Translations under genes and position numbers: made by a program
DNA from: Polyangiales bacterium
GTDB taxonomy: Bacteria > Myxococcota_A > Polyangia > Polyangiales > Houyiibacteriaceae
Direction: 5' to 3'
Assembly (NCBI GenBank): GCA_965227405.1
Contig: OZ245758.1
Coordinates: 3,060,338 to 3,124,337 of the forward strand
DNA length: 64,000 nt
The notes under the pieces: generated by a model
The model's database searches: none
What the model was told of the DNA's origin: nothing
What the model saw: the letters and a program-made list of their open reading frames with translations, nothing else
Shown here: positions 1-64,000 of the stretch, piece by piece
Numbering within the stretch: the first letter of the stretch is position 1
How the letters are laid out: each line of letters starts with the position of its first letter

Positions 1-119
1 GCGAACGCCGCGCCGAGCCATCCGACAAGTGACGCGTCAAGCACGTCGCCAACGAAGACCAACGCAGCTCCGAAGAGCACCGCAGCGGTCAGCGCTAGAG
101 GAAGTCCGAGTCGCTTCAT
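1..119 (-). CDS. Partial CDS (N-terminal 39 codons; gene continues upstream of window): hydrophobic N-terminus MKRLGLPLALTAAVLFGAALVFVG...; putative membrane/secreted protein translationally coupled (ATGA) to the ABC permease stop
   Basis: ATG at 119..117 overlaps TGA stop (118..116) of permease; open to window edge; signal/TM-like N-terminus. Confidence 0.4.
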   Translation of the reverse strand, partial: MKRLGLPLALTAAVLFGAALVFVGDVLDASLVGWLGAAF

Positions 120-844
120 GCGGACCTCCGTCGCGCAACCAGTCGTGTCGCGATCAAGAGGCCCAAGTACGTGAGCGAAACGAGGTACACGACGTCGCTC
201 AGCTGCAGCAGACCGCGTCGAAAACTGCGGTGGTGGTTCCACACAGGAGCAAGTGCACGCAGCCAAGCACGCCACGTGGGTTCGGCGATGTCGGCGACGT
301 AGTAGCTGAGTTCCATCAGTCCCAACACCGCGCCGGTCAGTGCAACGGCTAGCAACCCGTAGCGTGTACTTGCCGCCGCTGCGCTTCCGATCGCGAGTAC
401 GGCAGCGCCGACCAGGAGCATGCCCAGGTAGCCTGCGCCGATGTGACCAAGCGAGACCGTACCGTTGACGAAAATCAGTGCCGGTAAGTAGAGCGAGGCC
501 AGGGTGACTGCGCCCAACACCCCAAACGCGCCCAGGAACTTCCCGACGACGATGTCGCGATCTCGGACAGGCGCCGACAACAAGAGTGGCGCCGTCGACT
601 CACCGAGAACCAAGCGCACGGACATCAGCGCGGCAATCGCTTCCACGACGAAGCCCGCGTTCAGCAGAAATGTTTCCAGAACAAGCGTGCTCGCGCGTCG
701 GCCTGTACCGATCGCGACTGCGTTGAGCTGCAATCCGTTGAGGACCAGAGATGCCGCAGCCAACACGTAGCCTGCGGGCGTGCGAAACCACGCGCCAAAC
801 TCGCGCTTGGCAATGGTCAGCGCTGCGATTCTGGTCGGTCTCAA
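116..844 (-). CDS. ABC-2 family transporter permease (6 TM)
   Basis: ORF 242 aa, multi-TM hydrophobic profile; start overlaps (ATGA) stop of upstream ABC ATPase. Confidence 0.7.
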   Translation of the reverse strand: MRPTRIAALTIAKREFGAWFRTPAGYVLAAASLVLNGLQLNAVAIGTGRRASTLVLETFLLNAGFVVEAIAALMSVRLVLGESTAPLLLSAPVRDRDIVVGKFLGAFGVLGAVTLASLYLPALIFVNGTVSLGHIGAGYLGMLLVGAAVLAIGSAAAASTRYGLLAVALTGAVLGLMELSYYVADIAEPTWRAWLRALAPVWNHHRSFRRGLLQLSDVVYLVSLTYLGLLIATRLVARRRSA

Positions 845-1719
845 GCGTCCGCCACCAATTCTGCGAACACGCGTTCGAGTGGATCTCTTGCGGGTTCAAG
901 CGTGAGCAGCTCGCCATGCTCGACGACAACACGGGCAACGTCGGCACGCACATCTCGGTCCGCCCGAACGGTGATGGTGTCCGCGGCCTCGACGTGCACC
1001 TCGCCGATCGCGGCCAGTGCATCGCGGATGGTGTTGGTGTCGCCACCGAAGACCACGCGGATGGGTCTGTGTTCGCGTGGGCCGAGCTCGTCGCTTGAAC
1101 CACGAGCTGCAACACGGCCTTCGTGAATCACCACGACTTCGTCACAAAGCCCATGCACCTGACCGAGGATGTGTGTGCTGACGACGATGGTGTGTTCGCC
1201 GCGAAGGCTGAGAACGAGTTCACGCATCTCGACGATTTGCAGTGGGTCGAGTCCCTGGTTGGGCTCGTCCAAGATCAACACCGAGGGGTCGTGCAGCAGC
1301 GCTTGTGCGATCGCGACGCGTTGTCGGTATCCGTGCGAGAGCGTGTGAATGGGGGCGTCGAACACGTCTTCCAGCGCACAACGTTCACGGATGGCGGCGA
1401 CGCGTTTGTCGATGGACTCCAAGCGTCGCAGCTCGCCCACAAAGCGCAGGTAGTGGTCGACGCGCATGTCGTCGTAGAGCGGTGGACGATCCGGAACAAA
1501 CCCAATGCGATCACGCGCAAGCGAGCACTCGGCACCGTCGATTCGCACGTGGCCGTGCGTGGGCTCGAGCAGCCCCACAATCATGCGAAGCGTGGTGGTC
1601 TTGCCTGCACCGTTGAGTCCGAGAAGCCCCACTAGTGCACCACGCTCGATCGTCAGTTCGAGGTCGCGTACCGCAGCGTGCGGTCCGTACCACTTCGAAA
1701 CGTGGTCGAGCTCGATCAC
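841..1719 (-). CDS. ABC transporter ATP-binding protein
   Basis: Walker A GLNGAGKTT, ABC signature LSHGYRQR, Walker B ILDEP. Confidence 0.9.
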   Translation of the reverse strand: MIELDHVSKWYGPHAAVRDLELTIERGALVGLLGLNGAGKTTTLRMIVGLLEPTHGHVRIDGAECSLARDRIGFVPDRPPLYDDMRVDHYLRFVGELRRLESIDKRVAAIRERCALEDVFDAPIHTLSHGYRQRVAIAQALLHDPSVLILDEPNQGLDPLQIVEMRELVLSLRGEHTIVVSTHILGQVHGLCDEVVVIHEGRVAARGSSDELGPREHRPIRVVFGGDTNTIRDALAAIGEVHVEAADTITVRADRDVRADVARVVVEHGELLTLEPARDPLERVFAELVADA

Positions 1720-1739
1720 GTCGTGGGGTTAACCGGAGA

Positions 1740-2312
1740 TCAGGGCTCGGTCGAGCCGTAGCCCAACAACTCGGCGCGAACGGTAGCGGTTCGTCCGCTG
1801 ATCTGCGCATCCATGGACGACTCGACCACCACAGGGCCGACATCTGGACAGTAGATCGTCATGATGCGGCGGCCATCTCTGCCCCCGCCTTCCTCGACTC
1901 GAACACAACGCTCGAAGGTTCCAGCCGCGGTCTCGATCTGGACGTCCGTGCTCGCAATACGTGCGGTCCGTCCGGATCCAGCCGACCACTCGCGCCCCTC
2001 TTCGATCGGGTTGCGAATCAACCAGCTCTCCGTTGCGACGGCGAAGATCCCTTCAGGGCGAACCTCGTAGCGAACGGTGTCGCTGCGGTTGTTCTGGATC
2101 TCGAAACGATTCCCTTCCACACCCACCACGCGCGAGATCGCGAGCGTGGGAGGTTCGTCGCCACCGGTGTCGACGTTGTACGACCAGACCTGACCTTCGG
2201 CGAGCGGGTAGAGCCGTTCGACGGTCACCGGCTCCGTGTTCTCGGGTGCCTGGGTGCTGCCGCACGCGCCGAGCAGCAGAAGGACAAGAGTGGGGAGTCG
2301 ACGCATGTCCAC
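1740..2312 (-). CDS. Hypothetical lipoprotein
   Basis: N-term MDMRRLPTLVLLLLGACGS lipobox; 190 aa. Confidence 0.55.
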   Translation of the reverse strand: MDMRRLPTLVLLLLGACGSTQAPENTEPVTVERLYPLAEGQVWSYNVDTGGDEPPTLAISRVVGVEGNRFEIQNNRSDTVRYEVRPEGIFAVATESWLIRNPIEEGREWSAGSGRTARIASTDVQIETAAGTFERCVRVEEGGGRDGRRIMTIYCPDVGPVVVESSMDAQISGRTATVRAELLGYGSTEP

Positions 2313-2342
2313 CTACTTAGTCGGAGTCCGGAAGCAAAACAT

Positions 2343-2639
2343 TCAGAAAACGTATTTGCTGCAAATCCAGACGAAGAACGCGAGACAAAGGACCAAGACG
2401 GAGATTGGGGCGGGATCGATGGCGGTCTTTCGACGCAGCTCCAACGCCGCGCGCGCGGTTTCTGGATCGCTGGAGTCCACCAATGTTGCGGCAAGCTCTC
2501 GCACGCGCGCGAAGTTGCCCGCATCGAATGCTGCGCGCGCTTCGGCAAGCGGACCGGATTCCGTGACCTCTTCGGTCGCTTCCGCTTCCTCGGATTCCGT
2601 CTCGGTCTCGCTCTCGCTCTCGCTTTCCGAGCTCACCAA
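2343..2639 (-). CDS. Small acidic protein with N-terminal (SE/TE)n low-complexity repeat and C-terminal TM anchor
   Basis: MVSSESESESETETESEE...; C-term VLVLCLAFFVWIC hydrophobic. Confidence 0.4.
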   Translation of the reverse strand: MVSSESESESETETESEEAEATEEVTESGPLAEARAAFDAGNFARVRELAATLVDSSDPETARAALELRRKTAIDPAPISVLVLCLAFFVWICSKYVF

Positions 2640-2659
2640 CCGAGCATGGTTCGGTCCAC

Positions 2660-3517
2660 GTGGTAATTCGAACCCTTTTTCGCTATCCCGCCCCCATGAC
2701 CATCTTTCGAGGCGGGCTTTTCGAAGGCGACGTGGCGATTATCACCGGCGGCGGCACGGGAATCGGTCTGACCGTGGCCAAGGAGCTGGTGGCGCTTGGT
2801 GCCGATGTCGCGATTTGCGGACGACGTCTCGAACCCTTGGAAGCCGCAAGCGAAGAAATCAAAGCCGTGCGTGAAGGTGCGCGTGTGCACTTCGCAACGT
2901 GCGACATCCGCGACTACGAAGCCGTCGAGACCTTTGTGGATGGCGTGAAGGACGCACTCGGCAAAGTCGACATTCTCGTCAACAACGCGGGCGGTCAGTT
3001 TCCGACCACGGCGCAGCATCTCAAGTCCAAGGGCTTCGAAGCTGTGGTGCGCAACAACCTCGTGGGCACCTGGAACTTCACACACGCTGTCGCAACGCGC
3101 GCGTTCATTCCTCAGAAGCGCGGACGCATCGTCAACGTGATCGCGCAGGTCGCGCGCGGCTTTCCGGGAATGGTGCACACGGGTGCTGCACGTGCGGGTG
3201 TGGACAACATGACCAAGACGCTGTCGATCGAATGGTCGCAACACGGTGTGCGTGTAAACGCGGTCGCACCGGGGGTGATCAAAACCAGCGGAACCAAGCA
3301 GTACCCACCGCAGCTGTTGGAAGACGCCAAGAAGGCCAATCCATTGAAGCGTTTGGGTGCGCAGGAAGAAGTCTCGCACCTGATCGTGTATCTCGTGTCG
3401 AAGCAGGCCGACTTTGTGACCGGACAAACGTTCTATATCGATGGTGGCGCGAGCTTGTGGGGCGAGCAGTGGCCCATTCCGGAAGACATTCCGAAGTTCC
3501 CGCCCTACGAGATCTAG
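2660..3517 (+). CDS. SDR family NAD(P)-dependent oxidoreductase (2,4-dienoyl-CoA/enoyl reductase-like)
   Basis: TGGGTGIG Rossmann motif, NNAG, YxxxK-like region; alternative ATG start at 2693; TAG stop. Confidence 0.85.
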   Translation: MVIRTLFRYPAPMTIFRGGLFEGDVAIITGGGTGIGLTVAKELVALGADVAICGRRLEPLEAASEEIKAVREGARVHFATCDIRDYEAVETFVDGVKDALGKVDILVNNAGGQFPTTAQHLKSKGFEAVVRNNLVGTWNFTHAVATRAFIPQKRGRIVNVIAQVARGFPGMVHTGAARAGVDNMTKTLSIEWSQHGVRVNAVAPGVIKTSGTKQYPPQLLEDAKKANPLKRLGAQEEVSHLIVYLVSKQADFVTGQTFYIDGGASLWGEQWPIPEDIPKFPPYEI

Positions 3518-3780
3518 CGCGAGTTTCGAAAAACAACCGGTAGGAACAGCTTCGAGGAACGGGTTTCGTGGGAGACCAATTATTTTTTCGAAGACTGAAA
3601 GACGTGCCAAGCGAGCAAAGCCTTGACTGGTTTGGTCATTTGACCGACTTCGAAAAAATGATCGCTATCCCCGCCTAAGCTTCCGTACTCCCGAACTTCC
3701 ACGCTTCCGGATCCGCGGAGCGGAATGCTGCCTATGCGGAACAGCTTCGCGGATACCGCAGTTTGCGGTAGTCCCTCTTC

Positions 3781-4986
3781 GTGAGCCGAAAACTCCTCTG
3801 GCTGATCCCCATGGCGATTACGGTCGCGTTGGGCACGTACGCGTTTCGAGCAAAGAAGGGTCCGCGCGTCGATGGCGTGACGCCGGTCCGCGCACCCCTG
3901 GTTCAAACTCTGGTGACATCAGGTCGCGTTGTTCAGCGCCGCCAAAGCCAATTGGGTGCGCAGGTGCAATCGACGGTTGTCGAAGTTCCCGTCGACGAAG
4001 GTGATGAGGTCGAAGCCGACGCGCTGCTCGTGCGCTTGGCTGATGATGAAGCGCGCGCGGCACTGCAAGAAGCCGAGGCATCGGTCGCCGAAGCGGAGGC
4101 GCGACTCCAACGAGTGCAAGGTGTTGGGCGCCGCATGGCCGCCCAGTCGTTGCGGCAAGCTCGAATCGACGCCGATCAGGCGCAGGCCGAACTCACGCGA
4201 CAAGAGTCACTGTTTTCGCGAGGAGCGATCAGCGAAGCATCGCTGGAACGTGCGCGACGCGAACGGGACGGGACCCGTAGTCGCAGGATCGCTGCGTCGA
4301 TCGAAGTTGCCGCGTCGGCACCCCAAGGCAGCGATGTCCAAGCCGCGGCAGCAACACTTGCACGCGCTCAGGCGAGGCTGCGCGCGGCCGAGGTGGGATT
4401 GAGCCGCACCCAGTTGCGTGCACCCAGTGCGGGAGTCGTGCTGATTCGCCACGTGGAAACGGGTGAGGTCGTAAGACCGGGTGAAGTGTTAATGACCTTT
4501 GCTGGTGAAGGGCCCCTGGAAGTGCGCGTACAACCCGACGAATCGAATCTTCGCCGACTCGAAGTGGGCCAGCGCGCGTTGGTGTCGGCCGAAGCGTTTC
4601 CCGATCGCGCTGTGAACGCTCAAGTCGCGCGCATTGCTCCATCGGTGGATCCCACGCGTGGCACGATCGAAGTAGAGATTTCGCTCGACGATCAAGCGGA
4701 CTTGCGACCGGACATGACGGTCAGCGTGGAGATCGAAGTGGGTCGCACCGAAGAAGCGCTGGTCGTTCCGATCGGGCTGATTCGCGACTTGGGTTCGGAT
4801 CGACCGTGGGTGTTGGTGGCGCACGAGGGAACTGCACGTCGCCGTGAGGTCACGCTTGGGCTCGAAGGCGACGACCGAGTGGAGGTGACGGAAGGGTTGG
4901 ACGAACAGGCGGTGCTCATCGCGCCGACGGTGCCGATCGACGAAGACGATCCGGTGCGCATTCGAAGTGCTGAGCCCGCGAGCTGA
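3781..4986 (+). CDS. Efflux transporter periplasmic adaptor subunit (HlyD/MacA family membrane fusion protein)
   Basis: N-term TM, coiled-coil region, beta-barrel C-term typical of MFP; precedes FtsX permease and ABC ATPase. Confidence 0.8.
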   Translation: MSRKLLWLIPMAITVALGTYAFRAKKGPRVDGVTPVRAPLVQTLVTSGRVVQRRQSQLGAQVQSTVVEVPVDEGDEVEADALLVRLADDEARAALQEAEASVAEAEARLQRVQGVGRRMAAQSLRQARIDADQAQAELTRQESLFSRGAISEASLERARRERDGTRSRRIAASIEVAASAPQGSDVQAAAATLARAQARLRAAEVGLSRTQLRAPSAGVVLIRHVETGEVVRPGEVLMTFAGEGPLEVRVQPDESNLRRLEVGQRALVSAEAFPDRAVNAQVARIAPSVDPTRGTIEVEISLDDQADLRPDMTVSVEIEVGRTEEALVVPIGLIRDLGSDRPWVLVAHEGTARRREVTLGLEGDDRVEVTEGLDEQAVLIAPTVPIDEDDPVRIRSAEPAS

Positions 4987-6179
4987 TGCTGCCGCTGAAC
5001 CTGGCGTGGAAGTTCATCCGCGAAGGGCGAACGCAATCGGTGCTGATCATCGTTGGCGTAGGTGTTGGTATCGGTGCGTTCGTATTTGTGTCCGCGATTA
5101 TCACCGGGCTGCAGGCGGACATGATCGAACGAACGTTAGGGACGCAAGCGCACCTGGTCATTGAATCCGAGGAGCCGCCGCCCCGTCCCTTAATGACCGA
5201 CGAGGACGCTTTGTTCGCGCGGCGCATTGAACCTGCACAGCCGCGCCGCAGACCCTTCGATCAGTGGCAGCGTGCTGTGCGTCGAATGGAGTCGGTGGAC
5301 GGTGTCGTCGCGGTGTGTCCTAAGGTTGCCGGCTCCGTGTTGGTGCAACGTGGTGCGACCCAGAAGGGAGCGTTGCTCATCGGTGCCGACCCGACACGTC
5401 TACGACGGATTGTGGATCTTGCGTCCGACATTCAAAGTGGCGAGTACCGGCTAGGCAGCGACGACGCGTTGATCGGAGACATCCTCGCAGCGGACTTGGG
5501 TGTGAGCGTGGGTGATCCGATCCGCGTGGTCAGCGATCGTCGCGAGCAAACCTTGCGAATCGCAGGGATCTATCACGCAGGTGCCCAAGCCGTAGATGGA
5601 GGTTGGGTTGTGACTTCGCTGCGCCGTGCACAAACTTTGCTCGATCGAATCGGCGATGTGACCGCGATCGATGCGCGCGTGGAAGACCCGTTTGAAGCCG
5701 ATGTGATTGCAGCACGTGCACGCGAGGCCACCAACCTCGAAATCGATTCATGGATGGGTCGCAACCAAGAGTTGCTCACCGCGCTCCGCTCTCAAAACCA
5801 AACCACCATGATGATTCGCGTCTTTGTGTTGATCGCGGTGGCGATGGGTATCGCCAGTGTCCTCTTCGTGAACATCATGCAGCGGCGCGGTCAGATCGGC
5901 ATCCTACGTGCCGTGGGAACGCGTCGTCGCACCGTGCTGGCCATCTTTCTCTGGCAGGGAACTCTACTCGGCGCGATCGGGTCCATGCTTGGCGTGATGA
6001 TAGGCGTGCTCTCGGCCAAGTCACTGGAGGGCGTCGCATTCTTCGAGATCCGCATCGCGCCATCGCTGGTCGCTACGGCCTTTGTGATCTCGATCCTGGT
6101 GGGTGTGGTTGCGGCGTTCTTTCCCGCACGACGCGCCGCGAGCATGGATCCCGTCGATGCGATTCGAGGCGACGGATGA
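4986..6179 (+). CDS. ABC transporter permease, FtsX/MacB/LolC family
   Basis: N-term TM + large periplasmic domain + 3 C-term TM; 397 aa. Confidence 0.85.
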   Translation: MLPLNLAWKFIREGRTQSVLIIVGVGVGIGAFVFVSAIITGLQADMIERTLGTQAHLVIESEEPPPRPLMTDEDALFARRIEPAQPRRRPFDQWQRAVRRMESVDGVVAVCPKVAGSVLVQRGATQKGALLIGADPTRLRRIVDLASDIQSGEYRLGSDDALIGDILAADLGVSVGDPIRVVSDRREQTLRIAGIYHAGAQAVDGGWVVTSLRRAQTLLDRIGDVTAIDARVEDPFEADVIAARAREATNLEIDSWMGRNQELLTALRSQNQTTMMIRVFVLIAVAMGIASVLFVNIMQRRGQIGILRAVGTRRRTVLAIFLWQGTLLGAIGSMLGVMIGVLSAKSLEGVAFFEIRIAPSLVATAFVISILVGVVAAFFPARRAASMDPVDAIRGDG

Positions 6180-6877
6180 GTGACGTCATTCTCGCGCTAC
6201 GTGAGGTGCGCAAGTCGTACGGGGGCGAAGTACCCGTCGAGGTGTTGCACGGGATCGACCTGGAGATCCGAAAAGGCGAATTGGTTGCGTTGGTAGGCCC
6301 TTCGGGCTCGGGGAAGAGCACGCTGCTCAATCAGATCGGTCTGTTGGATCGCCCGACATCGGGAACGATTGAGGTGCTCGGACGCGATACGAGTGGACTC
6401 GACGACGAAGCCATTACGCGAATGCGTGGCGAGGCATTGGGGTTCATCTTCCAATTTCATCACCTTTTGCCGGCGCTTTCGGTGGCGGAAAACGTCATGC
6501 TTCCTGCAGCCGCGATGAATGGTGGATTTGCGCCAGCGATGTCGGAAACTGCGCACTCGCTGCTCGATGCGATGGGGCTGGGGGATCGCATGGATGCTCG
6601 GCCGCGTGAGCTCTCCGGTGGCATGCAGCAGCGTGTCGCCATTGCGCGTGCGTTGATGAACAACCCGCCGCTGGTGTTGGCGGATGAGCCTACCGGAAAC
6701 CTCGATACCGCCACGAGCGATCGGGTGTTCGCGTTGCTGAAGAGTCGCAACGAAGAGCAGTCGACCGCGTTTCTAATCGTGACGCACGACGAGTCGCTCG
6801 CGGCGCGTTGTGGTCGCGTCATCAAGATCGTAGACGGAAAGATCGTCGGCGATGGGGATCCTTCGGACGTGCTCTAA
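6176..6877 (+). CDS. ABC transporter ATP-binding protein (MacB/LolD type)
   Basis: ATG at 6176 overlaps TGA of permease (ATGA); GPSGSGKST Walker A, LSGGMQQRVAIARAL, LADEPTGNLD. The ORF-track N-extension from 5750 is rejected. Confidence 0.9.
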   Translation: MSDVILALREVRKSYGGEVPVEVLHGIDLEIRKGELVALVGPSGSGKSTLLNQIGLLDRPTSGTIEVLGRDTSGLDDEAITRMRGEALGFIFQFHHLLPALSVAENVMLPAAAMNGGFAPAMSETAHSLLDAMGLGDRMDARPRELSGGMQQRVAIARALMNNPPLVLADEPTGNLDTATSDRVFALLKSRNEEQSTAFLIVTHDESLAARCGRVIKIVDGKIVGDGDPSDVL

Positions 6878-7761
6878 TCACGCCCTTGGCTGCGCGCTTG
6901 GCGTTTTCGGTACGCTTCAGCCACCGCGACGATCAACTCCAGCGGTTCGGCAAACCACGCAGCATCGATCTTTCCTGCAACAAGTCCGTCCGCGAGCACC
7001 AGCTGCAAACAACGACGCGGTGGCGAGTTCTCTCGTCCCGGCGGTTGATGTTGGGACTCGCGAAACTCACCGACGGAAGGCCAGTTGAACGCGCGCGGTC
7101 CTTGCGGAAGTCCAACCACACAACCATCGGGCGCAAGGACCAGCACGCGCGGCTTGCGCGAACGAAGTCGAATCGAGCGCCAGTTGGACGCCAGTGCGAC
7201 GGGAACACTCGCCCCCACCACCACACCAGCAGCCGCAGCGCCAACAGCGACGAGTGGGATGCCCGTGAGAGCGCCGGCATACAGACCGGCGAGTCCGCCC
7301 GCGGAACCTGCTGCAAAGAGATCGAGACTGCGTCGCCACCAACCACCTGGACCGGCACCGACGGGGACCTCCAGTGCACCGGGAAGGTCGCCGCGTTCCA
7401 ACACCCGCTGCATCAACGCGTCGGCTTCGAGAAGCGGTCGTCGTGGACCCATGTCGCGGTATCCACGTTGTGCGATCCGACTGCGCACTTGCGTCGCCAG
7501 TGCGTCGAGATCGGTGACACCTGCGGGTAGATCTTGCGGACGAATCTCGAACCATGGTGGGTCGGGTGGCTTGCGCGGCACCAACACAAACGCGCGTTTG
7601 GGGGCTTCGGCGGGCACTAGCGCGACCCCGAACACTTGGTCCCACGTCGCGTCGAACGACGTCCCCGATTGGATAAAGGTCACGCCGTTTGCGGTCAGTT
7701 GCGTGCCTCGACGCACGGCTGGGTCGGAGATGTGAAGTCTCGCTTTGACCCAGTCATCCAT
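6874..7761 (-). CDS. Hypothetical protein with Gly/Ala-rich hydrophobic segment
   Basis: Long ORF; ATG at 7761 gives sensible divergent arrangement with helicase; alternative starts 7842/7881. Confidence 0.4.
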   Translation of the reverse strand: MDDWVKARLHISDPAVRRGTQLTANGVTFIQSGTSFDATWDQVFGVALVPAEAPKRAFVLVPRKPPDPPWFEIRPQDLPAGVTDLDALATQVRSRIAQRGYRDMGPRRPLLEADALMQRVLERGDLPGALEVPVGAGPGGWWRRSLDLFAAGSAGGLAGLYAGALTGIPLVAVGAAAAGVVVGASVPVALASNWRSIRLRSRKPRVLVLAPDGCVVGLPQGPRAFNWPSVGEFRESQHQPPGRENSPPRRCLQLVLADGLVAGKIDAAWFAEPLELIVAVAEAYRKRQARSQGRD

Positions 7762-7840
7762 CTTTCTGAACCGTGGCACACAACTGAATCGCTCGCTGTC
7801 CGATATGAGCAATCGGATGAACCGTGCTAACACTGCGCGC

Positions 7841-9199
7841 ATGATCAGACTCCGATTTGTCGGAGGCACCATCGAGATCACGGGGGCCGAAGAGGACGCG
7901 AGCTTTCCGCGAGCGCGGTGGGACAGCCGCGCGCGTTGCTTTCGAGCGCCCGGTTTCGCCTACGGCGACATCGTGATGCATCTGGTCCGAAGCGAAACCC
8001 CATACGAAGACGAAGCGCGCAACTACGCCGAGCTGCCTTCCGGTTTGCGCGTGCATCGCGAACCGCGTCCCTACCAACGTGCCGCGCTTCAGCAATGGCG
8101 AAAGAACCGCGGGCGCGGTGTCGTTGTTCTGCCAACAGGTGCGGGCAAGAGCCACGTTGCGATGATGGCGGCCGATGCGACGCGTCGTGCAACGCTCGTT
8201 GTGGCGCCGACTTTGGATCTCGTGCGTCAGTGGTACGACCTGCTTCGTTCGAGCTTCGGTTTGGATGTGGGCATTGTTGGTGGGGGTGAGCACGACGTAC
8301 GTGACCTGACCGTAACCACGTACGACTCGGCGTACATCCACATGGAGCACTTGGGTGCGCGGTTTGGATTGATCGTGTTCGACGAGTGCCACCACTTGCC
8401 TGGTGAGTCGTACACGTTGGCTGCGAAGCAGTGCCTGGCGCCTTACCGCTTGGGGTTGACGGCTACGCCTGACCGTCAAGATGGTCGGCACGAACTGCTC
8501 AACGAGTTGATCGGACCGATTGTGTATCGCGAAGAGATCGTCGGGATGAAAGGCGACTACCTCGCGGAGTACCGAACCGAGCGCATCTCGGTGGAGCTTT
8601 CGCCCGAAGAACGTCAGCAATACGAAGATGCGCGCCGCGTGTACCTCGCGTTCATCACCTCACAGGGCATCCGACTCAGCTCGCCGGGAGGATGGACCGA
8701 TTTCATCAAGCGTTCGTCGCGTTCGGAAGCCGGTCGACGCGCGATGGCGGCGTACCGCAAGCAGAAGAAACTCGCGTTCGCTGCACCTGCGAAGCTCGAC
8801 TACGTCTCGTTCTTGCTTGAGCAGCATCGCGACGATCGTTCGATTGTGTTCACGTCGGACAACGCGACTTGCTACGAGATTTCGAAACGCTACCTGGTTC
8901 CAGCGATCACGCACCAAACCAAGGTCAAAGAACGCAGCCACATCCTCGAAGCGTTTGCTGCAGGTACGTATCGTGCCGTTGTCACCTCCAAAGTGCTCAA
9001 CGAAGGCGTCGATGTTCCGGATGCAAACGTAGCGATCGTCGTCAGTGGTAGCGGCAGCGTCCGTGAACACGTGCAGCGACTCGGTCGCGTGCTGCGTAAA
9101 AAGGAAGGTAAGCGCGCCACGCTGTACGAGTTGATCACCGCGCGCACCGGCGAGGCGTACACCAGCGAGCGACGGAGGGATCACGTTGCTTACCGCTGA
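7841..9199 (+). CDS. XPB/Ssl2-like superfamily-2 DNA helicase (DEAH box)
   Basis: Motif I VVVLPTGAGKS, motif II DECHHL, LGLTATPDRQDG (RED-motif position), helicase C-terminal domain. Confidence 0.8.
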   Translation: MIRLRFVGGTIEITGAEEDASFPRARWDSRARCFRAPGFAYGDIVMHLVRSETPYEDEARNYAELPSGLRVHREPRPYQRAALQQWRKNRGRGVVVLPTGAGKSHVAMMAADATRRATLVVAPTLDLVRQWYDLLRSSFGLDVGIVGGGEHDVRDLTVTTYDSAYIHMEHLGARFGLIVFDECHHLPGESYTLAAKQCLAPYRLGLTATPDRQDGRHELLNELIGPIVYREEIVGMKGDYLAEYRTERISVELSPEERQQYEDARRVYLAFITSQGIRLSSPGGWTDFIKRSSRSEAGRRAMAAYRKQKKLAFAAPAKLDYVSFLLEQHRDDRSIVFTSDNATCYEISKRYLVPAITHQTKVKERSHILEAFAAGTYRAVVTSKVLNEGVDVPDANVAIVVSGSGSVREHVQRLGRVLRKKEGKRATLYELITARTGEAYTSERRRDHVAYR

Positions 9200-10382
9200 T
9201 CTCGTGCGCGCGTTTCGTCGCAAGACAGACTTGAAGCTGCGCAAGTTCGATAAGAAGACGCGCGACAAAGCGCTCGAACTCAGCGGTGCCTACTTGAACC
9301 TCGCGAGTGCGGGTCTCGAGTCGTCACGTCAGGAGCTGATGGAAGCGTTTTCGGGCGTGGAAGTTCCCGTACGCGATCAGAAGCTTGCAGACGGACTACG
9401 AAAGTTGGTGCTGGATCGCTGCACGTTTGAAGTGCCTTCGGAAGATCCGGTTTCGCTTCGCGCGAAGGTGTTTGAACGAGCCGCACGCTGGCGTGAAGAG
9501 CGGCGCTTCGATCGTGCTGCGTTGCTTGCTGAGGTGGCGGCGGAAGTCGATCTCGAACCGGATGTTCTCGCGAAGCTTCTCTACGCAGACTTGAAGGCGG
9601 CGCATCGCTTAGTCGAGTTCGCAGAGACCAACGCCAGTGGTTTGGTTCGTGAGTACCAGCTCGGACAGATCCAAGCGGTGTTGCTCAAGGCCGAGCGCGT
9701 GGTGGTCAACGTCGAATGTCAGGACGCGTCGGCGTATCGAAATCTGTTTCGGAAGCTCAAGTTTCATCGTTTGCTGTACACGATCGAAAAGAAGGGGAGT
9801 GGTTACCGGATGGTGATCGATGGGCCCTTCAGCATGTTTAGCGCGTCGACCAAGTACGGGTTGCAGCTGGCGATGATCGTGCCGGCGATTCGTGCATGTG
9901 AGCGTTGGTCGTTGGACGCGGATGTTCGATGGGGCAAGGACCGCGCGAAACTGCGCTTTCACGCGGAGGGTGGCAGCGAAGACGGTGCGGAGCCTGCGCC
10001 CTTGCCCAATGACGTCGAGAAGCTTTTGGAGAAGTTCAAGAAGCGCTTCAAGGACGGCAAGACCAAGTGGAAGCCCGCGCGTAGCAAAGCGATCCTGTCG
10101 TTGCCCGGTGTGGGTGTGTGCGTTCCCGACCTCGTGTTCACGCGCGCGAAGGTGAAAGTGCACCTTGAAGTGATGGGCTTTTGGAGTCGTGCTGCGGTGT
10201 GGCAGCGCGTCGAGTTGATCCAAGGTGGTTTGGACACACCGGTGCTCTTCGCCGTGCCGAAGCGACTGCGTGTGAGCGAAGCCGTATTGCCCGAAGACGT
10301 CCCTGGAGCCTTGTACGTGTACAAAGGCGTGATGAGCGTGAAAGCCATCGAAGAACGCCTCGACGGCTTCATCGATCAGTGA
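9186..10382 (+). CDS. Bax1-like / DUF790 family putative nuclease partner of XPB helicase
   Basis: 398 aa ORF overlapping helicase stop by 14 nt; size, charge pattern and gene context match Bax1/DUF790; no motif verified. Confidence 0.45.
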   Translation: MLTADLVRAFRRKTDLKLRKFDKKTRDKALELSGAYLNLASAGLESSRQELMEAFSGVEVPVRDQKLADGLRKLVLDRCTFEVPSEDPVSLRAKVFERAARWREERRFDRAALLAEVAAEVDLEPDVLAKLLYADLKAAHRLVEFAETNASGLVREYQLGQIQAVLLKAERVVVNVECQDASAYRNLFRKLKFHRLLYTIEKKGSGYRMVIDGPFSMFSASTKYGLQLAMIVPAIRACERWSLDADVRWGKDRAKLRFHAEGGSEDGAEPAPLPNDVEKLLEKFKKRFKDGKTKWKPARSKAILSLPGVGVCVPDLVFTRAKVKVHLEVMGFWSRAAVWQRVELIQGGLDTPVLFAVPKRLRVSEAVLPEDVPGALYVYKGVMSVKAIEERLDGFIDQ

Positions 10383-10451
10383 TCCCGGAGGGCTTCGAAC
10401 CCTCGACGCACCGATTTAGAGTCGGCTGCTCTACCCCTGAGCTACAGGATC
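10380..10451 (-). tRNA. tRNA, class I, 72 nt (no encoded CCA), hand-folded anticodon CUA (amber-reading), Lys-like backbone with A73
   Basis: Minus-strand read GATCCUG-UA-GCUC-AGGGGUA-GAGC-A-GCCGA-CUCUAAA-UCGGU-GCGUC-GAGGG-UUCGAAG-CCCUC-CGGGAUC-A; 7-bp acceptor with one G-U, U8, A14, GG18-19, U33, A37, GTTCGAA T-loop. Confidence 0.75.
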
Positions 10452-10480
10452 GTGAACGCACCTGGAGTGCGCTCTTCAGC

Positions 10481-10790
10481 TTACGTGTCCGTAAGCCATG
10501 CGCGAACCGCATCCACTCCAAGCTCGCTACCAAACGCGCCAAGCACGCGGTACACGGTCCATGGATTGACGGGCTCCCGATAGCTTCGCTCCACTCGCTT
10601 TCGCGGTGTGTCGCGCAGCATCGCGTACGCCAACAGGTGAGCGCGGATTTCATTGCGTCGCATCGCCACCTTCGACTGCGCCTTGCTAAGCGCATCTTCT
10701 GAAATGAGCGCCGCCTCTCGACGCTCCTGCTTGAGCTTCTTTTGCTCGTCCGCAAGACGGACGATCTCCGTCTTCAACGTTTCGGTCATG
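10481..10790 (-). CDS. Hypothetical small protein (102 aa)
   Basis: ATG 10790 preceded by AGGAGAAAAT SD; MTETLKTEIVRLADEQKKL... coiled-coil-like N-term; TAA stop. Confidence 0.5.
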
Positions 10791-10996
10791 ATTTTCTCCT
10801 CGTTGGAATGGTCGTTTGGGCTGAAGAAACGACCGCCGAGGAGGTCCACGCGCGTGCAGAACCAGTCGCCGACCCACGGTGAGGGTGCGGGCAGATTCGC
10901 AGCGTGGAAGATGTAGCTACGTCCAGGTCACGTCAGGAAGGTGACCACGAATTGATGCACGTCAAGCTTGTTGGCGAGCGAGCGCAGGTGGAGAGT

Positions 10997-13042
10997 TCAG
11001 TCGGTCACGGTTGGTGGCGTCGGCACCGCCATCAACGTCGAGTCGAAGTTCCGCTCGTTGTTGTCGAACGCCACACCGCTGAACCGATCGAAATCGTAGT
11101 CCTCGATCTGCACGTTGATGCCGATCAAGTTTCCCGAAACGGTTCCGTTGTTCAGGTTGAGTGTGCCGCCCACCGGAAACGGGTTGCCCATCTCGTCGGC
11201 GCCGAACGCCACTTGAGCACCGATCAGTTCGTTGTCCGCGATTTGGAAGTTCGTGACGTCGACCGCTGCCGAGTCGTAGATCCCCATCCCGACTCCACCG
11301 ATGAAGGACTCACAGCCGCGATCGACACAACCCGCGCGAAACGTCTCCTGAAGTGTGAGGTCACGAATGGTCGCAACACTTCGCTCGCCGAACGCCACCA
11401 AGCTGATGTTCTGGTTGAGATCGAGGAAGAGTCGGTCGAGCTGTAGCGGTGATTCGTCGAGCCAGAGCGCGCCGCCTGCCGCGGTAAGCGGATGGGAGAA
11501 CGTCGCGATGACCGATACGTCGCTGCCGGTCACCTCGGACTCCGAAATCGCGAGGCCGTAAATCTCATTGTTCTCCAGCAACACTCGCTGAAGCGTTCCT
11601 CGTGAACCGCTGAGAAAAATCAAACCAAACGCAAAGTCTTCTTCGCCGTAGTCGCCACCCGAACCGCCATCCAGGATCTGTATGTCGGTCAGCACCGCCT
11701 CGGCGCCTTCGTTGACCGACATGCCCACCGTGAAGGCAGCGATCACCGTGACGCGTGTCATCTCAACGCGCGTTCCTTCGGTGCTGGCTTGCAGTCCGTA
11801 GCCTTCTTGGTCATCCGCTCCGGGAAACGCGATGAACACGTCCTCCGCAACCAGCTGCCCACCGCGCGTCACCACGATGCCGGCCGGAATCGACTCGGCG
11901 ATCAACGTGCGACGCAATGTCGTAGACGCACCGTCAATCACGGCAACACTCGATCCGATGTCACCGACGATCTCGGCGAGGTAGGTATCCTCGAGCAAGA
12001 GCGACGTGCCTTCGTCCGCCGCGAGTGCACCGATCTCCGCGTTCACGTCGAACAGCGTTCGGCGCACTTCGACGGTGGCGCCGCTGGCGGCTTCGAGCCC
12101 GCGACCTCCGGTGGGAATCAAGCCAATGAAGTGAGCTCCCAACACCGAGTCTTCGAACGTTGCGTTTGCGGCGAGCACCTGCGCGGAGAGGTCGAGGTGG
12201 CCACGAAAGACCGAGTTGCGAACGGTGAGTCGTGCATCCGGACCGTCCGCGCCGACACCTACGTTGAGAAATCCGCCAATGCGATCGTTGGTGATGCGTG
12301 CGACCACGTCTTCCACAACGAGTTCGCCGAAGGTGGCCAGCGATGCTTCGGCGAGATCCACCAGCGCGACACCACGCACCGTCGCACTGCCGTCTCGCTG
12401 TACGACGATGCCGTGGCGTGGTCCTCGCATTTGCAGGTCTTCGATCACGACATCGGTCGCAAACACATCCACGATGGCGCCGTCATCCGCTGGTGTTGTC
12501 GCAATGATCTGCGTGGCGGCGGCACATGCTCCGCGAATCGTCACGGGTCGGTTGAGCGAGAGGTTCTCCTCTTCGTACGTTCCTGCTGCGACCAGGATTG
12601 CATCGCCGCTACTCGCCGATTCGATCGCCTCTGCGATCGTTCCAAAGGGTGAGCTTTCGGTACCGTCTCCGTCGGCACCTTCTTCGACGTAGACCGCTCG
12701 CGTTACACCCTCGGGAATCGAGGGGAAGCCCGAAGCGCAGCTGGTGCCCACCGAACGACAAAACTCCTCGCCGAGAAAATGCGCTTCGTGATCGTCGCAA
12801 TCATCGAACCCATCGGGATAGGGCTCACAGAAGGCGGGTAGGCCTTCGTCGGCGATCAAGGTCCACCCTTCGGGGCACGCTCCGTCGGCGAGAAGGTTCG
12901 CCTCGGCTGCCGGTTCCGGAAGCATCGGCGGTTCGAGCACAGATGCATCGGGCATGGCGTCCATGCCGCCGTCGAGCATGGGCATGGCGTCGTCGTCCCC
13001 GCAGCCCAGAGCCACGACAAGAAGAATGGTGAGCCCCCGCAT
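10997..13042 (-). CDS. Secreted lipoprotein with right-handed parallel beta-helix (pectate-lyase-fold) repeats
   Basis: MRGLTILLVVALGCGDDD lipobox; DGTESSPFGTIAEAIESASSGDAILVAAGTYEE motif typical of beta-helix proteins. Confidence 0.65.
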   Translation of the reverse strand: MRGLTILLVVALGCGDDDAMPMLDGGMDAMPDASVLEPPMLPEPAAEANLLADGACPEGWTLIADEGLPAFCEPYPDGFDDCDDHEAHFLGEEFCRSVGTSCASGFPSIPEGVTRAVYVEEGADGDGTESSPFGTIAEAIESASSGDAILVAAGTYEEENLSLNRPVTIRGACAAATQIIATTPADDGAIVDVFATDVVIEDLQMRGPRHGIVVQRDGSATVRGVALVDLAEASLATFGELVVEDVVARITNDRIGGFLNVGVGADGPDARLTVRNSVFRGHLDLSAQVLAANATFEDSVLGAHFIGLIPTGGRGLEAASGATVEVRRTLFDVNAEIGALAADEGTSLLLEDTYLAEIVGDIGSSVAVIDGASTTLRRTLIAESIPAGIVVTRGGQLVAEDVFIAFPGADDQEGYGLQASTEGTRVEMTRVTVIAAFTVGMSVNEGAEAVLTDIQILDGGSGGDYGEEDFAFGLIFLSGSRGTLQRVLLENNEIYGLAISESEVTGSDVSVIATFSHPLTAAGGALWLDESPLQLDRLFLDLNQNISLVAFGERSVATIRDLTLQETFRAGCVDRGCESFIGGVGMGIYDSAAVDVTNFQIADNELIGAQVAFGADEMGNPFPVGGTLNLNNGTVSGNLIGINVQIEDYDFDRFSGVAFDNNERNFDSTLMAVPTPPTVTD

Positions 13043-13087
13043 GCATCTTGTCTGAACGCCGGTGGGAGGCTTCGCAAGCACGGTGGG

Positions 13088-15673
13088 CTAGGCGACCTCG
13101 TGTACCGCGATTGCCGGGTGAATCAGATATGCGCCGCGTCGGGTCAGAATCGCGTCGTGGAGACCGAGTTTGCGCAATGTGCTGATGGCAACGCGTAACC
13201 GGTTGGCTGCTGCGCGCGGCAACATGCGTTCTCCGGGCCATCCTGCAGCGACCAGCGCGTCACGTGGGATGGGTTCGTCGGGCTGCTCGCGATGCGCCGT
13301 GACCAGCGCGTGCAACACGTTGATCAGCGCATCACGACCTTCGAGCTCGATACGCTCGCCACCAGGCGGAGAGAACCAACTGGCGTCACTGCCCACGCTC
13401 AGTGCGTCACCCGAAGCGGGCTCCGTCGTCGTTTGGCGTGGCTTGACTCCTGAAAGCGTGCGCGCGGAGAACAAGACATCAGCATTCCGCCGAATCGGAG
13501 ACTCGCTGTCCCCAGCGCGTGCTTGATCGAGTCGTGCATCGCACTGGTCGCGAAGCGAGGAGGCGCGCGAAGCGTCGGTTTCGGCTTCCGCGCGTTCCAG
13601 ATGACCGCGTTGCAACTGCACCGCCAGTAGCAAGAAAGGATCGTGCAGTGTCGCGATCTGCTCTTCGGCTCGCTCCAGTGCATCGCGTCCGCGCTCGATA
13701 GCGCCGGTTCGGACTTCAGCTGCACCGAGATACGCCAAGAACAGGGCTTCGAAGCGAGGGTCCTTCGCTTCGACCAGCATCTGCACCGCAAGTTCAAGTT
13801 CGTGTCGAACCTCGTCAACGGGTGCACCTGCTTCCGATCGCGCAAGCGCTCGGTAGCCTCGAAACGCACCTTCGTACCGTCGCGCGCCGACGCGTCGAAA
13901 CGCGGCAATGGCGGCGTCGTACGCAGCGACAGCTTCGTCCAAGTGCAGACGCACATGATGAAGAATCCCGCGGTTCGCCGTGGTGAATGCCGAGCCGAAT
14001 CGATCGGCGACTTGGTCGTGAATCGCTTCGGCCTGCGCGAAGCAAATCATCGCGTCGTCGAACCGACCTTGGTCAATGAAGAGGTTGCCCAGGTAGGCAG
14101 TCACCAAACCTTCTTCGCGAAGAGCGCCTGCACGTTGAAGGAGTGCACGCGCCCTCTCTTCTGCCGCTTGCGCTTCGTCGACCTGTCCAAGTGCCGCCCG
14201 TGCAGCTCCGAGCGCACTCAAGGTTTGGGCTTCTTCGACCGGATCCGCGTCTCCACTCAAGAGCGGTAATGCGCGTTCGTAGTGTTCGATGGCTTCTTTG
14301 AGTTCGCCGGCAACAAGCGCCACGGTTCCGCGCGCACGTTCGGTTCTGGCTTCGAGTGCGGGAAGGTCCGAGGCGCGTGCCAACTCCAGTGCGCGATCCA
14401 GATCGGCAATCGCGTCATCGAGCTTGCCCGCTAGTCTGCGAGCGTCACCGCGATTGACGCGTGCACGAATCTCCTCGCTCGGCGCAAGCGGAGCTTTCAG
14501 TGCCTCTCCGAGCATCGCTTCGTACTCTTCGTAGGGACCTTGCGCGAGCATCGCGGGTCCCAACGCGATCGCTGCTCGAATCGACGCGTCGACGTTCGCA
14601 CGGGCTGCGGCTTTCAGGTTCTCGCGTTCCCGTCGAAGCTCTTCCCACGCCGACACCGTTTCCGGGCCGTGCAGCGCACTTTGCGCCGCCTCTCCGAGTG
14701 TCGCGTAGTAGCTCGCGTGTCGCTTCGCCGCGTGGACATCGTCCAGCTGTTCTGCTGCGAAATCGCGAATGCTGAGGAAGAGCCCGAAGCGACCGTCGCC
14801 TTCGGCTCGAAGAAGCGATTTTTCGAAGAGCGATTGGAGCACGTCCATGACCGACGCGTCGTCGATCGCCACGACTGCTTCCGCGGCTTCGAGGTCGAAC
14901 CCACCGCGGAACACGGAACACTGCGAGAGCACCGAGCGCTCTAGGTCGTCGAGCAGGTTCCACGACCATTCGATCGCACCGTGAAGCGTGCCTTGCTGTC
15001 CGCGCAGCAACTTGAAGCGAGCCTCGAGCCGTTGCAGCAACGTGTCGGCACCGAGGAACACCAAGCGCGGTGCCGCGAGTTCGAGGGCGAGTGGAATGCC
15101 GTCGAGTTGTTCGACGACGCGTGCAACCGTGTCGACGTCGTTGCGGCGAAGCGCAAATCCGTGTCGTAGACGACGCGCGCAACCCAGTAGCATCTGTACG
15201 CTCTCCGAGTCTGCGGGCGCGTGGGCTTCCGGAAGTCCAAGAGGGCCCAGTTCGATCACGCGTTCGTGATCGACGCGAAGCCGTTCGCGTGACGTGACCA
15301 GGATGCGGAGTTCAGGCGCGCCTTGGCTCCAACGCGCGATCATGGGAGCGGCTTCGAGTACCTGCTCGAAGTTATCCAACACCAGCAACGCGGGACCCAG
15401 CGCGTGGAGTGCGAGTTCGACGTTGCCCGCTTTGCCGAACGCTTCGCCGCTCGGAAGTTCAAGTGTTTCGGCGACGACTGCAGCCACGGCGTCCGCATCG
15501 AGCGCATGACTGAGGTCGCAGAAAAACGTGAGGTGATGGCGCGGCAGAAATTCGCGTGCGAGACGAGACTTTCCAATTCCCGCGGGACCGGTGAGCGTGA
15601 CAAGACGTGCGTCGCCGGAGAACGCTGTTCCCAATTCGTCGAGCTCTGCGTTCCGCCCCACGAAAACGCTCAT
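13088..15673 (-). CDS. Multidomain transcriptional regulator: AAA/NB-ARC-type ATPase + TPR repeats + C-terminal OmpR/PhoB-type winged helix
   Basis: FVGRNAELDEL, P-loop GPAGIGKS; long TPR-like alpha-helical middle; C-term RLRVAISTLRKLGL...ILTRRGAYLI matches trans_reg_C; start ambiguous (15673, 15814 or 15880). Confidence 0.7.
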   Translation of the reverse strand: MSVFVGRNAELDELGTAFSGDARLVTLTGPAGIGKSRLAREFLPRHHLTFFCDLSHALDADAVAAVVAETLELPSGEAFGKAGNVELALHALGPALLVLDNFEQVLEAAPMIARWSQGAPELRILVTSRERLRVDHERVIELGPLGLPEAHAPADSESVQMLLGCARRLRHGFALRRNDVDTVARVVEQLDGIPLALELAAPRLVFLGADTLLQRLEARFKLLRGQQGTLHGAIEWSWNLLDDLERSVLSQCSVFRGGFDLEAAEAVVAIDDASVMDVLQSLFEKSLLRAEGDGRFGLFLSIRDFAAEQLDDVHAAKRHASYYATLGEAAQSALHGPETVSAWEELRRERENLKAAARANVDASIRAAIALGPAMLAQGPYEEYEAMLGEALKAPLAPSEEIRARVNRGDARRLAGKLDDAIADLDRALELARASDLPALEARTERARGTVALVAGELKEAIEHYERALPLLSGDADPVEEAQTLSALGAARAALGQVDEAQAAEERARALLQRAGALREEGLVTAYLGNLFIDQGRFDDAMICFAQAEAIHDQVADRFGSAFTTANRGILHHVRLHLDEAVAAYDAAIAAFRRVGARRYEGAFRGYRALARSEAGAPVDEVRHELELAVQMLVEAKDPRFEALFLAYLGAAEVRTGAIERGRDALERAEEQIATLHDPFLLLAVQLQRGHLERAEAETDASRASSLRDQCDARLDQARAGDSESPIRRNADVLFSARTLSGVKPRQTTTEPASGDALSVGSDASWFSPPGGERIELEGRDALINVLHALVTAHREQPDEPIPRDALVAAGWPGERMLPRAAANRLRVAISTLRKLGLHDAILTRRGAYLIHPAIAVHEVA

Positions 15674-15770
15674 GTGCACGGCGTAGCGCGCTCCTTCAGC
15701 GGAGCAACTCCCGATCGCAGACACGCGCGCAGTGTCGGGAAATCGCTCTCTTCGGACTCCTGACGGATGC

Positions 15771-17123
15771 TCAGAGACCCAATGCGCCAGTATCGATTGA
15801 GGGAAGGTTTCCATCGCTGAGGCTTCCGCCAATGGCCAAAGGGTCAATTTGAGCGGCGTCGTTGGTCGCGGTCTCGCCAAGTCGCGTGACGGAGTCGTCC
15901 CACCCGCCGAGCGGAATCAAGCCAGCTGCTTCTTGTGCGAGACATCCCAAGTCGTCGCCTTGCACGCTGACGTTGTTGAGCGCGATGTCGCTGAGCACGC
16001 CACTGGATGCGAGGTCGACCAAGAGACCGATTCGCGGATGACTTTCGAGCGTGACTTCGCGAAGGGTGTTGGGTCCCGTCGGTTCGAGGAGTTGGATTCC
16101 GTCGCCAGCTTGAACAGCGGCGATCTCTCCAAAGATCGTGGTCTGTTCGACACTGGATGCGAGGTTGGTTCCATCCAACGTGATGTTCGATGAGAGAACC
16201 GACGCGACAGCAGTCACGCCGTTTGTTGTGAAGGTCCCTCCGGCCACCATTACGTCGTCGCTGCGTTGAATCCAGAGTCCGCCGTAGCGGTTGTCGTGCA
16301 CATCCAGATCGGTGTGGGTGCCGGGCGATGCGTCGTGCAGTGCTGCGAGATCCGCGTTGGCGACTTCGACGTTGGTGGTCGTCGCCATGGCGTTGTTCGT
16401 AAACACCATCCCGTATGCAGGAAGCGGCTGGAGTCCTTGCGCAAAGCCGTCGAAGCTGACGTCGTTGAGCGCGACCGACCCACCATCGACGTACAGTCCT
16501 GTGCCAGTCACATCGGTCAACGCACCGCCGTCCCAAGTCAGTGTGGTTCCCGCCACGATGCCGCCCCATGGCCCAACCTTCTCCATGCGGAGGTCGACGA
16601 TCGATGCGTCGGTGGCGTTGAGCATCACCACGCCGTACGCACCTTCGTTGGGTTCTGCGAAAGGTGGGAACGTATCGGCGTCGTCCGGTCCAACGATCGT
16701 GATGCCGATCAAGCGGCTGCCGGCACCTTCGACTCCGATGCCGATTCCGCGCTCCAGGAGAATGCGAACGTTCTGCACGGTGACATCCTCTGCAGTGCTT
16801 CGAACGCCTACCGACCCACGTGTTTCGATCGCGATGTCGACCAGTGTGGCGCCGTCACCCAACGTGACAACGGGAGCGTCGCCGGCACCGATCAATGCGC
16901 TTTCGGCTCCGCTTCCACCCAAAGTCACGCCTTCGGGAACATCGACGTTCGCACCTTCGACGCGACAGTTTCCGATACGCACGTTCGCGCCACGCCGCGC
17001 TGAACTCAGCTCGCGAACCAACGACACGCTGTCGCAGATCTCGGGATCGCTGCAGCTTGTGGCGAGCGCCAACAAGCAGATCAGGAAGAAGGGACTGGGG
17101 CCGGCGAAGGTCTCGCGCGTCAT
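15771..17123 (-). CDS. Secreted lipoprotein with parallel beta-helix repeats
   Basis: MTRETFAGPSPFFLICLLALATSC lipobox; repeated G-rich beta-helix rungs. Confidence 0.65.
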   Translation of the reverse strand: MTRETFAGPSPFFLICLLALATSCSDPEICDSVSLVRELSSARRGANVRIGNCRVEGANVDVPEGVTLGGSGAESALIGAGDAPVVTLGDGATLVDIAIETRGSVGVRSTAEDVTVQNVRILLERGIGIGVEGAGSRLIGITIVGPDDADTFPPFAEPNEGAYGVVMLNATDASIVDLRMEKVGPWGGIVAGTTLTWDGGALTDVTGTGLYVDGGSVALNDVSFDGFAQGLQPLPAYGMVFTNNAMATTTNVEVANADLAALHDASPGTHTDLDVHDNRYGGLWIQRSDDVMVAGGTFTTNGVTAVASVLSSNITLDGTNLASSVEQTTIFGEIAAVQAGDGIQLLEPTGPNTLREVTLESHPRIGLLVDLASSGVLSDIALNNVSVQGDDLGCLAQEAAGLIPLGGWDDSVTRLGETATNDAAQIDPLAIGGSLSDGNLPSIDTGALGL

Positions 17124-17277
17124 GAGCCCTGCATAACGCGCGGGGCTGGACCCGTCACGGCTCGGGGAGCTGGTTTAATGCAATTAACGCCTTGAAATCA
17201 CGGCGCATTAACTCGCGGCTAATGCATCTGAAGGCCATTTCGTCTCCCGCGACAGCACGTCGCAGGAGGTTTTCGAG

Positions 17278-18600
17278 ATGCGATTTCTGCTTACGAGTTT
17301 GAGTCTTTTGGTGGCGTTGGGCTGTGGGTCCAGCGGTGGCGGTTCGACCGATCCGGGGGTGCGTCCGCCCGGAGGCAACGACTTGCCCTGTCGTGCTGCG
17401 CAATGCGGCGATGCTCGGGTCCGCAACGCCATTCCGACGCGGGACCTGGTCCGAATCGACTTTGGTGGTGCCGCGGGAACACCCGGAGCGCTCGCCGACT
17501 ACTCACCTTTCTACGAAGAGACCGAACTCTACGTCGACGACATCAACGACATCATCGACGAGATCTTTTCGGACTTGGAGTTTGCTGCAGGTGAAGAGCC
17601 GACGGTCGAAGGCAGCGAACACATCTGGCGTGCGAGCGAGGGCGACGTTGATGTCGTGCTCGACATCGAAGAGGTGAGCGCGACCACGTTCCACCTCAGC
17701 TACTACGAAGGTGCACCGGGCTTCGAGCCTGACACGACGATGCCGATCGTTGACGGCGAGGTCACGCTGGATGGCGACGACGCAGTTCAGAGCTTCGAGC
17801 TCTTTGTCGACCTCGACGTGTTGAGCGCTGCGGATCCGAGCGTTGTGGCGACGGGCGACATGTACCTTGCGGCAGCACCCTTCGCTGGAGGCATCGCCGA
17901 AGTGATCTTCGATCTCCGCGAGGTGTCTTGGGAGGGCGACGCAGCCGAAAGCAGCCAAACCACGTACTGGGTGTTCGGTGTCGATGACCACGCGCTCGAA
18001 TACTTGGCCGACATCGAAGACTTGGACGGCGATGTTGAGTTGACTGCGTTCGTGCGGTGGGACGACGAAGGCGGACGCTGGGACAGCCACGCGCTCTACG
18101 ACCACGGCGAACTGGGTTTGGTCGATTACATCACGACCAACTGCTGGGACTTCAGCGCAGCTGAGCTCTTCCACGGCGAAGCGTGGATTCAGGACGCAAC
18201 GCTCGACTTCTACGGTGAGCTCGATGGCAGCGAAGCGAACTGTCACTTCGGACCGGTTTCGGGACACCCCAATCCGAGCGCGGACTTTGACGATCTTCCT
18301 GGCGAGGGTGAGTGGCAAGCGATCGACTTCCTCGGATGCGACCCTCTCGATCCGAGTTGCGAAGACGAGTGCGACCCTGCTGTCGAAGATTGCTGTGACC
18401 CCGCGTTCGAGGATTGCGAGCCCGAGTGCGACCCTGCTGTCGAAGACTGCTGTGACCCAGCGTTTGAAGACTGCTGTGACCCCGCGTTCGAGGATTGCTG
18501 CGACCCGGCGTTCGAGGATTGCTGCGACCCGGCGTTCGAGGATTGCTGCGACCCCGAGTTCGAAGACTGTTGCGATCCCGATTTCGAGGACTGCTTCTAA
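17278..18600 (+). CDS. Highly acidic lipoprotein with C-terminal tandem vicinal-cysteine octapeptide repeat (CCDPAFED)n
   Basis: MRFLLTSLSLLVALGCGSS lipobox; last 80 aa are nine C(C)DPxFED units. Confidence 0.7.
   Translation: MRFLLTSLSLLVALGCGSSGGGSTDPGVRPPGGNDLPCRAAQCGDARVRNAIPTRDLVRIDFGGAAGTPGALADYSPFYEETELYVDDINDIIDEIFSDLEFAAGEEPTVEGSEHIWRASEGDVDVVLDIEEVSATTFHLSYYEGAPGFEPDTTMPIVDGEVTLDGDDAVQSFELFVDLDVLSAADPSVVATGDMYLAAAPFAGGIAEVIFDLREVSWEGDAAESSQTTYWVFGVDDHALEYLADIEDLDGDVELTAFVRWDDEGGRWDSHALYDHGELGLVDYITTNCWDFSAAELFHGEAWIQDATLDFYGELDGSEANCHFGPVSGHPNPSADFDDLPGEGEWQAIDFLGCDPLDPSCEDECDPAVEDCCDPAFEDCEPECDPAVEDCCDPAFEDCCDPAFEDCCDPAFEDCCDPAFEDCCDPEFEDCCDPDFEDCF
18358..18597 (+). repeat. Coding tandem repeat, 24-bp unit (tgctgtgaccccgcgttcgaggat) x~9 encoding CCDPAFED
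   Basis: Direct inspection of 18358-18597. Confidence 0.85.
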
Positions 18601-18986
18601 TGTCGGGTCAAGACAACGACGAGCGCCACCACCATTTGGAAGGTGCGCACAACGAAGACGTGCACTTGGATGCAGACGCAACTTGCGTCATCGATCCCTC
18701 GGTGGTCGCTGCGGTGGCCGCGAGTCTGAACACCGCGGCGCCGCGTTTGGGTACAGGTTCGGCAACTGTCACGACCACCCTGCCCACGGCACGCTACGAC
18801 GCACTTTCGGGTGAAGTTGTCGACGCGGTGCTTTGGCACAGCGAAACATCTGACTCGGACGACCTGCAACCGCCCATGCGCTCCAACGTGTTTGGACTTG
18901 TGCTCGCGATGGTTGTGTTGATCGGCAGCGTCCTTTGTGTGGGCGTGGCGAGTTGCTACGCCGCTGTTCCACACGTCGGCGGTTGA
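18600..18986 (+). CDS. Small His-rich protein with C-terminal TM helix
   Basis: ATG at 18600 overlaps TAA stop (TAATG); N-term MSGQDNDERHHHLEGAHNEDVH; C-term VFGLVLAMVVLIGSVLCVGV. Confidence 0.4.
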   Translation: MSGQDNDERHHHLEGAHNEDVHLDADATCVIDPSVVAAVAASLNTAAPRLGTGSATVTTTLPTARYDALSGEVVDAVLWHSETSDSDDLQPPMRSNVFGLVLAMVVLIGSVLCVGVASCYAAVPHVGG

Positions 18987-18989
18987 GCC

Positions 18990-20426
18990 ATGCGTGTTTG
19001 GACCTTGGGGCTGATGTTGATGGCCTGCGGTGGAGGCGGTGCGCCGACCGACGACGCAGGCACCGCAGATGTCGGAATGATGGACGCGGGATTGATGGAC
19101 GGTGGCGACATGCGCGACGCCGGACCTGACGGCGAGACACCCGACGCAGGAGAGGACGCTTCGGTCTGCGTCTGTGATTCGCCTCCAGCAGACGAGTGCG
19201 CCGATGCGACGACGCTGCGGGAGTACGCGCGTACGGGTGAATGCGTAGGCGGGGAATGCGAGTACGCGACTCGCGAAACAGAATGTGAGGTGCCGGCTCC
19301 AACCTGCGTGGATGATCTCGTGACGACGTGGTCGGACGCGGGATGCATGGACGGCGCGTGCGTTGCGACGCCTACGGAACTCAGCTGCAGCAACGGTTGC
19401 TGTGACGACGGTTGCTGCGAGATGACTCCCTCGAACAGCGATGAACTCGGTGGGTTGGGATCGAGTGTTTTGACCTTGGAGCCACCCGATGGGTTTACGT
19501 TCAACACCGACACGGATTGCGAAGGCACCACAGCGATTGGCGAGTGCACAGCAGTCGACGTGTTTGATTCCCCCGATGTGTGTGTATGTCGGTCGGAACG
19601 ACTGCGGATCGGCGGCACGCTGAACGTGGCCGGTTCACGGGCACTCGCGCTCTTCGCACGCGAAACCATTCTTGTGCGCGGAGTTCTCGATGCGTCCGGA
19701 ACCGGAACCATCTCGGGACCTGGTGCAGCGTTTGAGTACTCGACGGTTGCCACAGGATCCAACGGTGGCGCCGGAGGAAGCTACGGCTCCGAAGGTGCAG
19801 GCGCAGCGGCGTCTGTCTACGGCAACAGCGAGATCGTGCCCTTGCAAGGTGGCATGGACGGGCAGGACGCATGCGGAAGCCGTCGAGGCGGTGGAGGCGG
19901 TGGTGCGCTGCAGTTGTCGGCCGGGATCGACATCGAAGTCACTGGAATCATCGACGTGAGTGGCGGTGGCGGAGCCGGCGGAAACTCGAGTTCCAGTTGC
20001 AATGGCGGAGCGGGCGGAGGCAGCGGCGGTGCGGTGTTGATTGAAGCTCCTGCCGTGGAGATCACAGGCACCGTCGTCGCGAATGGTGGCGGTGGAGGAT
20101 CCGCGGCAACCAACTCGTCGTCCGGACGAAGTGGCTTCAACGGAAGTACGACCGGTGGCGGTGGAGGCGGCAGTGCACCCGAGTGCGGTTGTCCTCTCTT
20201 CGGTTACACCAACGGTGGAGACGGTGGGCGTGGGGCAAGCGGAACGTTTGGGCCTTCGTTCGGTGAGTCGTCGGACAGCGTAGGCGGCTGCATCGGAACG
20301 TGTGTTGTCGGTGGCGGTGGTGACGGTGGCGGCCTGGGCCGGATTCGCGTCAACACCACCAGCGGGTGTTTGTGCGGTGGCACGTTCTCACCAAACGCGA
20401 GCTTTGGCTCGGTGACCGTCGACTGA
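18990..20426 (+). CDS. Cys-rich / Gly-rich secreted lipoprotein
   Basis: MRVWTLGLMLMACGGGG lipobox; Cys-rich N-half, GGGGAGG poly-Gly C-half. Confidence 0.6.
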   Translation: MRVWTLGLMLMACGGGGAPTDDAGTADVGMMDAGLMDGGDMRDAGPDGETPDAGEDASVCVCDSPPADECADATTLREYARTGECVGGECEYATRETECEVPAPTCVDDLVTTWSDAGCMDGACVATPTELSCSNGCCDDGCCEMTPSNSDELGGLGSSVLTLEPPDGFTFNTDTDCEGTTAIGECTAVDVFDSPDVCVCRSERLRIGGTLNVAGSRALALFARETILVRGVLDASGTGTISGPGAAFEYSTVATGSNGGAGGSYGSEGAGAAASVYGNSEIVPLQGGMDGQDACGSRRGGGGGGALQLSAGIDIEVTGIIDVSGGGGAGGNSSSSCNGGAGGGSGGAVLIEAPAVEITGTVVANGGGGGSAATNSSSGRSGFNGSTTGGGGGGSAPECGCPLFGYTNGGDGGRGASGTFGPSFGESSDSVGGCIGTCVVGGGGDGGGLGRIRVNTTSGCLCGGTFSPNASFGSVTVD

Positions 20427-20442
20427 CGGACGTCGCGTCTCG

Positions 20443-20508
20443 ATCGGCGGGGATCCATCCCCGCCGATCCTCCTTAACCCAAAGCGGGCCGAGTAAATTC
20501 CTCGGCCC
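20443..20508. terminator. Two GC-rich hairpins between convergent genes (11-bp stem 20443-20468; 8-bp stem 20486-20508), putative bidirectional terminators
   Basis: atcggcgggga-tcca-tccccgccgat and gggccgag-taaattc-ctcggccc perfect inverted repeats; no strong U-tract. Confidence 0.35.
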
Positions 20509-20519
20509 GCAAAGGGGAT

Positions 20520-21155
20520 TCAACTACGCGCGCTGTGCAGCATCTTGGCGTACACGACCGGTGCAAGCGTGCCGATGAAGAGCAGCGCCATGCACACGAC
20601 CACGCCGGTTACGCCCTCGAGCACGAAGCCAGCGCCGATCATCGCCACGCTCGAGATCACGATCGACTTCGCAGCGAAACGATGCGTGAGCTTCCAGATG
20701 GTGGGATCGTTCATGGTTGCCTTGAGCCGGTAGCCCATCACTCGGTTGGGCTCGGTCAGCGGCATCATGCCGGCGATCGCAATCATCAAGATTCCGATCA
20801 GCCCAAACATCGCCGAGAGCAAGAAGGCCATCGTCGGGGTGAGCGCTGCATGAATCATCATGGCGTGCACACCGAAGAAGAAGCCGGCCATCGCTGCCAT
20901 GGTCCATCCGAAGAGCGCCTGAGTCTTTTCAGACTCGCGCAGCGCAATGAACGGAAGGCCTAGGCTCAGCGCCAACGAGAGAAGCGGCATGAGCAGCAGC
21001 CCCACGGCCTTGGGCGCGAACCCATCGGGCATGCCCTCGGGACCCCAATGGATGGGCATCCTGTCCGGCAAGCTGGGCGCAGCGACCCACGAAACACCCA
21101 GGCCCGCGACGCTCGCGAGCACTGAAACCACTTTTGATCGAGTCCGATTCCACAT
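20520..21155 (-). CDS. SdpI/YhfL family membrane protein (DUF1648 + SdpI-like)
   Basis: MPIHWGPEGMPDGF DUF1648 motif, multiple TM helices; ATG 21155 preceded by GGAGG. Confidence 0.65.
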   Translation of the reverse strand: MWNRTRSKVVSVLASVAGLGVSWVAAPSLPDRMPIHWGPEGMPDGFAPKAVGLLLMPLLSLALSLGLPFIALRESEKTQALFGWTMAAMAGFFFGVHAMMIHAALTPTMAFLLSAMFGLIGILMIAIAGMMPLTEPNRVMGYRLKATMNDPTIWKLTHRFAAKSIVISSVAMIGAGFVLEGVTGVVVCMALLFIGTLAPVVYAKMLHSARS

Positions 21156-21344
21156 GACAACCTCCACCGGGGAGAAATGCAGGAGGTGGACCAGTCAAAG
21201 TGTTGGAATTTATCGAGTTTTCGAGACGATCGTGGCGAGATCGGGGAAATTCGCCCGGATCGTTTCGATCCCGCAACCCTGTGATTTCAGGTACTTAGCG
21301 AGCATGGGTCGGTTCATTAATGAACCTGTCCCCAGAATTTACAC

Positions 21345-22292
21345 CTAGTTGGTGCAGGTGATGCCTTCGGCGCTTCCGATCGCGGGGTAGCGGTAGACGG
21401 CCGCGTAGCACATCTCCTGAAGGCTGCTGTCGCCGTAGCCCACGTCGTCAGCGGTCGGGTTGTCGTAGCGACACAGCACGTTGATTCGGTCGCCGGTGCC
21501 CATCGGAAGTGCGTCGAACGTGGTGTAGCGCTGATCGTCGAACGAGTAGAGGTCCTCGTGCAGCGTGGTGAGTTCGCCGTCTCGCTCAGCGGTCACGTGC
21601 ATGAACGTTCCAAACTGGTGCATGTGCGGCATCACGGCGAACACGTTGACGTCGCTGCCCATGGTGCAGCGCCCGTTGATCTCGTGGTTCATTGAACGCG
21701 CCGGAATGTTGAAGAACTCTTCGCCGGCCAACACAACCTCGGCTTCGTTCACGACGTCTTCTTCGTCCATCAGCACAGCTTCGATCGCCGAGTATCCCGT
21801 CAAGCGATCGCCGTCGGTGTTGAAGAGGTGCAGGTTCAGCAGCAGCTGGTTGCCCGGCTCCAAACGAATCGCCACGCCCTCGGGCAACGTCAGCGGCTCG
21901 GTGCCAACTCCGGATCCGAAAATCATGTTGTCGGCGTTGGTAAACGCTGCACACGCGGTCGTTCCATCAGGGCGCAGCGCGCTGTCGCTGTACGTCAACA
22001 CGGTATGGTGCGTGCCCAGCGGTGCAACCGGACGAAACTCTCGGATGAACAAGGTCTCTTCGACGGTGAGACGGACACACACGTAGCCCTCCGAGCCACC
22101 GTCCATGCTCCAGTCACCGCCGACCAGTTCGATCACGCGCTCGGTCGTCGCGTCGATCGCCGGGACATCCGCCCCCGGTGCATCAACCGCAGGAACGTCC
22201 GGCATGGTGCCAGCGTCGTTCATCGGTGTGCCGTCGTCGTCTCCACACGCCATCGCCAGTACAAGGCCGCAGAGCGCGATTCGTCGGTGCAT
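21345..22292 (-). CDS. Hypothetical secreted lipoprotein
   Basis: MHRRIALCGLVLAMACGDDD lipobox. Confidence 0.55.
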   Translation of the reverse strand: MHRRIALCGLVLAMACGDDDGTPMNDAGTMPDVPAVDAPGADVPAIDATTERVIELVGGDWSMDGGSEGYVCVRLTVEETLFIREFRPVAPLGTHHTVLTYSDSALRPDGTTACAAFTNADNMIFGSGVGTEPLTLPEGVAIRLEPGNQLLLNLHLFNTDGDRLTGYSAIEAVLMDEEDVVNEAEVVLAGEEFFNIPARSMNHEINGRCTMGSDVNVFAVMPHMHQFGTFMHVTAERDGELTTLHEDLYSFDDQRYTTFDALPMGTGDRINVLCRYDNPTADDVGYGDSSLQEMCYAAVYRYPAIGSAEGITCTN

Positions 22293-22532
22293 GCGTCGTC
22301 CCAAAATGTCCTCCCAAGAGCGCTGAGCAGCATGTCATGAGGCGCTCAACTCGTCAGATACAACCCGCGCTAGAGCGCTTGATTTCACTGTGTTTGCGAC
22401 CACGAAAAACGTTGCAAAAACCTTCCCGAAAACAGGTCGCAAAGCGGCAGGATTTCGCAGTTGTAAACATTTGAAATTGCAGGGCAATTATCCCCTCTAA
22501 ACGGTTGCCTGAGAGGGGGTGCAGAGCTATAG

Positions 22533-25112
<2,580 letters not shown>

Positions 25113-25150
25113 GCTTGATCTCGCTGCATTAGAGACGCATACGGGTGGTG

Positions 25151-25708
25151 ATGAGCGAAGCCGATCCCAAGACCGACGCAGAGATGAAGACTGCGATCGA
25201 CGACTTGCTCCGCGAGGTGCGTCACGAACGCGACAAGTGGGATGGTGCACTGTCCACGTTTCGAGGATTTCTCGAAGGCGACATGAAAAGCGTTGCGCGC
25301 GATCTCCTGAAGGCAGCCGCCAAGCGTGAGCGTTTGGAGTTGCAGTGGACGCTCGATGAGCTGCTCGAAGAAACCGCACCGCCCGAGCCGAAGAAGAAGG
25401 CACCACCGCCTGCACGTGAGCCGGCGCCTGAACCTGAAGCGCCGCCGACCAACGCAGCACCTGGACAGCTTCGTCCCGAGGACCTCGTGCCCATCTACGA
25501 CGACCCGCGTGGCTTGATGATCCATCGCCACAAAACCGACGGGCGTTGGTTCCTGACACAGATCAACCCGCAGACGGGACAGCCGCAGACCATGGAACTC
25601 GCGGAGCACCACAAGTCGCAAATCCAGGCGGAGCTCGCGGGTAGCCCGCACTGGCTCGAGAAGTCTTGGGCTGGAAGCGGCGGTCCGACCGGCGGCCTGA
25701 TTACCTAG
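25151..25708 (+). CDS. Hypothetical protein (Pro/Ala/Glu-rich linker)
   Basis: ORF downstream of gyrB; ATG 25151; TAG stop. Confidence 0.45.
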   Translation: MSEADPKTDAEMKTAIDDLLREVRHERDKWDGALSTFRGFLEGDMKSVARDLLKAAAKRERLELQWTLDELLEETAPPEPKKKAPPPAREPAPEPEAPPTNAAPGQLRPEDLVPIYDDPRGLMIHRHKTDGRWFLTQINPQTGQPQTMELAEHHKSQIQAELAGSPHWLEKSWAGSGGPTGGLIT

Positions 25709-26181
25709 TCACTCAGGACATGTCCCGCGGTTGAATCGCCAGCGTTGTCGACGTGAACCATCCAGTTGCTCGATGGTGGCGCGAAGGCGCTCGCCGTCGT
25801 CGCTCAGCTTGTAGGCGATGCGCTGCGGGTGATCGTGCTCGGCGTTTTCGAACACCGCGTCGTGCGACGTCAGTCGAACGAGCGTGAACTCGATGGGTGA
25901 GCGCTGCGGATTGGCTTCGTAAACCAACACACCGCCTCGCCGCACGATGTGCAGATCTTCTTCGGTCATCTCCTGGCCCGCGCTCTCGAGAGTGGCGCGG
26001 CCGACCAGTTCGGTTCCGTGGAGCATTCGCCAACGTTCCCAGGAATGGCGTTCACCATCGCACTCGACCCAATCGCCTTCGAGCCAACTCAGATCCTCAA
26101 TGCGCGGGTTTTCGATGGGCGGTCGATTCGACGGACCACACGCGACAAGCACCACAACTCCCAGCAGTCGCACGAGCATGC
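25709..26181 (-). CDS. Hypothetical lipoprotein
   Basis: MLVRLLGVVVLVACGPS lipobox at internal ATG 26181. Confidence 0.5.
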
Positions 26182-26212
26182 GCGGACCATAGCACCGGGG
26201 TAGGCTGCGCTC

Positions 26213-26917
26213 ATGGATCCGGTTAGCGGCTTGGCACTTGTGGTCGGCGGAATCGCGACCGGAGCCGTGTTGATCGCGAGTTTTCGCGATCGCGTTGTCG
26301 TGCGTTCCCTGGCAAAGCGATTGCGCAATCCCAAAACCCGAGCACGCGCTTTGGAGGACTTGCATCGCCGCGTTGCGATGGCGTTTTCATCGGGCAACGC
26401 GTTTCGTTGTGAAGAGGCGATGCGCTACGCGCTCGAGCCGATGATTGTGGCGGGTCTCTGGGACGACGTTGCTGCGCTCACCATGCAGTACCAATCCCCA
26501 TCGAGTACGGGTCCCTTCTGGAGCTGGCTAGCAGGAGTGCGGGCACTCGCCGAGTTGCATCGTGGAGATGCCGAGGCTGCAGAAGAAGCCCTCGCGGGCA
26601 TTCAGATCGACAAAGGTTGGCTTGCTGCAGTAGACGCGTTGCGACTTGCGGTTGCAGGCGATGGGGACGCAGCGTTTGAGCGTTTGCAGTCGTTGCAGGG
26701 GCGGATCGGTGTTGCGGCTCGCTACCAGCGTGACCTCGCCGAAGTCCACGCGCTTGCAGCAACGGGAAAGCGCGATCAAGCAAAGTCGATCCTAGAGAAG
26801 CGCTTTGCGGAGCAAGACGGCTTTCTTGAAGCCGTTGTGGCGCTTGAAGGGCCCGCGTCGCCAATCGCCCGTTCGATTCTAGCGGGTGCGGTAGGCCCGT
26901 TTCGTGCGGCGGGCTAG
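26213..26917 (+). CDS. Hypothetical membrane-anchored alpha-helical protein
   Basis: N-term TM LALVVGGIATGAVLIA; Ala/Leu-rich. Confidence 0.45.
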   Translation: MDPVSGLALVVGGIATGAVLIASFRDRVVVRSLAKRLRNPKTRARALEDLHRRVAMAFSSGNAFRCEEAMRYALEPMIVAGLWDDVAALTMQYQSPSSTGPFWSWLAGVRALAELHRGDAEAAEEALAGIQIDKGWLAAVDALRLAVAGDGDAAFERLQSLQGRIGVAARYQRDLAEVHALAATGKRDQAKSILEKRFAEQDGFLEAVVALEGPASPIARSILAGAVGPFRAAG

Positions 26918-26931
26918 CAACCAAGCAGCTT

Positions 26932-27207
26932 TCAGTCGCGGGTGGAAGGCTCTTCAAAAAACCGACAGTAGCCCCGACCGGTGCCGGGTTCGTCCAGGCA
27001 TCGTTCTTGGCGGCCACAGTCTTCGTCGGTGTCACACGGATCCGAACACACGCCGGTGCACTCACCGGGACCACACGCGACGGTTCGCGCGCAGATCAGG
27101 CTTCCACCACAGTCGTTCTCGTCTTGGCAGATCGAATCTTTGTCGGACGCGCAGCCAGAGAGAACCAAAAGACCCAAAGCCGCGAATGAGAGAGCGAGTT
27201 TCGTCAT
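26932..27207 (-). CDS. Small Cys-rich lipoprotein (~91 aa)
   Basis: MTKLALSFAALGLLVLSGC lipobox; 12 Cys. Confidence 0.5.
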   Translation of the reverse strand: MTKLALSFAALGLLVLSGCASDKDSICQDENDCGGSLICARTVACGPGECTGVCSDPCDTDEDCGRQERCLDEPGTGRGYCRFFEEPSTRD

Positions 27208-27244
27208 GTGCGTTCCAGAAGAAAGTGTGCAGTAGACTCGAAGG

Positions 27245-27841
27245 ATGTCCTTGAGTTGCCGAAGGCAACTTCGAACGAGCCGGAGCGTCGTAGCACACTC
27301 TTGGCTTTTGTGCGCCCTGTTCGCTTGCTCCGAGCCCAGCGAACAAAGTTCCACCATCCGCTGTCCCATGTCCTCGACACCCGACGAATCACGGGCACAA
27401 GCGCTGCACGCCCGGCTTACGGGCACCGAAGCTGAGAGTTACGTGGCTGCGCCTCATCAGGTTTGCTTTAGCGTTCGCGGGCCCGCAGTTGTGACCAGCG
27501 AAGGTGTGGTGATGCTTCCACGCGACGGGGATGACACCGCGCTCGCGGCGCGCCTGGGGCATCTTCTCGAGCACGTGACGCGCGGAACCCTGCGGCCTGG
27601 GACCGATTGCGACGCTCTGGTGCAGGAAGCGCTGGAGCGTGAAGCATCGGCCTACGCGTTAGAGATCCGACTGCGTGACCGTTTCGGCTTAGGTACGGCA
27701 GACTTCGTCGATCTCGAAACTGCGTATCGTCGCGAGGGCGAAGCCGGCATTCTGAACTGGTTGGTGGCACACCCAGAGGGTGGTGCGGGCGTCGACGCAC
27801 TGGCGCGTAGCTACCAAGAGCGATGCGAGGCTGGACAATGA
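27245..27841 (+). CDS. Hypothetical protein
   Basis: ORF translationally coupled (ATGA at 27838) to the downstream vWA gene. Confidence 0.4.
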   Translation: MSLSCRRQLRTSRSVVAHSWLLCALFACSEPSEQSSTIRCPMSSTPDESRAQALHARLTGTEAESYVAAPHQVCFSVRGPAVVTSEGVVMLPRDGDDTALAARLGHLLEHVTRGTLRPGTDCDALVQEALEREASAYALEIRLRDRFGLGTADFVDLETAYRREGEAGILNWLVAHPEGGAGVDALARSYQERCEAGQ

Positions 27842-28971
27842 AGTGGTGTGTTTGGGTAGCCGTGCTTGTCGCATGTGGTGGTGACGACCGTCCGACAGCG
27901 GATGGATCGATCGAAGGTGACGCTGCGACCGATACTGCGATCGACACTGCCACCGATACGCCGCGAACAGACTCCGCGATCGATGTTCCCGGTCCAGTGT
28001 GTGAAACGGTCAGTGCGCGTGCCGAGCCCTTGCCTGCGACGCTGCTCTTTCAGATCGACACCAGCAACTCGATGAACTGCGCGTTTGGGGATGTCGGTTG
28101 TCTGACTGACGACCCAACACCGGATCCGAACGACTCGCGCTGGGACGTGTTGACGCGCGAGCTCTCCACTGCGTTGGGTACAGCACCCGGAGGCAACCGA
28201 GTTGGTGCCATGCGCTTTCCCCGCACAGGCGGTGCGTGCGCGAACGATGAGCTGCTGACGCCGATTGCTCCGTTGGAAACGAACCTGGACACCTTGCGGA
28301 CTTCGATCGGAGCGATTGTGCCCGACGGATTGAGCACGCCGACCCACGACGCAGTCGCGTTTGGTCTTTCACAGTTGAGTGGTCAGGAGCGTCCCTACCT
28401 GGTGTTGGCGACCGATGGCGACGCGCGCGTCTGCTTTGGTTGTGACACCGATTGCGCGTTTGACGATCCAAGTGCACTCGACCGCGACAACGACGACTTG
28501 GTGGCTCGGGTTCAAAGCGCTGCAGAATCAGGCGTGCCCACGTTTGTGGTCGGCGTTCCAGGTTCGCAGGTGTACCGCCAGGTACTCAGTCGAATCGCTA
28601 CAGCGGGTGGAACTGCCCGCGAAGGATGCAGTGATATTGGTCCCACGTTTTGTCACTTCGACTTGAGCGAACCTGGAATCGACTTCGCAGGCGAGTTGGC
28701 TGCAGCGTTGGCCGAGATTGGCGAAGCCGTGATCGCGTGCGAGTACGACATTCCGGACAACCCTGATGGAGCGTTCGATGCGACGCGCGTGAACGTGCGG
28801 ATCACGACCGACGGAACGGAAGAAACGATCGGTCGCGACGAAACGCGAAGCGCGGGTTGGGACTACACCGACGACATGTCGCGGATCGAGCTCCACGGAA
28901 CCGCCTGCGAAGCAGCGCGTGCAGCGGATCAGTTGGACATCCTGTTTGGTTGTCCAACGATTCTCATTTGA
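27838..28971 (+). CDS. von Willebrand factor type A (vWA) domain lipoprotein
   Basis: MKWCVWVAVLVACGGDD lipobox; MIDAS-like LLFQIDTSNSM ... LATDGD. Confidence 0.7.
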   Translation: MKWCVWVAVLVACGGDDRPTADGSIEGDAATDTAIDTATDTPRTDSAIDVPGPVCETVSARAEPLPATLLFQIDTSNSMNCAFGDVGCLTDDPTPDPNDSRWDVLTRELSTALGTAPGGNRVGAMRFPRTGGACANDELLTPIAPLETNLDTLRTSIGAIVPDGLSTPTHDAVAFGLSQLSGQERPYLVLATDGDARVCFGCDTDCAFDDPSALDRDNDDLVARVQSAAESGVPTFVVGVPGSQVYRQVLSRIATAGGTAREGCSDIGPTFCHFDLSEPGIDFAGELAAALAEIGEAVIACEYDIPDNPDGAFDATRVNVRITTDGTEETIGRDETRSAGWDYTDDMSRIELHGTACEAARAADQLDILFGCPTILI

Positions 28972-28976
28972 GCGGG

Positions 28977-30755
28977 CTACCCCCGGATCGCACTAAACAA
29001 CAACGACGGGATCTGACGAATCGACGGCTTCGCGTTGAACTTCACCAGCTTCTTCCCGATCTCGTGACTGGTCTTGTTCGTCACGAACCACGCGGGAGTG
29101 GGTTGCACCATGAAGGGTCCACGAATCACCGACTTTTGCGGCTTATCGAAGAGATACGTGTTGTGCACCACACCAATGCCAGAGCCGATGCTCTCCTTGG
29201 TGTGTCCCGGATACGCACCCCACGTCGTCGCCACAAAGCCGTAGCTCAGCGCCGACCAGTGGTTCACGGCCACCGATCCGTAGCGCAGGTCTGCAATCGC
29301 TTGTTCAACCGCTTCGGCAATACGCGGGTTCTCGAGCGTCTTCGGATGCACCACGATCGAGCAGCTCAACGTTCCCCACAGGTTCTCGTTGGCGAACTGC
29401 ACTGCCTTCTGGATGTAGGTGACCACGTCGGTCGCAGCGAGCGGCACTTCGCTCGTCACCCCACACCACGCTTCAGTCGTGAAGCAGATGTCGTCCTTCA
29501 CGTCGGAGTTCAAATCCGTGATGAAGGTCCAGGGCACTCGGCCGTCGCCGCGCGGACCAAACTGGAACGCGTCGGGATGATCCTTGAGGAACGCGTCGTG
29601 ACGATCCTCGGCACCCGGGTAGTAGGGCGCACGTGCGCCGGCCTGCTGGAACGCACGCTTGGTGGCATCGAGCAAAGCACTTCGCTGCGACCAGGCTTCA
29701 TGCGTGATGACCACGCGTGTGGCGTTGCAGTTGAAGCCCGCGTTGTTGGTCAGTGAGCTGGCGATGTTGGCGCCGTGGAAGTCGAGTTCCTTCTGCGACC
29801 ACGGACCGGGCACCACGATGATCGGCGTCACGTTGCCAAGCTCGCTGGTGATCTCCTTGTTGTTGCGGGGCTCGCCACGCTCCTTGCGCTTTTGCCCTTC
29901 TTCACCGAGGCCCCACACGATCGCGTCGTGGGTTTTGTCGCTTCCGGTGATGTGGATGTCCTCGACCAAGTCGTGGTTGCAGAGGTAGTCGCCTTCTTTG
30001 GCGCCGCCGTACACAACGCGAAGGAAGCCACCGCGAACCAGCGGTGCGAACGCCTGCTCGGTGATCGGACCCAGGTACTCGTTGACCGGGTTCATCTTGA
30101 GCACGACGACTTTGCCCTCGGCGAAGAGCTTGTATAGCGCGTCCATCGGCCCGATCGAGCTGACGTTGCCGGCACCGAGTACCAACGACACCGCGCCCTT
30201 GGTCGCGGGCTTCTTGTAGAAGACGCCCATCGTGGACTCGAGATTCGAGAGCGTGACCTCCGGGTCCATCCAAACTTCACCGGTAAACCCGGTGAACATG
30301 ATCTTGTCCCAGGTGTCGGTCGGGAACACCTGTGCGACGACCTGACCGTTGCTGCGGACCTTCGCCTTCTCAGGAAGCTTCGGTGCGCCGTGCTTCTTGA
30401 TGTCGCTCAACGTACGGATCAGCAGCTGCACGTTGCGGATGGTGACGACCGGACCGCCGAGCCATTCCTCACCCTCGGCCGGTGTTCCGCGCGTGATGCG
30501 CTTGGCGCGGCAGGCATCCGAAACCCAACGCTCCGCCGCGGCGAGCGTGGAGTCGAGCAACTCGTTGAGGATCGAAATGCGTTGTCCGATCGACATGCGT
30601 GCCCACTCGTCGGCGTGGTCACTCAACTCGGCGAGAGCTTTGTCGATCGCGTCGTTCGAGGTGGGGGGAATCTTTTGTTCGGCTTCGGGAATGGCCGCGG
30701 CGCCACGCTGCAATTGCATGGGCGAAAAGATGGGGGGTTGGGCCTTTCGCCGCAA
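28977..30755 (-). CDS. Aldehyde dehydrogenase family protein (long-form, ~590 aa)
   Basis: ELGNVTPIIV (ELGGKSP-like), FNCNATRVVI catalytic Cys region; alternative start 30719. Confidence 0.7.
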   Translation of the reverse strand: MRRKAQPPIFSPMQLQRGAAAIPEAEQKIPPTSNDAIDKALAELSDHADEWARMSIGQRISILNELLDSTLAAAERWVSDACRAKRITRGTPAEGEEWLGGPVVTIRNVQLLIRTLSDIKKHGAPKLPEKAKVRSNGQVVAQVFPTDTWDKIMFTGFTGEVWMDPEVTLSNLESTMGVFYKKPATKGAVSLVLGAGNVSSIGPMDALYKLFAEGKVVVLKMNPVNEYLGPITEQAFAPLVRGGFLRVVYGGAKEGDYLCNHDLVEDIHITGSDKTHDAIVWGLGEEGQKRKERGEPRNNKEITSELGNVTPIIVVPGPWSQKELDFHGANIASSLTNNAGFNCNATRVVITHEAWSQRSALLDATKRAFQQAGARAPYYPGAEDRHDAFLKDHPDAFQFGPRGDGRVPWTFITDLNSDVKDDICFTTEAWCGVTSEVPLAATDVVTYIQKAVQFANENLWGTLSCSIVVHPKTLENPRIAEAVEQAIADLRYGSVAVNHWSALSYGFVATTWGAYPGHTKESIGSGIGVVHNTYLFDKPQKSVIRGPFMVQPTPAWFVTNKTSHEIGKKLVKFNAKPSIRQIPSLLFSAIRG

Positions 30756-30789
30756 GGGCTGCGGCCTCGATTTTGGCGGGAAATACCGC

Positions 30790-31677
30790 TTAGCTGCGAT
30801 AGCCCGCGGGATCGATGCCGTAGCGCTCTTTGAATGCCCGACTGAAGTGGCTTCGAGACGAAAATCCGACCTTGCTGGCGACTTCCTTCACCGCCAAGTC
30901 ACTCGACTTCAAGAGTTTTGCGGCGCGTTCCAATCGCACTTCTTTGACCAGCTCGACAGCGGAACGACCAAACGCAGCATTGAACGCTTCACTAAACGAG
31001 CTGCGGCTCATCCCGGCGAGTTGGGCGAGCGAATCGAGCGTATGACGCTTCGCAGGGTCGTCGAAGATCGCGTCGAGTACGCGCGCGAAGCGATCGTCTT
31101 GCAGCGCGGTCAACCAAGGCAGCGCACTCGAGTCTTGGCACATTCCGCGAAAGAGATGGATGAGCACTTGCTCCATTAGAAGTTCCATCATGCGTCGCCC
31201 TCCGGGACGCGGTTCACGTTGTTCGGCGAGCATCGAATCGAAGAGATGGCCGGCATTGTTGAGGTCGATCACCAACGGTTGGTGCAGCGAATCGAAGAGT
31301 CCCGTGCCGGTGACCTCGTGGGTCACTTGGAGTCGTCCGCACGTCATCAAAATACCGACCGCTTGATCCTCGCCGACGCGGTACTCGTTGAGTCCGAGTT
31401 CATCGAGCGTGCACGCCGCTTGCGCGAGTCCGACCGTTTGTCCCGCATGTTCCGGTTCGATGCGGTGGTTCATGCCCGCGGGAACGACGACCAACGTGCG
31501 CGGTGCGATCGGAGCTTCGTATGTTCCGGCGAGAACTTTGCCCGTGCCTGCGACGACGAAGTGAAGGTGGAACTCGTGTGGCGCCGCCATCTCGAGACTC
31601 CAACCGCGGTTGACCCGACACACCGCAAAGGGTTCGATGGAAACGCCAACGTGATCGAGCAGGCGGTCGAGAATCAC
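30790..31677 (-). CDS. AraC family transcriptional regulator (cupin + HTH)
   Basis: C-term ...SFSEAFNAAFGRS...HFSRAFKERYGIDPAGYRS AraC HTH signature. Confidence 0.85.
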   Translation of the reverse strand: MILDRLLDHVGVSIEPFAVCRVNRGWSLEMAAPHEFHLHFVVAGTGKVLAGTYEAPIAPRTLVVVPAGMNHRIEPEHAGQTVGLAQAACTLDELGLNEYRVGEDQAVGILMTCGRLQVTHEVTGTGLFDSLHQPLVIDLNNAGHLFDSMLAEQREPRPGGRRMMELLMEQVLIHLFRGMCQDSSALPWLTALQDDRFARVLDAIFDDPAKRHTLDSLAQLAGMSRSSFSEAFNAAFGRSAVELVKEVRLERAAKLLKSSDLAVKEVASKVGFSSRSHFSRAFKERYGIDPAGYRS

Positions 31678-31715
31678 CCGCGCAAGTCTATTTCACCCAA
31701 CGTGTGAACGGGAAC

Positions 31716-32192
31716 TCAGCTCGCTATGTAGTTCCGCAGCGCATCCAAGATCGCACTGGACTCGTCGACGTCAGGACCGTCCCAAGTCGCCACTTCGTCG
31801 AAGGAGTCCATGACACATGCCCAATACAGCTCGACGCGCCAATCGATCGCGGCGTGGAACATCGCGCTGAATCCACCGCCAATAACTTCAAAGCCAGAAG
31901 CGTCCGCCCACACCAATCGACCCTCTTCGCCCTCTTCCCGTTCCATCGGATCGACGAAGCCAGCCAGGTCGTGAACGTGACGACCCACGAGATCAGCCTC
32001 GCGTGTGACGAAGAACGAACCGGTCTTGAGGTAGCGAACAAGCGGCTCGCCGACACTTGACCCTAACGCCGGCAGAACCGCCACTTCACGAAAGTACTCG
32101 GCGTCGCCGAACTCGCTGAGGTCCTCGACCAGGATTCCGGGCCATCGCGTTTCGAGAGCCCGCTCAACGGCTTCGTGGATCGCATCACGCAC
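31716..32192 (-). CDS. Hypothetical protein
   Basis: 158 aa ORF. Confidence 0.45.
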   Translation of the reverse strand: MRDAIHEAVERALETRWPGILVEDLSEFGDAEYFREVAVLPALGSSVGEPLVRYLKTGSFFVTREADLVGRHVHDLAGFVDPMEREEGEEGRLVWADASGFEVIGGGFSAMFHAAIDWRVELYWACVMDSFDEVATWDGPDVDESSAILDALRNYIAS

Positions 32193-32198
32193 ACAGCA

Positions 32199-33539
32199 TT
32201 AGACCAGATACTTCAGGTCCGCGTGAAACGTAGGATACGCATACACCCGCGACTTGAGGTCCGCCGCCGTTTTCCCTGTTGTGATCGCGTCCGCAAACGC
32301 GTGGATGGTTTCACCGGCGCCGTGCCCCACCAGGTGTGCGCCGACAATGCGTCCACTCTTCTTCTCGACGAGTACTTTCGCCCACGCGGACTCTTCGGCG
32401 TAGCTCTTGGCCGAACGCCAACTCCGCATGTCGTTGACCTTCACCTCCACATCCAGTCCTTGCGCGCTTGCTTCCGCTTCGGTGAGTCCGACACGCGCCA
32501 GCGTTGGAACCGTAAACACGGCGCTTGGTACGTCGTCGTAACGCGGGGCAAGCGAGGTTCCTTCCAGAAGGTTCTTACCGACGATTCGACCTTCCACACT
32601 TGCCAAAGGTGATAGTTGCGGTCGACCCGGAGCGGCATCCCCAGCGAAGTACACATCCGGGTTGTCGATGCTGCGAAGTCCCTCGTCGAGCGCGAGCGTT
32701 CGACCGTCCCAAGCGATCCCTGCAGCTTCGAGGTTGAGATCCAAGTTGGCTGCGCGACCCGCAGCGTTGGCAACCGCGGCGACCGAGAGTTCGTGAACTT
32801 CACCCTCGCGCTCGAACACGACGACAAAGCGTCCATCTACGGCGTCGATGCGTTGAACACGAACGGCGGTCTCTACCTGCAGGCCAATCGCCTCATGGAT
32901 GCGATCCAGCTCGGCAACTTGGTCTGCATCGTGACGCGTCAACAGACGCGGTGCAGCTTCGAGAATGGTCACCTTCGACCCCGCACGCGCCATCACGTGA
33001 CCAAGTTCGAGACCGATCACGCCACCACCGATGAAGGCGATGCTCTCAGAGAGTTCGGTGTGTTGCAGCAGGTCGTCGCTAGTCAACGCGTGTTCGAACC
33101 CCGGGATCGGTAGCTTGCGCGGTGCGGAACCCGTCGCGACCACGATCTTGCGCGCTTCGATGCGCTGTCCATCAACCTCGACCACATTGCGATCGACGAA
33201 CTGAGCACGGCCGCGAACCAACGCGATTCCTCGTCGCTCCAGACTGGACTCAAACTGCTCAGGCACGCCATCGACAAACGTTCGTTCGCGCGCGATGAGC
33301 GCACCCCAATCCAAGTGCACGTCACCGACTTCGACATGGTGTGCACCAGCGCGACGGATCACATCGAGCGCCTCGGCCGCAGCCACGAGCACCTTCTTGG
33401 GCACACAACCACGCAGAGCGCAGGTTCCCCCCACGTCGCGTGATTCCACGATCGTCACCGACCATCCCGCTTCACGAGCCACCGAAGCAGCGGCGAGCCC
33501 AGCGTTACCGGCTCCAAGCACCAAGAGATCCGTCTTCAT
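32199..33539 (-). CDS. FAD-dependent pyridine nucleotide-disulfide oxidoreductase (class I, redox-active CxxxxC)
   Basis: GAGNAGLAAA FAD motif, GGTCALRGCVPKK redox disulfide, second Rossmann, dimerization C-term. Confidence 0.85.
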   Translation of the reverse strand: MKTDLLVLGAGNAGLAAASVAREAGWSVTIVESRDVGGTCALRGCVPKKVLVAAAEALDVIRRAGAHHVEVGDVHLDWGALIARERTFVDGVPEQFESSLERRGIALVRGRAQFVDRNVVEVDGQRIEARKIVVATGSAPRKLPIPGFEHALTSDDLLQHTELSESIAFIGGGVIGLELGHVMARAGSKVTILEAAPRLLTRHDADQVAELDRIHEAIGLQVETAVRVQRIDAVDGRFVVVFEREGEVHELSVAAVANAAGRAANLDLNLEAAGIAWDGRTLALDEGLRSIDNPDVYFAGDAAPGRPQLSPLASVEGRIVGKNLLEGTSLAPRYDDVPSAVFTVPTLARVGLTEAEASAQGLDVEVKVNDMRSWRSAKSYAEESAWAKVLVEKKSGRIVGAHLVGHGAGETIHAFADAITTGKTAADLKSRVYAYPTFHADLKYLV

Positions 33540-33614
33540 AAGTGTTTCCTTTCACTTACGAAGGTGGGCTATCCGACGTGCGAAATCCGCCGGAGGTGGT
33601 GCGAAATCGTCCGG

Positions 33615-35399
33615 CTACAGCTCGGTGACTGTTGGGGCCTGGGGCGTCTTGGTGGTCGGGTCGTATCCGCTCCACGTGTCGACGATCTCAATGTGCGACG
33701 ACTGGCCCGTGACTTGGTCCAGTGTGTACGACTGAAACGCGCGAAACGAGTAGGTGACGTCATCCGAGGTGGGCATGCGAACGGCGTCGGTGATCTCGTC
33801 GTCGTTGGAGTCCCAGTCTCCACCCTCGTCGAGTCCCGTGCCTTGAACGTCGTCGATCTGAACGTTCGCCCACGTGGACAAGCGTCCGGTCCACTCCGAC
33901 GAGAGTTCGATGTCACCGACTCCGGATCCATCGTTGTTGTAGAAGTGGGTCACGCCGGGGAAGGGCGGTCCAGGTGACTCCGATTGGCCGCCGATGTTGA
34001 GAAACGCGTTTGAGCCATCAACCGCACTGACGGTGTTGTATCCATAGACGTGGTTCTCGGCCGCCGTGGCCGCACGAAGACGAATGCATCGACCGATGCC
34101 AGAGCCGTGACTGAGGTCGCAGGTGTTGTAGAGCACCATCGCGTTGTCATCTCCATCGAAGAAGATCATCCGATGGCTGGCATCGTGCATCGCCGAGTAC
34201 GAGAGCATTCCGTGCGCGATGTACTTGGTGCCCGTCGAGCGATTGCGGTTTGAGAGGTACGTGCACTGCGCACAGCGCGTCGCACTAAACCGGTCTCCGA
34301 TGATCCATGCGTCGTCGACATCGGAGTACCCGCCGTCGCGAGCTGTCGACGTTGAGTCCGGGTCGATCGAAATCGTGTTCGACCACGCGATGAAGTTGCG
34401 ACAGTCCTGCATCCACATTGCGTCGCGCCCCGTGCCCGAACGAGATTGGAGAGTGGCGGAGTTTTCGAAAATTCGTGCACGTCCCAAGTCAGCGCCGTCA
34501 CAGTCGATTCCAGCATTGGTTGCGGATCCAACCCGGGGTGTCGTGTACGCGCTCTGGCTGACGCGAAGTCCCGACATCGATGAGAGGCCTGATGCGTCGA
34601 TGAAGTGGCCTTCGCCATCATCGTTCTGGCATTCGATGTCGTGGATGTTGAGCCCGACGCGATCGCCGCTCAGCACGATGCAAGAGGAACCGCCGCTTGG
34701 AGTGAGTGCGAGACCTTGTCCCGATAGCTCCACGTGATCGGCCGCAATGGTGATCGTCCCTGAAAACGCTTCAGCAACGCGCCAGCATCGTGGAGCGTCC
34801 GCCGTTCCCCCGTCGGAGATCGTCGTCGACTCGGAGATTTCAAACTCCCAGGTTTCGCAAGGTGCGACCGGTGTTCGAGCGACTGCCGCGACTTCTGCCA
34901 CGGCGCCTTCGATGTCTGCTGAGTTGATGGTCGAGACGCCGATGTAATAGGTCGTGTCGGGTTCCAGTCCGTCTACGGTTGCGACGACTGTTGCCGGAAG
35001 CGGCGTGTCGGCCAGGTTCAGGGTTCCGAGTTCGTACGTACCAGACTCCGAGCCGAGTGAGAGCCGATAGGTTTGAACGTCCGCAAGGCTGTCGTCGGTG
35101 TTCGCGAACGAGGGACTCCAATGAACGTCGACCTGTGCAGTACCGCCGAGTCCGGAGTGGATCGTCAGGTAGCCATCCTCGACTGAGAATCCGAACTCGT
35201 CTCGGCCGGCGTCTACTCTTGCGTCCTCCCCGCTGTCAGGAAGGTCAGCGTCGGTTGCGGCGTCGGGATCCGGCTGAGCATCAGCACCGTCAACCCCGCT
35301 GTCTGCAACACGAGCGTCCGAGCCCGCGTCACCTGGTGAATCGTCATCGCCGCAGGCGTAGATCGCCAGCAACAGCCCAACCCCGAGTCCCCAACGCAC
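33615..35399 (-). CDS. Secreted lipoprotein with fibronectin type III-like and parallel beta-helix regions
   Basis: MRWGLGVGLLLAIYACGDDD lipobox; TYRLSLG...LEPDTTYYIGVSTIN FN3-like. Confidence 0.6.
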   Translation of the reverse strand: MRWGLGVGLLLAIYACGDDDSPGDAGSDARVADSGVDGADAQPDPDAATDADLPDSGEDARVDAGRDEFGFSVEDGYLTIHSGLGGTAQVDVHWSPSFANTDDSLADVQTYRLSLGSESGTYELGTLNLADTPLPATVVATVDGLEPDTTYYIGVSTINSADIEGAVAEVAAVARTPVAPCETWEFEISESTTISDGGTADAPRCWRVAEAFSGTITIAADHVELSGQGLALTPSGGSSCIVLSGDRVGLNIHDIECQNDDGEGHFIDASGLSSMSGLRVSQSAYTTPRVGSATNAGIDCDGADLGRARIFENSATLQSRSGTGRDAMWMQDCRNFIAWSNTISIDPDSTSTARDGGYSDVDDAWIIGDRFSATRCAQCTYLSNRNRSTGTKYIAHGMLSYSAMHDASHRMIFFDGDDNAMVLYNTCDLSHGSGIGRCIRLRAATAAENHVYGYNTVSAVDGSNAFLNIGGQSESPGPPFPGVTHFYNNDGSGVGDIELSSEWTGRLSTWANVQIDDVQGTGLDEGGDWDSNDDEITDAVRMPTSDDVTYSFRAFQSYTLDQVTGQSSHIEIVDTWSGYDPTTKTPQAPTVTEL

Positions 35400-35424
35400 C
35401 CGCGAACACTAAACCAAAGCGCAC

Positions 35425-36105
35425 CTAGTGTGCGGTTGCTGTGGAGGTTCGCCCCAACTCTCGCAAGACTTCGTAGGCGATTTCGGTGTCCGAGAGTGTC
35501 GCGAAATCGATGGCGTCAAATGCGCGCACGGGATGGCGCGTGACGAGAACGCTCCCTTGGGCCCACTCCCCATCGAGGGCGACGATGGCACCGTCGCCCA
35601 AGCGCGTCTCCACAGAGAGTTCCTGGGTAACGCCATCACGAGTGACTCGACCTTCGATTCGAATCGCGCTGTCGAGCTGTGGAACACCGTCACGCGCGAA
35701 CGCGTCGACGGCTTCGATGGTCCAAAACGCTTCGCAATACATGGCGCCGGATGCGCTTGCTTCGCCCACGACCAGCGGATCGTCGAGTGTCAGCGAATCT
35801 GCCACGTACGCGTCGAGTCGAGAGCTGTCTTCGCCCCAATAGTGATCCGCCCGTGCGACCGACAAGCCGAACACGCTTGCTGTCGCACACGGAACCAACT
35901 CCAACGAACCTACGCCAATACGCAGCTCGTCGATCTCAACCGTGTAGCCAACTGAAGTCTCGAATACACGAGTCCCATCATGCTCCGCGGCGCCGTCCCA
36001 GTCCGTCGCCATGCTGTACGTGATCGACTCTCCTGCGAGCGGGGCGGTGGACGTCGCCGGCGCGCAGAACACCAAGAAGAACGCGCCGACAACAACCCAT
36101 CGCAT
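35425..36105 (-). CDS. Hypothetical secreted protein
   Basis: Signal peptide MRWVVVGAFFLVFCAPATS; TGATG overlap with upstream gene stop. Confidence 0.5.
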   Translation of the reverse strand: MRWVVVGAFFLVFCAPATSTAPLAGESITYSMATDWDGAAEHDGTRVFETSVGYTVEIDELRIGVGSLELVPCATASVFGLSVARADHYWGEDSSRLDAYVADSLTLDDPLVVGEASASGAMYCEAFWTIEAVDAFARDGVPQLDSAIRIEGRVTRDGVTQELSVETRLGDGAIVALDGEWAQGSVLVTRHPVRAFDAIDFATLSDTEIAYEVLRELGRTSTATAH

Positions 36106-37631
36106 CAGCAGTCTTCGGCGCAGTTGTCCGCGGTCTCGGGGCCGTCACAGGTTCCATCGCCGCAACAGCCTTCGGTCATCCCGTCTGTGCAGTCCATGAC
36201 GTCCATAGCCATCATGCCGCCGCCCATCATGCCTCCACCCATCGCTTGTTCGGCGGGCGTGCCGCGGTAACAGCCTTGGATGTAGGGGAAGCTCATGGTC
36301 ACGTGATAGGCGTAGCCGTCTGCGCCCTCGACGCCGTTGCAACGATCCAGAAACGCAATGTCGGTTCGATCGTCGTCGGTGCGGTCGACGTAGGTATGCG
36401 AGCACCATCCGTAGTCGACTAAGACGCACTGGTTTCGTGCGACGACTTCACCGTCAACTTCGCTGAGCGCCCACGAGCACGCGAAGTTCTCATCGTCGCA
36501 ATCCGCGTCGGTGGTGCAGTCGATCCCTTCGAGCGTGAGCGCATCACCGGCGGCGACATCGCTTTCGGCTTCCCAAGCACCAAGTCCACGGTAGATCCAC
36601 GAACTGTAGGCACGGCGAACATCGGTGCACGTACCGTCGCCATCGCGCGTGACGCAGACGCAGGGTCCTTTGATGGGATAGCCATCGAGACTCCAGCCGA
36701 CGATCGGTGATTCTTCGGTGCAGTCTCCGGTGAGGAACTCTTCTGCGTTCCAGACTTCAGCAGCATCGACGTAGCTGTTTGCCGGAGAACCGTTTGCGGC
36801 GCGCTCGAAACATGCAGGAGCAACGACGTGGTAGTGCATGTCGCCACCGGTGTGACCCCCACAAAGGTCCAGCGCGCGTAGTGCGTCGTCGCCATCGTCC
36901 GGGTAGAACGCCGCGGGGTTGCCCCAGGGGTCGGGAAAGCCTGCTTCGTTCGGACCGTTCGCAGATACGCCCGAGATCACAAACGCTGCGGTTCCGAGAC
37001 ACGCGATGCCTCGATAGTCGACGCGTCCTGTTGAGAGCATTTCGTAGTAGAGCGTTTCGCCTGCGTTCGCGCAGAGCCCGCTGGGTTCGTTCGCCGTCGC
37101 GTTGTCGGGGTTGTTGATGTACTGCTCATAGCCGTCGACGCAGCCCATGAACGTTGTGACGTCCGGCGCAGCGGCGGCTTCGCCGAGTTGTGCGGGTGTT
37201 CGTGGAACTCGATAGATCACGACGTTCTCGGCGAGTTCGTTCGGTGTCGTTTGCACGAAGTCGTAGTGGGGAAGTTTGTTGGTGGCGACGTAGACGTACG
37301 TGTCATCGCAGCGCGCTTCGATGCAGGGCGTCATCGCGGTTCCGTTGTTGTCGATCTCGATGCCGTTGAGATTGAAGAGTGAGCCGGCTACGTCCACGTC
37401 AGCCGGGCAGTCCACGAGTTCGCCTTCAAGCTCGTAGTCGTCGATGCCTGCCCAGATGTCGGTCGGACACGCGGACTCGCCTGCGTCGGGATCGTCACCC
37501 GCGTCGGTGGTCACCACGTCCGCGGCAGTGTCCGAAGCAGCGTCTGTTCCGGCGTCGGAGTCTGGGGAGTCGTCGTCGCCGCATCCAAGGGCAACGACCA
37601 CGCTGAGAAAGCTGAGTTGAGCGATTCGCAT
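36105..37631 (-). CDS. Secreted lipoprotein, YHYH-like domain, Met/Gly-rich C-terminal tail
   Basis: MRIAQLSFLSVVVALGCGDDD lipobox; GGDMHYHVVAPAC; tail MGGGMMGGGMMAMDVMDC. Confidence 0.5.
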   Translation of the reverse strand: MRIAQLSFLSVVVALGCGDDDSPDSDAGTDAASDTAADVVTTDAGDDPDAGESACPTDIWAGIDDYELEGELVDCPADVDVAGSLFNLNGIEIDNNGTAMTPCIEARCDDTYVYVATNKLPHYDFVQTTPNELAENVVIYRVPRTPAQLGEAAAAPDVTTFMGCVDGYEQYINNPDNATANEPSGLCANAGETLYYEMLSTGRVDYRGIACLGTAAFVISGVSANGPNEAGFPDPWGNPAAFYPDDGDDALRALDLCGGHTGGDMHYHVVAPACFERAANGSPANSYVDAAEVWNAEEFLTGDCTEESPIVGWSLDGYPIKGPCVCVTRDGDGTCTDVRRAYSSWIYRGLGAWEAESDVAAGDALTLEGIDCTTDADCDDENFACSWALSEVDGEVVARNQCVLVDYGWCSHTYVDRTDDDRTDIAFLDRCNGVEGADGYAYHVTMSFPYIQGCYRGTPAEQAMGGGMMGGGMMAMDVMDCTDGMTEGCCGDGTCDGPETADNCAEDC

Positions 37632-37743
37632 GCCCCAGCACTTCGCAAGAGCCACGCCACCCAAAACCCACCGCAAACTCTGGACTCGAACTCGCACACA
37701 ACTGCGAGATCCGCACCCAACCTGCAGATTCCGCCACCCGAGC

Positions 37744-39072
37744 TCAGCCTAGGTCGTACTTCTTCAGCTTGTCGTAGAGCGTGCGCACGCCGATGCCCAG
37801 CTTCGCAGCGGCTTCCTTTCGGTTGCCGCCCACCGCCTTCAACGCTGCGGCAATCGCACGCTTCTCCACCTGTTCGAGCGTCAACACGTCTGTCGGTTCG
37901 GGAGGCACCAACGAGTCCAGCCACAGATGCTCTCGCTTGATCGGCTTTCCGTCCGACAAGATCGCTGCGCGTTCCAACACGTTCCGCAGCTGTCGAACAT
38001 TGCCCGGCCACGCGTGCGTGGTGAGTTCCTCTGCCACAGCATCACTCATGGTTAAACGTGGGTGACCCAAGTCGATTCCCACGCGATGCAGCAGGCGCTC
38101 CGCCAAAGGTCGAATGTCTTGTCGCCGCTCGCGCAGTGCGGGCAATCGAATCGGGAACACCGCCAACCGGTGATACAAGTCCTGCCGAAACGCTCCGTCT
38201 TGCACCATCTTGGACAAGTTGCGGTTCGACGCCGCGATCCAACGTACGTTCGCGCGCAACGTTCGCGTTCCGCCTAAACGCTCGAAGGTCCGCTCTTCCA
38301 ACACGCGCAGCAACTTCGCTTGCAACTCCGGTTTGAGCTCACCCAGTTCGTCGAGAAAGAACGTTCCGCCTTCGGCGAGCTCGATCCGCCCACGTCGTTG
38401 AGCATGTGCGCCGGTGAATGCGCCTTTCTCGTGGCCAAAGAGCTCGCTCTCGAGAAGCGTTTCGGATAGTGCCGCACAGTTGATCGCGATAAACGGACCT
38501 GTCGCACGCTTGCTCCAGGCGTGAATGGCCCGCGCGGTCACTTCCTTGCCCGTTCCGCTCTCACCGGTGAGCAGAACCGTTGCATCGGTGGGAGCGACTT
38601 TCTCCAACGCGCCGACGACCGGCTTCATCGCGGGATCGCCCCAGGTGAGTTGCGGAGTGTTGGCACCCGAAACGCGCGCGACACCTTCGGCCCGAGTTCG
38701 AAGCTGCTTCCGTTCCACGGCGCGTGTAACGATCAGACGTAGCTCGGCAGGACTGCTGACCGGCTTTTCCAAAAAGTCATACGCACCAAGGCGCATCGCT
38801 TCGACCGCGACACGCACCGAGCCATGTGCGGTCAACACGATCACTTCCGTTTCGGGAAGCTCGTCGCGCACAAAGTTGAGCACCGCCATGCCGTCGGCTT
38901 TCGGCATGTCCAGATCGGTCAGGACCAAGTCGAACGCTTCTTTGCGCAGTCGGTCGAGTGCTTCTGCGCCATCGGGGACGGCTTGAACTTCGTGGTCGTC
39001 CATCTCCAGCGCTTCGGCCAGAAACTCACGAATACCTTCTTCGTCATCAGCGACCAGGATCCGAGCCATCAC
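37744..39072 (-). CDS. Sigma-54-dependent Fis-family response regulator (NtrC type)
   Basis: REC (ILVADDE...[10 protein letters not shown]), AAA+ [15 protein letters not shown]-term Fis HTH. Confidence 0.9.
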
Positions 39073-40292
39073 GTGCCTCGCGGGAGTGTCACCGTAAACG
39101 TCGCACCACCGCCATCGCGATTTGCAGCGGCGATCGTGCCTTCGTGGGCCTCGACGATGCGTTTGACAATCGCCAGTCCCAAGCCGGTGCCTTTGACGCG
39201 CTTGGTGTGAAAGGGCTCAAACAGACGATCGAGTTCGTCGGGCTCAAAGCCCTGGCCGCGATCCGAGACTGCGATGTCGACACTTGACACACTTGCTTCG
39301 AGGGACACTTCGGCGCGTTCACTCGCCTGCAACGCGTTGGTCAGCAGGTTGATCAAGACCTGACGGAGGCGCGGTGCGTCGGCATGTCCGGGGACTGGTT
39401 CGTTTGGAAGCCGAAGCTCAATCGTGTCGTCCACCGAGCGCGCTGTATTTTGGATCAACTCGCGGAAGTCGAGCGCTTCTTTGTTCAACTCACCTGAACG
39501 CACAAAGTCGAGAAGATTGGTGGTGAGTTCTTCCAGGCGTTCGGCTTCGTGAACGATTCGGTCGACTTTACGTTGCGTCTTATCTTCGCCTTGGGTGAAT
39601 TCAGCCAGCAACTGAGCGTGGCCCTTCAACGATGCGAGTGGATTTCGGATCTCATGCGCGAGAACGGCACTCATCTCACCAAGTGCGGCAAGACGTCGTT
39701 CACGCTCACTTCGTCGTAGCCACTCTTCGCGTTCACGGAGTGCGCGTGCGAGAAACACCGCGAGCAAGAAGAACAGCGCACCGCTGACCGCTGCGGCGAC
39801 CAATGTCCAGATCGCATTGCTGCGCAGACTCGGTGCGATGTTGGGCTCGAGTTCGATGACCAACGTAACAAGCGGTGGGCGATGATGTGGGCCTTTGCGA
39901 GGTGGTCGCTTGCCCATCTTGTGTGGCGGGGGCGCGGGATGGAGTGGAATCTCTCGCGTCGCGCGAACCCGTTCGTCGTTCTCGTCGTAGGCGTGGCCCG
40001 TGAGTTGCGCAGAACCCGATTCGGTGCGACCACGAGGATGAACGATCGCGGCGTATCGAAGACCGGCGTCGCGATGCGCCTCGACGAACGTGTCGAGGTC
40101 GACTTCTTCGGGGCGCAACGATCGCGCTTGGAGGTATCCCACGAACGTCTCGAGCATGACCTCGGACTCACCGTGAGATGCACGCTTCGCAGCGCGCTGC
40201 ACGCCAACCCATGCGATGAGCTGAGACGCAATCAACGCAACAGCAGCCAACGCACCGAGGACAGGCAGCGCTCTTGCGAATCGCGGCATCAC
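39069..40292 (-). CDS. Sensor histidine kinase (HisKA + HATPase_c)
   Basis: H-box [11 protein letters not shown] boxes; N-term TM; ATGA overlap with RR. Confidence 0.85.
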
Positions 40293-40306
40293 TTGAGTCT
40301 ACACAG

Positions 40307-40561
40307 TCAACGCATGCCGCGGTCGCGGCGTTCGTGGTTGTGCGGGACGCAGACCAAGCGAGTTTCTTCAACATCGCGTGGAGGCGTGCGGCACGTACCT
40401 TCGAGTTGGCCGTGCGGGGTGTCGACTGAGCAGAGCGTGCCTTCTTCTTGGTTCTGGCAAGCGGCGAACGCCTCGGGCGGAGGTCGACGCATGTTGGGCG
40501 GTTGGGCCAGGACGAACGCGGGCAGGGCAATCGCGGCGAGCAGGGAGAGAAACTTGGTCAT
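40307..40561 (-). CDS. Small secreted protein (~84 aa) leading the HK/RR operon
   Basis: MTKFLSLLAAIALPAFVLAQP signal peptide; 4 Cys. Confidence 0.45.
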   Translation of the reverse strand: MTKFLSLLAAIALPAFVLAQPPNMRRPPPEAFAACQNQEEGTLCSVDTPHGQLEGTCRTPPRDVEETRLVCVPHNHERRDRGMR

Positions 40562-40971
40562 GCGGCACGTTCTTTCAATCATCGTGCCGCACTGGTTTCG
40601 GGTTGAGTGGCCGGCGTGCATGCACGCGGGCGGCAAGAACCGCAGACGACGAGTGCGAAGTCCGCAGTCTTCCATCGAACGTTGTCTAAACACCGGCAAA
40701 GACGGACGGCACGCTCTTCGCTAGGTCCTGGGTGTGGCTCGCATCGCACTCCCCCTCCTCGTCCAGCCACCTTCGCATCACAGGTGCACACGGCCTCGGG
40801 TCAAGCCGAGCCGTGCTGCGCCTGGCGGGGGACGCGCCGTCGCGGGCTATGGGATTACAAGACTTCGAAGAGAGCTAAGTGGAGTGGATTTGTTTGTCGA
40901 TACGAGGAGCCGACGCTTGAACGGCGTTACCTGAAGCTCGCTCCAAAGCGTTAGGTCGGTGTTCTTATTAA

Positions 40972-41058
40972 CCGGAAGTGCGGGAAGACTGGAAGGCGGG
41001 AAGGTCTTGGAAACGAACCTTCCCGCCTTCCAGCCTTCCCGCACTTCCGGAAAAAAAA
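40972..41058. repeat. Near-perfect 34-bp inverted repeat (one mismatch), 11-nt loop, followed by A8
   Basis: Arms 40972-41005 and 41017-41050; loop cttggaaacga; a8 at 41051-41058. Confidence 0.8.
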
Positions 41059-41137
41059 GAATGTCGACCACCCCACTAAAGCGACATCGTAGTTCGCCTT
41101 CACGCTCCTAGTTCGTTAGTCGCCACAATGAGCAAGC

Positions 41138-41575
41138 TTAGAGCTTCTTCACGCTTGTGGGACGGATGGAACAACCGAACACGCTTCCGTGCTGCAGTTC
41201 GCCCTCCACGCGCACGACATCACCCGGGTTCACTTCTTCCATGTCGTCGGTTCGCAGCACGAAGTCGCTTGGATAGAGCCGCTCGACCTGACCCTCGATT
41301 GGATACTCGGACTCCATTTCGATCGCATCCATTGTGCGCACCGTTCGACCTACGTCGAAGCGCAACTCGATCGTGGTGTCACGCTTTCCGCGTTCGTCCG
41401 AAAGGTCGAGGCTGCAAGTCTCAGTGCATCCAAGTGTGACCACAGGCGCGACGAGATAGCCCGATACGGCAACGGAGCGTCCCGCGTTTTCCGCGTTGCA
41501 CACTTCGGCGACCGACTCACCGGGCGCGGCTTCGTGTCCGCACGCCAAGAGCAACATCAATCCCAATACGCGCAT
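41138..41575 (-). CDS. Hypothetical lipoprotein
   Basis: MRVLGLMLLLACGHE lipobox. Confidence 0.5.
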   Translation of the reverse strand: MRVLGLMLLLACGHEAAPGESVAEVCNAENAGRSVAVSGYLVAPVVTLGCTETCSLDLSDERGKRDTTIELRFDVGRTVRTMDAIEMESEYPIEGQVERLYPSDFVLRTDDMEEVNPGDVVRVEGELQHGSVFGCSIRPTSVKKL

Positions 41576-41578
41576 CGA

Positions 41579-42919
41579 CTACTCCCCCTCATCGCACCGC
41601 AGGAAGTGGGCGTACACGCCGTTGCTTCCTGTCATCACCACAGCGTAGGTGCCGCTGCCGTGGCGTGCGATGCGCGACCAGCGTGCGGTCTCATCGGGAG
41701 TCGTCAAGACCTTCGGTGCACCGATCTGCACGTTGTCTTCGCTCGGGTCGACAACCACAACCACTGCTTCGCGCGGTGCTCCACGTTCGCGTGCTTTGGG
41801 ACGGTCGGCCACAAACACGGCTCGGTTCGGACCCGCTGCGCCACTGACGTGCAAGTACCCGTAGCCGCTGCTTGGAACAATCGGAACAGGTCCGTGGCTT
41901 TGCTCGCCCTCGATCGCCACAAGTCCGACCGCGGTTGCGGCAGCCATGCCCATCGCGGTGTAGCCGACCAAGAAACGTTCGCCGACTTTGACCGGCGCCA
42001 ACGCGACCGGCTCGAAGATGTTGCTCAAGGGAAGCAGAACCGAGGCTTCACCTGCACCCTCGTCCAATGAAACTTGCATCATCGGCGAGACCGCTTCGCG
42101 TGGATCGACGAATAGCAACTCGTTGCTTCCATCGACAAATGTCGATGCCGCGGCTCCACTGCCTTCAGGCGTGAGGTCGTAGCGTCGAATCAAGCGACCG
42201 GTGGGTTCGAACGCGATGGCGTGCGTGCGCATTCCTTCGGCTCGCCCTTCGGTGTAGGCCACGTACTGGTAGTTGCCGCGCACCCCGAACGCAGGTGTGA
42301 AGCGTTGGTCGGCGCCGTTGCCCACTTGGCGCCACGACTCGACGCGACCACCGGTTTGAATGACCGTCATACGCACGTTGGCTGAGCCATCGACGGTGAC
42401 CAGTCCGATGTGCCCATTGTCGACGCGTCCCAACCCTGGTGCCGCGTTGCGAGGAACCGAGAGCGCTTGTTCCAAATCATCGCGAAGCAACAAACTTGGT
42501 GGCGAACCGGGTTTGGCGCGCACGACCCAAACCTCTTCACCTGCGCCTTCTTCTTTCGTGGAGTAGCCGGCGATCACAAAACCGTCTTCACCCACAGCCA
42601 CAACGTTTGCCGGTCCGTTGCGTGGCCAGAGGCGCGTGGCTTCTTCACCAAAGGTCGCGCAACCGCGCGGGGGGACCGCAGCTTGAACCGTGTCGGTGCT
42701 GACGTTGGGAAGGCTCGGATCGGGCGCTTCGTTTTCCAGTGCTTCGATGTCGTCCAGACCGGCGAGCGGATCATCGTCGACAGCTTCCGTTTCGGACTCC
42801 GTTTCCGTTTGAGTTTCAGTCTCGGTTTCGGTCTCAGAGACCTCGGGCTCCGGGTCGTCACACCCAACGACACAAGCCAAAACGAGGAGCATCAAGCGCA
42901 TGGGGATCTCATACCGCAT
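41579..42919 (-). CDS. Hypothetical lipoprotein with acidic (TE/SE)n repeat after lipobox
   Basis: MRLMLLVLACVVGCDD lipobox; SETETETETQTETESETE; alternative start 42901. Confidence 0.5.
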   Translation of the reverse strand: MRYEIPMRLMLLVLACVVGCDDPEPEVSETETETETQTETESETEAVDDDPLAGLDDIEALENEAPDPSLPNVSTDTVQAAVPPRGCATFGEEATRLWPRNGPANVVAVGEDGFVIAGYSTKEEGAGEEVWVVRAKPGSPPSLLLRDDLEQALSVPRNAAPGLGRVDNGHIGLVTVDGSANVRMTVIQTGGRVESWRQVGNGADQRFTPAFGVRGNYQYVAYTEGRAEGMRTHAIAFEPTGRLIRRYDLTPEGSGAAASTFVDGSNELLFVDPREAVSPMMQVSLDEGAGEASVLLPLSNIFEPVALAPVKVGERFLVGYTAMGMAAATAVGLVAIEGEQSHGPVPIVPSSGYGYLHVSGAAGPNRAVFVADRPKARERGAPREAVVVVVDPSEDNVQIGAPKVLTTPDETARWSRIARHGSGTYAVVMTGSNGVYAHFLRCDEGE

Positions 42920-42984
42920 TGTGCCCACTTTCGAGCTAGCTTCTCTCGGTGCGTGCCTCCGATCTGCTCGGTCCCCATGGACCG

Positions 42985-44856
42985 ATGGCTCGAGCGATCG
43001 ATCGTTACGAGCATCGACCCAGCCAAATGGCGATGGCCGATGCGGTCGAGGATGCGATTCGCGATTGCGAGGTGCTGCTGGTCGAAGCGGGAACCGGAAC
43101 CGGCAAGACTTGGGCGTATCTGGTCCCAGCGTTGCTGAGCGGGCAGAAGGTGATCGTTTCAACGGGTACACGGAACCTTCAAGACCAGATCATGGAGCAG
43201 GATGTTCCCTTGCTCTTGCGACATTTGGATCTGGACGTGGATGTCGCGTGCATGAAGGGGCTGGCCAACTACTTGTGTTTGAGGCGCTACGAACAGTTTC
43301 GACACAGCGCGGAGAGCGCGCATTTGGGTTCGGATCTGCACGTTTTGGACGAGTGGAAACGCACGACCAGCAGCGGTGATCGGGCGGAGCTTCCGCTTCC
43401 CGAAGACGCCAAGATTTGGCATCACGTCCAAAGCGGCAGCGATACGCGAATTGGAGCGAAATGCTCTCACTTCGAAGAGTGTTTCGTGACCCGTATGCGG
43501 AGGGAGGCGGAACGGGCGCAGCTCGTGGTGGTGAACCATCACCTCTTCTTTGCCGATCTCGCACTTCGAGGTCCACGCGGCGGTGCGGTGCTGCCGGACT
43601 ACGACGTCGTGATCTTCGATGAGGCGCATCAGATCGAAGACGTCGCGACGCGCTTCTTCGGCACCCAAATCACCAGCGGAATGATCGAACGGTACGCGCG
43701 CGATACTCAGCGTGCGCTCACGTTGATCAAAGACCCGACCAACTTGGTGGAGGTGGCGCGCGCAGCATCGGAAGCGTTCTTTCGCGCGCTTCCTCATCCA
43801 CCGGAAGAACGAAATGCACCGCTGCCGCGCTCAGTATTCACCGACGAGCTCGAACAACGCTTCTTTGCACTCGACGACGCGCTGGAAGCGCTCGGTGCAC
43901 ACTGTCACCTCAAGCGAAGCGAAAGCGAATCGCTCGGCCAACTGGCGCGGCGTGCCGGCAAACTACGCGACGACTTGGCGCGCATTACCGAAGGAGCGAG
44001 CGGTCGTTCGGTGGCTTGGATTGCGAAGCGCGGTCACGGAACTGCGATTGGTGTCAGCCCGATCGACGTGTCCAAACCACTGGCGGACCAGCTCTTCCAT
44101 CGGGTGGATACCGTGGTCTGCACCAGTGCCACACTCACGACCGCGCGTGACTTTGACTTCATCAAGAACCGACTTGGACTAGGGGTCGATGCAACAACGA
44201 TGAGCCTGAAGAGCCCGTTCGACTGGCCTTCGCAAGCGGCTCTCTACGTGCCCGAACACGTCCCGGATCCACGCTCACCCAACTATCTTGATGTCGCCAC
44301 GAAAGAGATCCTGGGTTTGATCGCGGTGACCGATGGTGGTGCGTTCGTGCTTTGCACCAGTCATCGCGCGGTTCATGAGTTGAGCCAACAGTGTCGTCCG
44401 ACCTTGGTCGAGCGTGGCTACAAACTTTTGGTTCAAGGGCAGGCACCCAAAGCCGTGTTGCTCGAACGCTTTCGCGAGCGAGGCGACGCCATCCTGTTTG
44501 CAACGGCGAGTTTTTGGGAAGGTGTGGATGTCCCTGGCAACGCGTTGCGGTTGGTGATCATCGACAAACTGCCCTTTGGTGTGCCGAGTGATCCTTTGGT
44601 GCGTGCGCGATGCGAGCAGCTCGAAGAAGAAGGCATCAACGCCTTCACCGATCACTTGGTTCCCGCAGCGGCGCTGACACTCAAACAAGGGTTTGGTCGT
44701 CTGATCCGTTCCAGTACGGATCGCGGCATCGTGGCGATTCTCGATTCGCGCATGGTGAAGAAGGGGTACGGGCGCTACTTCGTGGACAGTCTGCCGGACG
44801 CGAGTCGTTGCTACTCGTTGGCGGAGACCAAAGCGTTTTGGGAGCTGGGGCAATGA
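42985..44856 (+). CDS. ATP-dependent DNA helicase, DinG/Rad3 family
   Basis: VEAGTGTGKTWAYLVPAL Walker A, DEAH box VIFDEAHQIED, helicase_C_2 C-term; alt start 42949. Confidence 0.85.
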   Translation: MARAIDRYEHRPSQMAMADAVEDAIRDCEVLLVEAGTGTGKTWAYLVPALLSGQKVIVSTGTRNLQDQIMEQDVPLLLRHLDLDVDVACMKGLANYLCLRRYEQFRHSAESAHLGSDLHVLDEWKRTTSSGDRAELPLPEDAKIWHHVQSGSDTRIGAKCSHFEECFVTRMRREAERAQLVVVNHHLFFADLALRGPRGGAVLPDYDVVIFDEAHQIEDVATRFFGTQITSGMIERYARDTQRALTLIKDPTNLVEVARAASEAFFRALPHPPEERNAPLPRSVFTDELEQRFFALDDALEALGAHCHLKRSESESLGQLARRAGKLRDDLARITEGASGRSVAWIAKRGHGTAIGVSPIDVSKPLADQLFHRVDTVVCTSATLTTARDFDFIKNRLGLGVDATTMSLKSPFDWPSQAALYVPEHVPDPRSPNYLDVATKEILGLIAVTDGGAFVLCTSHRAVHELSQQCRPTLVERGYKLLVQGQAPKAVLLERFRERGDAILFATASFWEGVDVPGNALRLVIIDKLPFGVPSDPLVRARCEQLEEEGINAFTDHLVPAAALTLKQGFGRLIRSSTDRGIVAILDSRMVKKGYGRYFVDSLPDASRCYSLAETKAFWELGQ

Positions 44857-46187
44857 GGTGGTTCGCGGTGTTGCTGGTGGCGTGCTCGAGCGCGTCGGAA
44901 CCCGCACCTGTGGAACAAGCGGAACCGGCGAGCCCACCCGAAGAGCTTTGGGCGACGATCGACTTTGGTGGTGGGGATGTGCAGCGGCTTTACGAAGCAT
45001 TGGACGCCCCGGTTCTTCGCGCGGTTCTGCCTGCGACGCCCCGTGCGTTGGTCGAGCGTATCGATGAACGACCCCGCAACGTAGATGCACAAGCGCCGGT
45101 GCGCGTTGCCATCGTCGATGGACACGTCGCGATTGGTTTTGGATCGGCGGGGCGCCGTGAAGCAGTCGCGGATCACGAACCCCTGCTCCGCGACGTGGGA
45201 GCGTGGCTTCGTCAGCCCATCGAGGCCGATGGAATCAACATCCATGTCGCCGACACGGCGATGCAAGAACTTCGGCAGTACCTGGACGGAGCGCTCAACG
45301 ACCAACTCAACATCGCGCGTGCCGGCATTCGTACCGAAGCAAGTCGGCATGACGAAGCGCCTGCGTACGGGGATCCCGAAGCGCTGGTGAACTGGGTGGC
45401 GACGCGTCTTCGAAGCTACATCGCGTTTGTTCCAGATGTCCGCGAACTGCGTCTAGAGGTCGAAACTCAGCCGCTTCAAGTTCGGGGGCAGTTTGAGACG
45501 TTGGAGGATTCACCTGCCGCGCGCGCGCTTGCATCCGAAGAAGTCGCGAGTGTTCCAACCCTGCCAGCAGGAACCGCCCTTGGGTGGTGGCGTGCTCAGC
45601 CTCGAGCCGGTTGGACGGACCTCTTGGAGAGCACTGCAGGCGACCGGCTGAGCGAGTCGGACCGCGAAACGCTTCGCACGTTTGCCAGCACGAACACCCA
45701 AGGCCAGATGATTGCGGTCGGACACGACGGAGATGCCTTCGCGTTGGTGCAGACGTCCGGAAGCGTTGCAGATCTTGAGCCACTTCTGCGCATGGAACAC
45801 GTTCGAACTCTGCTTGGGCTCTTTCGTTGTGAGGAGGTTCGCAACCCGCGCTTTGGTGCCGCCCTTTGTGCAGATGGACCGTACCTCCAGCACAACGACG
45901 CGAACCATCAACTCATCGTGGCCGACCGCGAGAGTTTTGAGATGCGTCCACCCGAACCCGATGCGCAGCGTGTTATCCCTTCGCGCGCATCTGGGGTGAT
46001 GTTCGTTGACGCACCCGCAATGGCTGCTGCCACAGCCTTGTGGCGACAAACCGGCGCGTTGCCTCGAGCGTCTGCACCGATCGCGCTTTCATGGAGCGCC
46101 GGCGAACGCACCACGTTTGAACTGCGCTTTGCGCCCGGAAGCGTCACAGCGTTTGCCGATGCAACGATGGCGGCCACCGATCCATGA
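44853..46187 (+). CDS. Hypothetical lipoprotein translationally coupled to DinG helicase
   Basis: ATGA overlap; MRWFAVLLVACSS lipobox. Confidence 0.5.
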   Translation: MRWFAVLLVACSSASEPAPVEQAEPASPPEELWATIDFGGGDVQRLYEALDAPVLRAVLPATPRALVERIDERPRNVDAQAPVRVAIVDGHVAIGFGSAGRREAVADHEPLLRDVGAWLRQPIEADGINIHVADTAMQELRQYLDGALNDQLNIARAGIRTEASRHDEAPAYGDPEALVNWVATRLRSYIAFVPDVRELRLEVETQPLQVRGQFETLEDSPAARALASEEVASVPTLPAGTALGWWRAQPRAGWTDLLESTAGDRLSESDRETLRTFASTNTQGQMIAVGHDGDAFALVQTSGSVADLEPLLRMEHVRTLLGLFRCEEVRNPRFGAALCADGPYLQHNDANHQLIVADRESFEMRPPEPDAQRVIPSRASGVMFVDAPAMAAATALWRQTGALPRASAPIALSWSAGERTTFELRFAPGSVTAFADATMAATDP

Positions 46188-46819
46188 TCCCGATTCGCGA
46201 TGCGGGACGACTCGAACACCGACCGTGGGCGACGGGTGCTCTTTTGGTCGCGCTCGTCATTGGCTACATCGCGCAACTGATCTGGCCGCAGCTGACCGAA
46301 GGGCTGGGGCTCACGCCCAGTGCGATGAGTCCTGCTGCGTTGCTGACGCACTTATGGCTACACGCCACGCCGCTCCATCTCATCGGCAATCTGATCTTTC
46401 TCTTCGCGTTTGGTCCCGCGGTGGAAAGCACGCTCGACCCGCGTCGTTTGGTGATCCTCTTTGTGGTTGCCGGAGCTGCAGGGGGCCTTGCGAAACTTGC
46501 CGTCGATCCAACAAGCGCTCTTCCGATGATCGGTGCGAGCGGTGCGATCTCTGGAGTGCTCGGTGCGGCGATCGTGTTGGGGCCGCGCCGACGCATTGTT
46601 GCGTGGACGCCCTACCTCATCGTGATTCAGCTCGTCGAAGTCCCGATTTGGGTCTTCGTCGTGCTTTGGCTGGGTCTGCAGCTTGGACTTGCCTACCTCG
46701 CACTGGGTGCCGACATCGCGACATCGCCGTACGCACACCTCGGCGGCTTTTTGGCAGGCATGGCGATGGCGTATCTACTGCACGCGCGACTGAGGGTATC
46801 CGAAGACCACGAATCGTGA
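46184..46819 (+). CDS. Rhomboid family intramembrane serine protease
   Basis: GASGAISG catalytic Ser, AHLGGFLAG catalytic His, 6 TM; ATGA overlap. Confidence 0.8.
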   Translation: MIPIRDAGRLEHRPWATGALLVALVIGYIAQLIWPQLTEGLGLTPSAMSPAALLTHLWLHATPLHLIGNLIFLFAFGPAVESTLDPRRLVILFVVAGAAGGLAKLAVDPTSALPMIGASGAISGVLGAAIVLGPRRRIVAWTPYLIVIQLVEVPIWVFVVLWLGLQLGLAYLALGADIATSPYAHLGGFLAGMAMAYLLHARLRVSEDHES

Positions 46820-46835
46820 GCTATGCTGCCGCGAC

Positions 46836-48377
46836 GTGACGACCCAGATTCCGCGGAATGAAGTCGAGCTTCGCGATGCGTGGAATGCGCTCGGTCATTT
46901 GTTGCGCCGGCTTCGCACCGTCAGTCATCGATCCGATTGGCTGATCGAGTGTCTGGATACACTGGTCGAGTTACTCGCGGCAGATCGCGGGTTGGTTCTT
47001 CTTCGCGAAGCGGGTGGCGACCATGTGGTGCAAGCACGTGGTCCCGGCGGACAGTTGGATCTGCGCGAACGTCATGAGGTGAGTCAGACCCTGATGCGCC
47101 AAGCGCTTGAATCGGGGCAGTGCGAAGTGTGGGAGATCGGCGAAGACACGACGGAGAGCCTTGCGCACTTGGGCGTGGTGACGGCCGCCGTGGTTCCGCT
47201 GCAGCGGGTGGGCGTCGAGGGACCGCCGAGTGGTGCGCTCTACGTAGACTATCGAGTCCCACGGCGCGTATTTGATGACACCGCGCAAGAGTTACTTGGC
47301 GCTGCCGCCGACATGATCAGCGTTCTTTTGGATCGGCAAGATGCACTCTCGGACGTGAGTGGCGCTCTCATGGACGTGCGACGTGATGCGCAAACTCCGT
47401 CGCTGCGAGACGTGCTTGTTGGCGAAGGCATGGCGCAGGTGCGCAGTGAGATCGCCACGTTGAGCGACGAGACACCACTGTTGGTCACTGGCGAGTCGGG
47501 CACCGGCAAGACCTATCTGTGTCGCGCCCTTGCGGCGGCGAGTAAGCGACGTCCGATCATTCGCGCGTTACTCGGCTCAAGCGACGATCTCAACACGATC
47601 ACGTCCGAACTCTTTGGTCATGAGCGTGGTGCGTTCTCGGGTGCCGTCGGCCGTCGTGTTGGCTTGGTGGAACGTGCGGATGGAGGGACGCTGATCTTGG
47701 ATGAGGTGTTGAGCCTTCCGCACCATGCTCAGCAATTGCTCTTGGACGTGACGCAGTTTGGAACCTTCCGTCCCTTGGGTTGGACAGGAACGGAGCCAAA
47801 GCGCTCAGACGTAAGGTTGATCGCAGCAACCAATGGGGATCTCGAAGCGGCGATTCGCGATGGAAAGCTGCGTGAAGATCTCTACTACCGGCTTGCGGGC
47901 GCGACACTGCACCTTCCACCTTTACGTGAGCGTGTTGCGGATATCGTGCCACTTGCGCAGGGGATTTTGGCGCGTGTGGATCCGAGTCGAGACTGGCGGC
48001 TCACGATCGCGTTGCGTACGCGGTTGAGCGATCGTGCGCTCGCGTGGCCGGGCAATCTGCGGCAGTTGGAGATGCTGCTTCGGCGCGCCCGTGATCGCGC
48101 GTTGTCCGAGGACGAGAGTTGCGATGAGATCGATGCACGTCATGTCCTCGATCGAGAACTCGCTGGACCGAGTATTCGAGACGACCGCATGCCGTCGACA
48201 CTGGAAGCTGTGCATGCACGCCGTGATGCACTCGATCAGCAAGAGCGGGAGATCTTGGCTGCCGTGTTGGCCGAACATGGCGGCACCGTCGCCAAAGCTG
48301 CGCGTGCCCTCGACATGCCTCGTACCAGCTTGATCAGCCGCATGGAGCGTTTGGGTTTGCGCGGCTCCAAGTCGTGA
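46836..48377 (+). CDS. Sigma-54-interacting transcriptional regulator with N-terminal GAF domain
   Basis: GESGTGKT Walker A, GAFSGA, arginine fingers, C-term HTH MPRTSLISRMERLGL; GTG start. Confidence 0.85.
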   Translation: MTTQIPRNEVELRDAWNALGHLLRRLRTVSHRSDWLIECLDTLVELLAADRGLVLLREAGGDHVVQARGPGGQLDLRERHEVSQTLMRQALESGQCEVWEIGEDTTESLAHLGVVTAAVVPLQRVGVEGPPSGALYVDYRVPRRVFDDTAQELLGAAADMISVLLDRQDALSDVSGALMDVRRDAQTPSLRDVLVGEGMAQVRSEIATLSDETPLLVTGESGTGKTYLCRALAAASKRRPIIRALLGSSDDLNTITSELFGHERGAFSGAVGRRVGLVERADGGTLILDEVLSLPHHAQQLLLDVTQFGTFRPLGWTGTEPKRSDVRLIAATNGDLEAAIRDGKLREDLYYRLAGATLHLPPLRERVADIVPLAQGILARVDPSRDWRLTIALRTRLSDRALAWPGNLRQLEMLLRRARDRALSEDESCDEIDARHVLDRELAGPSIRDDRMPSTLEAVHARRDALDQQEREILAAVLAEHGGTVAKAARALDMPRTSLISRMERLGLRGSKS

Positions 48378-49897
48378 AGGCGACGCTCGCGGCGGGGCGC
48401 TTTGTTCTCGAAGAGAAGCTCGGTAGTGGAAGCTTTGGCGAGGTGTTTCGCGCACACGATTCACAACGTGGGCACGAGGTTGCGCTTAAGCGTTTGCATC
48501 GCACAGACGCAGATTCGGTCGCTCGCTTCAAGGCGGAGTTTCGTGCTGTGGCCGCGATGGGTCATCCCAACCTCGTCGCGTTGCACGGGCTTCACCACGA
48601 CGGCGACGATTGGTTCTTCACGATGGAGTTGGTGGAAGGGACCGCGTTGCAGCAATGGCGCCCCACGGACGAAGCCCATCTACGACAGGTGTTTGCAGGG
48701 ATCGCGCGCGGGCTTGGCGCGTTGCACGCGCAAGGTCATATCCATCGCGATCTGAAACCCTCGAACGTGATCGTGTCATCGGATGGCCGACCGGTAGTTC
48801 TCGACTTTGGTCTGGTTGCGTCGCAGCGTTCGCGCGGTCGTCAAGGGATCGTCGGGTCACCCCGCTACGTTGCGCCCGAACTGACCGAAGGGGCGGAGCC
48901 CTCGCCTGCGAGCGACTGGTACTCGCTCGGTGTAATGCTCTATGAGCAAATCGCAGGGAAACCACCGTTCGAAGGACGTGCGATCGAGGTGCTGGTGCAA
49001 AAGCGCTCCACCGATGCGCCGATGCTTTCGCACTCGCTTGGTGAGCTTGTCGCGTCGCTCTTGTCGCGCGAACCGAAAGCACGGCCGACATTGGACGCGC
49101 TGCTGGATGCGTTCGATGCTGCACCCACACGCGCTCCGCAGCGGATGATCGGTCGCGACGCGGAGCTTGCCTGGCTCGGCGATGCGTACGCTCGGGTCGT
49201 TGAGGGACAACCCCTGTGTTGCGTCGTGCGTGCGGAGCCCGGCGCAGGAAAGTCGTTTCTCTTGCGTCGGTTCATCCGCACGCTGCCACGCGATGCGTGG
49301 GTGGTGTACGGACGTTGTTACGAGCGTGAGTCCGTTCCCTACAAAGGGGTCGACGCGATCATCGACGCGCTGGCCGACCTGCTGTCGGAACTACCGGAGA
49401 GCGAACAGCGCGCGTTGGCACCCGCGGGACTTCCCTCGTTGCTTGCTCTCTTTGGATCGCTCGCGCGTGTCCCTGGATTTGCCGAGGCTAAGCGAAGCGT
49501 CGGTTTCGAACAGCGACAAGTTCGCGCTGAGGCATTTGGTGCACTTCGTGAACTGCTGGCGAATATCGCTGCGCGTCGACCTTTGGTTTGGGTGCTCGAC
49601 GATTTGCAGTGGAGTGACGAGGACGCCGACGCGCTGTTGAAGGAACTCTTCTCGGAGCCACTGCCGTTCTTGTTCGTCGGTGCACAACGGCCCGAGGTCG
49701 AGTTTGGCTGGCTGCCCGCCGATGTGCGTGACCTGTCGCCCCTGACGATGGAGCAAGCCCGCGAACTGGCGAGGTCGCTCCATGCGGAGCCCGCACGTGA
49801 ACGAAGCATTGCACTCGCGGCCGGTGGCAATCGCTTCTCGTCGAACTGCTTGCGCGTTTCGGCAACGACGGAGCGGAGGGGTTGGTCGACGCGGTGA
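48374..49897 (+). CDS. Ser/Thr protein kinase + AAA ATPase, N-terminal part of a frameshifted STPK-AAA-TPR gene
   Basis: GSGSFGEV, AxK, HRDLKPSN, DFG; P-loop EPGAGKSF; frame ends at TGA 49895-49897 with unnatural tail. Confidence 0.7.
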   Translation: MKATLAAGRFVLEEKLGSGSFGEVFRAHDSQRGHEVALKRLHRTDADSVARFKAEFRAVAAMGHPNLVALHGLHHDGDDWFFTMELVEGTALQQWRPTDEAHLRQVFAGIARGLGALHAQGHIHRDLKPSNVIVSSDGRPVVLDFGLVASQRSRGRQGIVGSPRYVAPELTEGAEPSPASDWYSLGVMLYEQIAGKPPFEGRAIEVLVQKRSTDAPMLSHSLGELVASLLSREPKARPTLDALLDAFDAAPTRAPQRMIGRDAELAWLGDAYARVVEGQPLCCVVRAEPGAGKSFLLRRFIRTLPRDAWVVYGRCYERESVPYKGVDAIIDALADLLSELPESEQRALAPAGLPSLLALFGSLARVPGFAEAKRSVGFEQRQVRAEAFGALRELLANIAARRPLVWVLDDLQWSDEDADALLKELFSEPLPFLFVGAQRPEVEFGWLPADVRDLSPLTMEQARELARSLHAEPARERSIALAAGGNRFSSNCLRVSATTERRGWSTR

Positions 49898-51801
49898 CGC
49901 AGAGCCTTCGTTCCGTAGACACGGAGACCCGAGATCTCATGCGTGCGGTCTGCCTTGCAGGTCACCCTGTAGCGCGATCGGTAGCGCGACTGGCCGCTGG
50001 AGGGGGACGCTTTGAAGCGCTTCGCCGGCTGCAACTGATCCGCGAAGGGGCTGAGCGCGTCGAGGCGTACCACGATCGTATTCGCGAGTCGGTCGTCGCG
50101 AGCTTGTCCGCAGAGCAGCGATTGGGTCTTCACGCTCGATTGGCCGATGCGATGGCTGAGGCCGCTGGTGATCCAGAGTCGATCGCGCATCACCAGCAAC
50201 GTGCAGAGCGACCTCGTGAAGCCGCGCACTGGACGTTGATCGCAGCTCGTCGCGCCGAAGACGTACTCGCATGGGAACGCGCAACGCGCCTTTATCGCCA
50301 GGCTGAGCAACTTCATCTCTCGCTCGGCCTCCCGCGCGCGGACGTGTTGGTGTCGTTGGGAGATGCCTTGGCGAACGCGGGTCGTGGGTATGAAGCCAAC
50401 GAAGCCTACCGTCGGGCATTGCCTTTGGTGGATGTGGAGCCAAGCACGCACGCACCGGTCGATGTGTGGCGCCGTTCTGCAGAGCACCTTTTGCGCATCG
50501 GACGCATGGACGAAGGGTTGGAGGCGCTGGACGAAGCGGCCGCCATCTACGGAATCCGAGTGCCCAAGCGGCCCACGACCTCGCTTGCGGCGCTGCTTTC
50601 CGAGCGAGCGCGACTGGCGTTGCGTGGATTGGACTTCGTGCCCGTCGAGTCTGAGCGCATCGCCAAGGACACGCGTTCGGAGATCGACCTCTGCTTTGGC
50701 GCAGGTGTCGGGCTAAGCACCATGGACAGCATTCGCGGTGCGTGGTTTCTCGCACGAAGTCTACGCCATTCACTCGATGCAGGTGACACGCGGCGCATTG
50801 CGCGCTCGATGGCGTACGAAGCATCGTCGCATTCGAACCAAGGGCCACCGACTGAAGCACGCAGCAAAGAACTGGTGCGTCGCTGCGAACATCTGGCCGC
50901 GCAGCTCGATGATCCGCATCTTCGCGCGGTATGTATTGGAGCGCGCTGCTTGATCGCATTTCACAATGCGCGGTGGCAGCAGGCATATGAACTCGGGCGC
51001 GAAGCGGAGCTGGCGTTTCGTCGCGACCTGGTCGGGATGGTGAAGGAAGTCTCGTCGATGCAGCTCTACTCCGCGGTGGCTGCACTCAACCTGGGACATC
51101 TGGGTCCCTTGAGTCGGCGATTGGACGCTTTGGTTCGTGAAGCCGCGCAGCGTCGCGACCTCTACACACAAGTGAACTTGCGCAGTGGGTTCTTGAACGC
51201 GCGTTGGTTGGTGCAGGACGACCCGGTGCGTGCGCGCGCCGAAGTGGACGCGGCAAGACGCGATTGGGATCCTGGCTACTACACCGTTCAACGCTTCTTC
51301 GATTTCTTTGCCCGGGTGCAAATCGAACTCTACCGGGGCCACGGTATGGAGGCCGCAGCGCGTGCACGCAGAGGAGTCGGACCGTTCCGACGATCCCTGC
51401 TTGGACGCGTGATGGTGCTCCGCGTGTTCACTTCAGACTTGGTGGGTCGCGCCGCGCTCGCCGAGTCATGCGTGTCTGCACGGCGCGACTCGCTACACGC
51501 CGCGCGTCGAGAGGAGCGTCGCTTGAGGAAAGAACGGACGCCTTGGGCAGACGCGCTCGCGTCGATGTTGCGCGCCGGAATCTGTCGTGTGACTGGTGAG
51601 CACAGAGCTGCTGAGCGCGCGTTGCTCGACGCCATCGTCGGGTTCGACGACCTCGGGATGGCTGCACACGCGGCATCGGCACGACTGCAACGTGCCCATT
51701 GGGCAGGCGACTCGACGGACGAGGCTCATGCGGAGTTGATCGCGCTGGGCGTTCGGAATCCTGAGCGATGGACGCGGATGCTGCTGCCGGTAGCAGGCTA
51801 G
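49882..51801 (+). CDS. TPR-rich C-terminal part of the same STPK-AAA-TPR gene, in +1 frame relative to upstream part
   Basis: Frame open from 49801; translation ...LLVELLARFGNDGAEGLVDAVTQSLR... continues naturally from the upstream frame. Confidence 0.6.
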   Translation: MVDAVTQSLRSVDTETRDLMRAVCLAGHPVARSVARLAAGGGRFEALRRLQLIREGAERVEAYHDRIRESVVASLSAEQRLGLHARLADAMAEAAGDPESIAHHQQRAERPREAAHWTLIAARRAEDVLAWERATRLYRQAEQLHLSLGLPRADVLVSLGDALANAGRGYEANEAYRRALPLVDVEPSTHAPVDVWRRSAEHLLRIGRMDEGLEALDEAAAIYGIRVPKRPTTSLAALLSERARLALRGLDFVPVESERIAKDTRSEIDLCFGAGVGLSTMDSIRGAWFLARSLRHSLDAGDTRRIARSMAYEASSHSNQGPPTEARSKELVRRCEHLAAQLDDPHLRAVCIGARCLIAFHNARWQQAYELGREAELAFRRDLVGMVKEVSSMQLYSAVAALNLGHLGPLSRRLDALVREAAQRRDLYTQVNLRSGFLNARWLVQDDPVRARAEVDAARRDWDPGYYTVQRFFDFFARVQIELYRGHGMEAAARARRGVGPFRRSLLGRVMVLRVFTSDLVGRAALAESCVSARRDSLHAARREERRLRKERTPWADALASMLRAGICRVTGEHRAAERALLDAIVGFDDLGMAAHAASARLQRAHWAGDSTDEAHAELIALGVRNPERWTRMLLPVAG

Positions 51802-52583
51802 AACCGTGAACGAACGCGGCAGTGTCCGAGACCACACGCGACTTGGGTGTCGCTCTCGTTTGAGCCTGCGGCAACCCACCACACAACGCCCGCAACTGCG
51901 CTGAGAACCGCGGTTCCAAAGAGCACATCGGTGGTGCGAGTCATGCGGCGTAAGTCATCGCGATCCGACGCTGCATCAGGTGGACATTCGCCACCCGGGC
52001 AACGTTCGTCGAGTGAGTCGTATCGGTTGTTGGCGACGAGCGCGGTGGCAACACCCGCGACGAGAGCAGCACCCGCAGTGGCGAAGAGGACGAACGGTCC
52101 AACGCGCGAAGGCGGTTCGGGCTCAGGCTCAACGATGGGAGCTTCGCGCTCTTCGGGCTCGACGTCGTCGGGCTCCGTGGCTTCTGCGGACTGCGTTTGG
52201 TTGCCCAGCACTTCGATGCGGCGTCGCACGTAGTTCGTGTTTCGCGCGTCGGGCACCGCTTCGAGGTACGCCTGATACTGCTCACGTGCCTCGGCTGGAC
52301 GTCCCAATCGATCGAGAGCAGTCGCGATGTTGTACAGCAGCTCGGGGCGCTCGCTCAGTTCGTAGGCTTCTCGCCACCGGGCAAGCGAATCTTCGAAGCG
52401 ACCATCCGAGAATGCTGCAGTTCCAGCTTCGTAGAGGCTACGGGCTTCGCCGTCGGTGGCTTCATTGGGTCCGTCATCGGTGTCGGTTTCGTCCGGCGGT
52501 CCTTCGCCCGACGCGTACTGCGTCATGCCGAGACTCGACGCGAATAGAACCGAAACAAACACCAGAGATCGCATCGTCTTCAT
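51798..52583 (-). CDS. Secreted TPR-containing protein with C-terminal TM
   Basis: MKTMRSLVFVSVLFASSLG signal peptide; TPR-like helices; ATGA overlap with upstream RCC1 gene. Confidence 0.55.
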   Translation of the reverse strand: MKTMRSLVFVSVLFASSLGMTQYASGEGPPDETDTDDGPNEATDGEARSLYEAGTAAFSDGRFEDSLARWREAYELSERPELLYNIATALDRLGRPAEAREQYQAYLEAVPDARNTNYVRRRIEVLGNQTQSAEATEPDDVEPEEREAPIVEPEPEPPSRVGPFVLFATAGAALVAGVATALVANNRYDSLDERCPGGECPPDAASDRDDLRRMTRTTDVLFGTAVLSAVAGVVWWVAAGSNESDTQVACGLGHCRVRSRF

Positions 52584-55500
52584 GGCAACTCCACGCGCGT
52601 CGGCAAGTAGTAGAGCGACGTGCCGTGACCGGCGCCGCCGTATTCGTTGCGCCCCCAACATTGGATGGAGCCCGCAGGGTCGGCGTCACCTTGAAGTGCG
52701 CACGTGAGAAAGCCGGTGTCGTTCCCGCTCGACAGCGCCGTGACATCGTTCAACCCGGCAACGAGCACAGGGGTCGTCGCGTCCGAGGTGTCGAGCCGTC
52801 CGAGTTGGTGGTAGTCGTTTGCTCCCCAACAACGAACAGAGCCATCGGTGTACGCGGCACACGAATGCAAGTTGCCCGCTGCGATCGCAACCGCGGGCAT
52901 CGCGGTGTAGCCGACCAGAACAGGAACGCCGAGTCCGCCCGAGGGACCTCCGAGCTGTCCTCGGAAGGAAGAACCCCAACAGCGCACCTGACCAGAACTT
53001 TGAATTGCACACGTGTGTGCGGAACCTGCCGCGATGGCGGTCACGTCGGACAGACCCATCACAGGAGCGGGAGTGTGTCGCAGCGTATCGGTACCGTCGC
53101 CCAACTGCCCACTCTCGTTTGCACCCCAACACTCGACCGTGCCACCCGTGCGAAGCGCGCATGCGTGTCGGTGGCCAAGCGCGAGCGCGATGGCGTCGTT
53201 GATGGGAGTCGCCAAAGGTCCGGGACTCACTGTCGGCGAAGCAAGCGGTTGTCCGGCCTGGCCCTCCGAGTTGAAACCCCAGCAGTTGACCGAGCCCGTG
53301 TCACTGATGGAGCAGGTCGTTGCCGATCCCGTTTCGACCGCGATCTGATCGTCCGCGAGTGCCACCAAGCGAGGGCTTGAAGACGAGCTTCCCGCACTGC
53401 CGAGTTGGCCGCTGGTGTTCCCACCCCAGCAGTACACCTGTCTTCCTGAACCACCATCGTTGATGGCGCAGGAATGGCCGCGCCCAGTCGCGATGTGCAC
53501 GACGTTGGTCAGCGTCACGACGTCGACGGGGTGCGCTTTGCTCAAGCTGGTCATGTCTCCCAGCGCACCCGATACGTTGATGCCCCAACACCGATCGATT
53601 CCAGTTCGAATCGCGCAAGCATGGTCTGAACCGACGGCGAGTGCGCTGTAGCCACTCTCTTCGGTGCCATCGAGCGCGCGGACTGGACTTGGACTCTCGA
53701 TCTGGAGGGTGTCGCGCGGAATGCTCCCTTCGAAACTCGCGCCCCAGCAGTACGCTTGGCCGTCGCGAATTGCGCATGCGCCGCGTCGACCTGCGTCGAA
53801 GCCTTCCATTCCGTCGAGCTCAGGAATGTCGATGTCGCCGCCGTCGGTCGTGAAGGGTGTGGTTTCGCCGTTGCCCCACTGGCTTTCCACGTTGCGCCCG
53901 CTGCACGTCGCGCCGTCGGCCGTCTCCCAACACAGGCTGAACAAGCTTTGCCACGTGTTGAGGACCGGACCCGGTGCGACTTCGATGGGCGTCAGCTCGC
54001 GGTTGCCCGTGCGTCGTGGTCCGATGTGTCCGCCGCTATTGTTGCCCCAGCACGAAAGTCGACCGCCGTCATGGATCGCGCAGAAGGTCTGCCACATGCC
54101 GTCGACCACCGTTGCGCCCGTCATGCCCGTGACTTGAACCGGAGTTGCGCTGTTGGTGGTGGTGTCGTTGCCGAGTTGTCCTTGGTTGTTGGTTCCCCAA
54201 CACCACACACTCCCGTCGTCGAGCGCCGCACAACTCGCCCCGTTGTTCACCGCAATGTTGACTGCGTCGGTGGGTAAGCCCGTGACACGTCGAGCGCCTT
54301 CGCCGTTTCCGGATCCCGGGATGCTGCCGTTTTGTTGGATCCCCCAACACCACACGGTTCCCATGTCGTCGATTGCACAACCGTGTCCTTCGTTGGCGTC
54401 GAGATCGACGAAAGTGCGCGGGTCGAACATGCCTGCCTCGGTGTCCGCAACGACCGGCTGCGGGAAGGGCGTGTTGCCGGTGCCAGGGCCAGCACCAAGC
54501 CGGCTGCCTTGTCCCCAACACCAGAGTTCTCCGTCGAGGTCGATCGCACAGGTAAAGGCGTTGCCTGCAGAGACTACGCGAGCGCGGAACACAGCTGCAC
54601 CGGGTGCAGACGAAACGACGATCGGCTGTGGTGCTTCTGCCGCTCGCGGTGATCCCACACCGGCTTGGCTGTTGTCGCTTTCGCCCCAGCACAGCACAGC
54701 ACCACTTTCGCGAACCACGCACGCCTGCCCCTCACCGCGCGCGACCTGAACCACGGGATCGCACACGCCCAAGCGACAGTTCGTGCCGGAGTCACAGACG
54801 TTTCCACACGCGCCGCAGTGGTTTGGATCGTCGTTGAGGGACGCTTCGCAGCCATCGTCCGCGTCGTCGTTGCAGTCCCCGTAGTCGGGTTCGCAGGAGT
54901 CGATTTCGCACGCGGACATCGCACAGCTTTGCGTGAGCACTCGCGTGTCGTCGCACGTCATTCCGCAACCCCCGCAGTTGGCGAGGTCGTTGGTGGTGTT
55001 GGTCTCGCACCCTTCGGCGTCGGGATCGCAGTCGTCCCGGCCAGCCAAACACGAAAACCCACACATCGAGTCGGCGCAGGTCGCCTCTTCAGCACCAGCG
55101 GGAACAGGACACTCGTTGTCGCAGTCGCCGCAACGTTGTGGGTTCGTCGACGTGTCGACGCACTCGTCTCCACAGATGGTGCCACCGCAGTCCTCGTTAC
55201 AAATCGGAGTTGCACCCGTGGAATCGCACAGCTCGCCGGCTGCACAGCTGTTTTCGCAGCTTCCACACGTCAACGTGGACTGCAGACTGGCTTCGCACCC
55301 GTTGCCTGGATCGCCATCGCAATCTTCGAATCCCGTGCGGCAGTTCATCAACTCGCACATCGAGTCCGAACATGCACCCGTGGCGTTGTCGAACATGCAC
55401 GCTGTGCCGCATGCGCCGCAGTTGTCGACGTCGCGGGTGGTGTCGGTTTCACACCCGTTCGTGGCGTCACCGTCGCAATCGTCGAATCCGGTCTCGCACG

Positions 55501-55690
55501 TGTACTCGCACATCGCGTCGGTACAGACCGCGCTGGCTCTCGCTCGCGCCGGACAGTCGTCGGCTGTGACGCACATCGGCATGGCGTCGGTCCCGGCGTC
55601 ATCGACGATTGTGAAGTCGCCGGGGTCGCGCAGCAGGCTGCACCCCCCGAGCACGACGCTCGCTATGACGAGCGATGCTCTCCCATCCAT
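52580..55690 (-). CDS. Large lipoprotein with N-terminal Cys-rich repeats and multiple RCC1 (beta-propeller) repeats
   Basis: MDGRASLVIASVVLGGCS lipobox; repeated hxCAL/AxxxDGSVxCWGxNxxGQLG units. Confidence 0.8.
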   Translation of the reverse strand: MDGRASLVIASVVLGGCSLLRDPGDFTIVDDAGTDAMPMCVTADDCPARARASAVCTDAMCEYTCETGFDDCDGDATNGCETDTTRDVDNCGACGTACMFDNATGACSDSMCELMNCRTGFEDCDGDPGNGCEASLQSTLTCGSCENSCAAGELCDSTGATPICNEDCGGTICGDECVDTSTNPQRCGDCDNECPVPAGAEEATCADSMCGFSCLAGRDDCDPDAEGCETNTTNDLANCGGCGMTCDDTRVLTQSCAMSACEIDSCEPDYGDCNDDADDGCEASLNDDPNHCGACGNVCDSGTNCRLGVCDPVVQVARGEGQACVVRESGAVLCWGESDNSQAGVGSPRAAEAPQPIVVSSAPGAAVFRARVVSAGNAFTCAIDLDGELWCWGQGSRLGAGPGTGNTPFPQPVVADTEAGMFDPRTFVDLDANEGHGCAIDDMGTVWCWGIQQNGSIPGSGNGEGARRVTGLPTDAVNIAVNNGASCAALDDGSVWCWGTNNQGQLGNDTTTNSATPVQVTGMTGATVVDGMWQTFCAIHDGGRLSCWGNNSGGHIGPRRTGNRELTPIEVAPGPVLNTWQSLFSLCWETADGATCSGRNVESQWGNGETTPFTTDGGDIDIPELDGMEGFDAGRRGACAIRDGQAYCWGASFEGSIPRDTLQIESPSPVRALDGTEESGYSALAVGSDHACAIRTGIDRCWGINVSGALGDMTSLSKAHPVDVVTLTNVVHIATGRGHSCAINDGGSGRQVYCWGGNTSGQLGSAGSSSSSPRLVALADDQIAVETGSATTCSISDTGSVNCWGFNSEGQAGQPLASPTVSPGPLATPINDAIALALGHRHACALRTGGTVECWGANESGQLGDGTDTLRHTPAPVMGLSDVTAIAAGSAHTCAIQSSGQVRCWGSSFRGQLGGPSGGLGVPVLVGYTAMPAVAIAAGNLHSCAAYTDGSVRCWGANDYHQLGRLDTSDATTPVLVAGLNDVTALSSGNDTGFLTCALQGDADPAGSIQCWGRNEYGGAGHGTSLYYLPTRVELP

Positions 55691-55803
55691 TGGGATGTGA
55701 GCAAAGCACCAGCTATGCCATGGATTTCCTGAGGGAAAATCGCCGGTAGGAACGCTCGATGACGACGTTTCGTCGTCACCCTGACGAACTCACATCAGAG
55801 TCA

Positions 55804-57486
55804 TCAGAACGGGTTGTCGGGCGTTCCGTCCATGGTCGCCTCCATGGTCGCCTCCATGGTCGCCTCCATCGTGGCTTCCATCGTCGGCTCCATCGTGACT
55901 TCAGGTTCCATGGTGGTCTCCATGGTGGGCTCCATCGTCTCGACGGCTTCCATGGTCTCCATGGTTTCCATCGTTTCGACAGCGTCCATGGTCTCCATGG
56001 TCTCGCGCATGGTCACGCGCATCATCACAGTGGTCATCATCGGCGCTGCAGCGCGTTCGATCAGTACCAGTCGCGCGGTGTAGCGCAGTGCTCCGTCGCT
56101 CTCGGTGAACTGGTTCGCTTCGACGGTCAGGTTGGCCGCGTCAAAACCAGGCTTCGTCGCAACGAGCTCCATCGACTCCCAATCCTCGTTACGAATCTCG
56201 GTGGGTGCGCTCATGCGACGTCCGTTGGCGCGCAACGATGCACCTTCGGGCTCCGTGACAATGCTCAGCACGTATTCGAGCTTCTCCAACGTGAAGCTGC
56301 TCTCTTCACCTTCGGTGCCTTCGGCGGTGATGTCTTGCGTGACGGTGCCGTAGCCCATCAAGCGCAGTTCGACGCTCGCAGCCTCGCCCTTGGGAAGTTG
56401 CGCATCCATCGGCGTCGTGCCGACGTTCTCGCCGCCGATCCAAACTTCGGCGCCTTCGGGTTCAGACACGAGTCGAACCGCGACCATCTCCACTTCAGGT
56501 TCAGGCTCGATATCGGGCACGGGATCCGGAATCTCATCGGGGACCGGATCCTCGGTGACGACCTCTTCTTGCTGTTGGCTCGACCACCAGAAGTAACCGC
56601 CACCCGCGGCCAAAAGCAGAACCACCAATCCGATGATCATGCCGCTGCCACCAGGCTCATCCTGTTGTGCGAGCGACATTTCTGCGGGCGGGGGCTTCAG
56701 CGAAGGCGCCCGCTTTTCGTCGGCCGGTGCAGGGTCCGGTTTGCGCTCCTGGGCTTCACCGCGCGGATCGGCCAGTGCGGTGTCTGCGGCTTCTTCGGAT
56801 GTGGGTTCGCGAGCGGGTTCGGGCTCAGGTTCCGCGGCTGCCGCCTTGGCCTCTGCAGCACGTCGCGCCTGCTCGGCCTCGCGTCGCGCAGCTTCCTGTT
56901 CGTCGGCTTTGCGCGCTCGCTCTTCTGCGGCGCGTTGACGCTCGATCTCTTCAGTCCGCTTTCGCGCGGCTTCCGCATCTGCCTGGGCTTCTGCAGCTGA
57001 ACCTTCATCGGCACCTGCGAGCGCTTCGGCCAAAAACTCACTCGCGTGTCGAACGCTGGTGCGATCTTCCGGTGCAGGAAGTTCAGCCGGACCTTCGTCG
57101 GGGAAGAACGAACTTTCTTTGGGTCCTTCCGCGCCTTCGTCGAATGCACCGGGTCCTGACCCTCGGGTCTCGACGATGTCCTGCACGAGCTGCCGACTGT
57201 CGGCGTCCATCTTGATGAACTTGATGCCCATCCCTGGCGGTGCGTCGCCCGAGGGCTCGCGACGCCACACCACGCGTCCGACGCCATGAATCAGACGTGA
57301 CTGGTCTTTGAGTTGGAACTCGAACTTCAGCAGCGTGCCCACCTTCATGGGCTTCTTGGACTTAATGAAGATTCCGCCGCGTGAAATATCGCCGCTGTAC
57401 TGCTCGACAAACTCGTCGAGGGTGGCGCTCTTAAAGCGCACCTTGAGCGAAACGGGTGCGCGCTTGTCCTTGCGCGTATCGGCCAT
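55804..57486 (-). CDS. PilZ domain - TM - periplasmic PEGA domain protein with C-terminal (T/A-M-E) repeat tail
   Basis: PilZ RxxxR...D/NxSxGG-like N-term; charged coiled coil; TM MIIGLVVLLLAAGGGYFWW; PEGAEVWIGGENVGTTP; SD GGAGG before ATG 57486. Confidence 0.65.
   Translation of the reverse strand: MADTRKDKRAPVSLKVRFKSATLDEFVEQYSGDISRGGIFIKSKKPMKVGTLLKFEFQLKDQSRLIHGVGRVVWRREPSGDAPPGMGIKFIKMDADSRQLVQDIVETRGSGPGAFDEGAEGPKESSFFPDEGPAELPAPEDRTSVRHASEFLAEALAGADEGSAAEAQADAEAARKRTEEIERQRAAEERARKADEQEAARREAEQARRAAEAKAAAAEPEPEPAREPTSEEAADTALADPRGEAQERKPDPAPADEKRAPSLKPPPAEMSLAQQDEPGGSGMIIGLVVLLLAAGGGYFWWSSQQQEEVVTEDPVPDEIPDPVPDIEPEPEVEMVAVRLVSEPEGAEVWIGGENVGTTPMDAQLPKGEAASVELRLMGYGTVTQDITAEGTEGEESSFTLEKLEYVLSIVTEPEGASLRANGRRMSAPTEIRNEDWESMELVATKPGFDAANLTVEANQFTESDGALRYTARLVLIERAAAPMMTTVMMRVTMRETMETMDAVETMETMETMEAVETMEPTMETTMEPEVTMEPTMEATMEATMEATMEATMDGTPDNPF
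55831..56030 (-). repeat. Coding tandem repeat, ~12-bp unit (ggtcgcctccat) encoding METMEAT-type tail
   Basis: Direct repeats visible on the plus strand at 55831-56030. Confidence 0.8.
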
Positions 57487-57523
57487 CCGGGGAGCCTCCA
57501 GGGGTAGGTGCGAGAGCGTACCT

Positions 57524-58291
57524 CTACGACGCCGAAGCCCACAATTGTATTGGTGAATCCGACACCACTCGCGTGTTGAGACGAACCTGACGACGCGGTG
57601 TTCCAGCCATGCCCGCAAGAGCGACACCCCAAGCGGATCGGCTTGGATCTTCAGGCGATTCCAGCACTGCGACCCGTGCGATGCGCATGCGTTCGGCCTC
57701 GATTGCGGCTCCCAGTCCCTCAAGCGGGGCTCGAAGGACGACGACTTTCTGAGCAGCGACCGGTTCGCTGAGCACGGCGTTGAGAACGCCGCTCACCGTT
57801 GCAGCGGGTTCTCCCGTGCGTTGAGGACACAACGAGTTCCGTGAGATGCGCTGGGGACGTCGACGCATGCCTTTGGCCAGGCAGCGCAGCGAGGGCTCAA
57901 CATCCAACACCGGTGCAATCGCGAACGCGCGGTTGTAGATGCCGGGGTGTGGAACCGTGAGGGCAGGGAGCTGCACCTCGTGCTCAGCCCACAGAATGTC
58001 CAGGTCGAGTGTTCGGTTGCCCCATCGCTGAGTGCGGACGCGTCCAAACATGGCTTCGACCCGCAGAAGCAGTGCGAGCAGGCGCCGCGGGCTCAAGGTC
58101 GTTCGGACTCGCCAAGCCTCGTTGAGAAACGCAGGCCCAGGCGGTCGTCCCGGCGGAACCATCGCGGGTGAGGTGTACGTATGCGAGCGACGTTCGGTGC
58201 GGACACCGTGTGCGTCGAGAACCCGCCGTGCGGCTTCAAGAATGTCTGCGCGTGCACCAAGGTTGGATCCGGCGCCGACGATTGCCCACAT
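57524..58291 (-). CDS. folK: 2-amino-4-hydroxy-6-hydroxymethyldihydropteridine pyrophosphokinase (HPPK) with ~95 aa C-terminal extension
   Basis: AIVGAGSNLG, RWGNRTLDLDIL, PHPGIYNRAF HPPK motifs. Confidence 0.75.
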   Translation of the reverse strand: MWAIVGAGSNLGARADILEAARRVLDAHGVRTERRSHTYTSPAMVPPGRPPGPAFLNEAWRVRTTLSPRRLLALLLRVEAMFGRVRTQRWGNRTLDLDILWAEHEVQLPALTVPHPGIYNRAFAIAPVLDVEPSLRCLAKGMRRRPQRISRNSLCPQRTGEPAATVSGVLNAVLSEPVAAQKVVVLRAPLEGLGAAIEAERMRIARVAVLESPEDPSRSAWGVALAGMAGTPRRQVRLNTRVVSDSPIQLWASAS

Positions 58292-58300
58292 GGGCGGAGG

Positions 58301-58741
58301 CTAGCTCAAGCGCACTCGATGCACGAACCAACGACCCTCGTGCTTGGCGAGGTCAAAGGTCGCGTTGACCATGCCCTCCGGAGTGCGCAAGCGAACGGCC
58401 ACGCGCGCGCTCTCGTCTTCGAGTTCGATGTTGCGCTGCACTTCTTCAAGCGAGTGACCGCGGTAGGCCGCGAGTGCGTCCCGCGCCACGCTCGCCAACT
58501 GCGCGCCTTCACCTTCGCCGAACTCTTCGTCGCCGTCGGGTGTCGTGACGAGAACGGGTTCGTAGTCGACGTCGAAGTAGCCGAGTGCTCCGTCCATCAG
58601 TTCGGTATCGATCGTCCCGCTAAGCGAGTCCGCGAACGCTTCAAGGCGCTCGTGGTCGGTCACAACCAGCGCATCGGCGACAGCAGCTGCTCCCGCAACA
58701 AGTCCGAGAACGACGCATCCATGAACGGCGAGCTTTCCCAT
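58301..58741 (-). CDS. Hypothetical secreted protein
   Basis: Signal peptide MGKLAVHGCVVLGLVAGAAA. Confidence 0.45.
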   Translation of the reverse strand: MGKLAVHGCVVLGLVAGAAAVADALVVTDHERLEAFADSLSGTIDTELMDGALGYFDVDYEPVLVTTPDGDEEFGEGEGAQLASVARDALAAYRGHSLEEVQRNIELEDESARVAVRLRTPEGMVNATFDLAKHEGRWFVHRVRLS

Positions 58742-58901
58742 GCAGAAGGGTTTTGCAGCCTTCGTGCCTGTGGCCCGGATCCCGCTTTCGTCGGGAATTG
58801 TTGGCTCTCGGTGGGTGGAATCGGCTGACAGCGTGTCAGCGCTAAACCCGACGTTGACACGTTGGCTTCGGGCGGAACCGCATCACAGGTATGATCGAGC
58901 A

Positions 58902-59399
58902 ATGGGGGAATCTGCTCATCCGCGTCCGCCGCAGAGAAAGTCGCCGCTTCGACTCTTTACGGTTTCGGGTTGGATCGAGGGCACCTTGCACGTTCCGGAA
59001 AAGGAAGCACTGCTCGACTTCCTCAACGGTGAACGCAGCTTCCTGACGCTGACTGAAGTTTCTCTCCCGCAGGGCACGAAGCTCCCGTTCTTGGCACTTG
59101 CACTCGACGCGGTGATTTTGATTCAGCCTGGAGTCGACGAACTTGTGGAGACGAGCGCACGCACGAGTCAGCGCACCAAGATTCGACAGATCTCGTGTTT
59201 GTTTCCGGGCGGGATGATCATGGGTTCGCTACCGCTTCCGGAAGACTCGCGCGTGTCCGACGAGATGATGGAGTCGGGTGAGTTCTTCTTGGTGGGCAAC
59301 TGCACGCTGGGAATCGACTCGGAGAGCAAGCCCGAGATGGAAGCGAGCGCGCACCTGCTGCTGCACGCGCGAAAGATTATTGGCGTCGCGGAAATGTGA
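58902..59399 (+). CDS. Hypothetical protein
   Basis: ATG at 58902 inside the longer ORF-track frame. Confidence 0.35.
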   Translation: MGESAHPRPPQRKSPLRLFTVSGWIEGTLHVPEKEALLDFLNGERSFLTLTEVSLPQGTKLPFLALALDAVILIQPGVDELVETSARTSQRTKIRQISCLFPGGMIMGSLPLPEDSRVSDEMMESGEFFLVGNCTLGIDSESKPEMEASAHLLLHARKIIGVAEM

Positions 59400-59407
59400 A
59401 AATTGGC

Positions 59408-60175
59408 TCATCGTCGGCGCTTGCGCTTTCGTCGACTGGGTCGTTTTCGACGACGACGATGCTTGAGTTTGCGCGCACGGATCTTCGAATCCGCGTCGCC
59501 TTCTCCAAACGGATCCAGCACACGCAGCTGCCACAGACGCTCGTCGATGCTCGGGTGCGAACGAAAGTGGCGGTACGCCCACTGAAGCTCGCTCGTCGGT
59601 AGCTTGGCGCCGCGGATCTCACTCAACCGACCGCTGCGTTCACACTCCATGCGCAGCCAGTGAAAGAACTCCCATGCGCCGTCCTCGAGACCGACGTCTT
59701 TGAGCCACTGGTACGCCAAGCGATCGGCGTTGAACTCCGCTTGGTCGCGAGGCTGCACCACCGCCCACGACATCACTTTGCGAAACCAGTGCAGTCGCGG
59801 GTGCTTCGGCATCTGTTCTTCACCATCGCCGAGCGCGATGTGCGCAAGTTCGTGTGCCAGCACGAACGCAAGCACCGAGTCGGACATGCTCGCAAGCATC
59901 TTGCCGGACACCGCGATGATGTTGCCGTGGTAGACGGCGCCTTCCGGAGCGCGCTCGCAATCCAACACGATGCAGGGCACGTCGGGCACCGGAATCATCG
60001 CGCCCCGACTTTCGCGAATGCGCGCCATAAGCTGGTCGAGCCGCTCAGACTCGCGCAACTCGCCGCCTCGTTTCGCGGCGTCTTTGGCGAGACCCTCGAG
60101 CATCTTTTCGCGGGTCTGGGCACATCGCTGGTCGCGGGCGTAATCCTCGAAACGTTCTTTCGTTCGTACGGTCAC
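59408..60175 (-). CDS. Putative zinc metallopeptidase (HEXXH) with polybasic C-terminal tail
   Basis: VLAHELAHIALGD HExxH; C-term KHRRRRKRPSRRKRKRRR. Confidence 0.5.
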   Translation of the reverse strand: MTVRTKERFEDYARDQRCAQTREKMLEGLAKDAAKRGGELRESERLDQLMARIRESRGAMIPVPDVPCIVLDCERAPEGAVYHGNIIAVSGKMLASMSDSVLAFVLAHELAHIALGDGEEQMPKHPRLHWFRKVMSWAVVQPRDQAEFNADRLAYQWLKDVGLEDGAWEFFHWLRMECERSGRLSEIRGAKLPTSELQWAYRHFRSHPSIDERLWQLRVLDPFGEGDADSKIRARKLKHRRRRKRPSRRKRKRRR

Positions 60176-60235
60176 GCGGTGCAGATGTGCACGAAGCGTG
60201 TCAGCGCAGAATCCTCGTCTCGCTCTCGGTTTTGA

Positions 60236-61021
60236 CTACGCCAAGCTGGCGAGCAGGGCACCGCGCATCACTTCGACCGGCGCGTTTCGCCCTGTCCAGA
60301 GTTCCAACGCGGCCGCGCCTTGATGCACGAGCATTCCCGTTCCATCGACGATGCGAAGCCCTTGGTTCTCGGCGCGCTGCAGAACCGTGGTGTGGCGTGG
60401 TGTGTAGACCAGATCACAAACCGTGGCGTGCTTGGGCAAGGCATCGAGCGGAAGTGCGTCTGCGAAGGCGCGCGCTTCGTCACCCAAGGTGGCGGAGGTG
60501 GCTTGGATCACCAAGTCGGTACCCGGAAACACATCGCCCAAATTCGTCCAGTCCAAAGCCGTGCCAATCTCGCGCGCGGCTGCGAATCGACGTGCGGCGA
60601 TGTGAACGCTGGCATCGCGTAGCGCATGAACCGCAGCGCGTGCCGCGCCACCTGCCCCCAAGACCACGGCGTTGCATCCGGCAATCTCGACACCGGCTTC
60701 TTCGAGAGAGCGTCGCAGACCCAGCGAGTCTGTGTTTGTTCCTACCCATCGATCATCAACGCGATACACGGTGTTCACCGCACCGATCGCGTCGGCAACA
60801 GAGTCTACTTCGTCGACCCAGTCCATCACGGCCAGCTTGTGTGGAAGCGTGACGTTGAACCCATCGAGTTCTGCCGCGTCCAGCGTGTCGTGCAATGCGT
60901 CAGGTTCGATGGCGACGGCGTCGTAGCGCGCGTCCAACCCGAGCGACTTGAACGCGGCGTTGTGCATCAGGGGTGAACGCGAGTGCTTCACCGGCCAGCC
61001 GATGACCGCGTAGCGTTTCAC
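60236..61021 (-). CDS. aroE: Shikimate dehydrogenase
   Basis: YAVIGWPVKHSRSPLMHNAAF, NVTLPHK, GAGGAARA motifs. Confidence 0.9.
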   Translation of the reverse strand: MKRYAVIGWPVKHSRSPLMHNAAFKSLGLDARYDAVAIEPDALHDTLDAAELDGFNVTLPHKLAVMDWVDEVDSVADAIGAVNTVYRVDDRWVGTNTDSLGLRRSLEEAGVEIAGCNAVVLGAGGAARAAVHALRDASVHIAARRFAAAREIGTALDWTNLGDVFPGTDLVIQATSATLGDEARAFADALPLDALPKHATVCDLVYTPRHTTVLQRAENQGLRIVDGTGMLVHQGAAALELWTGRNAPVEVMRGALLASLA

Positions 61022-62400
61022 TCTTCTTCCACCCGCGCGCGTAGCGTTCCTTCGTGCAGACGGACCTTGATGATGTCGCCCGCTTCGACATCCTCTGCGC
61101 GTTTGATGGCTTGTTGGTTGTCGTCAAACGCGATGGCGTATCCACGTTCCAACACCCGCAGCGGCGACAAGGCATCCAGTTGTGCGGCCAGCCGAGCAAG
61201 TCGCTGCCGACGATCCTTGCCAATGCGCGGCGCCATGGCTTCGAGGCGTTCCTGGTCACGCCCCAACGAAGAGCGTGCTTCCGTGATGACGTCTCGGGCT
61301 GCGCGCTTCAGGCGAGTCTGTAGCTCGTTGAGCTCGCGACGATCTTTGGCCAACGTGACACGCGGATCACGCGCACGAAGCCGCTCTTCGAGTTCACGCA
61401 CGCGTCGTCGCAATGGCGCGATCATCCGCCGAGGGTCAGTCAGCGTGCGCTCGAGTTCGTGGACGTCCAAGCGCGAGCGGTCGATGCTCTTGTGAATCGC
61501 GCGATCCAACCTTGCGCGAAGTCCTTCGAGTTCACCGAGCAAGACCTGTGCATCAGGGACAGCGATCTCGGCGGCGTTGCTGGGTGTGGACGCACGTCGG
61601 TCCGCGACGAGTTCCGCAATCGTGACGTCGGTTTCATGCCCAACACCACACACGACTGGAACTCGAGCGCTGGCTACGGCACGCGCGACACGTTCCGCGT
61701 TGAACGACCAAAGCTCTTCGGCCGAACCACCTCCGCGTCCGAGGATGATCACGTCGACTTCGGGGATCTTTTGAATGTGGTCCAACGCAACCACGATCGA
61801 ACGCGCGGAGCCTTCTCCCATCACCTGGCAATCCGCCACGATCAGGCGCACCGGTGCGCGCGCGTGCGCAACACGCACAATGTCGCGAAGGGCGGCACTC
61901 TGTGCACTGGTCACCACGCCGATGGCGCGAGGCAGTCGTGGAAGTTCGCGTTTGCGCTCGGCATCGAGCAGCCCTTCCGCAGCGAGTCGCTTGCGGATGC
62001 GATCGAACTGCGCGGCCAAATCGCCGGCTCCAGCAGGCAAAATCGTGCGCGCGCGGATCTGGTAGCGCCCCGACGCGACATGGAGAGTGAGATTGCCGCG
62101 CACGCGAACTCGTTCGCCGTCTTCCAACTCCGCACGTACCGCTCGCAAATCGCGTTCGAAGAGAATCCCGCTCAGTCGTGCTTTCTCGCGTTCGTCGCTC
62201 AACGTGAAGTACACGTGGCCGTTGCGCGAACGCTTGACCTCACTGAGTTCACCTTCGACCCAAAAGTCGGAGAACTTGGATTCGATGTGTTCTTTGGCCG
62301 CGCGGTTCACTTCGCCCACGCGGAACACGCGCGGACCTTTTCGGTTCGGACCTGTCGTGGTGCCGGCCGGGCGCTTACCCCATCCTTTGAGCGGCTTCAC
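61018..62400 (-). CDS. xseA: Exodeoxyribonuclease VII large subunit
   Basis: N-term OB fold (VWVEGELSEVKRSRNGHVYFTL), catalytic core IGVVTS...RGGGS; ATGA overlap with aroE. Confidence 0.9.
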   Translation of the reverse strand: MKPLKGWGKRPAGTTTGPNRKGPRVFRVGEVNRAAKEHIESKFSDFWVEGELSEVKRSRNGHVYFTLSDEREKARLSGILFERDLRAVRAELEDGERVRVRGNLTLHVASGRYQIRARTILPAGAGDLAAQFDRIRKRLAAEGLLDAERKRELPRLPRAIGVVTSAQSAALRDIVRVAHARAPVRLIVADCQVMGEGSARSIVVALDHIQKIPEVDVIILGRGGGSAEELWSFNAERVARAVASARVPVVCGVGHETDVTIAELVADRRASTPSNAAEIAVPDAQVLLGELEGLRARLDRAIHKSIDRSRLDVHELERTLTDPRRMIAPLRRRVRELEERLRARDPRVTLAKDRRELNELQTRLKRAARDVITEARSSLGRDQERLEAMAPRIGKDRRQRLARLAAQLDALSPLRVLERGYAIAFDDNQQAIKRAEDVEAGDIIKVRLHEGTLRARVEEE

Positions 62401-62406
62401 CGCGGC

Positions 62407-63786
62407 TCAACCTCGGCGCGCGAGCGCACCCAGACACTCGTACGCAGCGTACTTGTAGGTCTCGGACAACGTCGGAAAGTTGAACACCATCTCGATGAAG
62501 AGATCGACGGTCGCACCCATCAGAAGCGCAGCTTGTCCGAGATGCACCATCTCACTGGCGCGCTCACCCACCACGTGCACGCCCAGGAGTTTTCGTGTTT
62601 CGGCGCAGGCCACCAGCTTGAGCAGTCCGCCCAAGTCGCCTTGAATCTGCCCGCGTGCGTTGTCGCGAAAGCGAGCGCGTCCCACCACATGCGGTCGTTT
62701 CGCTTCGATGCATTCTTGCTCGGTGTCGCCCACCGCGCTGACTTCCGGGATGGTGTAGATCCCGTAGGGGATCATCTCGCTCATGTTCTGCTTGTACGAG
62801 AACCCAAATGCGCGACACACGGCGACGCGCCCTTGCTCCATCGACGCGCTTGCGAGCGCTGGAAATCCGATGACGTCCCCAGCCGCGAGAATATGAGGAA
62901 CCGAGGTGCGATACGCATCGTCGACCTCGAGGTATCCGCGTTTGTTGGGCTTGATGCCCACGGTATCGAGGCCGAGGTCGCTCGTGTTGCCGGTCCGTCC
63001 CGCTGCAAACAGAAGATGCTCGGCACCAAGCTTGGTGCCGTCGTCCAACACAACCGTGACTTCCGGACCTTCGTCGACCACGGCACCCCAACGATGCGGT
63101 TGGTGCATGTCGATTCCGAGTGCGCCCATCTCTTGCTGCAGACGATCCCGAATCTCGGTGTCGATGAAGGGCAGGATCGCCGGTCGCGCGTCGACGAGAT
63201 GAACTTTGGTTCCAAGCGCGGCAAACATGCAGGCGTACTCGGAACCGATCACGCCCGCACCAAGCACGATCATCGACTTGGGAAGCGCTTCGATGTTGAG
63301 GATCTCGTCGCTGTCGTGCACACGTGGCGAGTTGAAGTCGACGTCTGCAGGTCGACGCGGCTTTGAACCCGTGGCGATCAGAAAGTGCTCGCCGTAGATC
63401 GCCGTACCGTTGACGTCGATCTCGTGTTCGCTGGTGAAGCGAGCGTGGCCGTCAACGTACTCGATGGAATGCCGTGAGAGGTTGTCGCGAATACGGCGCG
63501 ACTCGGCGATGGCGATCGCACGTTTGCGCGCCATGAGCGTCTGGACGGTAGCGTCGGGTTCGAGTGTGACGGCCACACCGTAGAGCGCGCGACTTCGATG
63601 ACCACTGAGGTAGATCGCGCTTTCGCGAAGTGTCTTGCTGGGCAACGTGCCGGTGTGAACTGCAGCGCCACCGGGTTCGCGAGCTTTCTCGACGATGGCT
63701 ACGCGCTTGCCGAAGTACGCAGCTTGAGCCGCCGCTTTCTCACCGGCAGGCCCCGAGCCAATCACGACCAGGTCATAGCGCTCCAC
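62407..63786 (-). CDS. sthA: Soluble pyridine nucleotide transhydrogenase-like FAD oxidoreductase (lacks redox-active Cys pair)
   Basis: DLVVIGSGPAGE, GGAAVHTGTLPSK (no CxxxxC, as in SthA), NAD-binding and dimerization domains. Confidence 0.7.
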   Translation of the reverse strand: MERYDLVVIGSGPAGEKAAAQAAYFGKRVAIVEKAREPGGAAVHTGTLPSKTLRESAIYLSGHRSRALYGVAVTLEPDATVQTLMARKRAIAIAESRRIRDNLSRHSIEYVDGHARFTSEHEIDVNGTAIYGEHFLIATGSKPRRPADVDFNSPRVHDSDEILNIEALPKSMIVLGAGVIGSEYACMFAALGTKVHLVDARPAILPFIDTEIRDRLQQEMGALGIDMHQPHRWGAVVDEGPEVTVVLDDGTKLGAEHLLFAAGRTGNTSDLGLDTVGIKPNKRGYLEVDDAYRTSVPHILAAGDVIGFPALASASMEQGRVAVCRAFGFSYKQNMSEMIPYGIYTIPEVSAVGDTEQECIEAKRPHVVGRARFRDNARGQIQGDLGGLLKLVACAETRKLLGVHVVGERASEMVHLGQAALLMGATVDLFIEMVFNFPTLSETYKYAAYECLGALARRG

Positions 63787-63840
63787 CGCATGACTCTACC
63801 CCAAAACCGATTTGACGCGACTCGCCGCTCACGCTGGCGG

Positions 63841-64000
63841 CTAATCGATCAAACGGCGAAGACGCGCCACGAGTTCACGCGGTCGCACGGGCTTGGAAAC
63901 GTGGTCGTCAAAGCCAGCTTTGAACGCGCTCTCAATCACTTCGGGTTCATCGGTGCGCGTAAGCGCCATCGCGGGAACTTTGAGCGGTGCAGGTCTGCCG
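63841..64000 (-). CDS. Partial CDS: C-terminus of a response-regulator receiver-like protein (gene continues beyond window)
   Basis: C-term ...AMALTRTDEPEVIESAFKAGFDDHVSKPVRPRELVARLRRLID*, TAG stop at 63841-63843. Confidence 0.45.
   Translation of the reverse strand, partial: GRPAPLKVPAMALTRTDEPEVIESAFKAGFDDHVSKPVRPRELVARLRRLID

Follow-up and report, generated by a model that had tools for sequence, protein, structure and literature searches.

What could a tRNA gene with an amber-reading anticodon be doing in a bacterial chromosome that uses TAG as an ordinary stop codon? We addressed this question in a 64-kb stretch of a Myxococcota chromosome (referred to as the window), by analysing the tRNA gene, its homologues and the small gene that lies beside it.

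The CUA tRNA gene and its conservation

Across the window, ARAGORN called a single tRNA, at 10379-10451 on the minus strand with anticodon cta. At 10380-10451, the same strand matched the whole of Rfam model RF00005 (cmscan, model positions 1-71 of 71) with 62.3 bits, for a gathering score of 29 (E=4.1e-11), and the match is therefore far beyond chance. Both results bear out the original prediction of a canonical minus-strand tRNA with a CUA anticodon. As read from the sequence, the tRNA has a 7-bp acceptor stem (GAUCCUG/CGGGAUC) with a U6.G67 wobble, U8, a 4-bp D stem with the D loop AGGGGUA, which includes GG, a 5-bp anticodon stem, a 5-nt variable loop, the T loop UUCGAAG and A73; CCA is not encoded. 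The features of a canonical elongator tRNA were all present, namely stems of 7, 4, 5 and 5 bp, a 7-nt anticodon loop with U33, G18G19 and a T-loop of the UUCGAAY type. The stretch A36-A37-A38 would correspond to the context used by MiaA for i6A37 in E. coli. ARAGORN labelled the gene 'tRNA-Pyl', but this label reflects the anticodon only, and tRNA-Pyl was rejected given the standard cloverleaf; no pyl-like genes were present among the annotated neighbours.

Coordinates of the tRNA gene and its associated features in the window
Feature	Position	Strand	Basis
tRNA gene, anticodon CUA, reads UAG	10380..10451	-	ARAGORN, Rfam RF00005 and comparison of 7 homologues
Anticodon C34-U35-A36	10417..10419	-	Within loop CUCUAAA (10415-10421); read from sequence
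GC-rich 9-bp spacer hairpin	10454..10474	-	MFE -13.3 kcal/mol, z=-2.5
Small ORF, 102 aa (ATG 10789, TAA 10481-10483)	10481..10789	-	An independent assembly also gives a 102-aa call
Predicted leader structure	10796..10843	-	RNAalifold consensus and single-sequence centroid
Conserved upstream region of the small ORF	10790..10965	-	Alignment of five lineages

The 3' end of the tRNA gene overlaps the TGA stop of a convergent DUF790/Bax1-like ORF (9186-10382, plus strand) by 3 nt, as had been noted, and the uncharacterised small gene on its other side is also real. The latter had been treated as incidental, yet it forms a conserved unit with the tRNA and has relatives in phages. This unit is located in the chromosome near gyrB and adjoins XPB-Bax1, the neighbouring genes being XPB, DUF790, a beta-helix lipoprotein and a TPR ATPase. 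Phage, integrase and mobility genes were absent from its surroundings in the window.

Seven distinct copies of the tRNA were identified in independent assemblies, and their differences in sequence exclude the possibility that these loci are assembly copies of one strain. The anticodon arm, GCCGACUCUAAAUCGG, was unchanged in every family member, including that of the remote locus L044, whereas acceptor pairs 3-70 and 4-69 were variable and the variable loop was 4 nt long in most members (5 nt in the window). All 21 base pairs were standard in the seven homologues (146 paired cells out of 146). Five pairs had changed on both sides, a level of covariation reached in none of 500 shuffles. In an independent assembly, the tRNA at the same locus carries a structure-preserving U6-to-C change. 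Overall, these patterns show that the cloverleaf has been preserved by compensatory changes and suggest that the window tRNA gene is under purifying selection, which would lend indirect support to a role in decoding.

The tRNA also kept its position. In all six further contigs encoding a close homologue of the small protein, a CUA tRNA was found about 30 nt downstream of the small ORF; the downstream flanks could not be aligned among these contigs, while the small ORF and the tRNA stayed adjacent. The unit retained its synteny with XPB-Bax1, the beta-helix genes and gyrB across divergent carriers, with identities to the window of 84% for Bax1 (locus L030) and 47% for the neighbouring beta-helix protein (L032), a pattern that fits vertical inheritance in the core chromosome. 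At L030, two extra genes were inserted on the 3' side of the tRNA. No CUA tRNA was present at 28 more distant Myxococcota XPB-Bax1 loci (at most 50% identity), and the tRNA is therefore not tied to XPB-Bax1. Searches of phage and plasmid collections with the locus (megablast) and of E. coli genomes with the window tRNA (blastn) gave no match, and scanning metagenome and viral contigs for the tRNA by DNA pattern brought up CUA tRNAs that were all non-homologous.

Stop-codon usage and amino-acid identity

To count stop codons, genes were called with a self-trained codon model, which replaced GC3-based calling because the latter was too noisy. TAG was the stop codon of 14 of the 53 genes called in the window (26%), including that of AroE (shikimate dehydrogenase), which stops at TAG directly after its SDH_C domain, the canonical C-terminus. 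The earlier statement that TAG is a genuine stop in neighbouring genes (3515-3517, 13088-13090 and 25706-25708) was upheld, as was the view that UAG has not been globally reassigned. Genome-wide reassignment of the code-15 type was rejected, as TAG was neither absent nor rare as a stop and the in-frame TAG adjacencies corresponded to separate genes. Read-through was likewise rejected after the TAGs at 13088, 41579, 58301 and 60236, because each in-frame neighbour there is a gene in its own right, with a start or domain of its own. Nor did any client gene carrying a TAG early or in frame turn up within the 64 kb, and a scan of the window for starts of the form ATG-(0-3 codons)-TAG yielded ordinary starts only. 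Where 26% of genes stop at TAG, a suppressor that is both efficient and constitutive would be expected to carry a cost; given this cost, we assume that any suppressor activity is weak or regulated.

The backbone had been proposed to derive from tRNA-Lys(CUU) through a U36-to-A change. This derivation was not established: full-length identity was 78% with tRNA-Asn, 76% with tRNA-Lys(CUU) and 75% with tRNA-Phe, and the nearest annotated phage tRNAs found by BLAST were 'Met/Ile' types with a CAU anticodon. In E. coli, LysRS identity depends on position 34 (where C is tolerated), U35, U36 and A73, with a preference for A31-U39 (PMC1483225). The window tRNA has C34, U35, A73 and A31-U39, with A in place of U36, whereas the GlnRS set (U1-A72, G2-C71, G3-C70, G36, U38 and G73; sets from PMC1483225) was absent. 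Lysine is thus our best guess, from sequence, for the amino acid with which the tRNA may be charged, and this does not imply an origin from tRNA-Lys. The rarity expected of such suppressor tRNAs agrees with the published frequency of suppressor-type tRNAs, about 0.3% of standard-code bacterial genomes (PMC13092985).

The partner small protein, its RNA context and its remote relatives

The 102-aa protein had five close homologues (65-93% identity) and 23 remote ones. Its AlphaFold model (pLDDT 90.9) predicts a long helical hairpin and two short helices. A profile seeded by the window protein described a family of about 100-150 aa with an R..LLAYA.LRG.PY..VE motif, a C-terminal W and the invariant residues R49, E67 and W98, and matched at E=1e-17 to 1e-40 in all listed loci. 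The family is defined by a match to this profile next to a tRNA with a stop anticodon, and the window protein, adjoining its CUA tRNA, belongs to it. No corresponding family was found in Pfam, NCBIfam, PHROG or PADLOC, and the best fold relatives in BFVD were uncharacterised phage proteins (TM 0.84). The family is uncharacterised and largely phage-borne.

Between the stop codon of the small ORF and the 5' end of the tRNA, a 29-nt gap contains the spacer hairpin, which stops 2 nt before tRNA position +1. Equivalent hairpins of 8-11 bp were observed in L030, L032, L033 and L035, conserved in position but different in sequence. This hairpin might form the mRNA 3' end that is left after RNase P cleavage. 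Upstream of the small ORF, a region with a TTGAC motif (10961-10965) and several near-invariant blocks was highly conserved across five lineages, although the proteins encoded there are only 65-74% identical to that of the window. Judged from its sequence, this region probably corresponds to a promoter/operator and 5' UTR; a sigma-70 consensus scan gave no site, and neither a promoter nor a terminator consensus was found. In the predicted leader, CCUCCUC (10837-10843) would pair with the Shine-Dalgarno GAGGAG region (10796-10802) and enclose an 8-bp hairpin (10810-10834) with the invariant 9-nt loop CUUCAGCCC. The leader sequences are nearly invariant and displayed no covariation, with a z of only -0.67, and the structure is therefore hypothetical. 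The leader had no match in Rfam.

Among remote relatives, phages DLP3 and DLP5 of Stenotrophomonas and DSS3_MAL1 of Ruegeria carry a homologue of the small protein beside a CUA tRNA. Other members were found 10 nt upstream of a tRNA with the 8-nt anticodon loop UUUUCAAC (L047) or beside an opal-type UCA tRNA (L049/L050). Metagenomic contigs of phage-like character are among the settings in which relatives adjoin CUA or UCA-type tRNAs. Several were associated with PTH2-type peptidyl-tRNA hydrolases: the order was small protein, PTH2 and a CUA tRNA homologous to that of the window in L044, and small protein then PTH2 in L048 and L052, while in protein P0023 the two domains are naturally fused. 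Across lineages, the partner tRNAs were only 60-76% identical. Near the CUA tRNA of three other loci (L039, L040 and L041), a PTH2-like gene opens with ATG-TAG or ATG-AAA-TAG and has no alternative start codon. The association with a suppressor tRNA is not universal: the family member of phage NCTB had no tRNA or PTH2 within 3 kb, and no tRNA was seen in the 1-2-kb contigs of L045, L048 and L052. A search for PTH2-like ORFs in the window, L030 and L032 (hmmsearch on six-frame translations, with TAG read as X) was negative, so that the three-part arrangement of small protein, PTH2 and suppressor tRNA was not found there; the DLP5 genome contained no PTH2-like gene either. In DLP5, no TAG-interrupted client gene was evident, in agreement with a published description (PMC9022506). 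Read-through into DLP05_073 was rejected, as the Met start that is conserved is located further downstream, and what is conserved upstream of it belongs to a different frame.

Most family contexts were phages (DLP3, DLP5, DSS3_MAL1, L049/L050 and L052, the latter with a phage-only PHROG), and the unit could accordingly be phage-serving cargo, that is, a mobile-element remnant or resident that matters only during infection by, or induction of, phages with in-frame TAG genes, or for sensing or interfering with such phages, and that otherwise has little role in host translation. The phage proteins among the BFVD fold matches, the use of suppressor tRNAs by phages as known code-switch machinery (10.1101/2021.08.26.457843) and the two genes inserted at L030 speak for this explanation. 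We nevertheless consider it unlikely, as the window has no mobility genes near the unit and the synteny described above extends across carriers that have diverged considerably.

The recurrent link to PTH2-type hydrolases suggests chemistry on acylated tRNA and raises a second alternative, in which the tRNA does not decode. It would instead offer a tRNA-targeting nuclease a decoy or substitute, serve an acyl/peptidyl-tRNA hydrolase as substrate or regulator, or take part in the processing and stability of the small-ORF mRNA. The conserved hairpin-tRNA layout at the mRNA 3' end and the apparent cost of constitutive suppression are consistent with such a role. However, the stop anticodon (CUA or UCA) is the sole property common to the unrelated partner tRNAs, and the elongator features of the window tRNA are all intact. 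Moreover, TAG at codon 2-3 of the three PTH2-like genes makes sense only if the CUA tRNA decodes UAG. A non-decoding role appears improbable, more so than phage cargo.

A third possibility is that the decoded codon is not UAG: a modification of C34, such as a lysidine-like one of the kind known from tRNA-Ile2, would make the tRNA read UAA or behave unlike a plain CUA tRNA. The CAU-anticodon Met/Ile2-like types among the nearest phage tRNAs, as well as an anticodon stem resembling those of tRNA-Ile2 and tRNA-Lys (G27.U43, A31-U39), could be cited in its favour. It is pure speculation, as tRNA modification cannot be read from DNA, and we regard it as very unlikely, because acceptor pairs 3-70 and 4-69 vary within the family and the ATG-TAG genes argue that CUA partner tRNAs read UAG. 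Finally, the ARAGORN label and the sporadic occurrence of suppressor-type tRNAs in standard-code genomes might raise the suspicion that the gene is decaying or a sporadic mutant, that it encodes tRNA-Pyl, or that UAG is reassigned throughout the genome. This is hardly credible against stems that covary around an invariant anticodon arm in seven distinct sequences, a standard cloverleaf with G18G19 and T-loop and no pyl-like neighbours, and the frequency of TAG stops, the conserved AroE C-terminus among them.

A probable suppressor-tRNA gene unit compared with known systems

The explanation that we favour, and which we consider reasonably probable, is a functional tRNA of the amber-suppressor type, kept under selection in a two-gene unit with the upstream small ORF and fixed in a Myxococcota core chromosome. 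The small ORF and the tRNA would be co-transcribed from the conserved upstream region, RNase P would free the tRNA and leave an mRNA ending in the conserved hairpin, and the host CCA-adding enzyme would add CCA. The tRNA would then be charged by a host synthetase, most probably LysRS, and compete with RF1, giving limited or conditional read-through of UAG. As the family adjoins unrelated stop-codon tRNAs and is often coupled or fused to PTH2, the most likely object of the partner protein's action is suppression as a process, not one particular tRNA body; for example, it may control, target or buffer the suppressor, either on the ribosome or at the acyl/peptidyl-tRNA level. The window copy is most simply seen as a domesticated version of a mobile module, without PTH2. 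A broader proposal, which we put forward only tentatively, is that small protein and stop-codon tRNA, joined in many versions by PTH2, form an undescribed mobile 'nonsense-suppression module' that is widespread and controls read-through by its own parts, domesticated here for regulated UAG read-through of specific genes; in such a module, translation of PTH2 could itself require the suppressor through its ATG-TAG start.

The closest known arrangement is that of the Stenotrophomonas siphophages DLP5, DLP3 and Summit (Delepquintavirus), in which, as in the window, a small-protein homologue is followed by a CUA tRNA, in the phages after 7-8 nt. Their unit is phage-borne and heads a small tRNA cluster, whereas that of the window is chromosomal and vertically conserved, and their tRNAs are not homologous to the window tRNA (71-76% identity, with a different discriminator base). 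In the words of the authors describing Summit, it 'remains unknown' what purpose the suppressor tRNA serves (PMC9022506), and published descriptions of Delepquintavirus phages make no mention of the neighbouring protein. Recoded phages (crAss-like, Lak and others) also carry canonical UAG- or UGA-reading tRNAs where the host uses the codon as a stop, and these have been proposed to act as a translational switch (10.1101/2021.08.26.457843). In contrast to the window, where TAG is an ordinary stop and no gene with an in-frame TAG was found, their genes contain many in-frame stops and their stop usage is depleted. The machinery described for their code change consists of tRNAs, aaRS and release factors, with no hydrolase or small partner protein (10.1101/2021.08.26.457843).

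The nonsense suppressors of E. coli (supD/E/F and engineered CUA tRNAs) resemble the window tRNA as CUA elongators competing with RF1, and U35 and A73 favour charging by LysRS (PMC1483225). These suppressors arose in the laboratory or sporadically, through point mutations in duplicated copies of sense tRNAs, and show no conservation between species, unlike the window tRNA, whose conservation includes covariation and which is accompanied by a partner gene and leader dedicated to it. tRNA-Pyl (pylT) shares the CUA anticodon and acts site-specifically at UAG where UAG is also a stop. It has a short D loop without G18G19, a 3-nt variable loop and a 6-bp anticodon stem, and comes with pylS and pylBCD; the window tRNA differs in its 5-bp anticodon stem, the 4-5-nt variable loop of its family and the GG in its D loop. 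The bldA gene of Streptomyces encodes a tRNA-Leu(UAA) that is a developmental regulator and reads a sense codon. It is an analogy only, as a single dispensable tRNA gating a few rare-codon genes, and no homology is implied.

The new point is thus the neighbouring 102-aa ORF and its tie to the suppressor tRNA, which point to an undescribed suppressor-tRNA gene module made of a small protein and a stop-codon-reading tRNA. When suppressor tRNAs occur naturally in standard-code bacteria, they are usually set aside as the products of sporadic mutation, and for those of phages without obvious recoding the purpose is openly called unknown (PMC9022506). Here, by contrast, selection appears to maintain a suppressor although TAG is the stop of a quarter of the genes on the chromosome, and a conserved partner family marks unrelated suppressor tRNAs in cultured phages and metagenomes and is repeatedly linked to PTH2-type hydrolases, some of them with an amber codon at position 2-3. 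Two phage-host pairs, DLP5 on Stenotrophomonas and DSS3_MAL1 on Ruegeria, lend themselves to experiment, and new parts for genetic-code engineering may follow. Together, these findings give a concrete and testable way into the question of how cells and phages make use of stop-codon read-through and how they tolerate it.

The CUA tRNA and its conservation

ARAGORN called a single tRNA in the whole window, on the minus strand (10379-10451, anticodon CTA), and the Rfam tRNA model matched it end to end at 10380-10451 (62.3 bits versus a gathering score of 29; E = 4.1e-11). Re-reading of the sequence returned the cloverleaf of the original prediction, without an encoded CCA. The 3-nt overlap with the Bax1-like stop was likewise recovered: read on the opposite strand, the final three bases of the tRNA are the TGA that ends the convergent DUF790/Bax1-like gene (9186-10382). 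A tRNA-Pyl reading was rejected, since the ARAGORN label follows the anticodon only and the structure is a standard cloverleaf, not the Pyl architecture.

Features of the window tRNA (elements read from the sequence), its surroundings and related loci
Feature	Position	Strand	Description
Acceptor stem		-	GAUCCUG/CGGGAUC, U6.G67 wobble
U8 and A14		-	present
D loop		-	AGGGGUA
Anticodon stem		-	GCCGA/UCGGU
Anticodon loop	10419-10417 (anticodon)	-	CUCUAAA
Variable loop		-	GCGUC
T arm		-	GAGGG-UUCGAAG-CCCUC
Discriminator		-	A73
Spacer hairpin	10454-10474	-	9 bp, GC-rich, ends 2 nt before tRNA
TTGAC motif	10961-10965	-	upstream region of small ORF
L044			small protein, PTH2, then CUA tRNA homologous to that of the window
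L047	786-860	+	tRNA 10 nt downstream; 8-nt anticodon loop UUUUCAAC, read 'ttca' by ARAGORN
L049 (phage-like)	5466-5539, 5779-5855	+	UCA tRNA, then second odd tRNA
L050 (phage-like)	3736-3809, 3833-3909	+	UCA tRNA, then second odd tRNA
L048, L052			small protein, then PTH2; no tRNA within ~2-kb contig
P0023 (248 aa)			small-protein domain fused to PTH2-like domain in one polypeptide
Stenotrophomonas phages DLP3, DLP5			homologue, then CUA tRNA 7-8 nt on
Ruegeria phage DSS3_MAL1			CUA tRNA 113 nt upstream of homologue
L039, PTH2-like gene start	2469-2474	-	ATG-TAG
L040, PTH2-like gene start	~431-436	-	ATG-TAG; GGAG ribosome-binding site
L041, PTH2-like gene start	~5990-5998	+	ATG-AAA-TAG

In an independent assembly of the same locus (L001, Logan SRR23272279), the sole tRNA change was U6 to C, turning U.G into C-G. 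The small ORF directly upstream (10481-10789, minus strand; 102 aa), which encodes the partner protein, had five homologous clusters (65-93% identity) among the 5.8 billion proteins searched, and every contig encoding a cluster member (L030-L035, from ENA and Logan samples) carried a CUA tRNA on the same strand about 30 nt downstream. A homologous CUA tRNA was also present at L044, the locus of a more remote relative. The seven distinct tRNA sequences were 80-99% identical, and their downstream flanks could not be aligned. Standard pairs occupied 146 of the 146 pair cells; five pairs (3-70, 4-69, 50-64, 51-63 and 52-62) had changed on both sides, the observed covariation being reached in none of 500 shuffles, and the anticodon arm GCCGACUCUAAAUCGG was invariant across the family. 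A sporadic mutant is thus ruled out and, judged from these comparisons, the CUA tRNA is conserved and not accidental.

The carriers themselves have diverged considerably, with 84% identity for Bax1 (window versus L030) and 47% for the neighbouring beta-helix protein (window versus L032). No CUA tRNA was found at 28 distant XPB-Bax1 loci; the tRNA is therefore lineage-specific and not part of the XPB-Bax1 pair. In L030 (10405-12168), two extra genes (one of 134 aa without a family, and a 104-aa NIF-type phosphatase) and about 950 nt separate the tRNA 3' end from Bax1, unlike in the window, where the two abut. Such an indel at the 3' side of a tRNA is typical of tRNA-targeted insertions.

Chromosomal setting and TAG usage

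The window (GC content about 61%) has the appearance of a core bacterial chromosome, with genes that include an HlyD-MacB-ABC efflux set, an XPB helicase with DUF790/Bax1, beta-helix lipoproteins, an AAA-TPR protein, GyrB, AroE and FolK. The nearest XPB-Bax1 loci in named genomes were all from Myxococcota MAGs (Polyangia, Bradymonadia; at most 50% identity), and the gene pair is kept in many MAGs of this phylum. In the window (7817-10382, plus strand), the bacterial XPB helicase (XPB_DRD domain), for which PADLOC in addition gives hits to its PbeA models (E = 2e-54), overlaps the DUF790/Bax1-type nuclease gene by 14 nt. The 53 genes called by a self-trained codon model take up 93% of the window, but none of them lies within 40293-41137 (845 nt). 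The C-terminal part of one 1036-aa protein (52580-55690, minus strand) is a large domain of RCC1-like repeats (PF25390, E = 1e-126), an unusual feature in a bacterium.

TAG is a common stop in the window, because it ends 14 of the 53 genes (TGA, 33; TAA, 6), among them shikimate dehydrogenase (60236-61021), which terminates four residues past its SDH_C domain. Read-through at the TAGs at 13088, 41579, 58301 and 60236 was rejected, since the ORF that follows in frame is in each case a separate gene and has a start, signal peptide or domain of its own. UAG reassignment is therefore ruled out, as originally predicted. None of the window genes started with ATG, zero to three codons and TAG in the absence of a nearby normal start, and no candidate UAG client gene was visible within the 64 kb.

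The partner protein, its leader and the PTH2-like genes

The TAA stop of the small ORF lies 29 nt before tRNA position +1. In other lineages, hairpins of 8-11 bp with different sequences, mostly GTGCAC palindromes, occupied the same position as the spacer hairpin, and a promoter/terminator scan found no U-tract or terminator-like site. The small ORF and tRNA would be co-transcribed, and the mRNA 3' end left by RNase P cleavage would be protected by the spacer hairpin.

Across five lineages, the 200-nt region upstream of the small ORF, including the probable leader and promoter stretch (10790-10965, minus strand), was better conserved than the ORF itself, with a near-invariant 50-nt block directly before the GAGGAG ribosome-binding site. 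Both RNAalifold and the single-sequence centroid paired CCUCCUC (10837-10843) with this site (10796-10802), in an anti-Shine-Dalgarno/Shine-Dalgarno helix enclosing a predicted 8-bp hairpin with the invariant 9-nt loop CUUCAGCCC. The folding energy was unremarkable (z = -0.67), the sequences were too invariant for covariation to be demonstrable, and no Rfam family matched the leader (10790-10965). In this hypothetical structure, the leader, whose conservation is observed, would sequester the ribosome-binding site.

The partner protein was predicted, at high confidence, to form a long helical hairpin and two short helices (pLDDT 90.9). No family was found in Pfam, NCBIfam, PHROG or PADLOC, nor any informative fold match in the PDB; the best structural relatives were uncharacterised phage proteins in BFVD (TM 0.84, 30% identity). 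An exhaustive profile search gave 23 remote homologues of 100-150 aa, sharing the motif R..LLAYA.LRG.PY..VE and a C-terminal W (invariant R49, E67 and W98). Several lie beside a tRNA, a gene for a PTH2-type peptidyl-tRNA hydrolase, or both (see table), and the P0023 fusion argues that small protein and PTH2 act together. The contigs L045, L046 and L051 (0.5-1.2 kb) were too short to show surroundings, and no tRNA or PTH2-like ORF occurred within 3 kb of the homologue in jumbo phage NCTB (L058 3001-4220; LT598654.1 21136-22355), a gene followed by an unannotated gap of 885 nt.

The partner tRNAs were non-homologous across lineages (60-76% identity, differing discriminator bases), a stop anticodon being common to them. 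The L049/L050 UCA tRNAs have a 9-nt anticodon loop and a 6-bp D stem, and the second tRNAs an enlarged anticodon arm. The structurally odd anticodon loops of L047, L049 and L050 (8 or 9 nt) contain UUCA, and are of opal or quadruplet type. The DLP5 tRNA is annotated 'tRNA-Sup-CTA'; for that of DLP3 (L053 3307-3380; MT110073.1 49181-49254), the GenBank label 'tRNA-Glu' is wrong, ARAGORN giving the anticodon CUA. Neither a PTH2-like gene anywhere in the genome nor an evident TAG-interrupted gene was found in DLP5, in agreement with the published account of its relative Summit, whose suppressor tRNA is said to have a purpose that 'remains unknown' (PMC9022506).

A DNA pattern search recovered three further CUA-tRNA loci, two in metagenomes (L039, L040) and one on a viral contig (L041), with non-homologous tRNAs, a PTH2-like gene close by and no encoded small protein. 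The PTH2 assignment is based on precomputed Pfam PF01981 matches and a match to the archaeal Pth2 structure 1WN2. Each gene has an early TAG and no alternative start for its conserved N-terminus, and its translation should therefore require amber suppression. The hydrolase-like enzyme thus appears to be made only while suppression is active, a dependence suggestive of a circuit for feedback or recycling; these genes argue, as direct sequence evidence, for UAG decoding by CUA tRNAs of this type. No link between PTH2 and suppressor tRNAs was found in the literature searched, and the code-change machinery listed by Borges et al. (tRNAs, aaRS and release factors; 10.1101/2021.08.26.457843) includes neither a hydrolase nor a small partner protein.

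Amino-acid identity and proposed function

Comparison of the tRNA body did not favour the proposed tRNA-Lys(CUU) over other tRNAs: full-length identity was 75-78% to the tRNAs for Asn, Lys(CUU) and Phe alike, and the top BLAST matches among annotated phage tRNAs were 'Met/Ile' tRNAs with a CAU anticodon (84.6% over 65 nt). The variable loop is 4 nt long in most family members. The body belongs to a broad class common to tRNAs decoding ANN codons, within which only Lys(CUU) is one substitution from CUA. C34, U35, A73 and A31-U39 correspond to E. coli LysRS preferences, and GlnRS determinants are absent (identity sets as quoted in PMC1483225); by analogy with E. coli, lysine is therefore our best guess for the amino acid carried.

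We consider it fairly probable that the locus is a selected, co-transcribed suppressor unit, which would give weak or conditional UAG read-through, with a partner that would act on the suppression process, and that it represents a chromosomally fixed version, without PTH2, of a mobile module. The main competing explanation, that the unit serves, or responds to, phages with in-frame TAG genes, seems unlikely to us. A non-decoding role of the tRNA is more doubtful still, in view of the stop anticodons common to the partner tRNAs and the ATG-TAG genes.

Suppressor tRNAs in general are already known: they have been reported from about 0.3% of bacterial genomes with the standard code and interpreted as compensation for nonsense mutations (PMC13092985). 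Relative to the literature and libraries searched, the new elements are that such a tRNA is conserved throughout a lineage, in a bacterial core chromosome where TAG usage is normal, that a dedicated partner protein family recurs beside amber- and opal-type tRNAs in phages and bacteria, and that the link to PTH2 is recurrent. There is a realistic chance that the whole module constitutes a new system.

Follow-up and report, generated by a model that had tools for sequence, protein, structure and literature searches.

In the window analyzed in this work (the whole stretch of 64,000 nucleotides from a Polyangiales bacterium), the gene here called gene 1 encodes an acidic protein, predicted to be exported and anchored to lipid at its N-terminus, in which a conserved core is followed by a tail of ten short cysteine loops. 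The even number of cysteines and their CX6C spacing in an exported lipoprotein suggest that those of the tail probably fit disulfide-closed loops better than free metal-binding thiols. A preliminary description of the region had presented gene 1 and the two genes downstream as a secreted three-gene cluster with a metal- or mineral-binding theme. Its reading frames and its repeat were real, whereas the layout of the array, the GC content, the second of two palindromes and the secretion of the gene 2 product had to be corrected; as to interpretation, the novelty of the motif and the cis-sites found support and the metal theme and the three-gene cluster did not.

Gene 1 and its core family

All three reading frames were recovered on the + strand, with the reported TAATG overlap between genes 1 and 2 and the ATG of gene 3 after a 3-nt spacer. 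The GC content of the window was 61.5% and not 68% as previously given. The features of this part of the locus were as follows:

17264..17269, + strand: Shine-Dalgarno sequence AGGAGG, 8 nt 5' of the gene 1 ATG (read from the sequence)
17278..18600, + strand: gene 1, acidic lipoprotein of 440 aa (ORF; family searches)
17278..17325, + strand: predicted signal peptide and lipobox of gene 1, with lipidated Cys16 (LVALG-C; read from the sequence)
17383..18336, + strand: conserved core of gene 1 (approximately residues 36-353), a long helix (77-104) packed against an antiparallel meander sheet with about 16 strands
18337..18594, + strand: ten CX6C units (CDPxxEDC) in an array interrupted by the linkers EDE (18361-18369) and EPE (18418-18426)
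18600..18986, + strand: gene 2, orphan tail-anchored membrane protein of 128 aa, with a TM helix at approximately residues 97-122 (nt 18888-18965)
18990..20426, + strand: gene 3, lipoprotein of 478 aa with lipobox LMA-C13
20484..20510, no strand assigned: GC-rich hairpin separating gene 3 from the SdpI-like gene, which is convergent with it

The mature gene 1 protein contained 111 D+E vs. 10 K+R. Signal peptides ending in a lipobox were read from the sequence of both gene 1 (MRFLLTSLSLLVALG-C16) and gene 3 (MRVWTLGLMLMA-C13). The gene 1 lipobox, A-L-G-C, was non-canonical at position -3; its Cys16 was invariant in the alignment of 61 family members and was followed by a Gly/Ser/Pro linker. This points to an exported product anchored to lipid at its N-terminus, a predicted lipoprotein. 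The stretch CGCAGGAGG around the Shine-Dalgarno site was unchanged in a relative whose gene 1 product is 71% identical (L001).

The core was modeled confidently by AF2 whereas the tail was disordered (pLDDT <45). Family alignments showed W117-R118, R260-W261...G265-G266-R267-x-D269-x-H271, T287-N-C289-W290, a PxxGEW motif and four conserved cysteines (Cys38/43 and Cys289/322). The family was collected from 11 word-index matches and 116 profile matches, 30 of them at E<=1e-30. No Pfam or NCBIfam family matched gene 1 (NCBIfam scan at E<=0.1), nothing relevant appeared when the 61 family members were also scanned, and PDB sequence searches with gene 1, with its family profile and with that of the gene 3 family returned no significant match, BamC (E=0.029) coming closest. 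On this sequence evidence, the core defines a small, unannotated lipoprotein family whose members with a named source are Myxococcota.

The cysteine-loop tail

Gene 1 had been described as ending in nine perfect or near-perfect 24-bp repeats encoding CCDPAFED. Nine CDPxxEDC units were present (five CDPAFEDC, two CDPAVEDC, one CDPEFEDC and one CDPDFEDC), together with a tenth, degenerate unit (CDPLDPSC) starting at 18337. The copies were neither contiguous nor perfect, the ten being arranged as 1+2+7 with linkers: TRF found 7.0 contiguous copies with 86% match, and only two units were identical in DNA. A 57-bp higher-order duplication lay inside the array (18361-18417 and 18418-18474). The better reading of the unit is CDPxxEDC, a CX6C loop present ten times and not nine. 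Unit boundaries fell at C|C, with a single Cys at the start and at the end of the array, and each linker, EDE or EPE, followed a Cys that closes one loop and preceded a Cys that opens the next; the vicinal CC pairs follow from loops that abut with almost no linker, and from that alone. CX6C and CC were the only spacings of cysteines in the tail, CxC and CxxC being absent. In 90 aa the tail contained 20 Cys and 36 D+E, and no basic residues.

The statement that the motif is unfamiliar was borne out by the lack of Pfam, NCBIfam or PDB sequence matches and of any paper containing the peptide. Pfam and NCBIfam scans with the isolated tail gave no relevant match either, and a literature search for the repeat peptide retrieved no papers. 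The back-translated pattern CCDPxFEDCCDP was found among the GTDB species representatives in the L001 contig only, and the looser CCDPxxEDCCDP was not found in JGI metagenomes. As far as these searches indicate, the repeat is nearly unique to this lineage.

Short reads can mis-assemble tandem 24-bp repeats, and a collapse of the repeat count on re-sequencing had been named as a possible refutation. An independent Logan assembly from a different sample, of a strain 98.3% identical (L006), answered this concern: it gave the same 440-aa product, the same 1323-bp gene length and the same number of tail units, with 24 substitutions spread throughout the gene. Since the units also vary in their DNA, collapse or expansion is unlikely, and the chance that the count is an assembly artefact is practically negligible. 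Copy number varied among relatives, with nine units in L001 (71% identity) and three units with linkers in P0003 (50% identity). Of the codon differences between units, 118 were synonymous and 29 non-synonymous, and six of the eight positions (C, D, P, E, D and C) were invariant; by this pattern of substitution, the tail peptide is under purifying selection. Equal length in L006, mostly synonymous differences between units and a motif kept at 71 and 50% identity together indicated that the repeat is neither an artefact nor the product of neutral slippage. A functionally neutral expansion of low complexity, in which replication slipped on the 24-bp unit and the disordered C-terminus tolerated the result, would agree with the predicted disorder of the tail, with the swap of A and E in two adjacent units between strains and with family tails that vary widely in length and type and are missing in some members; the substitution pattern and the retention of the motif at such distances make it distinctly unlikely.

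In every complete tail of the family the number of cysteines was even (0, 2, 4, 6, 8, 14, 18, 20 or 22). A single CX6C or CX7C loop immediately C-terminal to the PxxGEW motif was widespread, relatives had loops spaced by 3 aa (CDPESEVC with a DDE linker in P0003, a GDV linker in P0002), and P0121 carried four CX8C loops. Other members, P0005 (E=1.4e-7) and P0004, had DUF7107 modules (PF23416) in the same C-terminal position. These modules are also acidic with an even number of cysteines, but their unit is of about 45 residues, against 8 residues with 2 Cys in the gene 1 tail, for which no DUF7107 match was obtained at E<=10. Tandem octapeptides of identical sequence resemble the multi-core precursors of RiPPs, from which small Cys-containing peptides would be freed by proteolysis. 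In this case, however, the repeat ends a folded lipoprotein of 350 residues, relatives have one loop or none, and the conserved neighborhood lacks a modifying enzyme, a protease and an exporter, so that a precursor of this type is very unlikely.

The tail also shares with the TraA repeats of Myxococcus xanthus (TIGR04201) a tandem, Cys-rich organization in an exported protein of the myxobacterial cell surface. The authors of the TraA study assume that the cysteines of its repeats are oxidised to disulfides (PMC3325183). In TraA, longer repeats separate a PA14 domain from a C-terminal MYXO-CTERM anchor, and a function as a rigid stalk was proposed for them. Gene 1 instead has its anchor at the N-terminus, and its 8-residue loops make up a free distal tail, to which the stalk role does not apply; the NCBIfam scan of gene 1 returned no match to TIGR04201.

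Conserved and lineage-specific neighbors

Upstream of gene 1, the following features were found:

13088..15880, - strand: STAND-type regulator (Pfam AAA_16, AAA_22, TPR_12 and TPR_MalT)
15771..17123, - strand: right-handed beta-helix lipoprotein, divergent from gene 1 (Pfam Beta_helix, E=4e-7)
17175..17187, no strand assigned: box 1, TTAAT-GCA-ATTAA, an inverted repeat in the intergenic region between the divergent genes
17205..17225, no strand assigned: inverted repeat GCATTA-N9-TAATGC (from the sequence), containing box 2, ATTAACTCG (17207-17215)

The regulator resembles STAND transcription regulators of the MalT/AfsR type in its AAA_16 NTPase and TPR_MalT-like repeats, and also in adjoining the genes that it presumably controls. 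The true start of its ORF is probably internal, and its gene, downstream of that of the beta-helix lipoprotein, probably forms one operon with it. The C-terminal 170 aa had no Pfam match, a winged helix being recognized by eye only; in the L006 ortholog, of 909 aa, HTH_77 was called. STAND orthologs of 65 and 56% identity adjoined the homologs of gene 1 in L001 and L010, respectively, where beta-helix orthologs (54 and 43% identity, in the same order) also occupied the same divergent position. The order STAND <- beta-helix <-> gene 1 was thus kept in the window and L006, in L001 and in L010, whereas a gene 3 behind gene 1 was limited to the window, L006 and L001. The homologs of gene 1 in L002, L004, L005, L010 and L011 were not accompanied by gene 3, and gene 3 homologs in L008 and L009 had unrelated neighbors, so genes 1 and 3 were rejected as conserved partners. 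The cluster of three genes is lineage-specific, and the conserved partners of gene 1 are the divergent lipoprotein and the regulator.

Two palindromes upstream of gene 1 had been put forward as candidate operator sites. The first was correct as described, whereas the second has arms of 6 nt (17205-17210 and 17220-17225) and not the 7-nt arms of GCATTAA-N9-TTAATGC; a 7-nt pair, TTAATGC/GCATTAA, does exist at 17175-17181 and 17205-17211. Local GC at the second inverted repeat was 46% vs. 61.5% in the window. For ATTAAYTCG, the window had one occurrence against 0.16 expected, and L001, L006 and L010 had one each. The patterns TTAAT-N3-RTTAA and ATTAAYTCG, counted in the very sequences from which they had been derived, occurred once each, 32-33 bp apart and with box 1 first, in the window, L006, L001 and L010, and both were confined to the orthologous intergenic region and present in 0/8 other loci. 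Conservation of the boxes in three lineages makes them plausible as cis-regulatory sites. A scan for sigma-70 promoters between 16900 and 20700 returned no site, no sigma-54 spacing (GG-N10-GC) was seen by eye, and Rfam searches found no RNA elements in the region. Downstream, the GC-rich hairpin at 20484..20510 has the appearance of a terminator of the minus-strand gene, and both transcription units probably end there.

Gene 3 comprises a D/A/G-rich linker, a Cys-rich beta-hairpin module (approximately residues 59-146) and a conserved Gly-rich beta-solenoid (approximately residues 147-478), with pLDDT 89 in the AF2 model. Its C-terminal domain, some 330 aa long, contains poly-Gly turns and ends in GRIRVNT..GC.C.G.FSP; this domain was shared by the 40 sequences of the family alignment (37-73% identity to gene 3), and gene 3 belongs to a wider, unannotated Myxococcota family of Gly-rich beta-solenoid lipoproteins. 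Pfam and NCBIfam gave no relevant match and Foldseek found nothing in the PDB. Beta-helical adhesin domains (HMW1, EtpA, HxuA, FHA) and the Gly-rich phage adhesin gp38 showed no sequence-family match, and the matches spanned just 110-160 residues; no TPS domain or autotransporter barrel signature was found in gene 3, which is a Sec/lipoprotein substrate unlike TPS or autotransporter passengers.

Intermolecular disulfides are known from the chlamydial proteins OmcA/OmcB and from keratin-associated CCxPx proteins. By analogy, the tail might cross-link the gene 1 protein to itself or to Cys-rich proteins of the envelope or matrix such as the gene 3 product, as would suit the high density of cysteines at a free distal end, the Cys-rich module of the co-transcribed gene 3 and the fit of CCDP to the CCxPx pattern. 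We consider this unlikely, as even parity and close consecutive cysteines favor closure within the molecule, a network could hardly arise in relatives that have one to three loops, and gene 3 is not a conserved partner.

Gene 2 had been called secreted, but it lacks a signal peptide and has one C-terminal hydrophobic helix (hydropathy maximum 2.73). Since the protein is tail-anchored and has no signal peptide, its His-rich N-terminus (His at 10-12, 17 and 22) is predicted to face the cytoplasm. Compared with L006, gene 2 showed 8 synonymous and 3 non-synonymous changes (P ~0.0013; 0 vs. 11 for the antisense ORF), which ruled out a spurious ORF. Among 5.8 billion proteins its only relatives were those of its own cluster, it was not found in L001, and Pfam and NCBIfam scans gave no relevant match. 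A zinc-binding anti-sigma factor (ZAS) was rejected, as there is a single N-terminal Cys (C29), no HxxxCxxC and no adjacent sigma factor gene.

These results bear on the single metal-binding theme built on CC pairs, the His cluster and acidic residues, which was not supported: the His cluster lies on the predicted cytoplasmic side of an orphan protein missing in the 71%-identical relative, the CC pairs lie where CX6C loops meet, in tails with even Cys counts, and metal-homeostasis genes were not syntenic. The most explicit form of that theme, a metallothionein-like extracytoplasmic sponge in which reduced cysteines and Asp/Glu chelate soft metals (Cu, Zn or Cd) with gene 2 taking part in the same handling, could draw on the abundance of Cys and acidic residues in the tail, on the gene 2 His cluster and on a lipoprotein with a Cu2_monoox_C-like domain 1 kb downstream. 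However, neither this gene nor the other neighbors were syntenic in L001 or L010, and adjacent metal efflux genes and metal sensors were absent. Metallothioneins do resemble the tail in their very high Cys content with CC pairs and in their short repeats, but they are cytoplasmic, rich in CxC/CxxC and not dominated by Asp/Glu/Pro/Phe, whereas gene 1 is predicted to be exported and lipid-anchored, its Cys pattern fits disulfide loops and no metallothionein or other Pfam model matched it. A sponge of this kind is accordingly improbable.

Proposed mechanism and significance

The explanation that we favor, which we hold about as likely to be right as wrong when taken as a whole, combines an acidic lipid-anchored core protein, a polyanionic tail of disulfide loops and a STAND-controlled divergent promoter. 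The function of gene 1 would reside in the conserved core, some 320 residues long and built of a helix on a large, curved beta-sheet, and the tail would have arisen when the acidic Cys-X6-Cys loop, ancestral at the C-terminus of the family, was amplified in tandem. Cysteines that follow one another in the sequence are preferentially joined by DsbA as a protein is translocated. Once the gene 1 protein has been exported through Sec, its consecutive cysteines would be oxidised by Dsb enzymes, closing the loops (C354-C361, C365-C372, C373-C380 and so on), a pairing that we infer from parity and spacing; this would leave, at the distal end, a free tail of ten small loops, each stapled by a disulfide, which together bear 36 carboxylates and no basic residues. 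Judged from composition alone, the most likely role of such a polyanionic appendage would be the binding of hard divalent cations (Ca2+/Mg2+) or of a cationic or mineral surface; the loop matched no known Ca-binding motif or Pfam model. Transcription of gene 1 would start from the divergent promoter region common to the beta-helix lipoprotein and STAND genes, the two conserved ATTAAT-type boxes probably being the binding sites of the putative STAND regulator, and genes 2 and 3 would be later, lineage-specific additions to the operon.

As matters stand, gene 1 encodes another uncharacterised Cys-rich secreted protein in a phylum rich in such proteins. The more modest gain consists of two families of Myxococcota lipoproteins that lacked annotation, both now with a confident structural model, and of a conserved regulator-promoter-target module. 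The chances are small that the tail is an undescribed extracytoplasmic ion-binding module, produced by amplification of a single loop under a dedicated STAND regulator, that captures Ca2+ or other metals or serves in mineral nucleation or adhesion; if this were true, it would be a bacterial counterpart of acidic biomineralisation proteins. Binding of cations or mineral by the tail would provide a very compact, easily synthesised, disulfide-constrained binding motif, and a clean example of an appendage built by amplifying one terminal loop.

Architecture of the cluster and of the gene 1 repeat array

The cluster comprised three genes, located in the window as follows:

17278-18600, + strand, gene 1, acidic lipoprotein with a CDPxxEDC tail (440 aa)
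18600-18986, + strand, gene 2, small His-rich membrane protein (128 aa)
18990-20426, + strand, gene 3, Gly-rich lipoprotein (478 aa)

An AGGAGG motif was present 8 nt 5' of gene 1. The TAA of this gene overlapped the ATG of gene 2 (TAATG), as in the coupling proposed in the preliminary description, and 3 nt lay between the TGA of gene 2 and the ATG of gene 3. The GC content of the window was 61.5% instead of the 68% previously given.

The tail of gene 1 read GCDPLDPSC-EDE-CDPAVEDC-CDPAFEDC-EPE-CDPAVEDC-(CDPAFEDC)x4-CDPEFEDC-CDPDFEDC-F. The nine near-perfect repeats initially described thus held for the peptide, but the array was organized as 1+2+7 units with two 3-residue linkers. It contained a 57-bp higher-order duplication and 7.0 contiguous 24-bp copies according to TRF (86% match), and just two units were identical at the DNA level. 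The same three genes appeared in a Logan assembly that represents a close strain and was obtained from a different sample (L006; 98.3% identical in nucleotides across 14 kb), where gene 1 had exactly the same length and 19 of the 24 changed codons were synonymous. Pairwise codon differences among units 2-10 were 118 synonymous vs. 29 non-synonymous, and the C, D, P, E, D, and C positions were invariant. An assembly artefact, which the preliminary description had contemplated for the repeat count, was rejected because of the equal length in the independent assembly and this codon-difference pattern. The latter, together with the unchanging positions, also argued against neutral expansion of the array by slippage, a possibility to which we assign a low probability. 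Ala and Glu were exchanged between strains at position 4 of two adjacent units (A419E, E427A; window 18499-18570 vs. L006 11222-11293), which suggests that units have been shuffled or have undergone gene conversion.

In the frame of gene 2, 8 of 11 substitutions with respect to L006 were synonymous (P about 0.0013), whereas none of the 11 was so in an overlapping 125-aa antisense ORF; this substitution pattern indicated that gene 2 is a real gene. Its only homologs among 5.8 billion proteins were those of its own cluster, by which it is classed as an orphan, and nothing was found within the 8 bp separating the gene 1 and gene 3 homologs in L001 (locus with a 71%-identical gene 1 homolog). Gene 2 lacked a signal peptide and had just one strongly hydrophobic stretch, close to its C-terminus (about residues 97-122; maximum hydropathy 2.73). 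A tail-anchored topology was predicted from this, which would leave the His-rich N-terminus facing the cytoplasm.

Protein families and the acidic loops of the tail

For gene 1, a word-index search gave 11 relatives, three of them with a source organism name (all Myxococcota MAG proteins), and every named one was annotated as hypothetical. Searching 1.84 billion representatives with a profile yielded 116 matches (30 at E<=1e-30). No relevant Pfam or NCBIfam family was matched by 61 family members, and no PDB sequence was significantly matched by the protein or by the family profile. In the AlphaFold2 model the core was confident (pLDDT about 85-97, residues 40-340), in which a long helix leads into about 16 strands that form an antiparallel meander sheet; the tail was disordered (pLDDT below 45).

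A single Cys stood at both the start and the end of the array, and both linkers were placed between a closing and an opening Cys. Among relatives, P0002 (the L001 homolog) had nine CDPxxEDC units with GDV linkers, P0003 (50% identical) three units with DDE between each, and P0121 four CX8C loops with 3-residue linkers. Many family members carried one terminal acidic CX4-8C loop immediately after a conserved PxxGEW motif and some lacked the tail; the Cys count was even in every complete tail (0, 2, 4, 6, 8, 14, 18, 20, or 22). From these features, the unit is best read as a CX6C loop rather than a CC motif, the vicinal cysteines being mere junctions, and the array as an amplified ancestral terminal acidic loop. 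DsbA joins consecutive cysteines during export. Given the signal peptide of gene 1 and its lipobox Cys, which is invariant, we infer that a disulfide closes each tail loop, a logic that the core pairs C38/C43 and C289/C322 would also fit.

The lipoprotein encoded by gene 3 (lipobox LMA-C13) combined a linker rich in D/A/G and a Cys-rich hairpin module with a conserved, Gly-rich domain about 330 residues long. About 40 strong homologs, all of them hypothetical, share this domain; they are spread over Myxococcota, Labilithrix luteola among them. The very confident model (pLDDT 89) was a beta-solenoid without Foldseek match in PDB; a surface-binding or adhesin-like role would be a reasonable interpretation. 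In L008 (3923-7656, +), the gene 3 family member P0022 was preceded by genes for an ECF sigma factor and a 452-aa protein, by appearance a coiled coil with a TM segment and possibly an anti-sigma factor, which hints at ECF control of some family members.

Intergenic boxes and genomic neighbourhood

The following features surrounded the cluster:

7745-10382, + strand, XPB-type helicase (ResIII, XPB_DRD, ERCC3 C-terminal domain), then DUF790 protein
10379-10451, - strand, tRNA with anticodon CUA, for the amber stop codon (ARAGORN, Rfam); L006 3097-3169, - strand
10997-13081, - strand, second large beta-helix protein (DUF1565/Beta_helix, 694 aa; Pel9A-like in precomputed annotation)
13088-15880, - strand, STAND NTPase-TPR regulator, after the beta-helix lipoprotein gene
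15771-17123, - strand, right-handed beta-helix lipoprotein, divergent from gene 1
17175-17187, inverted repeat TTAAT-GCA-ATTAA
17205-17225, inverted repeat GCATTA-N9-TAATGC
17175-17181 and 17205-17211, 7-nt pair TTAATGC/GCATTAA
20520-21167, - strand, DUF1648 and SdpI-family membrane protein, convergent with gene 3
21345-22304, - strand, lipoprotein with a C-terminal copper type II ascorbate-dependent monooxygenase domain (PF03712, E=6e-10)
22677-25112, + strand, gyrB, 2.2 kb downstream of the cluster, after a 370-bp intergenic region

The divergent region between gene 1 and the beta-helix lipoprotein gene spanned 154 bp (local GC 46%). Of the palindromes previously noted there, the first was found as described and the second had been slightly misdescribed. 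Two boxes were conserved in aligned orthologous regions (TTAAT-N3-RTTAA and ATTAAYTCG), spaced 32-33 bp and lying upstream of gene 1, at about 70-85 bp from its start. Each occurred once in L001, L006, and L010 (locus with a 50%-identical gene 1 homolog) and in none of eight other loci, and ATTAAYTCG once in the 64-kb window (0.16 expected), counts that represent a phylogenetic footprint and not an independent test, as the patterns derive from the very sequences counted. With that reading, the footprint supports the boxes as putative regulatory sites, in line with the candidate operators first proposed; they presumably serve the co-conserved STAND regulator. Scans detected neither a sigma-70-like promoter nor an Rfam element.

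Among the loci compared, the three-gene arrangement occurred only in the window, L006, and L001, and neighbours were unrelated around other homologs of gene 1 (L002-L005, L011) and gene 3 (L008, L009). The beta-helix lipoprotein and STAND genes were kept beside gene 1 down to 50% identity (L010). The 694-aa beta-helix gene, directly downstream of the STAND gene, was conserved in L001 and L006. The conserved block may thus be formed by three minus-strand genes plus gene 1. A GC-rich hairpin (20484-20510) was common to gene 3 and the convergent DUF1648/SdpI-family gene. In L004 (8084-13071, -), the gene 1 family member P0008 was two genes from a >2139-aa protein with an eCIS_core domain and was preceded by a Ser/Thr kinase-TPR protein.

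The tRNA(CUA), labelled 'tRNA-Pyl' by ARAGORN, was the sole tRNA in the window (62 bits with the Rfam tRNA model). Its cloverleaf was normal, with U33/A37 and a variable loop that was short; the tRNA was kept in L006 and absent from the L001 locus. TAG still served as the stop codon in about 11 of the window's 41 long coding-like ORFs, so this tRNA resembles a suppressor more than a sign of codon reassignment. Its gene adjoined the 3' end of the helicase and DUF790 genes, an XPB-Bax1-like helicase-nuclease pair.

Proposed function of the tail

The tail contained 20 Cys, 36 Asp+Glu, and no Lys or Arg, and the mature protein 111 acidic vs. 10 basic residues. In the preferred reading, gene 1 codes for an exported lipoprotein that ends in ten consecutive loops, each rich in carboxylates and closed by a disulfide. 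Being polyanionic, this distal tail would bind hard cations or surfaces; its anatomy and evolution are well supported, and its function is what we infer. Several features weigh against metallothionein-like binding of metals by tail thiolates: the export signal, the even Cys counts, a sequence free of CxC/CxxC motifs, and a neighbourhood in which no metal gene is syntenic. In addition, the His-rich protein is an orphan and is predicted to lie on the cytoplasmic side. C-terminal domains of copper type II ascorbate-dependent monooxygenases are unusual in bacteria; the nearby lipoprotein with this Cu2_monoox_C-like domain had no syntenic counterpart at the gene 1 loci of L001 and L010. Cross-linking between molecules through the tail is conceivable, with a low probability. 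A RiPP-like precursor and an anti-sigma factor were considered and rejected.

Among described systems, the closest analogue is in TraA, whose tandem Cys-rich repeats (TIGR04201) have been proposed to form a rigid stalk in the oxidised state (PMC3325183). The two had no sequence match, and their topology differs, since gene 1 is anchored at the N-terminus and its repeat forms the free end. DUF7107 modules occupied the tail position in two gene 1 family members, but the window tail did not match the DUF7107 model. The CDPxxEDC array was present in one GTDB species representative and in none of the JGI metagenome contigs, that is, it was found in this lineage only within these collections, and a literature search gave no paper with the repeat peptide. 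The repeat is real, under selection, lineage-restricted, and of a new type, and the lipoprotein family in which it occurs is uncharacterised; more broadly, it belongs with the Cys-rich secreted proteins already familiar from myxobacteria.
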